Virus record (IMG/VR): IMGVR_UViG_3300014656_000090 | Span: 1 to 31,550 of that record | From: a virus | Lineage: Duplodnaviria > Caudoviricetes | Strand: one strand, 5' to 3' | Length of the DNA: 31,550 bases | Shown: in pieces, positions 1 to 31,550 of the stretch | How positions within the stretch are numbered: the stretch's first letter is position 1 | How the letters are laid out: every line of letters begins with the position of its first letter | Position numbers and translations under genes: made by a program | Notes under the pieces: model-generated | Database searches by the model: none | Told to the model about the DNA's origin: nothing | The model's input: the letters and a program-made list of their open reading frames with translations, nothing else

Positions 1-123
1 ATACTGGACGACCTGGGTGTAGAAAAAACCAGTGAGTGGGTGGCCGATAAACTGGACACCCTGGTTAACCACCGCTGGCTTGAGGGCAAATGCACGGTGT
101 TTACCACTAACCTGGCACCCAGC
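1..123. repeat. Terminal direct repeat, left copy (assembly circularisation overlap)
   Basis: Bases 1-123 are identical to 31428-31550, and the DnaC-like ORF reads in frame across the junction. This implies a circular or circularly permuted genome of 31,427 bp. Confidence 0.97.
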
Positions 124-246
124 CAACTGGCCCCACGCCTACGTAGCCGCATAAAGGAAGGCGTAACCGTTACCCTTGAGGGGCCCGACTACCGTGAGAT
201 TAAGGCCAAGATGCGGCGGGCAAAGGAGGTGGGGAGTGAAGCTTAA
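1..246 (+). CDS. DnaC/IstB-like AAA+ helicase loader, C-terminal part (gene starts at 30993 and crosses the junction; about 226 aa in total)
   Basis: Frame 1 reads ILDDLGVEKTSEWVADKLDTLVNHRWLEGKCTVFTTNL...RLRSRI...GPDYR, which contains the Walker B (ILDDLG), TTN sensor and RxxSR motifs typical of DnaC/IstB. Confidence 0.92.
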   Translation: MLDDLGVEKTSEWVADKLDTLVNHRWLEGKCTVFTTNLAPSQLAPRLRSRIKEGVTVTLEGPDYREIKAKMRRAKEVGSEA

Positions 247-478
247 GTTTTGGGTATGGCTTATGAGGTATGCGTGGAGGCGGGCCAGGGCGGCTAATGG
301 GAACCAAATACCTGACGGTGTGCCTGGCGTAAGGAGTGTAGCCGACCCATGTGATGCCTACGAACCCAGGAATAAACGGAAAGGTGGCTGGCAAGGATAT
401 TGCGGAACCGATGGCCACTACCTATGTGCAGAGTGTTACCATAAAATGGAGGTGGATAATGCCGTGCCAAGTGATTGA
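236..478 (+). CDS. Hypothetical protein, Cys/His-rich (possible zinc binding), 80 aa
   Basis: GTG at 236 follows AGGAGGT and overlaps the stop of the DnaC-like gene. Contains a C..C.TDGHYLCAEC motif. Confidence 0.7.
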   Translation: MKLKFWVWLMRYAWRRARAANGNQIPDGVPGVRSVADPCDAYEPRNKRKGGWQGYCGTDGHYLCAECYHKMEVDNAVPSD

Positions 479-722
479 ATTACCTGACGGTGGCACGATG
501 ATAGCATGTGGTCGCCGCCAACCCCGACCAAAATGCTACCTTTGTGGCAAGCCCGCACCATACCTGTGTGATTACATATTGCAGTTTGACCTTAACAACC
601 CCATATGTGACCGCCCGCTGTGTGAACAGCACAGGGTTAAGCGGTGCCTAAACATTGATTATTGCCCCGATCATGCGGCCCTGGCAGATAGTATTAACGA
701 TAATAGCGAGGCAATAGCATGA
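459..722 (+). CDS. Small zinc-finger protein, 87 aa
   Basis: ATG at 459 follows GGAGGT. Motifs CYLCG, LCD, CDRPLCEQH and DYCPDH. Confidence 0.8.
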   Translation: MPCQVIELPDGGTMIACGRRQPRPKCYLCGKPAPYLCDYILQFDLNNPICDRPLCEQHRVKRCLNIDYCPDHAALADSINDNSEAIA

Positions 723-1111
723 GGCCCGATTTAACCACCATACTTGGCCAGGGCTGGACTTATTGCCCACGGTGTGATGCCGACAGCATGGTGAAGACTG
801 AGCAGGGCTGGCATTGCCCCTGGTGCGGTATTAGCATGATGCTGGCCCAGCCGCCGCCCATAAGCGAGGTAATGCTGTGGAGTGATGCATTGGACACGGA
901 ACAGGTTATGCGTGAAATGAACCATATACAGCAAAAGACCACGGTATGGGCCACGGCACAAGCCAAATTAAGGCCGCCCAAGCGGGTGTGTGCGTTTATA
1001 AAGCTGTGCAATTTGCTGGGTTGGTTGTTTGGGTGTAGAGTCCAGATGGTATTAGATAAAACAGTAAAGGAGGGAACAAGTGAGCAAGAAAGAACAAAAG
1101 ACCACAGGTAA
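719..1111 (+). CDS. Hypothetical protein with N-terminal zinc ribbon
   Basis: ATGA overlap with the previous gene. CPRC...HCPWCG motif. Confidence 0.75.
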   Translation: MRPDLTTILGQGWTYCPRCDADSMVKTEQGWHCPWCGISMMLAQPPPISEVMLWSDALDTEQVMREMNHIQQKTTVWATAQAKLRPPKRVCAFIKLCNLLGWLFGCRVQMVLDKTVKEGTSEQERTKDHR

Positions 1112-1439
1112 GGCAATACGGGAAGCTGAAAGGAACAAGGGCCAGGTGAGATTAAAATGCGTTTACCCACCGTGCTCTAACCAGGTAGTGGTGCCCGCCC
1201 CGCCCGAGGGCATAGTGGTGGGTAGCGTAGGCCACATACAGAAGCTGGGTAAGATACCGCTATGCCCTATGCACATGGAACTGTTACAGTTTTACATGTG
1301 GTGCCAAATAAGTGTGAAAGTGGAAGCCCAACGCACCCCTGGCGGCTTGGTGCTACCTGGTCATGAGAAATATACCGCACCTATGCCCAGCAAAGAGAAC
1401 GTGCTAGCCATGCGGCGGCCCGTGGGAGGTAAGCAATGA
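1080..1439 (+). CDS. Hypothetical protein (C-x4-C...LCPMH putative zinc site)
   Basis: GTG start after a strong AAAGGAGGGAAC SD. 119 aa ORF. Confidence 0.8.
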   Translation: MSKKEQKTTGKAIREAERNKGQVRLKCVYPPCSNQVVVPAPPEGIVVGSVGHIQKLGKIPLCPMHMELLQFYMWCQISVKVEAQRTPGGLVLPGHEKYTAPMPSKENVLAMRRPVGGKQ

Positions 1440-1534
1440 TACAGATTGACCCGATTGTGTTCTGGGTGCTGGTAGCCGCTGTGTTTGTGGCTGGGGCGGG
1501 TATTGGCTGGATATTACGGCACTTTCAAATGTAG
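1436..1534 (+). CDS. Small single-pass membrane protein, 32 aa (MIQIDPIVFWVLVAAVFVAGAGIGWILRHFQM)
   Basis: Below the ORF-track cutoff. Has a GGAGGT SD, an ATGA overlap with the upstream gene and one hydrophobic helix, and fills the gap exactly. Confidence 0.7.
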   Translation: MIQIDPIVFWVLVAAVFVAGAGIGWILRHFQM

Positions 1535-1543
1535 GAGGGAACA

Positions 1544-1975
1544 ATGGATTGCAGGGTTAAAACACTATGGCACGGCCAGGTGGGCGTTAACGAGGAACGC
1601 TATGTTAAGCCCGCCCTGGCCAAACGGGAACCGTTGCACATTACGCTACTGGAAACGGGCGAGGTTATGACAGTGCCGCATGACAAGCTACTCAAAGCCC
1701 AGGTAGCCCGTAGTGAGCACCAGTTCAGGGACAAATACGGTGGGGCCGATTACTATTTGGTATATTACCAGTGGGTGCCCGAGCAAAAGCCGCTGGTGGC
1801 CGCACAGTGGGCGGCGTTGCTGGATAAGGGCTTGTTCACGGAGGTGCTTTGTTACCAAAAGCTACCAGGTAAGGGTGCGAGATATTTGCTACACCCAGCC
1901 GAAATGGAACGAATACACGACCAAGCCGCCCAACTGGCATTAAAGGAGGTGAATTATGCAAGCCGTAACTGGTAA
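1544..1975 (+). CDS. Hypothetical protein
   Basis: AGGAGGGAAC SD, 143 aa ORF in an operon-like arrangement. Confidence 0.8.
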   Translation: MDCRVKTLWHGQVGVNEERYVKPALAKREPLHITLLETGEVMTVPHDKLLKAQVARSEHQFRDKYGGADYYLVYYQWVPEQKPLVAAQWAALLDKGLFTEVLCYQKLPGKGARYLLHPAEMERIHDQAAQLALKEVNYASRNW

Positions 1976-2270
1976 GGAACTAGGGCTGGTGCTGTGCAAG
2001 ATATTTGACCAGCCCGTGGACAGGGTGCAAAGCGTAACGGTTACCGCCGAGGCAAGCGGTATGGCCAGTGTGATGATTAGCCGCCTGGTTACCGAGGAGG
2101 AGGCCGCCAGCCTGGCCACCCTGTTTGAATACTTTGGCCTGGTTAAAACCAGCGAATACCGCCAGGAACACCCGCAAGGCTTTGAGGCTGGTGCGGTGGC
2201 CACGGACGATTGGAGTAAAATAGCCCGTGAAGCCCTGGGTGGGATAGAGGAGGTGCCCGATGGTAGTTAA
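1956..2270 (+). CDS. Hypothetical protein
   Basis: AAGGAGGTG SD, and overlaps both neighbours. Confidence 0.75.
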   Translation: MQAVTGKELGLVLCKIFDQPVDRVQSVTVTAEASGMASVMISRLVTEEEAASLATLFEYFGLVKTSEYRQEHPQGFEAGAVATDDWSKIAREALGGIEEVPDGS

Positions 2271-2571
2271 CCCGTGGCCGCTGGCTTGGGCCCTGGTAGC
2301 CCTTAACCTGGGCGACTGTATAACCACCTGGATAGGCGTGCGGCGTTACCATGCCAGGGAACTTAACCCCGTGGGCCGTGGCCTGTTCCGACTTATAACC
2401 GTTCCAGGTGCAATGGTGCTGAAAATGGCCGTGGTGTGTGGCATGTGCTGGTTGCTGGCTATGGTAGGCGAGTGGCAAGTGCTGGCCGCCTTTGTGCTGG
2501 TTTATGCCGCCCTGATAGGCTGGAATACCGCCAGGCTGGGAGTGCATAAGCGGAGGGCCCAGGGTGGCTAA
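2260..2571 (+). CDS. Membrane protein, DUF5658-like
   Basis: LNLGDCITTWIG...ELNP...LK motif with about 3 hydrophobic segments. GAGGAGGT SD. Confidence 0.7.
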   Translation: MVVNPWPLAWALVALNLGDCITTWIGVRRYHARELNPVGRGLFRLITVPGAMVLKMAVVCGMCWLLAMVGEWQVLAAFVLVYAALIGWNTARLGVHKRRAQGG

Positions 2572-2977
2572 AATAGACCTGCTGGACACGCTGTTTAGCG
2601 AGTATATTCGCAAGCGTGCTATGGCCAGGGTGCACGGCTGTGAACGGTGCTTTGCTGGGAAGACTGACTACAAGCAATTACAGTGTTCGCACTTCATAGG
2701 CCGCACCACCAAAGCCGTGCGGTGGGACGAGGACAACGCCGCCGGCCTTTGCCCTGGGTGCCACATATATTTGGAACACCACCCGCTTGAGCATGTGCAA
2801 TGGTTCAAAAACTACCTGGGCGAAACAGACTTCAATTTGCTACAGGCCCGCCAGCGGGTAAGGCAAAAACCCGACAAGGCCGTGCTGGCCATATACTACA
2901 GGCGTAAGGTGCGTGAACTGGACGCTGGGCACTACGACAATGACGCACTGAGAGCCACAAACAGGCCCCTGTTTTAA
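2564..2977 (+). CDS. NinG/Rap-like recombination endonuclease
   Basis: LDTLFSEYIRKR...CERC...QCSHFIGR...VRWDEDNAAGLCPGCH matches the NinG-family pattern. Confidence 0.85.
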   Translation: MAKIDLLDTLFSEYIRKRAMARVHGCERCFAGKTDYKQLQCSHFIGRTTKAVRWDEDNAAGLCPGCHIYLEHHPLEHVQWFKNYLGETDFNLLQARQRVRQKPDKAVLAIYYRRKVRELDAGHYDNDALRATNRPLF

Positions 2978-3014
2978 CCTGGCCAATGGATTATACCTGG
3001 GAGGTTGTGCCTAG

Positions 3015-3218
3015 ATGCCGAGATTATGGGACATGCTGACCGATGAAGGTTGTATAAAGCTGATTCAATACCAGGCCGAAAACTACCCTGATGAGCCGCT
3101 TTTTGTTCGGGTGCACCAAGACCCGCCCGTGGTAATTGAAACGGTTACGGAACCCCTAAACGAGATTGACCGCATAATGAGGCAACCGCCTGGCCCTCAA
3201 TGGAGGGTTGAGCCATGA
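3015..3218 (+). CDS. Hypothetical protein
   Basis: GGGAGGT SD, 67 aa, ATGA overlap with the next gene. Confidence 0.65.
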   Translation: MPRLWDMLTDEGCIKLIQYQAENYPDEPLFVRVHQDPPVVIETVTEPLNEIDRIMRQPPGPQWRVEP

Positions 3219-3697
3219 ACCAGTGCCAGCAATGCCGCAAGGAAAGAAGGTCATGGAAGGATTGCCCCGCCGTGCCGAAGTGGTTCGGCCCCGCCGATAT
3301 TTGCTATTGCCCGCACCAGGTGGAGTGGATATTAAGTAACCTGGCCACGCTGAAAAGCGGTTACTGGCCGCCCGAGCATGTGGAAACAGGCTACTACGAT
3401 ACGGGCGGGCGTAAGGTGCGGCGTGGCGGGGCCTACTTTGAGGTGCCCATTATTGTAGCCGCTGATGTTGAAACCAGGTTGGATATGTGCGGGCCTGATG
3501 GCGTGCTGGCCAAGCAATGCCTGGGCAACGGCTGGGACGAAGGCACCCTGGCCGACATAATGAATAAGCCGTTGCACGTGATACAGGCCAAAATACGGCG
3601 GGTGGTGAACTACTGTAGCGGGGCCCGCACCAGGCAAATTACCTACTACGAGTTTACCAGGCGGCGTGGTATTGCCAGGGCCCAGCGTGGAAATTAA
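3215..3697 (+). CDS. Putative late transcription regulator (Cys-rich N-terminus, C-terminal sigma-region-4-like HTH)
   Basis: Last gene of the early operon, the slot where Q/ArpU/RinA-type regulators usually sit. GWDEGTLADIMNKPLHVIQAKIRRVVNY looks like an HTH. Function is inferred from position. Confidence 0.5.
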   Translation: MNQCQQCRKERRSWKDCPAVPKWFGPADICYCPHQVEWILSNLATLKSGYWPPEHVETGYYDTGGRKVRRGGAYFEVPIIVAADVETRLDMCGPDGVLAKQCLGNGWDEGTLADIMNKPLHVIQAKIRRVVNYCSGARTRQITYYEFTRRRGIARAQRGN

Positions 3698-3743
3698 CCG
3701 AGGCTGATGGCGTAATTTGCGGTCTGTTTTTGGGTATATCCGC

Positions 3744-3772
3744 TTGACAAATCAGCTTGACAGAACTATGAT
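3744..3772 (+). promoter_or_regulatory. Sigma70/SigA-type promoter for the HNH gene (leaderless transcript)
   Basis: TTGACA (3744-3749), 17 bp spacer, TATGAT (3767-3772). The predicted +1 falls on the ATG at 3779. Confidence 0.75.
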
Positions 3773-3778
3773 TAAACC

Positions 3779-4102
3779 ATGAATTATGAACAGCAACGAG
3801 TTAAGGATTTAAGGAACGAAGGTTTAACTTATCAACAAATAGGCGACCTACTTGGTTTTAGCCGCCAGCGTGCCCACCAGATATTGTCTGGTTATGAGTC
3901 AATGAATGTAAGAAAGGGTTTCAGGAAGGTTGTTAATTTAATAATTAAAAAACGGGACGGAGAATGTTGCCAATTCTGCATGGCCCAAGATAACCTTATT
4001 TTGCATCACAAAGATGGGGATACTCGGAACAATAATTCTTATAATCTCATAACAATGTGCCAGCGTTGCCATCGTGTTTTACACTCAGGGCTTGACAAAT
4101 AA
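3779..4102 (+). CDS. HNH endonuclease with N-terminal HTH
   Basis: GLTYQQIGDLLGFSRQRAHQI HTH, plus RDGECCQFC...HHKDGDTRNNNSYNLITMCQRCHRVLH HNH motif. AT-rich relative to its neighbours. Confidence 0.9.
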   Translation: MNYEQQRVKDLRNEGLTYQQIGDLLGFSRQRAHQILSGYESMNVRKGFRKVVNLIIKKRDGECCQFCMAQDNLILHHKDGDTRNNNSYNLITMCQRCHRVLHSGLDK

Positions 4103-4121
4103 TTTTAACCTGTTCTATACT
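4092..4121 (+). promoter_or_regulatory. Sigma70/SigA-type promoter upstream of the small RNA and the late operon
   Basis: TTGACA (4092-4097), 18 bp spacer, TATACT (4116-4121). Confidence 0.7.
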
Positions 4122-4127
4122 TGACAA

Positions 4128-4239
4128 ATAGAGGCCCTACTATGGGGCCGACAGGTTCCCTCCTTTGACAATAGGCCACCTGGTGCCGCAACCAGGTGGC
4201 CGCACGTTTATAGGGGCCCGCCCAGGCGGCGGGCTTTTT
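4128..4239 (+). ncRNA. Candidate ~110-nt small RNA with an exposed extended anti-Shine-Dalgarno sequence
   Basis: Promoter upstream, then hairpin 4133-4149, unpaired GGTTCCCTCCTTT (4154-4166), a perfect 11-bp hairpin 4174-4201 and an intrinsic terminator 4213-4239. No credible + strand ORF. Confidence 0.65.
4213..4239 (+). terminator. Rho-independent terminator ahead of the late operon
   Basis: GCCCGCC-caggc-GGCGGGC followed by TTTTT. Confidence 0.75.
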
Positions 4240-4299
4240 AGTTATGGCAATACTATACTGGCACTGTAAAGGTAGCACTGTAGTTGATGATGATGGGCG

Positions 4300-4482
4300 G
4301 TGTATATTGTGCGGGAGGATTATACACGTAACTGTTATAAAATGCGGTGCCCGCAATGTGTCTACTACTACGTTTACATTGGCCAGCCCTACGAATGGGA
4401 AGCGTGCCCGATATGCGGCTACGGCGGCCCGTTCCAAGATTTTATCCTTGAGGTAACGAATGGAAACCAAAGTATTAGTTAA
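4300..4482 (+). CDS. Small zinc-ribbon protein (start uncertain; overlaps alternative ORF 4244-4456)
   Basis: CPQC...CPICG motif. The SD is weak and the overlapping frame also has Cys motifs. Confidence 0.45.
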   Translation: MYIVREDYTRNCYKMRCPQCVYYYVYIGQPYEWEACPICGYGGPFQDFILEVTNGNQSIS

Positions 4483-5656
4483 CTGTGCCTACGACGAAAT
4501 GGTGCCGTTGCACAAGTTGGTGCCTAACCCACGGAACCCGAACACCCACCCTGAGGAACAGTTACGCTTGCTGGCTAAGATAATTGACTACCAGGGCTGG
4601 CGTAACCCTATTGTGGTAAGCACCCGTAGCGGCTTCATTGTTAAGGGCCATGCCCGCCTAACCGCCGCAGAACGGTTAGGCTTAACCGAGGTGCCCGTTG
4701 ATTACCAGGACTACGAAAGCGAAGCCCAGGAGTGGGCCGACCTACTGGCCGACAACCGCATTGCAGAACTGGCCGAAATGGATAGGCCCATGCTTAAGGA
4801 CTTGCTACAGGAGATAGATACGGGCGACTTTGACCTTGAGCTAACGGGCTTCACTGAGACAGTCCTGGAAGATATGATGACCGAGTTCCACGTGCCGAGT
4901 GAGGGCTTAACCGATGATGATGCCGTGCCCGAGGACGTGGAACCGTTATGCAAGACGGGCGACCTCTGGCAGTTGGGCAATCATCGGCTCTTATGCGGGG
5001 ATGCTACCAAGCGAGAGGATGTGGAGAGGTTGATGGGCGGAGAGAAGGCGGATATGGTGTTTACTGACCCACCTTATGGAATAAATGTCGTGGGTAGTGA
5101 TGGCAAAATTGGCGGTGGCTCAAAAGGTGTGCCCTCAAGAACGGTGCGGCAGATTAAAGGTGATGACCGTCAATTTGACCTATTGCCGCTATTGAAATTG
5201 GCCCCGATATCTGTAATTTGGGGCGGTAATTATTATGCACATTTACTGCCTTTTGGTGGTGTCTGGTTTGTGTGGGATAAAATGAGGCGTATGGAAGACC
5301 ACAGCTTTTCTGATTGTGAATTGGCTTGGACAAATATTAAAGGTGTGGTTGTTAAGCAATACGAATTATTGTGGGACGGTTATGCACGTAGTGGTAGTCG
5401 CAAGGATGAAGGTTTACATCGTTATCATCCTGCACAAAAGCCAGTTGGCTTGATAACAAATATCCTTTCTGATTATGGGAAGGCCGCCATCTCAATCCTT
5501 GACCTATTCGGTGGTTCAGGCTCAACTCTAATAGCCTGTGAGAAGCTAGGCCGCCGTTGCTTTATGATGGAAATAGACGAGCATTACTGTGATGTGATTA
5601 TCAAGCGGTGGGAGGACTTCACGGGAAAGCAAGCTGTAAAGGTAGGTAACGACTAA
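4460..5656 (+). CDS. ParB/Srx-like domain fused to an N6A/N4C DNA methyltransferase (beta class)
   Basis: N-terminal LVPNPRNPNTH...GHARL...ADNRIAE ParB-like domain. MTase motifs VFTDPPYG, HPAQKP, LDLFGGSGSTLIACE and EIDEHYCDVIIKRW. Confidence 0.93.
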   Translation: METKVLVNCAYDEMVPLHKLVPNPRNPNTHPEEQLRLLAKIIDYQGWRNPIVVSTRSGFIVKGHARLTAAERLGLTEVPVDYQDYESEAQEWADLLADNRIAELAEMDRPMLKDLLQEIDTGDFDLELTGFTETVLEDMMTEFHVPSEGLTDDDAVPEDVEPLCKTGDLWQLGNHRLLCGDATKREDVERLMGGEKADMVFTDPPYGINVVGSDGKIGGGSKGVPSRTVRQIKGDDRQFDLLPLLKLAPISVIWGGNYYAHLLPFGGVWFVWDKMRRMEDHSFSDCELAWTNIKGVVVKQYELLWDGYARSGSRKDEGLHRYHPAQKPVGLITNILSDYGKAAISILDLFGGSGSTLIACEKLGRRCFMMEIDEHYCDVIIKRWEDFTGKQAVKVGND

Positions 5657-6204
5657 TGGCAGAACGTAATAAAGGTGGAACGCCGAAAGGCTTAACGCAC
5701 AGGCGGCGGGTGCTGGTGGGCCAGCTATGGTTGCGTGGTAACAGTGAACGGGCCATAGCCGAAATGGTGCGGGCGGAGGCCGTCCACCCTGGTAGCCCGT
5801 TGCGTGGTTGCGAGAAGACCACCCACATAACCGTGCACCTGGACGTGGAGGCCTGTAGGGAGGAGTGGGTTAAGCGTGATGGCTGCAAGCTGGACGAGAA
5901 GCGAACCGAACAGGTAAGCCGCTTGCTGGACATTGTGCACCAGGCGTGGGTTGATTTTACCAACAAGGCCGAGTATTTACGGCCACAGTATTTACGTATT
6001 GCTCTTGATGCCGAGGAAAAGCTGGCCAAGTTGATGGGCACACTGGCCCCTGTCCAGCTTACGGGTGGTGAAGGTGAACCGTTGATGCCGCCAACGGTGA
6101 TATTCCAGTGGCCCGATGGCACAGAGTTTAAGCCGCCACGTAATGGCCATGAACCGATAGAGGTTAAAGCCAGTGGTAATGGCGACGAGCCCGACAGAGG
6201 TTAA
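5656..6204 (+). CDS. Terminase small subunit
   Basis: Immediately upstream of and overlapping TerL. N-terminal HTH-like segment, helical middle and a QLTGGEGEPL tail motif typical of TerS. Confidence 0.75.
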   Translation: MAERNKGGTPKGLTHRRRVLVGQLWLRGNSERAIAEMVRAEAVHPGSPLRGCEKTTHITVHLDVEACREEWVKRDGCKLDEKRTEQVSRLLDIVHQAWVDFTNKAEYLRPQYLRIALDAEEKLAKLMGTLAPVQLTGGEGEPLMPPTVIFQWPDGTEFKPPRNGHEPIEVKASGNGDEPDRG

Positions 6205-7435
6205 ACTAACCCCATTTGGTGGCCAAGCTAACCTACTGGCCGATGAACGGGCCCGCACCCTGGCGGCAATAGCGGGCACGGGCGGCGGTAAAACACAGCT
6301 TGGCTACTGGTGGCTTTACCTACGAATGAAAGACGACCCTGGGTATGCGTGGGGCCTGGCAGAACCGACATACCCGATGCTTGAGAAAATTATCATACAC
6401 AGCCCCGACCCCAGGCGGCCCGACCTGATAACCTGGTTCCGCAATATGGGCTGGCACCCACGTTACGAGGCTGTGGCCAAGATACTTAACACGGACTACG
6501 GCAAAGTTTACCTGGGTAGTGCCGACAACCCCAATAGCATGCAGGGTGCCGCCGTAAGAGGTTACTGGCTGGACGAGGGCGGCATGATGAGCCTCATAGC
6601 TTACCAGACCGCCATGCAGAGGGTGAGCCTTTACGACGGCCAGGTGCTAATAACCACTACCCCTTATAATAGGGGCTGGCTTAAGACCGAGGTAAACGAC
6701 AAGGCCGAGGGCAATTACATACACGTGGAACGGTGGGCGAGTATTGCTAACCCAGCGTTCCCGAAGCATGTATTTGAGGAAATGAGAAGCGGGCCCAACG
6801 CCATGCAACCGCACCGCTTCCGCATGGTGTATATGGCCGAGTTTGAACGGCCCGTGGGCATGATATACGCCAGCTTTGACAGTGAGAAGTGCGTTATACC
6901 GCCCTTCAAGATACCGAAAAGCTGGCCCAGGTATGTTGGCCAGGACTACGGGCCCGTGCACACCGCTGTTATTTGGTATGCCAAGAACCCCGTAAAATAC
7001 CAGGGCTGGCCAGCGGGCACCATGTTTGCTTACCGTGAATACCTGGAAGGCAACAAGAGTATTAAGCAACATTCCACCGACCTTAAGGGATTAAGCAAAG
7101 GCGAACCAATACAGATGAAGGCCGCCAGCCCGCTGGGTAGTGAACGCCAGTGGCGGCGGGAGTTTAGCGAGCAAGGCTGGCACCTACAGGAGTGCAAGGT
7201 TACCGATGTTGAGGTGGGCATTGACAGGGTGTGGGCCATGCACCAGGGCAACAAGCTGGTTTACTTTAACACGCTACACCACACCATAAGTCAAAAAGAG
7301 GACTACCGCCGTAAGCTGGACGAGAGCCAGCAACCGACGGAGGCCATAGAAAACAAGGAACAGTTCCACTTTATGGACGCAGAACGGTATATTGTAGCCC
7401 ACATGCAAGGGCGGCGGGCGATATTTGAGGCGTAA
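6173..7435 (+). CDS. Terminase large subunit
   Basis: Walker A AGTGGGKT, Walker B YWLDE, TTTP coupling motif, and RNase H-like GQDYG...HFMDAERY. The start could be ATG 6179. Confidence 0.95.
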   Translation: MVMATSPTEVKLTPFGGQANLLADERARTLAAIAGTGGGKTQLGYWWLYLRMKDDPGYAWGLAEPTYPMLEKIIIHSPDPRRPDLITWFRNMGWHPRYEAVAKILNTDYGKVYLGSADNPNSMQGAAVRGYWLDEGGMMSLIAYQTAMQRVSLYDGQVLITTTPYNRGWLKTEVNDKAEGNYIHVERWASIANPAFPKHVFEEMRSGPNAMQPHRFRMVYMAEFERPVGMIYASFDSEKCVIPPFKIPKSWPRYVGQDYGPVHTAVIWYAKNPVKYQGWPAGTMFAYREYLEGNKSIKQHSTDLKGLSKGEPIQMKAASPLGSERQWRREFSEQGWHLQECKVTDVEVGIDRVWAMHQGNKLVYFNTLHHTISQKEDYRRKLDESQQPTEAIENKEQFHFMDAERYIVAHMQGRRAIFEA

Positions 7436-7438
7436 ATT

Positions 7439-9343
7439 ATGGCACCTAATTTAACCAAATGGTTCAAAGGGCTTAACTTTAAGCTGGGTGGGGCGGCCAT
7501 ATCCGTTATGGATATACCGCCAAGCTGGAATTACCAGCAATACCTTAAAGCCTACGGTGATGTTGGGTGGTTGTTTGGGGCCAATAGCCTTATAAGCGAG
7601 GCTGTGGCCGATGTGAAATGGCATCTTTACGAGAAGGACGGCTCACAACTTGGCGACGAGGTGGACAACCACCCGTTGCTGGATATGTGGGCCTATGTTA
7701 ACCCGTTCCAAACCAAGTATCAGTTTATACAGCTAACGCAAATGTATTTGGGCCTGGTGGGTGAGGCATTTTGGGTGCTGAACTTTAACAAGCTGGGTGT
7801 GCCAGCCGAAATGTGGCTGGCCCCGCCGCAATACATGTATATCATACCCAGCCAGGAAACCTACATTAGCCATTACGAATACAGGCGTAATTTCGGGCGG
7901 TTGCGGTTAGAGGTTCCCGAAGTGATACATATAATGAGCCCTAACCCAGCTAACAGTTACCGTGGCCTGGGGCCCGCCCAAAGTATTAGCCTTGACCTGG
8001 ACAGTGAACGCTACGCCGCCCGCTACCAGCAACGGTTGTTCTACAATGATGCTACGCCAGGCATGATTATTGAATACCCCGATATACCCGAGAAGTCCGA
8101 GAGGGACAAGATACGCATGGAGTGGGACGAGATACACCGAGGCTGGCGTAACGCCCGCAAAACGGGCTTCCTGTGGGGCGGTGCCAAAGCCAACACCCTA
8201 GCCCTAACCAATAGGGACATGGAGTTTTGGCGGCTACGCAAAATTAACCGTGAAACTATTATAGGGGCCTACAGGCTACCCACCAGCATGATGGGCCTTG
8301 AGGGCCCAGGTAGCCGTGCCAGGGTGGAAGCTGACGAATACATATTTGCCAAATACACGGTTAAGCCCGCCCTAACCCGTATTAAGGAAGCGATTAACGA
8401 ACAGCTTGTGCCGCTGTTTGACGCCGGCTGGCAATTTAGCTTTGAAAACCCCGTGCCCGAAAACAGGGTGGAGATTGTTGACGAGGTTAGCAAGCTGGTG
8501 CCTGTGGGTATAATAACCAGGGAGGAGGCACGGGTTAAGCTGGGTTACGATGCCCAGGCGGCAAAAGGTGAAACCTACTTAACACCCATGACGCTTATGC
8601 CCGAAAAGGTGAAGCGTCATGAAAGCCTGGTTAACAGGCAGTTTAGCGAGGAACAAAAAGAGGTGCGGTGGCGGCTATATGCCAACAAGGCCGACCAGGA
8701 CGAGTTACAGTGCAAACGGCTGTTTAAGCGGCTGTGGTTTGAGCAGATGGACGAGGTTGCGGAAGCCTGGAAGCTGGTGCCACAACTTGACCAGGCTTTC
8801 AACGAGGAAGGTGCGAAGGTTACCTGGGACACCCACTTTAACCCTTTTATTGCCCACGTATTTGAGGAAGCCTACGACCTGGCTACTACAGGCGGGGCCT
8901 TAAGCCCCGTGCATACGGGCAAACAGGAGGGTGTGCTTGACCCGCAAGCCCTTGAGTGGATAGCATACCGTTCCTTAAACCTGGCCAAAATGGTTAACGG
9001 CACAACTTACGAGGAATTACGGGCGGCCCTTGCGATAGGCTTTGAGGAGGGCGAGAGCACCCAGCAACTAACCCGACGCATACGTGAGTATTACCAGGGC
9101 GGTTACGAAAGGCGGGCGACACTCGTAGCCCGCACGGAGGTTATTGCCGCCAGCAACGAGGGTGCTTTGCGGGGCTACGAAAGCGAAGGTTTGAACAAGG
9201 CCGAGTTCTATGCCGCCCTTGATGAACGCACGTGTGATGAGTGTATGGCTTACCACGGCGATGTGAGGCCCATAGACGAAGCACGTGGACTAATACCAGT
9301 GCACCCGCAATGCCGATGCACCTGGGTGCCCGTGATGGAATAA
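7439..9343 (+). CDS. HK97-family portal protein fused to a Mu gpF-like minor head domain
   Basis: Portal motifs (HPLLD, VGEAFW, EVIHI, GLGP, FYNDATPG, ITREEARVKLG) followed by MuF motifs RATLVARTEVIAASN...DERTCDEC...IPVHPQCRC. Confidence 0.92.
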   Translation: MAPNLTKWFKGLNFKLGGAAISVMDIPPSWNYQQYLKAYGDVGWLFGANSLISEAVADVKWHLYEKDGSQLGDEVDNHPLLDMWAYVNPFQTKYQFIQLTQMYLGLVGEAFWVLNFNKLGVPAEMWLAPPQYMYIIPSQETYISHYEYRRNFGRLRLEVPEVIHIMSPNPANSYRGLGPAQSISLDLDSERYAARYQQRLFYNDATPGMIIEYPDIPEKSERDKIRMEWDEIHRGWRNARKTGFLWGGAKANTLALTNRDMEFWRLRKINRETIIGAYRLPTSMMGLEGPGSRARVEADEYIFAKYTVKPALTRIKEAINEQLVPLFDAGWQFSFENPVPENRVEIVDEVSKLVPVGIITREEARVKLGYDAQAAKGETYLTPMTLMPEKVKRHESLVNRQFSEEQKEVRWRLYANKADQDELQCKRLFKRLWFEQMDEVAEAWKLVPQLDQAFNEEGAKVTWDTHFNPFIAHVFEEAYDLATTGGALSPVHTGKQEGVLDPQALEWIAYRSLNLAKMVNGTTYEELRAALAIGFEEGESTQQLTRRIREYYQGGYERRATLVARTEVIAASNEGALRGYESEGLNKAEFYAALDERTCDECMAYHGDVRPIDEARGLIPVHPQCRCTWVPVME

Positions 9344-9353
9344 GGAGGCTATT

Positions 9354-10973
9354 ATGCCAAACGAGACAGTTACGCAAGAGAAGACCATTTACAAAACTTT
9401 CCGTGCCGAGATAAAGGAGATTGATGCCCAGGCGGGCATAATCAACATGGTAATACCCATGAGCACGGGTGCGGAGGACAGGGACGAGGAGGTTATTGAG
9501 CCCGCCGCCTTTAAGAAGTGGCTCAAGGAGTTTATGAAGCGGCCTATACTACTGTCCAGCCACATGTATGGCGACCTCCGCAAACAGATAGGCGAGTTTA
9601 AGGGCCTTAAGGTAACCGACGAGGGGCTTATGGCCCAGGGGCTTGAATACTACATTGGCCGTGGCAACGACGAGGCCGATTGGGGCTTCTACCTGGCCAG
9701 CCGTGGTATGGCGGCTTTCAGTGTGGGCTTTATACCCAAGAAGTGGGAACCCATTGACGAGGAAAAAGACGAGGGCTTTTTCGGCGGCAACCGCCGCTAC
9801 ACCGAGGTGGAACTGTTAGAGGTTAGCCAGGTGGTGGTGCCCAGCAACCGTGAGGCGATACAGGGTATGCGTGGCAAGGCCCAGGGCGACCCTGTGGCCG
9901 TGGCTTTGCTGGACGAGGTGGACAAGGGCCTGGCCGATGGCACGGTTACCAAGCCCGAGGAAACGGAGGACTACATACGCATACCCGTTAAAGAGGAGGA
10001 GGGCAAGCACGACGACCACCGCATACGAACTATAACAGTTAGCGACGAGAAGGGTATTAAGGCCCTTTATTGCGGCGAGTGCAAGGTCATTGTTACTTAT
10101 CTGTTCAGTAAGGACGATGAATACGGCTGGACAATGGCCAGTGCCCAGGAGTGGGTTGATGACCACGCCAAAAGCTACGAACTGGTGGACGTTACCGCCG
10201 AGGGCGATACCGAACCACAGTTTGCGATACATGCCCTACTCCCTGGGCTGGCTGAAACTAAAGGGGCTATACCCTATAAAAAGACACCGCTAGACGAAAC
10301 AGGCGAGTGGGATGCTGGCAAAGAGATAAGGGCCGCCGAGGTTGACGACCTTAAAATAATGTGCACCTGGGTAGGCGATGACCCCGAGGTAAAGGGTAGT
10401 TATAAACTACCGCACCATAGGGCTGGCGGCGACCATACTTGCGTGTGGCGGGCCGTGGCGGCCTGTGCGGCTGTCTTAATGGGTGCCCGTGGCGGGGCCG
10501 ATATACCCGAGGGCGACGTTGCGGCGGTTAAGGCCCATATAGCCAAGCACTATGCTGACTTTGACAAGGGCGACCCGCCCTGGGCAAAAGCGGTTACACA
10601 GGAACAGTTACAGGACGAGATTGACTACGTGCATAAGGGCATTATGCACGTGGGCATGAATGAGGACACCGAGATTGTGGCCCTTGATATGGCCAGCGAA
10701 ATTATTATGCGGGCAACGGGTTCCGACATACCCGATGATATATTAACCAAAGTGGGTGCCGTGCTTAATGCCAAAAACAAGGACAGGCTGAACCAAATTA
10801 AGCGGTTGGCCCAGGAAGTTCTGGACAGTGCGGGCACCGACGAGGAGGACGGCAAAAAGGTAGAGCCAACACGGCCTAACCCCGCCGAACAGGCAAGACA
10901 GCGGGCTCAGGACGTGGCAGAGGTAGCCAGCCTGGTTGTTGCCCAACTCAAAGGCAAAAGAATACCGAAATAA
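9354..10973 (+). CDS. HK97-type prohead protease with long C-terminal extension
   Basis: DRDEEVI, PILLSSH, AFSVGF and ELLEVSQVVVPSNREA motifs, followed by about 350 aa of extra domains. Confidence 0.9.
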   Translation: MPNETVTQEKTIYKTFRAEIKEIDAQAGIINMVIPMSTGAEDRDEEVIEPAAFKKWLKEFMKRPILLSSHMYGDLRKQIGEFKGLKVTDEGLMAQGLEYYIGRGNDEADWGFYLASRGMAAFSVGFIPKKWEPIDEEKDEGFFGGNRRYTEVELLEVSQVVVPSNREAIQGMRGKAQGDPVAVALLDEVDKGLADGTVTKPEETEDYIRIPVKEEEGKHDDHRIRTITVSDEKGIKALYCGECKVIVTYLFSKDDEYGWTMASAQEWVDDHAKSYELVDVTAEGDTEPQFAIHALLPGLAETKGAIPYKKTPLDETGEWDAGKEIRAAEVDDLKIMCTWVGDDPEVKGSYKLPHHRAGGDHTCVWRAVAACAAVLMGARGGADIPEGDVAAVKAHIAKHYADFDKGDPPWAKAVTQEQLQDEIDYVHKGIMHVGMNEDTEIVALDMASEIIMRATGSDIPDDILTKVGAVLNAKNKDRLNQIKRLAQEVLDSAGTDEEDGKKVEPTRPNPAEQARQRAQDVAEVASLVVAQLKGKRIPK

Positions 10974-10987
10974 ACGGAGGAAAAACG

Positions 10988-12244
10988 ATGCCATTAACAA
11001 AAGAGGAAAAACAGGAAATAGCGGAAACCGTGGCCGTGGCCCTTAAGGAAAGTGGGGCCCTGGACGCTACCCGCAAGTTTACCCCTGGTGACCCACCCGA
11101 GCACAGTGGGAAGGGCGACCCCGAAGTTGAGATTATTTCAAGCCCCGAGGACAGGATAATTCTTGACCCAAAGGGCACGTTTGAAGACTTCGGTGAGTTT
11201 GCCGCCGCTGTAGCGGGTAAAGGTGCCAAGTGGTATGGAACCCAACACCTGGATAAGCTAAAGGCTTATAACAATGCGGTAATCAAGACCACTGGCCACA
11301 TGGAGGAAGGCGACATGGCCCAGGGCGGTTACCTGGTGCCCGTGGAGTTTCGGGCCGAACTGCTACAAACCAAGCTGGAAATGACCGTCGTCGGCAACCG
11401 TGCAACCAGGATACCTATGCAGACGAACCGCATTACCATACCCGCTATCGTTGATAGCAACCACAGCACCAACTACTTTGGCGGGATTATACCTTACCGC
11501 ACGGGTGAAGCGGCACAGAAAACCGCCAGCAAACCAGCCCTGGGTCAAGTGGCCTTAACTCTCCACAAGCTAACGGGCCTGGTTTACATGACCGATGAAC
11601 TGCTGGAAGACAGCCCTATCTCCGTTGTGCCCGTCCTCAACACCCTTTTTGCCACGGCAATAGCGTTTGAGGAGGACGACGATTACCTGATGGGCACAGG
11701 TGTGGGCCGCCCGCTGGGTGCGTTCAACGCTGGTAACCCCAGCCTGATAGCCCAGGCGATTGAGGTGGGCCAGCCCGCCGCCACCATCGTGTGGCAGAAC
11801 ATAGCCAAAATGTGGAGTCGTTTACACCCGTCCAGCATGCGTAACGCCATTTGGGTAGCCAACAATGAGTGCTTCCCTCAACTGGCAACCATGTCTATGG
11901 CCGTGGGCACTGGCGGCGTTCCCGTATGGCTACCAGCCAATGGTGCGGCAAATACCCCATTCGGCACATTGATGGGCCGACCCCTTATGCTGTGCGAGAA
12001 GATGCAAGCCCTGGGGACACAGGGCGACATCGGCCTGGCAGACTTTAGCCAATACCTGGTAGCCGAGAAGGCGGGTGGAGGGCTAAAGACGGCCACCAGC
12101 ATACACCTCCGCTTTGACTACGACGAGACGTGCTTCCGCTGGGTGCTACGCTACGACGGGCAACCGTGGTGGTTAAGCGACCTGACCCCGAAACGGGGCA
12201 CGGCAACCTTGAGCCCGTTTGTAGTCCTGGCCGTCCGAGCATAA
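10988..12244 (+). CDS. Major capsid protein, HK97 fold
   Basis: GGYLVPVEF, ELLEDS, GTGVGRPLG, TLMGRP, DFSQY and FDYDETCFRWVLRYDGQP motifs, directly after the protease. Confidence 0.95.
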   Translation: MPLTKEEKQEIAETVAVALKESGALDATRKFTPGDPPEHSGKGDPEVEIISSPEDRIILDPKGTFEDFGEFAAAVAGKGAKWYGTQHLDKLKAYNNAVIKTTGHMEEGDMAQGGYLVPVEFRAELLQTKLEMTVVGNRATRIPMQTNRITIPAIVDSNHSTNYFGGIIPYRTGEAAQKTASKPALGQVALTLHKLTGLVYMTDELLEDSPISVVPVLNTLFATAIAFEEDDDYLMGTGVGRPLGAFNAGNPSLIAQAIEVGQPAATIVWQNIAKMWSRLHPSSMRNAIWVANNECFPQLATMSMAVGTGGVPVWLPANGAANTPFGTLMGRPLMLCEKMQALGTQGDIGLADFSQYLVAEKAGGGLKTATSIHLRFDYDETCFRWVLRYDGQPWWLSDLTPKRGTATLSPFVVLAVRA

Positions 12245-12295
12245 GCCGACCTGGGGCCCTACGTGCCCACAAAATAAAATAAGGGAGGCAGTAAA

Positions 12296-12790
12296 GTGCC
12301 ACACGCAAGATTTTCACAGACCCACGCCATCATCTACGAAACCATCATTGTGGCTGATAACTACAATGCTGGTATGAGTATGGACAGCATTAACATGGCC
12401 AAGTATGACCATGTAGCCCTAATCCTGGTGGGCGATGTTGCCTGTGCAGGTGCTGGCATTGTAACCATCATGGCGGGTGCCACCAACGGGGTTGAAACGG
12501 CGGCCATCACGTTCAGTTACCGATATACCCTCACTGACGTGGCTTCCACCACCTCTGACGTGCTGAGTGCCCCTGTGGCGGCGGCCACGTGCACCCTGAC
12601 CGAGGCATACATACGTAGCGGTATGTATGTTTTTGAATGGGACGCACAGGACATGCTGGTTGCTGGGGTTCACTACCAGTGGGCCACACCAGTGCTTGAT
12701 GCCAGCGGCACGGCGGGCATAGTAACGGCTATCGCCATCGGGCATTGGCCACGCTATGCACAGAACGTAATGCCGTCCGCCATCGTGTAG
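12296..12790 (+). CDS. Putative head decoration/cement protein
   Basis: GTG after a GGGAGG SD, follows the capsid gene, beta-rich (DSINMAKYDHV...PRY). Confidence 0.7.
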   Translation: MPHARFSQTHAIIYETIIVADNYNAGMSMDSINMAKYDHVALILVGDVACAGAGIVTIMAGATNGVETAAITFSYRYTLTDVASTTSDVLSAPVAAATCTLTEAYIRSGMYVFEWDAQDMLVAGVHYQWATPVLDASGTAGIVTAIAIGHWPRYAQNVMPSAIV

Positions 12791-12797
12791 GTGAGGC

Positions 12798-12950
12798 ATG
12801 GTTAAGGAAGGTAGCGACAAAAAGAAAACCAAGCGGCGGGTTAGGGTGGTGGATAGTGATGCTGTCCACAGGGCCCTGGCCCGCCCAGGGCGGGACAAGA
12901 TGGTTAAGGGCCCGCCCACTTTCAAATCGCCTGACCGTAGCGGAACGTAA
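12798..12950 (+). CDS. Small basic head-region protein, 50 aa
   Basis: Not in the ORF track. ATG follows GGTGAGG. Reads MVKEGSDKKKTKRR...ALARPGRDKMVKGPPTFK, a basic P..DKMVK-type peptide of the kind seen after capsid genes. Confidence 0.55.
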   Translation: MVKEGSDKKKTKRRVRVVDSDAVHRALARPGRDKMVKGPPTFKSPDRSGT

Positions 12951-12994
12951 GACCGCACGGAGTATTTACTAAATAAAGCAAGGAGGCAAAAACA

Positions 12995-13477
12995 ATGGCG
13001 AACTTTGACGAGGGGAAAGCCCTACGAAAACTCCTGATGGGCATTAAGGTAGAACGGGCCGCCCAGGCAATAGCCATTACGGCTACCCCTGGGCTTCCGA
13101 TGTTTACCATAGCTGGCGGGCTTGTCCTGGTGACAGGCTTGCTAGGCGTATGCACCACAACCCACGGCGGTGTGGCTAATACCATGTCGTTTGAGTTGAA
13201 CCCAACGGCGGCCACTGGTGCCAATAGTGCCATTACGGCTACAACCGACCTGGGCACCGCTTCTGTAGTCGGTGATGTGGCGGTGGTAGTCGGTGCACCC
13301 GCAACTGGCCCGCTGGGTGGGCACGTTGAGGTAAACGTGCTGGGTTCCACCAGCGGCAAGGGTATCGTAATGAACAATGGCGTTATCGGCCTGGTGGCCA
13401 CGGCGGCCAACGGTGCGTGGCGGTGGATACTGTTCTATGTGCCGATTGACGACGGTGCCTTTATCGTTACGGCCTAA
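12995..13477 (+). CDS. Putative virion decoration protein (paralog of 14269-14721)
   Basis: AAGGAGG SD. Ala/Gly/Thr-rich beta protein sharing FTIA.G..LVT...G and GA.RW...Y motifs with 14269-14721. Confidence 0.75.
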   Translation: MANFDEGKALRKLLMGIKVERAAQAIAITATPGLPMFTIAGGLVLVTGLLGVCTTTHGGVANTMSFELNPTAATGANSAITATTDLGTASVVGDVAVVVGAPATGPLGGHVEVNVLGSTSGKGIVMNNGVIGLVATAANGAWRWILFYVPIDDGAFIVTA

Positions 13478-13558
13478 ACATGGATAACTTTTGCTAAAGG
13501 GTGGGCGGGGCCGTTCAAGCGGAGTAACCCCGCCCGCCCACACATTGGAGGTGGCCAC

Positions 13559-14164
13559 ATGGATATTAACAGTAAGAACATAGCTTTACACGTAGACGAT
13601 GATAACGTTGCCCTGTTTGACCGAAGCAAGGACAAAACGGGTGCGGGCCTTATTGCCTGGTTCAAAAGACATAAGGTTCAATTCGGAGGGAGTGACGCTA
13701 CGGTAGATGTGGATTTAGACGTAGTTGGCCCCAACGGTTCAATTAAGTATGATGCGGGCGAGGGCTTTTTAAGATTAACCACGTTGCCCTTAATTTTAAG
13801 CGGCCTGTCGTTCCCGTTAACAACGGTAACGGCCAAGACCTCCGCCGCTGGCTATACCCTGACCGCCGCTGAGGTGGTGGGCGGGTATGTGATTGATGCC
13901 ACCAACACAGGGGCTATCGCACCTGTTATGCCAACGGTGGCGGCTGTGGTGGCCCTCATACCAGGCTGGGTGGCGGGCACGTCTTTCTTGTTTACCTACG
14001 TTAACACGGGAAACCAAACAGTTACGCTTACCACCGATGCCAGCACGCAATGGACAATGACGGGAACCATGACAGCATTGACCACAACAACCAGAATATA
14101 CCTGTGCCGTATATTAACCGCCGCCACGGGCGTGGTTTACGGTATCGGCACGTTTGCTAATTAA
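13559..14164 (+). CDS. Putative head fibre/decoration protein
   Basis: GGAGGT SD. Thr/Ala-rich C-terminal domain (TLTAAEVVGG...MPTVAAVVA...GTSF), located in the head module. Confidence 0.7.
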   Translation: MDINSKNIALHVDDDNVALFDRSKDKTGAGLIAWFKRHKVQFGGSDATVDVDLDVVGPNGSIKYDAGEGFLRLTTLPLILSGLSFPLTTVTAKTSAAGYTLTAAEVVGGYVIDATNTGAIAPVMPTVAAVVALIPGWVAGTSFLFTYVNTGNQTVTLTTDASTQWTMTGTMTALTTTTRIYLCRILTAATGVVYGIGTFAN

Positions 14165-14166
14165 GT

Positions 14167-14236
14167 GTAATGCTCGTCCGTAAGGGCGGGGCGTTACCTC
14201 CTTAAGGTGGGCGGTTCCATGACGGGGTCGCCCACC
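14167..14236 (+). ncRNA. Structured intergenic RNA element with exposed anti-SD (hairpin, CCTCCTTA, hairpin)
   Basis: GTAA-tetraloop hairpin about 14168-14196, ACCTCCTTA 14196-14204, and hairpin GGTGGGCG...CGCCCACC 14206-14236. Confidence 0.45.
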
Positions 14237-14268
14237 ACAGGAAATACCATACCCCACAGGAGGCTACA

Positions 14269-14721
14269 ATGACAGTAATGCACGCTAAAGGCTTTGAGGA
14301 AACTCTGGAAAAAACGGACGGAACCGTGCCCAACGGCGACGACAACCTGTTTACTATTGCCAACGGGCCCATTCTCGTTACGCATTTCTATGGGCTTGTA
14401 AGCACTGTAATAGGGGCGAACGTTTGCACTTGCACGATACAGCATGCTTGCACCGCCCCCGCCGCCGATATAGCATTATCTACGGCGGTGGCGATTGAAA
14501 ATGATGCCGTTGGGACTACCTATTACATAAGCAATGCGGCCCTGGGTGTATTCACTCCCATAACGGCTGGTTCCGTTATTATTCCCGCTTTAATGTTGCC
14601 GTGGTTGCTTACACCAGGCACATTACAGGCCACCTTTAGTGCCGCCAATACTGGTGCTATTAGGTGGTTCATCGTTTATAAGATGCTCTCACAGCACAGT
14701 AGGGTGGAGGCGGCGGCATAA
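14269..14721 (+). CDS. Putative virion decoration protein (paralog of 12995-13477)
   Basis: CAGGAGG SD. Shares motifs with 12995-13477. Confidence 0.75.
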   Translation: MTVMHAKGFEETLEKTDGTVPNGDDNLFTIANGPILVTHFYGLVSTVIGANVCTCTIQHACTAPAADIALSTAVAIENDAVGTTYYISNAALGVFTPITAGSVIIPALMLPWLLTPGTLQATFSAANTGAIRWFIVYKMLSQHSRVEAAA

Positions 14722-14891
14722 TGGCGGCGTTTGACGAAATGAAAGCCTGGATTAAGGAAGCCAAAGAAATAAACCCCGAACCGCTTACCGATTGCCCTGA
14801 GTGCGGGTGGAGTTTAAGTAAGAATGAGGACGGCCAGCTACATTGCCCGTTTTGCGGGTGGCCTAACATGCAAGAAGGAGTGCCAGTATGA
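14721..14891 (+). CDS. Small zinc-ribbon protein, 56 aa
   Basis: Not in the ORF track. TAATG and ATGA overlaps on the two sides. DCPECGW...HCPFCGW motif. Confidence 0.75.
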   Translation: MAAFDEMKAWIKEAKEINPEPLTDCPECGWSLSKNEDGQLHCPFCGWPNMQEGVPV

Positions 14892-15709
14892 ACGCCTATG
14901 CTGATGTAACCACCTTTAAGAGTAGCGAGTTTGCCGACCTTACAGTGAATACCGAACAAGTGCGGTTCCGCCGTTTACTGGAAGCGGCCAGCCGCTACCT
15001 GGACAAACGGTGTGAACGTTTTTTTTATTGCTGGGAAGGCATTAGATATTACGATGGGGCCACCAGGTTAATGGACATTGACGACATATTGGGCATAACC
15101 ACGCTTAAGCTGGACGAGGACGGCGACGGCATTTACGAAAGCACGATGGCCATTACCGATTATGTGCTATACCCGCTTAATCGCTACCCCAAAAGCTGGA
15201 TTGAGATTGGCAATAACGGTGACTATGGTTCTTTTGCCAGTGGCACCAAGAAGGGCGTGGAGATAACGGGCGTATTCGGCTACGGCGACGGCTACAACGC
15301 TACGCCTTACGTAACCACGGGCCAAACGGTGCAGAATAACCCGCTGGCCATAGGCGATACAACCTTAACCGTTACCGCTACAGCCGCCTGGGGTGCGGGC
15401 ATGACGTTACGCATTGAAAGCGAACAGGTTTATATTAAGACTGTTACCGATGGCACCAACGTTGTGATAAGGCGGGGAGTTAACGGCACCACGGCGGCGG
15501 CCCATATACTTAACACGCCGATTTACAGCTACGAATACCCGCAAATGATATGGCAAGCTACGCTGATGCTGGCCATGCGGGCATGGAAACGTAAGGATAG
15601 TGCTTTCCAGGACGTGGTGGGTAGCCCCGAAACTGGCATGCTGATCGTTTACAAGGACGAAGACCCCGACGTGGCCAAGATAATTGACCGCTACAGGCGG
15701 AGGGTGTAA
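14888..15709 (+). CDS. Head-tail connector (adaptor) with inserted beta domain
   Basis: N-terminal YAD...F...LLEAASRYLDKRCERFF and C-terminal PQMIWQATLMLAMRAWKRKD...DPDVAKIIDRYRR, typical of gp6/gp15-like adaptors. Confidence 0.8.
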   Translation: MNAYADVTTFKSSEFADLTVNTEQVRFRRLLEAASRYLDKRCERFFYCWEGIRYYDGATRLMDIDDILGITTLKLDEDGDGIYESTMAITDYVLYPLNRYPKSWIEIGNNGDYGSFASGTKKGVEITGVFGYGDGYNATPYVTTGQTVQNNPLAIGDTTLTVTATAAWGAGMTLRIESEQVYIKTVTDGTNVVIRRGVNGTTAAAHILNTPIYSYEYPQMIWQATLMLAMRAWKRKDSAFQDVVGSPETGMLIVYKDEDPDVAKIIDRYRRRV

Positions 15710-16116
15710 TGGCGGGGTTAGCGGTGCTGGCCACCATAATTAAGGGCGTGAGCCTGTTTAAGAACCTACAGGACGGAGATAACGTAAAGAAGCCCGCCGA
15801 GGACGGCGTGCACAATATAGCCTTGCGGCTTGAAGGTGAAGCCAAAAAGGCTACCGTGGTTGATACGGGACGGTTACGGGCCAGCATGACACACCGCTTC
15901 CTGGGCATGGGTGCCGAGGTAGGCACCAACGTGCAGTATGCCAGCTTTGTGGAATATGGCACCAAGAATATGGAGAGCCGCCACATGGAAGGTGGCCGCA
16001 AGATGTTTGGCCTGGGCATGCTGGGTTATGCGGTGAAGGTCATTAAAACTTGGGCCGCCAAAGAGGGTGACGATATAGCCAAAAAGATAGCGGAGAGTAT
16101 TTGCCGTGGGGATTGA
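15709..16116 (+). CDS. HK97 gp10-like tail completion/neck protein
   Basis: AKKATVVDTGRLRAS...VGTNVQYASFVEYGT motif. Confidence 0.88.
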   Translation: MAGLAVLATIIKGVSLFKNLQDGDNVKKPAEDGVHNIALRLEGEAKKATVVDTGRLRASMTHRFLGMGAEVGTNVQYASFVEYGTKNMESRHMEGGRKMFGLGMLGYAVKVIKTWAAKEGDDIAKKIAESICRGD

Positions 16117-16510
16117 AGCGATAGGCGACGGGATTAAAACCAGGCTTGACACCATAGCGGGGCTACGGGTTTACGCCCCAAAGCAATTAGAGGATAAGCT
16201 GGAACTCCCGTGTGCCCTGGTGCTTTTGGGGCCCAGCAGTTATGCCACGACTTATGACCCCGATTACGATTGCGTGTTCCGTATTGTGGTGTGCCTGGCT
16301 AAACAGGATACGCCAAGTGCGTTTAACAACATGTTGGATTACATAGAACCCGCTGGGGCCAAGAGCATATTTGCCGCCGTTAATGGCGACAATACACTTA
16401 ACGGTTCCTGTTCAGCAAGCAAGCTGGCCCGCAACCTGGGCATAGGTAACACCGTGTGGGGCGGCATAGTGTATTTATCAACCGAGTTTGAACTTCAAGT
16501 TTGGAGTTAA
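16106..16510 (+). CDS. Tail terminator-like protein
   Basis: Lies between the gp10-like gene and the tail tube. IGDGIKTRLDTIAGLRVY...LPCALV...DNTLNG pattern. Confidence 0.7.
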   Translation: MGIEAIGDGIKTRLDTIAGLRVYAPKQLEDKLELPCALVLLGPSSYATTYDPDYDCVFRIVVCLAKQDTPSAFNNMLDYIEPAGAKSIFAAVNGDNTLNGSCSASKLARNLGIGNTVWGGIVYLSTEFELQVWS

Positions 16511-16522
16511 AGGAGGCACATT

Positions 16523-16891
16523 ATGGCAAGGGTAGCTGGTTACGGTGGTGATGTTTTGGCCCCTGGGGCGATTGTAGGCATAAGGGAATGGAGTATTGAC
16601 TATGCCGCCGCCGCCCTGGACAGTTCGGGCTTTGACGGCAACCAGGATAAGACGTTTATTGCGGGCATGAAAGAATGGAGTGGTAGCTTTAGCGGCTTCA
16701 AGGACGGGGCACCCCTGGGTATTGGCACCGTTATCGCCTTTGAGTTTCAGGAAAGCGGTGTGGCCACGCAAAAGTGGGTGGGTAATGGGATCATTACCAA
16801 TATACGCCCGTCCAGTTCCGTTGACGGCATCGTGCAATACGCCTACGACTTCCAGGGCACGGGTGCATTAGGGACTATACCCACTACGTAA
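16523..16891 (+). CDS. Tail tube (major tail) protein, minimal form
   Basis: Strong AAAGGAGG SD. IREWSIDY...DSSGFD...FIAGMKEWSGSFSG...YDFQGTGAL tail-tube motifs. Confidence 0.85.
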   Translation: MARVAGYGGDVLAPGAIVGIREWSIDYAAAALDSSGFDGNQDKTFIAGMKEWSGSFSGFKDGAPLGIGTVIAFEFQESGVATQKWVGNGIITNIRPSSSVDGIVQYAYDFQGTGALGTIPTT

Positions 16892-16903
16892 AGGAGGCAT
16901 ACT

Positions 16904-17722
16904 ATGGCGAGATTAGCGGGCTACGGCGGCGACGTTTACGTTGGCGATCTGGTGGTGCAGAATTGTGATGTAGCCTGGACAGAACAGGTTGACCTTGACG
17001 TAACACTTACGCTTGACAATACCGACTACAAAGTGGGTAGCGGTTCCAATAAAATGCTTCAGGGGGCGGGCTTGGCCAATGGCGACATACTGGCCAGCCA
17101 GGTTATTGCTTTGCCAACATTGGCCGCCTATGCGATGCTATTTTGCTGGGCCAAGTCCAGCGTGAATATCGCTACCGCCGACGATTACAGGCTACTTTTG
17201 GACAACCAAGCCATGTGTGCTAACCCTGAGGTGGAATGTAGCTTGCCTGTGCTGGTGGCCAATGTGTGGAAGTTCTGTATGTGCCCCGTAGTCACGGGTT
17301 CATTTGCGGCGGCTACTTTGCCCATAAGTGTGGGCCTGGAATTGCACGCCAACGACCCTGGGCCCGCCACCATGTGGATTGATTATATTACGGCGGGCCG
17401 CCAGGTGGCAGGTATTAGGTCGTGGAGTTTGGACGTTACAGCCTCCGTGCAGGACGTATCGGCCTACAGCGACGGCCAGGATAAAGTCTTTGCCGTAACC
17501 ACCAAAGCGTGGAGTGGCAGTTTTGAGGGCTTCAAGGACGGGGCCCCGTTAGCCATTGGCACCGTGGTGGGGCTGGAACTACAGGAAAGTGCCATGGCCA
17601 CACAGATGTGGCGGGGTTCGGCAATCATAACGAACATACGGCCAGCGGTGAGTGTGGACGGCCTTGTGGGTTATGCTTACGACTTCCAGGGCATACACGC
17701 ATTGGAATGGCCAACGGCGTAA
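16904..17722 (+). CDS. Second tail tube paralog with a ~150-aa inserted beta-sandwich-like domain
   Basis: MARLAGYGGDV and the C-terminal ~105 aa align by eye with 16523-16891 (WSGSF.GFKDGAPL.IGTV, IITNIRP..SVDG.V.YAYDFQG). Confidence 0.82.
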   Translation: MARLAGYGGDVYVGDLVVQNCDVAWTEQVDLDVTLTLDNTDYKVGSGSNKMLQGAGLANGDILASQVIALPTLAAYAMLFCWAKSSVNIATADDYRLLLDNQAMCANPEVECSLPVLVANVWKFCMCPVVTGSFAAATLPISVGLELHANDPGPATMWIDYITAGRQVAGIRSWSLDVTASVQDVSAYSDGQDKVFAVTTKAWSGSFEGFKDGAPLAIGTVVGLELQESAMATQMWRGSAIITNIRPAVSVDGLVGYAYDFQGIHALEWPTA

Positions 17723-17723
17723 T

Positions 17724-18239
17724 ATGCGTGCGTTTGAGATTATGGCCCAGGTGGCGGGTTACACAGGATGGCCCCTTGAATATATCGGCGGGTTACCCTA
17801 TGGCAAGCTGGTTTATACCTACAATATAATCAGCTACCAGCGGCAAGCCGAATGGTATCGGTTAGAGTTACTAATCGGCCAGTTGATAGCCATGTGGGCC
17901 AAAGGCAACCATAAGCCCGAGGATATAGCGGGCAAGGGGCCCATGAAACCCCAGGAGGTAACGATGGTAAGGAAAGCAGAGCCACAGGTAGTGGTGCTGG
18001 GCGACGGTAAGGAATACACGTTGCCCATTATTAACGGCAACATTATGGAGGCGGTGGAGGAGGAGTTTAACCAAGAGTGGGCCGATATATTCAAGGCAAT
18101 GCGAGTAAAGCACCTCAAGGGGCTATTGCGTGAGTTATTGCGGTCACAGCACCCGAATATAACGCTGGACGAAGTGGGGGCCCTGTTAACGCCAGAGGCC
18201 ATTGTCAACGTTAGCAAGGCTATACCCAAACTGATGTAA
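17724..18239 (+). CDS. Tail assembly chaperone, long form (171 aa), with an in-frame internal start at 17964
   Basis: Lies between the tail tube and tape measure genes. The ATG is one base after the upstream stop (TAA-T-ATG), with no strong SD. Confidence 0.7.
   Translation: MRAFEIMAQVAGYTGWPLEYIGGLPYGKLVYTYNIISYQRQAEWYRLELLIGQLIAMWAKGNHKPEDIAGKGPMKPQEVTMVRKAEPQVVVLGDGKEYTLPIINGNIMEAVEEEFNQEWADIFKAMRVKHLKGLLRELLRSQHPNITLDEVGALLTPEAIVNVSKAIPKLM
17964..18239 (+). CDS. Tail assembly chaperone, short (gpG-like) form, 91 aa, nested in frame
   Basis: AGGAGGT SD at 17953-17959 before ATG 17964. VVLGDGKEYTLPIINGNIMEAVEEEF resembles tail chaperone G-type domains. Confidence 0.6.
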   Translation: MVRKAEPQVVVLGDGKEYTLPIINGNIMEAVEEEFNQEWADIFKAMRVKHLKGLLRELLRSQHPNITLDEVGALLTPEAIVNVSKAIPKLM

Positions 18240-18240
18240 T

Positions 18241-19509
18241 ATGGCAGATGCAGACGTAAAAATTAAGATAGGCGTTGAGGGCGACGCCGAAACCAAGAAC
18301 AAGCTAAAAAGTATCGGCACCAGCATGCAGAATATGTCCGCCACGTTTAAGAAGGCGGGCACCGTTATGCTGGGTGTTGGCACCGCCCTGGCGGGTAGCA
18401 TGTTTGCCGTAACCAAGAAGTGGGCGGAGGCTGGCGACGAGGTGGCCAAGATGGCCAAACGCACAGGCTGGGCCGTGGAGAGCTTATCCGAGTTACGGCA
18501 TGTGGCCGAGATTAGCGGCACGGAGTTAGATGCCTTTGAGAAGGGCACACGTAAGCTGTCAATGGCCATTGTAGATGCCGCCGAAGGTGGGGCCACCTAC
18601 GAGGAGGCCCTTAACCGCATTGGCTTATCAGGCCAAAACTTGATGGGCATACCTATTGAAGAACAGTTTTGGACAGTGGCAAATGCCCTGGCGGCGGTTG
18701 AGGACGATACTATTAAGGCGGCCACGGCAATGGAATTGTTTGGCCGCACGGGCACGCAACTGTTCCCGATGCTTGAGGAGGGCCAGGACGGCATAGCCAA
18801 ATTACGCCAGGAGGCCCACGACCTGGGCGTTGTGTTTACCGATGAAACAGCCAAAGATGCCGAGGAGTTTCAGGATGCAATGACCAACTTAAAAACCAGC
18901 ATGGCGGGCGTGGGTGCTGAACTGGCCAAAGTGCTGGGGCCCGAACTAACCAAGTTTATTGACAAGGCAACGCTGGCCGTAACCGCTGTGAAGGAATGGG
19001 CGGCGGCTAATCCTAACCTGGTAACCATGCTTAAGGTGCTGGTGGGCGTGCTCATAGGCGGCGGCGGCCTGTTACTGGCTCTTTCGCAGATAGCCCGTAT
19101 GGTGATGATGATTAACTCTGCCCTGGCCATATTCCACGCTTTGAGCGGGCCAGCGGGCTGGATAAAACTGGCCGCTGGGCTGGCCATAGCGGGTGGGGCT
19201 ATTTATGGCATAAGCAAACTGATGGGCGGCGGCGGCACAATGGTTACGCCCGTGGGTGAAGGTGAACCAGCCAAGCCGCCTACAAAAGTGCCTGGCATGT
19301 TCGGCTTTGCCAGTGGGGGTATAGTTACCAGGCCCACGGTGGGCTTGCTGGGAGAAGCGGGCCCCGAGGCTGTAGTGCCGTTGAGTAAAGGCATGGGTAA
19401 CGTAACTGTTATCGTTGAAGGTTCGCTGATAGCGGAACAGGATTTGATTGGTAAATTGCGAGCCGCCTTCATTGATATTAAGGAAAGGAATACTACTACG
19501 GGCTTCTAG
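18241..19509 (+). CDS. Tape measure protein (short, 422 aa)
   Basis: Ala/Gly-rich helical sequence, GDEVAKMAKRTG and AMELFGRTG motifs, hydrophobic segments, and C-terminal FASGGIVTRPT...GEAGPEAVVPL. Confidence 0.9.
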   Translation: MADADVKIKIGVEGDAETKNKLKSIGTSMQNMSATFKKAGTVMLGVGTALAGSMFAVTKKWAEAGDEVAKMAKRTGWAVESLSELRHVAEISGTELDAFEKGTRKLSMAIVDAAEGGATYEEALNRIGLSGQNLMGIPIEEQFWTVANALAAVEDDTIKAATAMELFGRTGTQLFPMLEEGQDGIAKLRQEAHDLGVVFTDETAKDAEEFQDAMTNLKTSMAGVGAELAKVLGPELTKFIDKATLAVTAVKEWAAANPNLVTMLKVLVGVLIGGGGLLLALSQIARMVMMINSALAIFHALSGPAGWIKLAAGLAIAGGAIYGISKLMGGGGTMVTPVGEGEPAKPPTKVPGMFGFASGGIVTRPTVGLLGEAGPEAVVPLSKGMGNVTVIVEGSLIAEQDLIGKLRAAFIDIKERNTTTGF

Positions 19510-19517
19510 GAGATAGC

Positions 19518-20807
19518 ATGGCAAATGAGTTCAAACATGCCAGCGTAGGCACAGAATTAGCTCAGGCAGAATGGGAAAGCACAACTGGTCATGTCTTTGA
19601 CAGCCAGGCCACGGGCGACCTATTATATGCCAGCTCTGCCGCACAGCTGAGTAGGCTGGCTGCTGGCACACAAGGCTATCCGTTAGTTATGGGGGCCTCG
19701 GTGCCGCAATGGGGTGGAGCGATAACACTCAACGGAACTGTAACCCTCAATGGCCAGACGTTCTCGGGAACAGCTAAGTTTAGTGCTGGTATCAATACTT
19801 TCGGCGCTACACCATTAGGTTACATTGGAAACCACTTTTATAGCACTTTTACCTCAGATGGTGGGGCTAACTTAGTTGCTGGCAGTGCTTTTAGCGGGGC
19901 GATAGCAGGAGCCAGCGGTGATATCGCTTCTATAGTTGGAGTTAGAATAGCTCATTCGCTCTACACGCAGACTGCCGCTGAGTCAATAGCTTATGTCGCC
20001 CAACTTGGTCTTGTTGAACCAGCGATTACAAATAATCTTACTGGCGGGGGAGTAATAACTGTTGCCGCCACTCTCTATGTAGTTAGTGCTCCAACCGAAG
20101 GTGCTACAAACGCCGCTATTTACGTAGCCAGTGGTGATACGAATATAAGCACACTAACCACACGTGGGGCTACTACTCTCGGCGGCACGGTCAATATCAA
20201 CGGGCAACAGTTTAATGCTGGTGCAGGTGAAGTTATAATTAACACTACTGGTTCAGCGGCAGGGTTACAACTATGGTCAACCTGTGATGGTCAAGAAGGA
20301 GCATTGTTTAGAGGCTATCACAATTCAACTAGTCCAGCAGTTGACGATATTCCTTTACTGATATGGTCTTATGGTAAAAACAGTGTGGCGGGATGGATAG
20401 CATATTCTAAAATACATACAGTTTGCACTAATGTTACTAGCACAACCGAAGCCGCAAAATTGGAGTTTAGACTCATGGACGCTGGTGCTGAAAACTTGGC
20501 TATGTGGCTTTCTGGTGCTGGTGGGCTTTCAGTTGATGCCGACATAGGCACGGCTGACGACCCTGTGGCCCTGTTTGATAGCATACCAGCCAAATACGGC
20601 ATAGATGATGCCCAATTCCTGGCCAAATATGCTATTGGCAATATGATGCCAGCCCTTTGTGATATAGGCGTAATGAGCCGAAAAGACACTGGTTCGGGCT
20701 ATATGCTTAGTATGCAAAAAGCCCATTACCTTAGTTGGGGTGCTATTAAGGCACTCTACGAGAGAATTGAACAGTTGGAAGCTGAATTAGCTTTAAGGAG
20801 GAACTAA
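19518..20807 (+). CDS. Tail fibre / receptor-binding protein
   Basis: GDLLYASSAAQLSRLAAG fibre motif, Gly/Ala/Thr-rich beta repeats, and a C-terminal AIKALYERIEQLE coiled coil resembling the end of an intramolecular chaperone. Confidence 0.75.
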   Translation: MANEFKHASVGTELAQAEWESTTGHVFDSQATGDLLYASSAAQLSRLAAGTQGYPLVMGASVPQWGGAITLNGTVTLNGQTFSGTAKFSAGINTFGATPLGYIGNHFYSTFTSDGGANLVAGSAFSGAIAGASGDIASIVGVRIAHSLYTQTAAESIAYVAQLGLVEPAITNNLTGGGVITVAATLYVVSAPTEGATNAAIYVASGDTNISTLTTRGATTLGGTVNINGQQFNAGAGEVIINTTGSAAGLQLWSTCDGQEGALFRGYHNSTSPAVDDIPLLIWSYGKNSVAGWIAYSKIHTVCTNVTSTTEAAKLEFRLMDAGAENLAMWLSGAGGLSVDADIGTADDPVALFDSIPAKYGIDDAQFLAKYAIGNMMPALCDIGVMSRKDTGSGYMLSMQKAHYLSWGAIKALYERIEQLEAELALRRN

Positions 20808-21079
20808 TGGCCAGGCAGATTAAGGGCATGGAAATACACATAGCAATGACGAAGGCCGCTACGGGCGAAATCACTGTAGCCACTACGGGCCACATTGTAA
20901 TGGGTTACAGTGAATACCCCGAAGTGGAGGCCAAGCGTGGCATAGTGATTGAGAACACGACAGCCGAGGAAACGGCTATAATAACCTATGCCAAGAAAAA
21001 GTTTAATGAGACAAAGGCCAGCCAAGATGCCGAAGACGGCATACCAACGCCCGCACTTATACCCGAACCAGGCCCGTAG
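20807..21079 (+). CDS. Small tail-associated protein
   Basis: AAGGAGG SD, TAATG coupling to the fibre gene. Confidence 0.7.
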   Translation: MARQIKGMEIHIAMTKAATGEITVATTGHIVMGYSEYPEVEAKRGIVIENTTAEETAIITYAKKKFNETKASQDAEDGIPTPALIPEPGP

Positions 21080-21107
21080 GTGGGCCAAGTAAGTAGGAGG
21101 TAACACA

Positions 21108-21530
21108 ATGAGTAACAGGGGACAGAAAACCAGTGGCAAGGCAATACGTGATGCCGAAAGGGCGAGAGGGTGGAAGGTTAACCTGGCACCCTATAAAGAC
21201 ACGGTGCCCGTGTTCAATGAACAGGGCGGCCCCATAATGCGGGGCACCGAACAGTTAACCGAAACAGTTGACTTTGACGTGAAGGAAACACTGGCCAGCA
21301 TGTGCTTTAATCGTGATTTACAGCTTGAACCCGAGGGCATGTTTAAGGCGAAAGCCATAGCCGACAAAATACGGGGTGCAAACAAAACTGTGATGTTGGA
21401 TAATGCGGAAATGGAACATATCCGTAAAGCTTACAAAGCCTTGAAGGGCTTACCCGAACGGTTCGTTGAGTTCCTAACCCGCATACGTGATGCCGAGGAG
21501 ATAACACTAGGCGAGATTAAGGAGGACTAG
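21108..21530 (+). CDS. Hypothetical protein, possible fibre assembly chaperone
   Basis: AGGAGGG SD, charged helical 140-aa ORF after the fibre genes. Confidence 0.7.
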   Translation: MSNRGQKTSGKAIRDAERARGWKVNLAPYKDTVPVFNEQGGPIMRGTEQLTETVDFDVKETLASMCFNRDLQLEPEGMFKAKAIADKIRGANKTVMLDNAEMEHIRKAYKALKGLPERFVEFLTRIRDAEEITLGEIKED

Positions 21531-22775
21531 ATGCCCTGGCCCTACTCGTTTCCTTATACATTCCCGATACTATGGATAAAGCCACTTACGGGCCCATTCC
21601 TTCTGCAAGTGCTGGTTGCCTTTGCCAGTGACCCCTTTGATGCTATGCCCGTGTGGACTGATATTACAGGTGATGTGCGACGGGTAATGATTAAGCGAGG
21701 GCGGCAGACACAGCTTGACCGTATGGAAGCGGGCACCGCCATTATTGAGCTTAAAAACTTTCACGGCAACTATTGGCCCCTGAACGCTACCAGCCCGCAT
21801 TATCCTTATGTGAAACCAAATAAGCTGGTGCAAATCAGGTCTGCTTACAACGGTGTGCCTTATTACTTATACACCGGCTTTGCGGAAAGCTGGAAGCCAT
21901 CTTGGCTTTCTGCGTCGGGCGGACAAAAGGCCCTCATGCGTTTACAGTGTGCCGACCTGATTAAACGGCTGGCCAGATATGACCTCAACACCGCTGGCTA
22001 TGCCCAAGAATTAAGCGGCACTAGAGTGGGCAATGTTCTTGACGATGTGGGCTGGCCCGCTGGGGCCCGTGATTTGGACATTGGCCAAAGCCAGATGCAA
22101 GCCACGGGTGCCATTGCCGATAAAAAGGCCATGAGCCATCTGTTCACAGTCCAGGATAGCGAATTAGGCATAATATATGTTGCGGGCAATGGCGACGTGC
22201 AGTTTGAGGATAGATACCACAGGCTGAAAGCCCCTCATACTGTTAGCCAGGCTATATTTGGCGATGATTTGGGTGAGAATTATTACCACGACGTAGAACC
22301 CGATTATGACGACCAGTTCATCTACAATGATATTCGGATAACCCGTGACGGCGGCACACAGCAACCCGCCAGTGACGCACCCAGCAAAACGGCTTATGGG
22401 CCCAATACATATAGTAAAACAGGGCTCTTAATGACCACTGACAATGAGGCTTTAGACCAAGCACAGTATTTGCTTAAAATGTTCAAAGACCCGCTATTGA
22501 GGCCCAGCACTCTGAAAATCCTGGGTGAACGTGACCCCGCAAACTTGTGGCCCAAGCTGTTAGGTTACGACATAAGCACCCGCATAACGCTACGGCTTAA
22601 TCAGGCTACCATAGACAAAGATTTTTTTATTGAAGGGGTTACGCACGATATAAACGTCAAAGATGGAACCTGGGGCGTTAGCTGGGAACTGTCCAATGTT
22701 GACGAACAGCAGTATTGGGCATTGGGTGTGGCTGGGCTCGGTGAGTTGGGCGTGGCCACTTACTTGGCATATTGA
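21531..22775 (+). CDS. Minor tail / baseplate hub protein
   Basis: WTDITGDVRRVMIKRGRQTQLDRMEAGTA...LKN, SGTRVGNVLDDVGWP, SELG...GDVQFEDR and FIEGVTHDI motifs, typical of siphophage hub proteins. Confidence 0.8.
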   Translation: MPWPYSFPYTFPILWIKPLTGPFLLQVLVAFASDPFDAMPVWTDITGDVRRVMIKRGRQTQLDRMEAGTAIIELKNFHGNYWPLNATSPHYPYVKPNKLVQIRSAYNGVPYYLYTGFAESWKPSWLSASGGQKALMRLQCADLIKRLARYDLNTAGYAQELSGTRVGNVLDDVGWPAGARDLDIGQSQMQATGAIADKKAMSHLFTVQDSELGIIYVAGNGDVQFEDRYHRLKAPHTVSQAIFGDDLGENYYHDVEPDYDDQFIYNDIRITRDGGTQQPASDAPSKTAYGPNTYSKTGLLMTTDNEALDQAQYLLKMFKDPLLRPSTLKILGERDPANLWPKLLGYDISTRITLRLNQATIDKDFFIEGVTHDINVKDGTWGVSWELSNVDEQQYWALGVAGLGELGVATYLAY

Positions 22776-23170
22776 GGTATTTTATGATAACAGGCAATTT
22801 ACATTTCGGCATGCCCTGGGAGGCATATAGGCAAATGGTTGTAGCACCAGCAATGGCCAGGCGGCAGTTGCCCCAGGGTGGCATTGACGACGGAAAACCC
22901 GTTAAGGCACGGGTGAACCACGGGCGGTGGATTGTAGACTGTGCGTGCGGCGGGGCCGAACTGGCCTTTGACGAGGGCTTGTTTATGTGCCAGGCTTGCA
23001 TGAACGGTGGCCACAAGCATAAATACCGCCACCTGGTGTTCCCAAAGAACCGCCCACTGATTGAAGCGGCCCTGATACAGCGGCCCGAACCGAACCGCAA
23101 CTGGTGGCCTGGCGAGAGTTTGGCCCAGCTAAAGGCAGAGAATAGCCAGCACAAAGAGGAGTTATTGTAA
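22772..23170 (+). CDS. Tail-region zinc-binding protein
   Basis: ARVNHGRWIVDCACGGAE...CQAC...RNWWPGESLAQLKAEN. The start may be ATG 22784. Confidence 0.75.
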   Translation: MRYFMITGNLHFGMPWEAYRQMVVAPAMARRQLPQGGIDDGKPVKARVNHGRWIVDCACGGAELAFDEGLFMCQACMNGGHKHKYRHLVFPKNRPLIEAALIQRPEPNRNWWPGESLAQLKAENSQHKEELL

Positions 23171-23607
23171 TGGCCTGGACAGCACCGAGAACATGGGTAG
23201 TGGGTGAACTGGTTACCGCCGCCATAATGAACACCTACATACGGGATAACCAGGACTACATTAAAACCGAGATTGACAAGCTGGACGATGTGAGTTACGT
23301 TGACCAAACGGGTGCACGTGCTCTCAATACTAACTACCAGAACGGCACTAAAATCAGGTTTATGAACGTAACCTTGACAAACAACCTGAATGATACTAAT
23401 GGCTACGATGCTTATGGTTACGTAAAATCTACCTCGCCCGCTGATAACGAGGTGTGCCGCCACACCGCTGTCAATGGTTCGGGCATAGTTTACGGTATGG
23501 CCATTTCTATATTCCTGATAGTGCCGCCGCTTTGGTATTATCGGGTAACGGGCGTGGGGGATGATACTCCTACTTTACTTGATTGGCATGAGTTTGATGC
23601 ACACTAA
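23170..23607 (+). CDS. Minor tail protein
   Basis: MAWTAPRTWVVGELVTAAIMNTYIRDN N-terminus typical of phage tail-tip proteins. TAATG coupling. Confidence 0.8.
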   Translation: MAWTAPRTWVVGELVTAAIMNTYIRDNQDYIKTEIDKLDDVSYVDQTGARALNTNYQNGTKIRFMNVTLTNNLNDTNGYDAYGYVKSTSPADNEVCRHTAVNGSGIVYGMAISIFLIVPPLWYYRVTGVGDDTPTLLDWHEFDAH

Positions 23608-23619
23608 CGGAGGTGTTTT

Positions 23620-23778
23620 ATGAACATACTTGGCAGTATATTCCAGGTTAAAATCTCGTTCCTGGGGTGGAAGGGCAACGCCCAGGTGGTATGGGGCAAG
23701 CCCACCGCTACGCTAAAGCTGATTGAGGTAAGCGTGGCGTTGTTTACTGTCGGCGTGAGGATAACGGTGCGGGTATGA
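23620..23778 (+). CDS. Small hydrophobic beta-rich protein, 52 aa
   Basis: Not in the ORF track. GGAGGT SD and ATGA overlap with the next gene. Sequence MNILGSIFQVKISFLGWKGNAQVVWGKPTATLKLIEVSVALFTVGVRITVRV. Confidence 0.65.
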   Translation: MNILGSIFQVKISFLGWKGNAQVVWGKPTATLKLIEVSVALFTVGVRITVRV

Positions 23779-24101
23779 GCATTGAGTTAGTGGTAGCTGG
23801 CACCGCTGTGATGGGCGTTATTATCACTGGCATTGCCCAGGTGAGCACTTGGCGAACCATTGGCAAGAGCCAAGCGGAACGGGACAAATCCTATGCCGAG
23901 GGGCAAGCGGCCCGTGATGCCGTGCTTACCAACAATCAGAAGGCCATAATACAGCGGCTTGACGACAGAGAAAGCGGCTTACAGGCCGTGAATAACAAGG
24001 TGGTGGCCATGCGGCAACACTGTGCCGAGGTATCGGGCCCACTGGTTGAAAGGGTAACGGGCCATGACAGGGAGATAAAGGAACTTAAGCAAAAGCACTG
24101 A
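23775..24101 (+). CDS. Membrane-anchored coiled-coil protein, putative holin-like lysis protein
   Basis: N-terminal TM helix plus coiled coil. Last gene before the late terminator. Confidence 0.6.
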   Translation: MSIELVVAGTAVMGVIITGIAQVSTWRTIGKSQAERDKSYAEGQAARDAVLTNNQKAIIQRLDDRESGLQAVNNKVVAMRQHCAEVSGPLVERVTGHDREIKELKQKH

Positions 24102-24142
24102 ACCGTTACCAGCGGGCCTGTAGTGGCAAAATAGGGGCATTG

Positions 24143-24187
24143 AGTGGGGCAAGAGGTAGGAGTTTACCTCTTGCCCCACTTTTTTTT
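24143..24187 (+). terminator. Strong Rho-independent terminator ending the late operon
   Basis: AGTGGGGCAAGAGGTA / TACCTCTTGCCCCACT 16-bp stem followed by a T run. Confidence 0.92.
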
Positions 24188-24256
24188 GTTTGTAGGCGTG
24201 GCCTAACGCTGTATTAAGTATTTTGCTGATTTGGCAAAAATAGTTGGTAGAGGGGC

Positions 24257-24285
24257 TTGACAAATGGCAAATAAAGGTATAGAGT
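24257..24285 (+). promoter_or_regulatory. Main early promoter
   Basis: TTGACA (24257-24262), 17 bp spacer, TAGAGT (24280-24285). AT-rich upstream with the inverted repeat TTTTGC-N7-GCAAAA. Confidence 0.75.
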
Positions 24286-24648
24286 TAGAACGGTTACGGA
24301 ACAGGAGGGAACAAAAAGAAACGAAGCCGCACAGACGGGTAGCCACCACAAAGGAAGGCTACCAAGTACCTAACCCCACCGTTGTAGATAACAGGCAATG
24401 CCCAGGGTAAACACCAAGCCGCATGACCAAGCTGGACGGCACGGCAAGCGGCCCCAGGAACCAGGGGAAGGCACTACGGGGTATTAAGCGGGGCACAGAA
24501 TGGGTGCACTGTGAGCAGAGTTTATTAGCCGATTACCCGCCCGCAACTGTTAACACGCTATAAACCTTTACGGGGCCAGCGTGGGTGAAATGCTACGGTT
24601 ACGGGCGGACATGGGCCAATAAGCCCAAATATAGTAAGGAGGGAACCG

Positions 24649-25002
24649 ATGGCCGCACAACAAGCCGAAAGGCATGAGTTAGGCCGCAACGGCGAGGACG
24701 TTGCCAAGAATATGCTGGGTGGCCGCACCACCAAGCACAAGGCACCATTTGACCTGGTGGACTTTAGCGAGGGCTACGCTTACGAAGTTAAGACCATGAC
24801 GGGCTGGGGCAAGGATAACAAGATACACATTACCGATGCCAGCATGGCCCGCAAGCTGGCCTGGGCCAAAAGATACGAGCTTAAAATGGTGCTGGTGGCC
24901 GTAGTGATTTACGGCCCCGACCACGTGGAAGTTTACCAAAGCGAACTGAAACAGAGCATGAGGGTTAGGCAAATGGCCCTTGTGGAAAGGAGGGAAGCGT
25001 GA
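24649..25002 (+). CDS. PD-(D/E)XK-family (YraN-like) nuclease-fold protein
   Basis: ELGRNGEDVA...PFDLV...YEVKT motif. Strong SD. Confidence 0.7.
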   Translation: MAAQQAERHELGRNGEDVAKNMLGGRTTKHKAPFDLVDFSEGYAYEVKTMTGWGKDNKIHITDASMARKLAWAKRYELKMVLVAVVIYGPDHVEVYQSELKQSMRVRQMALVERREA

Positions 25003-25217
25003 AGCTAATAGCAAAGTTTAACGAAAAGTGGATGATGGTTGATACGGAAACAAAAACCTGGGAATGGGTGGAACGGGCCACGCCTGATATTGAAGAAAAG
25101 ATACTGCACGATTGCACGATTACAGGCTTGCTGACCCAAAAAACGAACAAAGACGATACCATAATAGCCGAGAACATGCGGGATTACTGGAAGCACCAGG
25201 CCGCTGGTGCGGATTAA
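24999..25217 (+). CDS. Hypothetical protein
   Basis: GTGA overlap, AAAGGAGGGAA SD. Confidence 0.75.
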   Translation: MKLIAKFNEKWMMVDTETKTWEWVERATPDIEEKILHDCTITGLLTQKTNKDDTIIAENMRDYWKHQAAGAD

Positions 25218-25300
25218 CCCGCCAACCACCAGCCCGTAACTGTTATGGTTGCGGGCTGACGTGGGCTGGTTAGCCCAAATGATATTTAAGGAGGGAGTTT

Positions 25301-25486
25301 ATGCCGAGAACAACAAGCGGGCGGTGCCACAATTGCAATATACGCTATGTGTGGCCAGGGCGGAAACCGCTATTGCGTGATGCAAGATGCCCTGAATGTG
25401 GTGGCCGCCTACGACAGACGGTGCATTATTTTAAAAGTGGGCCAACGAAAGGGGTGGCCCCGCACCAAATGATGGGGGAGGTGTAA
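25301..25486 (+). CDS. Small zinc-ribbon protein
   Basis: CHNC...CPECGG motif. Strong SD. Confidence 0.75.
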   Translation: MPRTTSGRCHNCNIRYVWPGRKPLLRDARCPECGGRLRQTVHYFKSGPTKGVAPHQMMGEV

Positions 25487-25487
25487 T

Positions 25488-25952
25488 ATGCCGAGAGGAA
25501 TGTTGAGGGATAGGCTAGGACGGTTTAATGGCACGCCCTATGACCCCGTGCAACGGTTCTGGCAACTGGTTAAAAAGACTAATGGTTGCTGGCTGTGGGA
25601 AGGTCATATAGGCAAGAACGGCTACGGTTACTTTGCCGTGGGCCACCAAGTGCCAGTATTGGCACACCGCTACAGCTATGAATTAGCACACGGGAAGATA
25701 CCCGATGAACTTGAAATAGACCACTTGTGCCGCACCCGCCACTGTGTGAACCCCCAGCATTTGGAAACAGTTACACATGCTGAAAACTTGGGACGGGGCA
25801 ATATGTTTGATATTGGAAGCCTTAACCGATACAAAACACATTGCCCAAAGGGCCATGAATACAATGAAACCAATGCCTACTATTACAAGTATGGAAGGCA
25901 ATGCCGCCTCTGTAAGCGGCAAGAACAAATAGAGAGAAGGAGGAAACTTTAA
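25488..25952 (+). CDS. HNH endonuclease (homing-type)
   Basis: CWLWEG...GYG...AHRYSYE...DHLCRTRHCVNPQHLETVTHAEN, plus a KTHCPKGH...CRLC zinc finger. Confidence 0.92.
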   Translation: MPRGMLRDRLGRFNGTPYDPVQRFWQLVKKTNGCWLWEGHIGKNGYGYFAVGHQVPVLAHRYSYELAHGKIPDELEIDHLCRTRHCVNPQHLETVTHAENLGRGNMFDIGSLNRYKTHCPKGHEYNETNAYYYKYGRQCRLCKRQEQIERRRKL

Positions 25953-25953
25953 T

Positions 25954-26979
25954 ATGCCAGCCGAATTGGAAAGTATGTTCTACTACGGAGAGACACCCTG
26001 GCACGGCCAGGGCACACCAGTTACACACGCCTTAACCGCCGCCGAGGCCATTGTAGCGGCGGCCCTGGATTGGGAAGTAAAGCCCATGCCCATATACGTT
26101 AACAACCTGAACGGACACAAGGGCTTTACCAAGATACCTGACCGCAACGCTATTGCCCGACAGACGGACGGCAAGGTGATGGCGGTGCTGGGCGACGGTT
26201 ACACGCCCGTGCAAAACCTGGAAGCCTTTACCTTTTTTGATGATGTGGTGGCCAGCAAAGATGCCAAATACCACACGGCGGGTAGCCTTTTGGGTGGCCG
26301 CTGGGTATGGTTACTGGCCAAGCTGAACGGCGGTAACGGAACCATAAGCATTAAGGGTGATGCCGTGGACAAATACCTGTTACTGATGAACGGCCACGAT
26401 GGAACCCTGGCGTTTAAGATGTTTTTTACGCCCATACGGGTGGTATGCTACAACACCTTGACCGCCGCCGATGCCGAGGCAAAGGCCGCCATGCGTAAGG
26501 GCCAGCGGGCCGAAATGTTTTACGCAAGGCACAGCGAAACCATTAAGGGCCGTATTGAACAGGCCCGCAACGTGCTGGGCATAAGCCTGAAATACTATGA
26601 GGACTTTGCCGAACAGGCACGGCACCTGGCTGGTTTACAGCTACCCGCCGCCCAGCTACCCAAGTTATTAGCCGCCGCCTTTGGCACCACAGGGGCCATT
26701 AAGCCCCAGGACGTAACCAGCCTTGACGACTTTACGGCCCGTAGCCGTGAACGGGTGGAGGTGGTTACCAGGCTGTTTGAGGGCGAGGGCAAGGGCCTTA
26801 ATGAGCCTGGCATTAAGGGCACCAAATGGGCCGCCTACAATGCGGTGGTGGAATACGTGGACTATTGCAAAAAGTATGGCGGAACCGACCCCAACGACGT
26901 GCGGTTAAAGAACGCCCTGTTTGGTGGCGGGGCCCGCATTAAGCAACGGGCCTGGGACTACCTACAGAAAGGAAAATAG
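25954..26979 (+). CDS. DUF932 family phage/plasmid protein
   Basis: ETPWHGQG...LDWEV...YTPVQNLEAFTFFD...TAGSLLGGRWVWLLAKL...HDGT...TPIRVVCYNTL...GTKWAAYNAVVEYVD. Confidence 0.92.
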   Translation: MPAELESMFYYGETPWHGQGTPVTHALTAAEAIVAAALDWEVKPMPIYVNNLNGHKGFTKIPDRNAIARQTDGKVMAVLGDGYTPVQNLEAFTFFDDVVASKDAKYHTAGSLLGGRWVWLLAKLNGGNGTISIKGDAVDKYLLLMNGHDGTLAFKMFFTPIRVVCYNTLTAADAEAKAAMRKGQRAEMFYARHSETIKGRIEQARNVLGISLKYYEDFAEQARHLAGLQLPAAQLPKLLAAAFGTTGAIKPQDVTSLDDFTARSRERVEVVTRLFEGEGKGLNEPGIKGTKWAAYNAVVEYVDYCKKYGGTDPNDVRLKNALFGGGARIKQRAWDYLQKGK

Positions 26980-26989
26980 GAGGTTAACC

Positions 26990-27625
26990 ATGTTACATAC
27001 GACATTTAGATTGGGCAGAGAAAAAGGTGCGTGTATTAGCAGTTATAGAAAAATGGCAAAAGCCGTTGGCGGAATAACTAAATATGGCACTAATACACCC
27101 CTAGCCCTTGAGGAAGTAGTTAAAGTATGCGGACTAGCAGATGCTATTTGGTGCTTACGGTGCACTTGTGAGCCAAGCCAGGAATTTTTAATTGAATTTG
27201 CTTGCCGATGTGCAGAACATGTTTTGCATTACTACGAACGCCAATACCCAAACGACAAGAGGCCCAAACAGGCAATAGAAAAGGCACGGCAATGTTTTAC
27301 CGATAAAACCGCCAGTGCCGACAGTGCCGACAGTGCCGCCTGGGCCGCCAGTGCCGCCAGTGCCGCCTGGGCCGCCAGTGCCGCCAGGGCCGCCAGTGCC
27401 GACAGTGCCGCCAGTGCTGCCAGTGCCGCCTGGGCCGCCTGGGCCGCCAGGGCCGCCAGTGCCGACAGTGCCGCCTGGGCCGCCAGTGCCGCCAGGACCG
27501 CCAGTGCCGCCGCCAGTGCCGCCGCCAGTGCCGCCAGTGCTGCCAGTGCCGCCGCCAGTGCCGCCGAAATTAAATGGCAAACAGAAACATTTATAGAAAT
27601 GCTAAAAAATTGGGGGCCGAAATAG
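26990..27625 (+). CDS. Imm5-like protein with an Ala/Ser/Trp tandem-repeat tract, 211 aa
   Basis: AGGAGGT SD before ATG 26990. FACRCAEHVLHYYERQYPNDKRPKQAIEKAR motif, then (AAS/AAW/ADS/AAR)n. Confidence 0.8.
   Translation: MLHTTFRLGREKGACISSYRKMAKAVGGITKYGTNTPLALEEVVKVCGLADAIWCLRCTCEPSQEFLIEFACRCAEHVLHYYERQYPNDKRPKQAIEKARQCFTDKTASADSADSAAWAASAASAAWAASAARAASADSAASAASAAWAAWAARAASADSAAWAASAARTASAAASAAASAASAASAAASAAEIKWQTETFIEMLKNWGPK
27311..27566 (+). repeat. Coding tandem repeat of 9-bp units (GCCGCCAGT and variants)
   Basis: About 255 bp built from GCCGCCAGT, GCCGCCTGG, GCCGACAGT and GCCGCCAGG, with a few 12-bp units. Confidence 0.95.
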
Positions 27626-27771
27626 TGGAATGCCAGGATTGCCCGTTTTACGACAGGGAGGTTTACAGGTGCAACCACCCCGAGGCCGAGGGTAACCCCA
27701 CCCGCATGATGCCCGACGACGAGTGCCATTACGACTACGAGGCCGAGGACGTGGAGGACGACCTGGATTAG
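27625..27771 (+). CDS. Small Cys-rich acidic protein, 48 aa
   Basis: TAGTG overlap. MECQDCPFY...CNHP...CHYDY followed by an acidic tail. Confidence 0.65.
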   Translation: MECQDCPFYDREVYRCNHPEAEGNPTRMMPDDECHYDYEAEDVEDDLD

Positions 27772-27776
27772 CCTGC

Positions 27777-27820
27777 AAGCTACCCCGCATGGGTGTAATG
27801 CCTGTGCGGGGTAGCTTTTT
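27777..27820 (+). terminator. Rho-independent terminator
   Basis: AAGCTACCCCGCATGGGT / GCCTGTGCGGGGTAGCTT stem followed by Ts. Confidence 0.88.
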
Positions 27821-27851
27821 GCGTCTTGGCATATAACGGTTACAGAACAGC

Positions 27852-27880
27852 TTGACAATTAGCAAAATACCCTTTATTCT
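27852..27880 (+). promoter_or_regulatory. Promoter of the HTH/recombination/replication operon
   Basis: TTGACA (27852-27857), 17 bp spacer, TATTCT (27875-27880), directly after a terminator. Confidence 0.75.
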
Positions 27881-27899
27881 TGGAAAGGAGGTGATGCTT

Positions 27900-28136
27900 A
27901 TGGAACTACTAGACCGCATTAAGACCGCCCAGGAAGTGCATGGTTGGAGTGATGGCGAGTTTGCCCAGCAATTAGGCTTAAGCCAAAGTGTGTTAAGCCG
28001 TATTAAGCGGGGACTACGCCCACTTGATAACGTGCGGTTCTTACGTGCGGTGGCACAGGCAATGCCTGAACTACGCTGGCACATTGCAGAATACGTAATA
28101 GGAGGGAACGGAGAACATGCCGAGATACGGCACTGA
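27900..28136 (+). CDS. XRE/Cro-like HTH transcription regulator, 78 aa
   Basis: GWSDGEFAQQLGLSQSVLSRIKRGLR HTH. AAGGAGGTG SD before ATG 27900. Confidence 0.88.
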   Translation: MELLDRIKTAQEVHGWSDGEFAQQLGLSQSVLSRIKRGLRPLDNVRFLRAVAQAMPELRWHIAEYVIGGNGEHAEIRH

Positions 28137-28614
28137 TTACAGCAAAACAGCCATTAACCTTACTAACCCCGCCGAGGTGCGGAACCTATTGCTGGAATAC
28201 AACAAGGCCCGCAAGATGGAGACCATACACCAAGCCGCCCTGGAAGCCACCGCCGAGTTTAAGGTGCTGGCCCAGGCCCAGGCCGATGTGGGCAAGCTGT
28301 ATGACAAGCTACAGGAAGCCATTGACCTGGCGGGAAGCTACCAGGATATTGCCGAGGGCCTTTACGGCCTTAAGCAAAGCCGCACCAGCGTAACCTTTGA
28401 CCCCAAAGCGGTGCGTAAGGTTATACCACAGTTTGCCGAGGCCGTGATAATGGAAACTGTGGACGGCACGAAGGTCAACGGCCTTAAGAAAGGCGGCCTC
28501 ATTACAGAGGCACAGGTAGCCAAGATAGAGGTGCGGGCGGCCTTAAGCCCCGCCTACATTATTGGCATAGCGGAACAGCCCGTAAAGGGCAAGGAGGGAA
28601 CCAATGCCGATTAA
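28117..28614 (+). CDS. Hypothetical coiled-coil protein of the recombination module
   Basis: 165-aa ORF with AGGAGGGAAC SD. Helical N-terminal half. Confidence 0.75.
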   Translation: MPRYGTDYSKTAINLTNPAEVRNLLLEYNKARKMETIHQAALEATAEFKVLAQAQADVGKLYDKLQEAIDLAGSYQDIAEGLYGLKQSRTSVTFDPKAVRKVIPQFAEAVIMETVDGTKVNGLKKGGLITEAQVAKIEVRAALSPAYIIGIAEQPVKGKEGTNAD

Positions 28615-29881
28615 AGGTTTAACCGACAGGCCGCCCAGGTTGCCCCGTGTGGGCAAGATACACCTGGGCGTAAAGGTAAAGCAAGAGGGCAAGGCTGAAT
28701 ACCCCAGGGCTACGGACTACTTTGTGTTTGACCCCGCCCACCCGCAATACGAGGAGTTGGTGGCCACCTATGGCGAACAGCCAAAGGAACTACGCATACT
28801 GCTACCCATTGAGGACGAAGCCAAGTTTGCCCAGCAATACTACAGGCTATACAGTATGACCAGGGGCCTGGTTTGCAAGGGCGACGGTGAAACCGCCTTG
28901 CGTATGGTGGACACTAAGACGGGCGACGTGGCTAACCGTAATACCAAAGACGTGGCCATGCGGCCCGTAACATGTGCTGGCCGTGAGTGCCCCGACTACG
29001 GGCCCCGCAAGTGCGGCGAGGTGATGAACCTACAGTTTTTGTTGCCCGAGGTAAGCGGCTTTGGGGTGTGGCAGATTGACACGGGGAGTATTAACAGCAT
29101 TATAAACGTGAACAGTGCCCTGGAACTGGTGCGGGGCGTTTACGGGCGGGTTAGCATGGTGCCATTGATATTGGCCCTGGAACCGATGGAGGTGGTTAAC
29201 CCCGACGACGGCAAAAAGAAAACCGTGCGGGTGCTTAATATACGAAGCCAGGACAAGATGATAGAGGCATACCACAAGGCCCAAATGCCGCCGCTACAGC
29301 TTGTGGCCAGCATGGGTGAAACTGGCGAGATAGGGCCTATTGAAGCCGAACAGTTACCGCCCGTGGGCGACGAACCTATACACACGGATTTGCCCGTGGT
29401 AGAGGAAAGCCCTGGCACCGACAGTAACCCGTGGCCCGATGCCCCGCCTGGCCAGGAGACAAACGCCGATGGGGTTATTGAGGGCATACTGTGGATTGAC
29501 CGCAAGGCCCCGTTACCCGTGGGTAAGCCTGGCATGCGTGTGGGCATTAACGGCACCAATGACGTGCTACGCTGGGAACAGGCCGATGGTGATGGCGTTG
29601 ACGGCAAGGGTGGCCGCTGGGTAAAGGAAATGCCCGAAGCTGAAAAGCCGCCCGTGGTTAAACAAGCGGAGAAGGAAGCGGCGGAACGTGAGGACAAAGC
29701 CATTGGTGAGCCGTGGACTGGCATGACCTTTGCCGATTTGCTAGAATGGGCGAAGGCCCACCGCAAGGACAAGAAGGGCACCGAGGGCTGGTTGTTTAAG
29801 ACCTTTGGCTTTAACATTGAGAAGGCCAAAGCTAACCCCTACGAGTGTGCCCTGGAAGTAAAGCAATTAACGGGCTGGTAG
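28604..29881 (+). CDS. Gp3-like / recombination-directionality-factor-like phage recombination protein
   Basis: MPIKGLTDRPPRLPRVGKIHLG...YPRATDYF...CKGDGE...C...C...LQFLLPEV...GVWQIDTGSINSIIN matches this family by recognition. Acidic, Pro-rich C-terminal half. Confidence 0.75.
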   Translation: MPIKGLTDRPPRLPRVGKIHLGVKVKQEGKAEYPRATDYFVFDPAHPQYEELVATYGEQPKELRILLPIEDEAKFAQQYYRLYSMTRGLVCKGDGETALRMVDTKTGDVANRNTKDVAMRPVTCAGRECPDYGPRKCGEVMNLQFLLPEVSGFGVWQIDTGSINSIINVNSALELVRGVYGRVSMVPLILALEPMEVVNPDDGKKKTVRVLNIRSQDKMIEAYHKAQMPPLQLVASMGETGEIGPIEAEQLPPVGDEPIHTDLPVVEESPGTDSNPWPDAPPGQETNADGVIEGILWIDRKAPLPVGKPGMRVGINGTNDVLRWEQADGDGVDGKGGRWVKEMPEAEKPPVVKQAEKEAAEREDKAIGEPWTGMTFADLLEWAKAHRKDKKGTEGWLFKTFGFNIEKAKANPYECALEVKQLTGW

Positions 29882-29905
29882 CCCGTTAAGTAAGGAGGTG
29901 CCAAT

Positions 29906-30184
29906 ATGGCAGTAAAGGACAGGGCCCAAATAGGGCTAGAGGACACCTGGGTGCGTGATGCGGAATTGGAGGAATTGCTTGAGGACAGGGAGGTGAAAAA
30001 GGAACGGCTGGCCGAATACCGTGAGGCCGATAAAAAGGCCAGGGACAAAATAGCCGCCCTGGAACAGCCGATGCCATACCGTTGCGGGCGTTTTGTTATA
30101 AACAAGACGGTGCTGGGCCCCAGGGCGGTGGAGTTTGAAACCGAGGGCGGGGAACGGTTAAGCATTAAACTGGCCGAGAAGTAG
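29906..30184 (+). CDS. Hypothetical protein
   Basis: TAAGGAGGT SD, charged 92-aa ORF. Confidence 0.8.
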   Translation: MAVKDRAQIGLEDTWVRDAELEELLEDREVKKERLAEYREADKKARDKIAALEQPMPYRCGRFVINKTVLGPRAVEFETEGGERLSIKLAEK

Positions 30185-30255
30185 GCCCTGTGGGCGGTGG
30201 TGCTACGGTGCCACCGCCCGACCATTTGGTAACTGTTATAAGAAAGGAGGGCAAC

Positions 30256-30996
30256 TTGGCCAGGCCGCAAATAGAAAATGGCCATACCGATATAGCCAAC
30301 GAACTGACCGAAGCATTTGCCAGGTGCTATTTAACGGCCAGTGAGAGCCGTGTGCTATGGGCAATAATACGCAAGACCTATGGCTGGCATAAAAAGTATG
30401 ACCGCATTTCCTTTACCCAATTTGAACAGCTAACTGGCATGAACCGCCGCCATGTTGCCGATGCCCTCAAGAGTTTAATGGGTCGTTCTATTGTTACCCG
30501 TAGAGGCAACAATTACAAGCTGGAATATGGCGTGCAAAAGGACTATGAGAAGTGGGTATTGTTACCCGTAGGGGTAATGAATAGGCTTAAAAACTTGTTA
30601 CCCGTAGAGGCAACAAACACAATCGTTACCCAACAAGGCAATACCCCGTTACCCGTAGAGGCAACAAAATCGTTACCCGTAGAGGCAAACACAAAAGAAA
30701 AGAAAACAACTATACAAAAGAAAATAGTAGAAGGTCGCAAAATAGCGGGTTACATGTTTGAATTGCCCTGGCTGAATAAACTGGTAGCTGAATATGCCGA
30801 CCTTAACTTTGAAGCCGAGGTTACTAAGTTTGAGGATTACCAGGCTGATACAAGGCGTAAATTAAAAAGCCCGAAGCTGGCTTTACGCAACTGGCTTAAC
30901 ATAGCCCGTGAACGGGCGGCCAAAGCACCCGCCGCAAGTAGAGGTGCCAGGCCGCTACCCGATACCAAAACATTAAAGGAGGAATGGGAACAATGA
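30256..30996 (+). CDS. Replication initiator, lambda O-like N-terminal domain
   Basis: TTG after AAAGGAGGG. PQIENGHTDIANEL...VLWAIIRKTYGWHKKYDRISFTQF...GVQKDYEKW, with internal iterons, and followed by the DnaC-like gene. Confidence 0.9.
   Translation: MARPQIENGHTDIANELTEAFARCYLTASESRVLWAIIRKTYGWHKKYDRISFTQFEQLTGMNRRHVADALKSLMGRSIVTRRGNNYKLEYGVQKDYEKWVLLPVGVMNRLKNLLPVEATNTIVTQQGNTPLPVEATKSLPVEANTKEKKTTIQKKIVEGRKIAGYMFELPWLNKLVAEYADLNFEAEVTKFEDYQADTRRKLKSPKLALRNWLNIARERAAKAPAASRGARPLPDTKTLKEEWEQ
30493..30727. promoter_or_regulatory. Replication origin: iterons plus A-rich tract within the initiator gene
   Basis: GTTACCCGTAGAGGCAA at 30493, 30597, 30648 and 30672, with variants at 30561 and 30625, followed by an A-rich stretch at about 30690-30727, as in lambdoid origins. 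Confidence 0.85.
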
Positions 30997-31550
30997 CATT
31001 ACCACTCGACCAAGCCGCTGAAAAATACTTTACGCCGCCCGACGAGGAACAGGTTGCGGAACGGAACGAGAAGTTTGACCGTATGGCCCGCTTTAGCGGC
31101 ATGCCGCTGGCCACCAGCGAAACGCTACTATTGATGAAGTTTTTGCCTGGCCCTGGCACTAAAACAGCTTATGCCGCCGCCCTGGCCTTTGTGGGTGAGC
31201 CCGAGCACCACTTTTTAACCTTTGTGGGCGAGCCAGGCCGTGGCAAAACGCACTTGGCCCTGGGTATAGGCTGGCACTGGCTAGCCCAGGATAAGGGCAC
31301 TGTAAAATACTGGCAAGTAAGCGAACTGTTAGACGCTATGCGGGCCGAGTTTGACAAGCCGCCCGAAACCGAAACAGGGGCCCCGCTACCAGGCCAGTTT
31401 GAACTTGCCAAAGGCGTTAGCCTACTGATACTGGACGACCTGGGTGTAGAAAAAACCAGTGAGTGGGTGGCCGATAAACTGGACACCCTGGTTAACCACC
31501 GCTGGCTTGAGGGCAAATGCACGGTGTTTACCACTAACCTGGCACCCAGC
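30993..31550 (+). CDS. DnaC/IstB-like AAA+ helicase loader, N-terminal part (continues at 124-246)
   Basis: ATGA overlap with the initiator. Walker A GEPGRGKT and Walker B LLILDDLG. Open to the end of the window. Confidence 0.92.
   Translation, partial: MTLPLDQAAEKYFTPPDEEQVAERNEKFDRMARFSGMPLATSETLLLMKFLPGPGTKTAYAAALAFVGEPEHHFLTFVGEPGRGKTHLALGIGWHWLAQDKGTVKYWQVSELLDAMRAEFDKPPETETGAPLPGQFELAKGVSLLILDDLGVEKTSEWVADKLDTLVNHRWLEGKCTVFTTNLAPS
31428..31550. repeat. Terminal direct repeat, right copy
   Basis: Identical to 1-123. Confidence 0.97.

What the first reader, a model, noticed from the sequence alone, without database searches (positions are those of the whole stretch)
4092..4239. Small RNA whose extended anti-SD matches a ribosome-binding motif found only in the early arm
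Seen: a near-consensus promoter (TTGACA-18-TATACT) and an intrinsic terminator bound a ~110-nt RNA. In it, GGTTCCCTCCTTT (4154-4166) lies unpaired between two hairpins. Its reverse complement AAAGGAGGGAACC matches sites at 1066-1077 (12 nt), 1533-1542 (10), 24303-24312 (10), 24636-24647 (12), 24986-24996 (11), 28100-28109 (10) and 28591-28602 (12). Partial matches occur at 25288 (9 plus G-U pairs), 30243 (9, replication initiator) and 30975-30991 (bulged, DnaC-like gene). All are in the early arm and nearly all are start-site SDs. By eye AGGAGGGAA is absent from the 20-kb late arm, whose SDs read GGAGGC/T/A. The GAAC extension goes beyond what 16S rRNA pairing needs. Inference: this is a multi-target translational repressor that addresses early genes through a shared SD barcode. 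It could act as an early-to-late switch or as RNA-based immunity, conceptually like P4 CI RNA or P1 c4 RNA, in a phage with no recognisable CI or integrase.
Basis: partly seen in the sequence, partly recalled or inferred. Interest (0 to 1): 0.92.

Follow-up and report, generated by a model that had tools for sequence, protein, structure and literature searches.

The report
Late-leader RNA mirrors early ribosome sites
Just ahead of its DNA-packaging genes, this uncultured phage and a dozen relatives carry a conserved folded non-coding unit whose one near-invariant loop is the mirror image of a tag on their own early messages, so it is likely a small RNA that turns early genes down as the late programme takes over.

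Summary
All seven exact matches are real, on the + strand and in the early arm; the only antisense copy in the genome is 4154-4163. The unit belongs to an undescribed RNA family (16 loci, 13 non-redundant, median identity 50%, no Rfam match). It always lies behind a TTGACA promoter, between a Q-position regulator gene and the late genes. GGUUCCCUCC is its only near-invariant part and is usually a hairpin loop with co-varying stems. GGAGG start sites followed by GAAC: 18 of 89 early and 0 of 51 late in seed-bearing genomes, 1 of 69 early in seedless relatives. Tagged genes are mostly not orthologous. One tag is no start site: it opens the early non-coding leader in two genomes. Two relatives with other loops have other matching tags. 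Some cluster K1 mycobacteriophages show the same layout with their unexplained SAS motif, but SAS persists where that loop is lost. No transcript was shown. Best reading: a lambda-pR'-type terminated leader co-opted as a multi-target antisense repressor of early genes. RNA-based immunity is possible but less supported.

The parts
3215..3697 (+). 160-aa conserved gene in the Q position; putative late regulator with a C-terminal sigma-4-like HTH
   Evidence: No PHROG, Pfam or relevant NCBIfam hit. Atlas neighbours at 0.90-0.92 are sigma70_r4 and Phage_antitermQ clusters. Foldseek gives only weak HTH/sigma-4 matches, E>=0.24. Lies upstream of the RNA in every family locus that reaches that far.
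4092..4127 (+). Late promoter TTGACA-18-TATACT, with a second TTGACA overlapping the end of the -10 (4121-4126)
   Evidence: TTGACA invariant in 12 of 12 aligned loci. Second TTGACA in 6 of 17 late promoters; lambda pR' is printed as TAAATTtgactcA in PMC4604602.
4128..4240 (+). Predicted ~113-nt non-coding RNA (start inferred from promoter spacing)
   Evidence: z -4.2; 13 of 13 non-redundant members have z between -3.5 and -8.1; no Rfam match here.
4133..4149 (+). Hairpin P1
   Evidence: a hairpin of different sequence at this place in relatives.
4154..4163 (+). Seed GGUUCCCUCC; in most relatives the loop UUCCCU closed by GG:CC in hairpin P2, whose lower stem is eroded in this copy
   Evidence: 8 of 10 positions 13/13, others 12/13 and 11/13; flanks mostly 5-8/13; native flanks -8.1 vs chimeric -3.7 kcal/mol, permutation p 5e-5.
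4174..4201 (+). Hairpin P3, 11 bp
   Evidence: present in 13 of 13.
4216..4239 (+). Intrinsic-terminator-like hairpin plus T5
   Evidence: hairpin plus T run at the 3' end of the aligned members; not listed by the scanner.
24257..24285 (+). Main early promoter TTGACA-17-TAGAGT
   Evidence: same place in G001.
24292..24635 (+). Conserved non-coding early leader; tag at 24303-24312 near its 5' end, not a start site
   Evidence: P(unpaired) 0.75-1.0 at the tag here but mostly paired in the G001 fold.
24636..24647 (+). Tagged SD of gene 24649-25002 (12-nt match)
24986..24996 (+). Tagged SD of gene 24999-25217 (11-nt match)
   Evidence: G001 ortholog also tagged
25288..25299 (+). SD of gene 25301-25486, pairs with G-U wobbles
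28100..28109 (+). Tagged SD of gene 28117-28614
28591..28602 (+). Tagged SD of the Gp3-like gene 28604-29881 (PF18897)
30243..30255 (+). Weak match (one mismatch) at the replication-initiator SD; exact tag at or just before the initiator in G001, G011, L089
   Evidence: no favourable net energy
30975..30991 (+). Weak, bulged match at the DnaC-like SD; exact tag in L089
1066..1077 (+). Tagged SD of gene 1080-1439 (12-nt match)
   Evidence: three orthologs elsewhere lack the tag
1533..1542 (+). Tagged SD of gene 1544-1975

Best explanation
The unit is likely the short terminated leader RNA of the phage's late promoter, and its conserved UUCCCU loop is predicted to pair in trans with the GGAGGGAAC tag on early messages and so would block their ribosome-binding sites. 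Shown: promoter, hairpins, terminator-like end, invariant seed, complementary tags and their early-only distribution. Inferred: the promoter fires without an activator and stops at 4239 until the upstream Q-position protein allows read-through, as at lambda pR'. The stable RNA then builds up with time and genome copy number. Loop-SD contact nucleates, and the GG:CC closing pairs open to give a 10-12 bp duplex from SD into spacer. That damps the first early operon and the recombination and replication genes while late genes, whose SDs lack the extension, escape. The tag at the head of the early leader would let the RNA act on the whole early transcript, or let that leader titrate the RNA.
For: Blind test: the commonest 9-mer around GGAGG start sites is AGGAGGGAA here (6) and GGAGGGAAC in G001 (7); in each genome the best-scoring mirror on the + strand is the seed. 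GAAC after GGAGG: 18/89 early vs 0/51 late in 7 seed-positive records (p 1.4e-4), 1/69 early in 9 seed-negative records (p 1.4e-4); window 5/22 vs 0/18, G001 7/22 vs 0/15. Tagged genes are mostly non-orthologous and orthologs gain and lose the tag. The Gp3-like SD has the tag in 1 of 34 readable other loci, G011. The seed is invariant while stems co-vary. With opening energies, the top 6 of 53 sites here and top 8 of 59 in G001 are early. G002 (73% terminase identity) has loop CUCACCU and AGGTGA at 9/23 early vs 1/30 late starts; G007 has loop CACCCCCUU and A[AG]GGGGG[TA] at 4 of 7 leftward early starts, 0/13 late. Precedents: StxS, UCCC-loop sRNAs, P4 CI.
Against: No transcript shown. Counts are not independent (related genomes, some orthologs), most seed-negative records are more distant, and G011 was classed seed-positive only through near-identity of its terminase genes to L093. 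L099 has the seed but 0 of 6 tagged starts in 8 kb upstream; L085 has 0 of 7 exact (2 by wobble); L153 0 of 3. Only about a quarter of early starts are tagged. The window's own seed is partly paired. The G002 and G007 motifs were chosen after seeing the data, AGGTGA is also the plain 16S extension, and G007 alone is p 0.11; G008 and G009 loops show little or no early/late preference, and the G002 loop pairs no better with its own early sites than with others. The GGUGCCCUCC variant (L088, L153) could not be tied to a changed tag. In cluster K the tag persists without the loop. Antiterminator function of 3215-3697 is a weak lead only.
Confidence: 0.56

Rival explanations
1. RNA-based immunity or carrier state: the same pairing, but the RNA is made constantly from a quiescent genome and keeps the early operon off, as P4 CI does.
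For: Near-consensus promoter needing no obvious activator; tag at the head of the early leader and at replication genes; no integrase hit; P4 CI acts on a leader by termination (PMC4825925 passage).
Against: No sign of lysogeny: no prophage relative in genome contigs. An HTH repressor-like gene exists. No T-run terminator in the early leader of either genome. The RNA sits at the late promoter, not in the target leader.
Confidence: 0.15
2. The tag is read by a protein (RegB-like nuclease or RegA-like repressor); the loop is a secondary or unrelated feature.
For: T4 RegB cuts an extended SD consensus in early mRNAs only (PMC3014915 passages). Cluster K SAS stays at 15-19 copies in 5 of 5 records with no exact antisense copy. 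One tag is not an SD.
Against: Does not explain why the exact complement is the only invariant part of the RNA, nor why seedless relatives lack the tag. No candidate protein was identified; none was specifically sought.
Confidence: 0.12
3. The direction is reversed: early RNA, above all the non-coding early leader, binds the loop and tunes termination or stability of the late leader, or sponges the RNA.
For: The leader site ranks 3rd of 53 here and 1st of 59 in G001 in net pairing energy and is conserved though it is no start site.
Against: P3 separates the seed from the terminator, so pairing has no evident route to antitermination. Most tags sit exactly at SDs of unrelated genes.
Confidence: 0.1
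4. A purely cis-acting late leader (antitermination or pause element); the complementarity is an accident of SD composition and shared descent.
For: Related leaders with the same hairpin layout but no seed exist (L121, L128, L104, L193-L197). StxS deletion did not change phage yield. Early SDs are stronger overall.
Against: Enrichment remains after conditioning on GGAGG; tags are on non-orthologous genes; GAAC is the top 4-mer (18 vs 4 for the next) only where the seed exists.
Confidence: 0.07

Closest known systems
Lambdoid pR'-tR' leader RNAs; StxS (PMC7547250: abstract and section 8 read)
   Same: Short terminated transcript of a phage late promoter behind a Q-position gene, co-opted for base pairing; second TTGAC hexamer behind the -10 as printed for lambda pR'.
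   Different: StxS is Hfq-bound, processed, targets stx1 and host rpoS, and was not needed for phage yield. Here the predicted targets are the phage's own early genes through a shared tag.
P4 CI RNA (passage in PMC4825925); P1/P7 c4 RNA (recalled)
   Same: Phage RNA that pairs with the phage's own early or replication transcript.
   Different: CI is processed from the transcript it controls and pairs with seqA/seqC to cause termination. This RNA has its own promoter about 11 kb from the early promoter around the circle and 7-10 dispersed sites; no Rfam match.
UCCC-loop sRNAs RsaE, RNAIII, FsrA (passages in PMC4152353)
   Same: C-rich loop presented on a hairpin, recognising ribosome-binding sites of several mRNAs.
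   Different: Host chromosomal RNAs with host targets; no self-encoded extended tag separating gene classes.
T4 RegB and RegA (passages in PMC3014915)
   Same: Early-gene shut-off through an extended SD-region signal (RegB consensus GGAGRAYARAA).
   Different: Protein readers; here the candidate reader is an RNA.
Start-Associated Sequences of cluster K mycobacteriophages (passages in PMC3203893, PMC12699233; passages and section 19 of PMC11373665)
   Same: Extended SD tag in the non-structural arm with a single opposite-strand copy. In Adephagia that copy (record 58682-58694) is the open loop of a hairpin in the gene 92-93 gap where late transcription is reported to start.
   Different: Different sequence and unrelated phages. 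Exact loop in 3 of the leader regions examined (Adephagia, LastHope, Mdavu); a two-mismatch loop in Amgine, Shandong1, Ximenita; none in Yuna, LeMond, Pixie, TM4, Kratio, which keep SAS.

Membership tests
Any Rfam family (incl. c4, StxS-type, RsaE if modelled) | Covariance-model match | tested here: not met
   three chance hits elsewhere in the window, none at 4092-4239
pR'-tR' leader RNAs | Strong sigma70-type promoter and intrinsic terminator directly before the late operon | tested here: met
pR'-tR' leader RNAs | Upstream gene encodes a Q antiterminator | tested here: inconclusive
   No HMM hit; Atlas lead to Phage_antitermQ and sigma70_r4 clusters; Foldseek E>=0.24; wide structural search did not finish
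pR'-tR' leader RNAs | Discrete terminated transcript in vivo | not testable with these tools
   Only contigs of one RNA run were available
P4 CI / P1 c4 immunity RNAs | RNA encoded within, and processed from, the transcript it regulates | tested here: not met
   Own promoter at the late boundary; targets dispersed
P4 CI / P1 c4 immunity RNAs | Pairing causes premature termination and immunity | not testable with these tools
   No T-run terminator in the early leader; Rho-dependent termination cannot be assessed
UCCC-loop sRNAs | Conserved single-stranded UCCC loop complementary to SDs | tested here: met
   (predicted structure; fully open in 11 of 16 loci, partly paired in the window copy)
UCCC-loop sRNAs | Homology to RsaE/RNAIII/FsrA and host targets | tested here: not met
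   No Rfam hit; host unknown, host targets not tested
Cluster K SAS | 13-bp SAS consensus before non-structural genes | tested here: not met
   The tag here is GGAGGGAAC; the layout is analogous, the sequence is not

The most novel reading that the evidence does not exclude
Unrelated phages have repeatedly evolved an RNA-addressed regulon: the late-promoter leader shows an anti-RBS loop and the genome writes the matching barcode into early ribosome-binding sites, loop and barcode changing together. This is an RNA counterpart of T4 RegB/RegA, and the antisense SAS loop in the late leader of Adephagia-like mycobacteriophages is a culturable case that partly answers what reads the SAS.
Probability: 0.35. 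Interest if true: 0.93.

Novelty: new variant of a known kind. Interest (0 to 1): 0.82.

Why it matters
Early-gene shut-off in phages is known from proteins, and phage antisense RNAs are known for one or two neighbouring targets. A stand-alone RNA that addresses a gene class through a self-written RBS barcode was not found in six literature searches. The design is compact and testable with reporters, and it points to a concrete experiment on the SAS motifs of cluster K mycobacteriophages, whose role was still called unknown in 2024 and unverified in 2025.

Tried and rejected
Expression: one RNA run (X15, contigs only) covers 26 of 30 bins of 1-16000 thinly. Its contig over the locus spans 4047-4252, past both promoter and terminator, and a second contig comes from a relative's copy and also starts upstream of the promoter. 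Neither shows a discrete RNA; DNA carry-over cannot be excluded. Host and prophages: nothing in genome contigs with two queries; best shown terminase matches among cultured phages are 21-27%; host unknown. The exact 15-mer scan of viral contigs gave 32 loci; only the phage's own copy aligned at length. The architecture pattern gave 14 loci: 2 known, 3 new members, 9 dropped as lacking the architecture. Variant-seed covariation: L153 and L088 have under 2.6 kb upstream, and L153's record does not overlap L185, so they could not be joined into one phage. A minus-strand reading (seed as SD of a leftward gene) was rejected: starts behind the seed in 3 of 13 members, ORFs of 6-44 codons, not conserved. 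K6-type loops have no matching forward tag in 3 of 3 records, so there is no loop/tag covariation in cluster K. The MAFFT alignment A7 misplaced helices, so no covariance model was built; an anchored permutation test was used instead. The energy ranking is crude (one seed window, own script) and scored some exact-tag sites poorly (1544, 24999).

Full report
Setting. The window is a whole virus record with a 123-nt terminal repeat, found in groundwater metagenome runs. All annotated genes lie on the + strand. The late arm runs from a ParB-methylase at 4460 through terminase, portal, capsid and tail genes to about 24100. The early arm runs from a promoter at 24257 across the join to 4102. The host is unknown.

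Observation. AGGAGGGAA occurs 7 times on the + strand, all early, and once on the - strand, at 4156. Six are SDs. The seventh (24303) has no start codon and sits 12 nt into the early transcript. The seed is only partly open in this copy (P unpaired 0.32-0.39 for CCUCC), and the scanner did not list the terminator, which I read from the fold.

A family. Using the upstream 160-aa gene and the terminase as anchors, I screened 81 loci for the seed, many too short to reach it, and ran one architecture scan (14 hits, 9 dropped). This gave 16 loci including the window, 13 non-redundant, median identity 50%. Each has TTGACA promoter, P1, seed, P3 and a hairpin-plus-T end, with fold z from -3.5 to -8.1. 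The seed is 13/13 at eight positions and 12/13 and 11/13 at the other two; flanking columns are mostly 5-8/13. In 11 of 16 it is a fully open UUCCCU or UGCCCU loop. Native flanks form a much better P2 stem than flanks swapped between members (-8.1 vs -3.7 kcal/mol, 12 members, p 5e-5); the window, L080 and L158 have weak P2 stems. The genes behind the RNA differ between members, so it survives exchange of the packaging module. Rfam has no match.

The tag follows the seed. Among GGAGG sites followed by an ORF, GAAC comes next in 18 of 89 early and 0 of 51 late sites of 7 seed-positive records, and in 1 of 69 early and 0 of 59 late sites of 9 seed-negative records. Per record, early exact counts are: window 5/22, G001 7/22, L089 4/20, G011 2/9, L085 0/7, L099 0/6, L153 0/3. 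The last three cover only the distal early region. G011 lacks the RNA locus and was classed through its near-identical terminase genes in L093. These counts are not independent. But most tagged genes have no ortholog among the GGAGG-led genes of the other records, and orthologs gain and lose the tag. The Gp3-like gene has it in only 1 of 34 readable other loci of 36. Blind to the RNA, the commonest 9-mer at SDs is the tag in both the window and G001, and its best mirror is the seed. The tag also stands near +10 to +14 of the main early transcript in G001 (non-coding leader), and as a wobble form at the first SD in G011 and L185.

Other loops, other tags. G002 shares the head module but has CUCACCUUUCAUCUCCUUU at the locus, no GGAGGGAAC, and AGGTGA at 9 of 23 early against 1 of 30 late starts; the window has 2 of 23 and G001 1 of 26. 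G007's loop CACCCCCUU pairs best with its own and G006's early sites (-14.6, -13.6) and poorly with the window's (-7.5), while the window's loop does the reverse. These motifs were picked after inspection, and G008, G009, G010 and L104 show little or no such pattern. I count this as suggestive only.

What kind of promoter. The unit lies between the late genes and a gene whose product has a predicted C-terminal sigma-4-like HTH. The Atlas places it near Q-antiterminator and sigma70_r4 clusters, but no HMM or fold match is significant. In 6 of 17 late promoters a second TTGACA lies directly behind the -10, as in the lambda pR' sequence printed in PMC4604602 (passages); a role of that element in Q action is recalled, not read. 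StxS shows that such terminated leaders can become regulators (PMC7547250, abstract and section 8). I therefore infer a constitutive, terminated leader that accumulates and damps tagged early messages. With opening costs included, the top 6 of 53 sites here and top 8 of 59 in G001 are early (crude).

Expression. Not shown; the one RNA run is uninformative.

Cluster K parallel. PMC3203893 (passages) describes SAS, an extended SD in the non-structural arm with one opposite-strand copy in four K1 phages and an undetermined RNA or protein reader. In Adephagia's right half I found 16 forward copies and 1 reverse. The reverse copy is the open loop of a long hairpin in the gene 92-93 gap, where PMC11373665 (section 19; figures not seen) places the start of late transcription. 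LastHope and Mdavu keep the loop with stem changes. Amgine, Shandong1 and Ximenita have a two-mismatch loop, and Yuna, LeMond, Pixie, TM4 and Kratio have none, while five of these checked whole keep 15-19 SAS cores. So the loop cannot be the sole reason for SAS, and a protein reader as for T4 RegB (PMC3014915 passages) stays a live rival here too. PMC12699233 and PMC4351075 were seen as passages only. The ZoeJ paper they cite was not read and may bear on this; no supplements were opened.

Novelty. Searches (listings only) returned no paper whose title or abstract start describes a late-leader RNA matched to an early RBS tag; the library omits most subscription papers. Earlier AI notes of this scan report similar layouts in other genomes. 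I did not test them and do not count them as support; none exists for this genome or sequence. P4 CI is known to me here from one passage, c4 from recall, and UCCC-loop sRNAs from passages.

Verdict. A real, conserved, undescribed phage RNA element with selected complementarity to early-gene tags. Trans repression of early genes is the likeliest function (0.56, or about 0.7 with the immunity variant). New variant of a known kind; interest 0.82.

Noticed in passing
window:3744-4102: A second near-consensus promoter drives a 107-aa HTH-HNH gene whose end overlaps the -35 of the late promoter; G001 has no gene between regulator and promoter, and relatives have varied inserts there.
   Followed up: no
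window:24540-24635 and 25220-25290: A repeated double-hairpin element (CAGCCCG...CGGGCTGAC then a small hairpin) stands directly before tagged SDs; one copy in G001. Possible processing site or recombination cassette.
   Followed up: partly
window:24292-24540: About 250 nt of early leader conserved with G001 without a shared reading frame; global fold not better than shuffles (z -0.42).
   Followed up: partly
window:27852-28136: Separate promoter and very strong SD for a 78-aa HTH gene lacking the tag; a promoter with an untagged strong SD lies at a similar place in G001 (29868) and L089 (2008).
   Followed up: partly
window:27300-27570: Low-complexity GCCGCC-rich repeat (Ala-rich) at the end of the gene at 26990.
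   Followed up: no
G001 32770 and G011 21032: The tag precedes a 31-35 codon ORF that overlaps the start of the replication initiator, suggesting translational coupling.
   Followed up: no
L099:8238-8448: About 100-nt structured insertion between P1 and P2 of the RNA, with seed hairpin and terminator unchanged.
   Followed up: no
L121, L128 (downstream of the regulator gene): Same multi-hairpin leader layout but P2 loops without the seed.
   Followed up: no
L217: GGAGGAATT at 10 of 27 SDs in an A+T-rich element; no antisense copy seen in the 20 kb held.
   Followed up: partly
L171:30660-30720 (Adephagia 58659-58719): Antisense SAS displayed as a 10-nt open loop in the late-leader region; PMC11373665 also lists an Hfq-fold match for SAS-bearing gene 39.
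   Followed up: partly
run X15, record 13 laid on window:4153-4184: A relative's copy of the RNA with an intact P2 stem, suggesting the window copy lost part of it.
   Followed up: no

Follow-up and report, generated by a model that had tools for sequence, protein, structure and literature searches.

The window, the whole 31,550-nucleotide stretch of DNA that was analysed, is a complete 31.4-kb phage with a terminal repeat of 123 bp, and all of its genes lie on the plus strand. Its main features are as follows.

1..511, plus strand: TC-free run, the early arc carried on across the 123-bp terminal repeat
3779..5656, plus strand: HNH, small and ParB-methyltransferase genes, higher in TC by per-gene counts
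5656..10973, plus strand: packaging genes, strong depletion (fitted TC -2.5, GA -1.4)
10988..14721, plus strand: capsid and head accessory genes, least depleted (fitted TC -1.0, GA -1.0)
19518..20807, plus strand: tail-region gene, richer in TC than any other part of the genome (0.70-0.77 in 500-bp windows)
24142..24191, plus strand: predicted terminator of the late genes
24170..25557, plus strand: third TC-free run, with the predicted early promoter, leader and first early genes
24257..24285, plus strand: predicted sigma-70-type early promoter, TTGACA-17-TAGAGT (consensus match only)
24649..25002, plus strand: first early gene, predicted PD-(D/E)XK nuclease fold (Hjc-like), 0 TC
25954..26979, plus strand: DUF932/TIGR03299 gene
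25981..27823, plus strand: second TC-free run, with the DUF932 gene, an Ala-repeat/Imm5-like gene and a small Cys gene
28501..30408, plus strand: longest TC-free run, with the Gp3-like gene, gene 29906-30184 and the start of an O-like replication gene
28604-29881, plus strand: Gp3-like gene (gene-family match)

The dinucleotide TC is absent from the plus strand of 28501-30408, 25981-27823 and 1-511, where 79.8, 92.0 and 21.7 occurrences, respectively, are expected from local base composition. An earlier note had claimed zero TC for these same stretches, and the counts bear it out; its expectation of about 100 TC in the longest run captured the large deficit but was slightly high. The run at 24170-25557 (56.2 expected on the same basis) was missing from that note. 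The plus strand of the whole genome holds 397 TC (observed/expected, O/E, 0.26), and the depletion is strongest in the early arc (40 TC against 513 expected). With proteins held fixed, 35 TC are found against 411 expected in the early genes and 197 against 661 in the late genes, in agreement with the proposal of selection tied to one strand. The codon choices described before are likewise confirmed: gene 28604-29881 uses AGY for Ser (10/10), TTT for Phe (9/9) and ATA/ATT for Ile (20/20), and codon junctions under a codon-shuffling control hold 12 T|C against 118.7 expected in early genes and 68 against 254.6 in late genes.

Ser and NTC codons, the junctions between codons and the leader all avoid TC to the same degree. 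Fitted penalties for 24649-31550 are -3.9 for TCN, -3.6 for NTC and -3.2 for T|C, as compared to -0.9 for NGA and -1.2 for G|A; for early TC and GA as a whole they are -3.6 and -1.1 (pseudo-likelihood fits with a reduced term set, whose errors assume independent codons). The non-coding stretch 24102-24648 has one TC against 22 expected, at 24169 in the stem of the predicted late-gene terminator. Junction TC is low in 16/16 NTCN contexts (0.00-0.38), and longer context around TC revealed no motif beyond the dinucleotide, TTC being best tolerated. CC is enriched (1.28-1.38, protein-fixed null), as is GCC (about 2-fold). Two genes within the weakly depleted head region were probably exchanged recently, because they are 77% and 84% identical to the TC-normal locus L153. 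We infer that the genes at 3779..5656 and 19518..20807 are recent imports; genes 3779, 4460 and 19518 pooled have fitted penalties of -0.67 for TC and -0.69 for GA. Rfam gave 0 matches in the window. RNA-library contigs cover most of 11551-31550; they are uninformative on strand or transcription, and the variants listed come largely from contigs of other organisms.

The depletion is due to selection and not to C-to-T mutation or host codon usage, because it is frame-independent, TC is replaced by CC, GC or AC, and Ser is recoded from TCN to AGY. At orthologous sites, pooled over five TC-richer comparators that do not provide independent comparisons, 163 junction TCs correspond to CC (94), GC (23), AC (15), TC (11 kept) or TT (6), and 190 Ser TCN codons to AGY (58), TCN (16 kept) or Phe/Leu (6). 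Neutral C-to-T mutation at TC, by an APOBEC-like deaminase or UV, or matching of host codon usage is thus highly improbable. Conversions of TTC to TTT at 53 and of ATC to ATT at 21 orthologous sites would fit such mutation, but ATC was turned into ATA more often (31 sites). The APOBEC3 footprint, as far as the available part of its description goes, is a loss of NTC only (PMC7449416), whereas every frame is equally affected here; the mutational footprint of a TC deaminase, a candidate of the earlier note, is further contradicted by the replacement of TC by CC and not TT. UV is unlikely, as the sequencing runs in which the phage is best represented carry the label groundwater metagenome. A mild shortage of TC is seen in some host fragments (minimum junction TC 0.53), but host junction TC averages 0.80 ± 0.14 (n = 41, excluding 7/48 fragments with <1000 codons) and TCN makes up 0.48-0.69 of Ser codons in all 48 host fragments, compared to 0.23 and 0.24 in the phage, so that amino-acid or host codon usage, allowed for in the earlier note, does not account for the deficit.

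On the minus strand the picture is less clear-cut than the statement that GA stays common had suggested. Raw GA counts are high, with a large share fixed by Asp/Glu codons, but GA is depleted where it is free, with junction G|A at 0.61 in early and 0.66 in late genes (codon shuffling); overall it is 0.62, against 0.97 ± 0.08 in TC-normal related loci (n = 81, near-duplicates included). The non-coding stretch 24102-24648 also has 28 GA against 48 expected, a weaker loss than that of TC. With 19 restriction-like motifs co-fitted, the GA penalty is -1.0 to -1.5 over five regions of the phage, whereas normal relatives give +0.02 and host fragments -0.26. The bias is strongly asymmetric, yet not purely one-stranded, because free GA is also depleted, though less than TC; after control for Asp/Glu codons the loss of GA is only partial and does not equal that of TC. 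In a set of 88 related loci from which duplicates were removed by hand, junction TC and junction GA rise and fall together (rho 0.42, p 6e-5), and TC and GA also covary across regions of the relative G001. Part of the GA mirror may be host baseline, with junction GA down to 0.64 in some host fragments.

TC depletion is present in 8/88 related loci (duplicates removed by hand), and the depleted phages are interleaved with TC-normal ones on portal and terminase trees. One of them, the contig G001, has a terminal repeat and a TC of 0.47; an inverted gene module was not encountered in any TC-depleted relative. In the distant relative G002, compared segment by segment after duplicate loci had been taken out by hand, TC/GA O/E is 0.71/0.63 in the gap upstream of the promoter, 0.15/1.05 in the leader, 0.23/1.01 in the first genes, 0.62/1.02 in later early genes and 0.85/0.86 in late genes. 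This sharp onset at the early promoter ties the TC ban to transcription.

The host is probably a member of the Dehalococcoidia, because 7/9 homologous genome loci are titled Dehalococcoidia, Dehalococcoidales or Chloroflexota. CRISPR spacer searches of window positions 12001-31550 against 301 genomes and of 1-12000 against 251 genomes, with two candidates scored per genome, yielded nothing spacer-like, all matches being prophage-like or repeats. Restriction-like sites are avoided, including CCGG (3 against 207 expected), GCGC (1 against 107), GTAC, CGCG and others. The purged sites CCGG, CGCG, GCGC, TCGA and GATC are common to the window, G001 and the locus L150, which suggests that these phages share one host type. 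The purged set (CCGG, GCGC, GTAC, CGCG, GCWGC, GGWCC and others) outlines the sites that the host probably methylates and could help to locate it.

Could an early protein of the phage itself, either the nuclease 24649-25002 or the DUF932 protein, attack or read TC/UC while the phage spares its own sequence? We consider this improbable. The nuclease, which the earlier note had singled out, is modelled as a PD-(D/E)XK protein with invariant D35/E46/K48 and has a predicted DNA-nuclease (Hjc-like) fold, with Holliday-junction resolvases as its nearest structures (Z 10.8, rmsd 2.4, 98 aligned); it has no match among annotated phages, nor in 401 genomes. In G002, too, the early genes begin with a homologue (TC 0.13), but none was found in G001, and the 45% identical homologue in L333 is a TC-normal gene with 16 TC (O/E 0.90). 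The nuclease was therefore rejected as the cause on its distribution, being neither necessary (G001) nor sufficient (L333). DUF932 is present in 4/4 TC-poor and 0/42 TC-richer Gp3-like loci with enough flank, at a cut-off picked post hoc and with duplicate loci removed by hand. However, three of the four carriers form one clade, the sister DUF932 loci L177, L256 and L261 are TC-normal, and 0/80 distant viral DUF932 loci have a TC O/E <0.64. The DUF932 protein had no Foldseek fold match and no solved relative, with only DUF3871 look-alikes in the Atlas. It thus co-occurs with the depletion in this phage family and is insufficient elsewhere.

Our leading explanation, which we hold tentatively and at somewhat less than an even chance, is a putative host defence enzyme that targets TC in the non-template strand once it is displaced; we infer that the agent is host-encoded and DNA-acting and that the dinucleotide suffices as its target. 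Such an enzyme would attack 5'-TC-3' in single-stranded DNA, mainly in the non-template strand displaced by transcription, by nicking, ADP-ribosylation or lethal deamination. Early genes would be worst affected as they are transcribed while a single incoming genome is present, and the weaker GA mirror would reflect single-stranded DNA exposed during replication. Consistent with this proposal are the frame-independent penalties, the onset of the ban at the G002 promoter, the GA penalty that survives fitting of 19 motifs and is near zero in normal relatives, the covariation of TC and GA, the interleaving of depleted and TC-normal phages, and the purged sites shared by the window, G001 and L150. 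Restriction-like motifs that are not palindromes are depleted about equally on both strands (CTGC -2.1/GCAG -2.3 early), unlike TC/GA. Against it, no such enzyme was found and no spacer match pins down the host; early G002 lacks the GA mirror, so that an RNA target fits equally well; and the low junction GA of some host fragments weakens the mirror. Surviving TCs are unpaired at 0.406 compared to 0.398 in controls (p 0.99, 192 sites), with no sparing by predicted stems in the window, G001 or the control L153, which counts against a single-strand reader because paired sites might have been spared. The single-strand enzymes checked also misfit: in the available parts of the sources, DarT2 needs TNT and DarT1 is given no consensus (PMC12170906, PMC11543638).

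Ranked second after this single-stranded DNA reader, and rather unlikely in our view, is a ribosome-independent host RNase or RNA-modifying enzyme that recognises UC in transcripts, with the dip in GA put down to a separate, milder pressure from host baseline or a CmdT-like GA reader. It would account for the sharp G002 promoter onset without a GA mirror and for a leader as TC-clean as coding DNA, and dinucleotide-specific mRNA enzymes have a precedent in CmdT, described as modifying GA in single-stranded RNA (PMC11618068). Yet it needs a second cause for a GA loss that covaries with TC in relatives and G001 regions, and paired UC is not spared; codon-specific, ribosome-dependent and tRNA-cutting versions are excluded because the ban is independent of frame and extends to non-coding DNA. 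A mark on GA in both strands of double-stranded DNA, costliest on the template strand (plus-strand TC), where it would stall RNA polymerase, would let one motif cover both the uniform two-strand penalty near -1 and the transcription-linked extra, with a precedent in DpdA of phage CAjan, reported to mark GA and GGC (PMC7544227). This is hardly probable given that GCC, which is GGC on the template strand, is about 2-fold more frequent than expected, that the early region of G002 has no GA mirror, and that the 49 phage proteins include no DpdA or base-modification gene, bar one N6/N4 methyltransferase. PHROGs and Pfam likewise gave no phage self-modification family (DpdA, thymidine hypermodification) for these proteins, about half of which are family-less and might include a remote enzyme.

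Avoidance of Rho, which binds 5'-YC (PMC6144790) and whose avoidance is described as shaping coding strands (PMC13323073), would suit a sense-strand, promoter-proximal pattern, and Rho scored above the family cut-off in 140/151 genomes of the class of G003, the inferred host class. It is nevertheless very unlikely: CC is enriched and the main substitute for TC, YC per 100 nt (8.9) and purine content (0.551) fall within the values of TC-normal relatives (8.3-11.2 and 0.535-0.562), GA loss is not predicted, and Rho is near universal whereas only 8/88 loci show the trait. Slightly less credible still, and for fixed sites largely ruled out, is a by-product of double-stranded DNA defences, be it a large number of restriction sites, type III/ISP enzymes that depend on site orientation, or a CRISPR PAM. 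T7 escapes type III enzymes through sites in one orientation. Many restriction-like sites are indeed purged here, and PAM depletion is reported for some phages (PMC4246573), but junction TC is low in all four-base contexts, the TC penalty stays the same with 19 motifs fitted (a fit with collinear dinucleotides and unusable errors), no clear GA-TC spacing appears beyond GATC, TCGA and GANTC, and a promoter onset is not predicted. A co-transcriptional single-strand DNase of type III CRISPR, Cas10, was considered as a further candidate: 2/251 genomes had TIGR02577 matches, weak and below cut-off, and neither the available part of PMC7214462 nor a literature search provided a dinucleotide preference.

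The broader proposal that some hosts of these groundwater phages, probably Dehalococcoidia, have an antiviral enzyme not yet described, with TC/UC alone as its specificity on transcription-exposed single strands, stands, in our estimate, at about an even chance. If true, phages would evade the enzyme through recoding of the sense strand that starts with the genes expressed earliest, and the phage genome would be a read-out of the enzyme's specificity and the host's restriction repertoire. Motif avoidance in viruses is usually a pointer to the responsible enzyme; if a host enzyme is the cause, an uncharacterised defence with an already known substrate should be findable. No published description of such a pattern was found in open-licence PMC and bioRxiv texts.

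DddA prefers TC, and in restriction-site avoidance phages selectively lose motifs that are read by the host. The closest analogue by dinucleotide is the 5'-TC footprint of APOBEC3 in human viruses (Poulain et al. 2020, PMC7449416), in which a host-enzyme target is also lost from viral genomes with the strands unequally affected. In the available part of that study, however, the footprint is mutational (C to T) and confined to NTC/NNGANN, TCN and junction TC not being depleted, whereas this phage of a bacterial host has TCN, NTC and junctions purged alike, mostly to CC. PAM avoidance (PMC4246573), like restriction-site avoidance, also removes host-read motifs by synonymous recoding, in this phage too for many 4-5-mers, but those motifs span 3-8 bp and are about strand-symmetric; the TC ban concerns 2 bp, starts at a promoter, is up to about 3x stronger on the sense strand and is neither confined to defined sites nor equal on both strands. 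Rho avoidance shares the sense-strand constraint tied to transcription but, in the portions available (PMC13323073, PMC6144790), should leave the coding strand short of C and CC and rich in purines; this phage instead has an enrichment of CC and a preference for codons ending in C, so that UC, CC and C-over-G excess are not jointly reduced, even though the inferred host has Rho. The anti-phage mRNA ADP-ribosyltransferase CmdT is also dinucleotide-specific for single-stranded nucleic acid, yet the available text has it read GA in mRNA (PMC11618068), while the strong ban of the phage is on UC/TC in message sense; with free GA at 0.62 and TC far lower, it could cover the GA part only. DarT2, an anti-phage thymidine ADP-ribosyltransferase of single-stranded DNA including non-template promoter DNA, is the kind of agent proposed here (PMC12170906, PMC11543638), and DarT occurs in 7/151 genomes of the order of G003. 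According to the parts available, DarT2 requires T at positions 1 and 3, but T at -2 of surviving TC is 0.25 against a genome T of 0.21, and TAT, TGT and TTT occur about as often as expected or more often (1.02-1.73, protein-fixed null), which leaves the DarT candidate of the earlier note unsupported for a TNTC/TNT motif. Known readers of TC, YC and TNT thus fail their defining tests for a two-base motif that is purged almost fully, in all frames, with sense polarity and a promoter-anchored onset.

Counting bears out the earlier note's report that the dinucleotide TC is missing from three stretches of the + strand: none occurs in 28501-30408, 25981-27823 or 1-511, where 79.8, 92.0 and 21.7 are expected. 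A further TC-free run extends over 24170-25557 (56.2 expected). The early arc, from 24102 through the ends to 3700, holds 40 TC as compared to 513 expected, and the whole genome 397 (observed/expected ratio, O/E, 0.26). With proteins held fixed, 411 TC would be expected in the early genes and 661 in the late ones, where 35 and 197 are present. Serine in the window is encoded by 299 AGY and 98 TCN codons, isoleucine by 274 ATA, 205 ATT, and 50 ATC codons. In a fit of synonymous codon choice that included 19 restriction-like motifs, TC penalties were -3.6 in 24649-31550, -2.2 in 351-3697, -2.5 in the packaging, -1.0 in the head, and -1.9 in the tail region; the same fit gave TC/GA penalties of -0.04/+0.02 for normal relatives and -0.26/-0.26 for host fragments.

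A 123-bp repeat common to both ends identifies the window as a circularly closed 31.4-kb genome. All 49 proteins scanned are encoded on the + strand; none of them matched an integrase family. The protein family scan gave this organization:
+ strand: HK97-like packaging, capsid, and tail genes, followed by the early region
+ strand, early region: DUF932, HTH protein, Gp3-like protein, O-like initiator, DnaC-like loader

TC returns inside the O-like gene (seven in 30409-30735), so other stretches of the genome are freer of TC than the presumed origin region. Several TTACCC-containing repeats at 30530-30680 in this gene, noticed among TC contexts, are probably origin iterons. In the Imm5-like gene, a low-complexity repeat rich in Ala and Ser (27300-27570) has AGY for 22 of 22 serines and draws many spurious DNA matches. 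Record titles point to a host of the Dehalococcoidia, Dehalococcoidales or Chloroflexota type, as seven of nine genome loci with Gp3-like homologues are so named; no matching CRISPR spacer was found for 12001-31550 in 301 genomes or for 1-12000 in 251, with two candidates scored per genome. Runs holding most of the window DNA are labelled groundwater metagenome and one just metagenome; nine of 19 runs may represent the source sample. X10 and X11 are additional studies.

The TC depletion is a product of selection, and an origin in mutation or codon usage is hardly credible. A TC-context deaminase, suggested in the earlier note, fails as mutational cause because all three reading frames carry like TC penalties and TC across codon junctions is replaced by TT at just 6 of 163 aligned orthologous sites (pooled over five comparators), with CC at 94. 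Ser TCN became AGY at 58 of 190 such sites, and Phe or Leu at six. The APOBEC3 footprint is frame-dependent and leaves TCN and junction TC untouched (PMC7449416), whereas phage TC loss is equal in all frames. Host codon usage, the other explanation raised, does not account for the loss either: the TCN share of serine is at least 0.48 in every host fragment and junction TC is 0.80 +/- 0.14 (minimum 0.53; 41 of 48 fragments long enough to count), as compared to 0.24 and 0.23 in the phage. Codon-specific toxins or tRNA cutting are likewise unlikely causes, given that the loss is independent of frame and that the non-coding leader is clean as well.

The loss had been considered strand-specific, which holds in that TC is far more depleted than GA on the + strand, but GA is depleted as well: junction G|A is 0.61-0.66 in the window versus 0.97 +/- 0.08 in 81 TC-normal related loci, and GA penalties from the 19-motif fit are -1.0 to -1.5 in five window regions. 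The regional pattern of both penalties separates a uniform, weaker minus-strand component from a stronger, region-dependent sense-strand component on top. In the head region, TC and GA penalties are equal; it includes genes 77% and 84% identical to the TC-normal locus L153, suggesting recent exchange. Some candidate host genomes (fragments L281-L284, L301, L310, and L317) show a mild symmetric shortage of TC and GA (junction 0.57-0.77), with GATC purged.

Only 8 of 88 related loci (de-duplicated, window counted) have a TC O/E below 0.6, and TC-poor and TC-normal phages are interleaved in portal and terminase trees with moderate support. The window, the TC-poor relative G001, and locus L150 share purged CCGG, CGCG, GCGC, TCGA, and GATC, which suggests a shared host type; locus L117 combines purged palindromes with normal TC, which shows that palindrome loss can occur apart from TC loss. 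No inverted gene module was found in TC-poor relatives. The relative that tells most is the distant G002, whose Gp3-like protein is 48% identical to that of the window. Its TC/GA O/E values are 0.71/0.63 in the 740-bp gap upstream of the predicted early promoter; the leader has 0.15/1.05, the first genes 0.23/1.01, the later early genes 0.62/1.02, and the late genes 0.85/0.86. The sense-strand component thus begins at the promoter and weakens with distance.

The window leader (24290-24648) resembles that of G001 and had no match in Rfam. Hairpin-like elements ending in a Shine-Dalgarno sequence, seen by eye at 24530-24640 and 25218-25300, are reminiscent of RNase III processing sites; G001 has one by eye, just upstream of its homologue of gene 24999. 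A mild shortage of TC on coding strands (0.59-0.71) is seen in unrelated phage loci of low GC that carry DUF932 (L186, L249, L195, L230); at L186 and L249, ORFs of both strands have it.

It is improbable that an enzyme of the phage itself imposes the ban. The early nuclease (24649-25002), put forward as a lead in the earlier note and encoded by the first early gene, has a PD-(D/E)XK fold with invariant D35, E46, and K48. The fold is nearest to that of Hjc (Z 10.8, rmsd 2.4, 98 residues), and the nuclease homologue heads the G002 early operon; however, none was found in TC-poor G001, and the related locus L333 carries one with normal TC. Next after Hjc resolvases come folds that include those of NhoI (Z 9.0) and Eco15I (Z 7.6), restriction enzymes that cut GCWGC/GCNGC in a methylation-dependent way; GCWGC is avoided by the phage. 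The nuclease may act against methylated host DNA. DUF932 tracks TC depletion within the phage family (4 of 4 versus 0 of 42, with the cut-off chosen afterwards), but three of the four TC-poor carriers belong to a single clade, and TC is normal in sister loci. The DUF932 gene (25954-26979) yields a confident model (pLDDT 91) without a Foldseek match in PDB, possibly an enzyme of novel-looking fold; W16, R69, N88, H148, R162, C165, N167, H193, and N296 are invariant.

Known readers fit poorly. DarT with a TNTC-type target, another earlier candidate, is not supported: DarT2 needs thymine at positions 1 and 3 (PMC12170906), yet TAT, TGT, and TTT are not avoided and the TCs that remain show no shortage of T at position -2; DarT is present in 7 of 151 genomes of the order of genome G003. 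Rho, found in 140 of 151 genomes, binds YC (PMC6144790), yet the phage is rich in CC and its YC density as a whole is ordinary, making Rho quite an improbable reader. Slightly less probable still is avoidance of double-stranded DNA sites. Many restriction-like sites are nearly purged on both strands across the window (found/expected: CCGG 3/207, GCGC 1/107, GTAC 1/104, CGCG 0/74, TCGA 1/23, GATC 4/23, GGACC 1/33; non-palindromic CTGC 19/132, GCAG 56/163, GAGC 51/132), but they do not absorb the TC effect, as TC across codon junctions is scarce in each of the 16 four-base contexts.

Selection against TC is strong in sense polarity and linked to the early promoter; a weaker component affects both strands. 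We infer a host defence that recognizes the dinucleotide alone where transcription produces single-stranded nucleic acid. Tentatively, we favour DNA as its target, since a single motif would then account for both components and for the way they covary (rho 0.42 over 88 loci): TC would be read on the displaced non-template strand during transcription, and the weaker GA mirror would arise from single-stranded DNA of replication forks. A close competitor is an RNA reader, somewhat less likely than DNA and favoured by the missing GA mirror in the G002 early region; a GA lesion on the template strand is as improbable as a phage enzyme. The TCs that survive do not lie preferentially in predicted stems, which helps neither single-strand reading, DNA or RNA.

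Open-licence PMC and bioRxiv yielded no paper that describes phages avoiding TC on the sense strand. This case adds a whole-genome example of a TC ban lacking modification genes, the replacement of TC by CC, which excludes YC readers, the two-component split, and the promoter-anchored onset in a relative. In the way it works, the phage TC ban resembles restriction-site avoidance and the APOBEC3 footprint, but it belongs to neither class.
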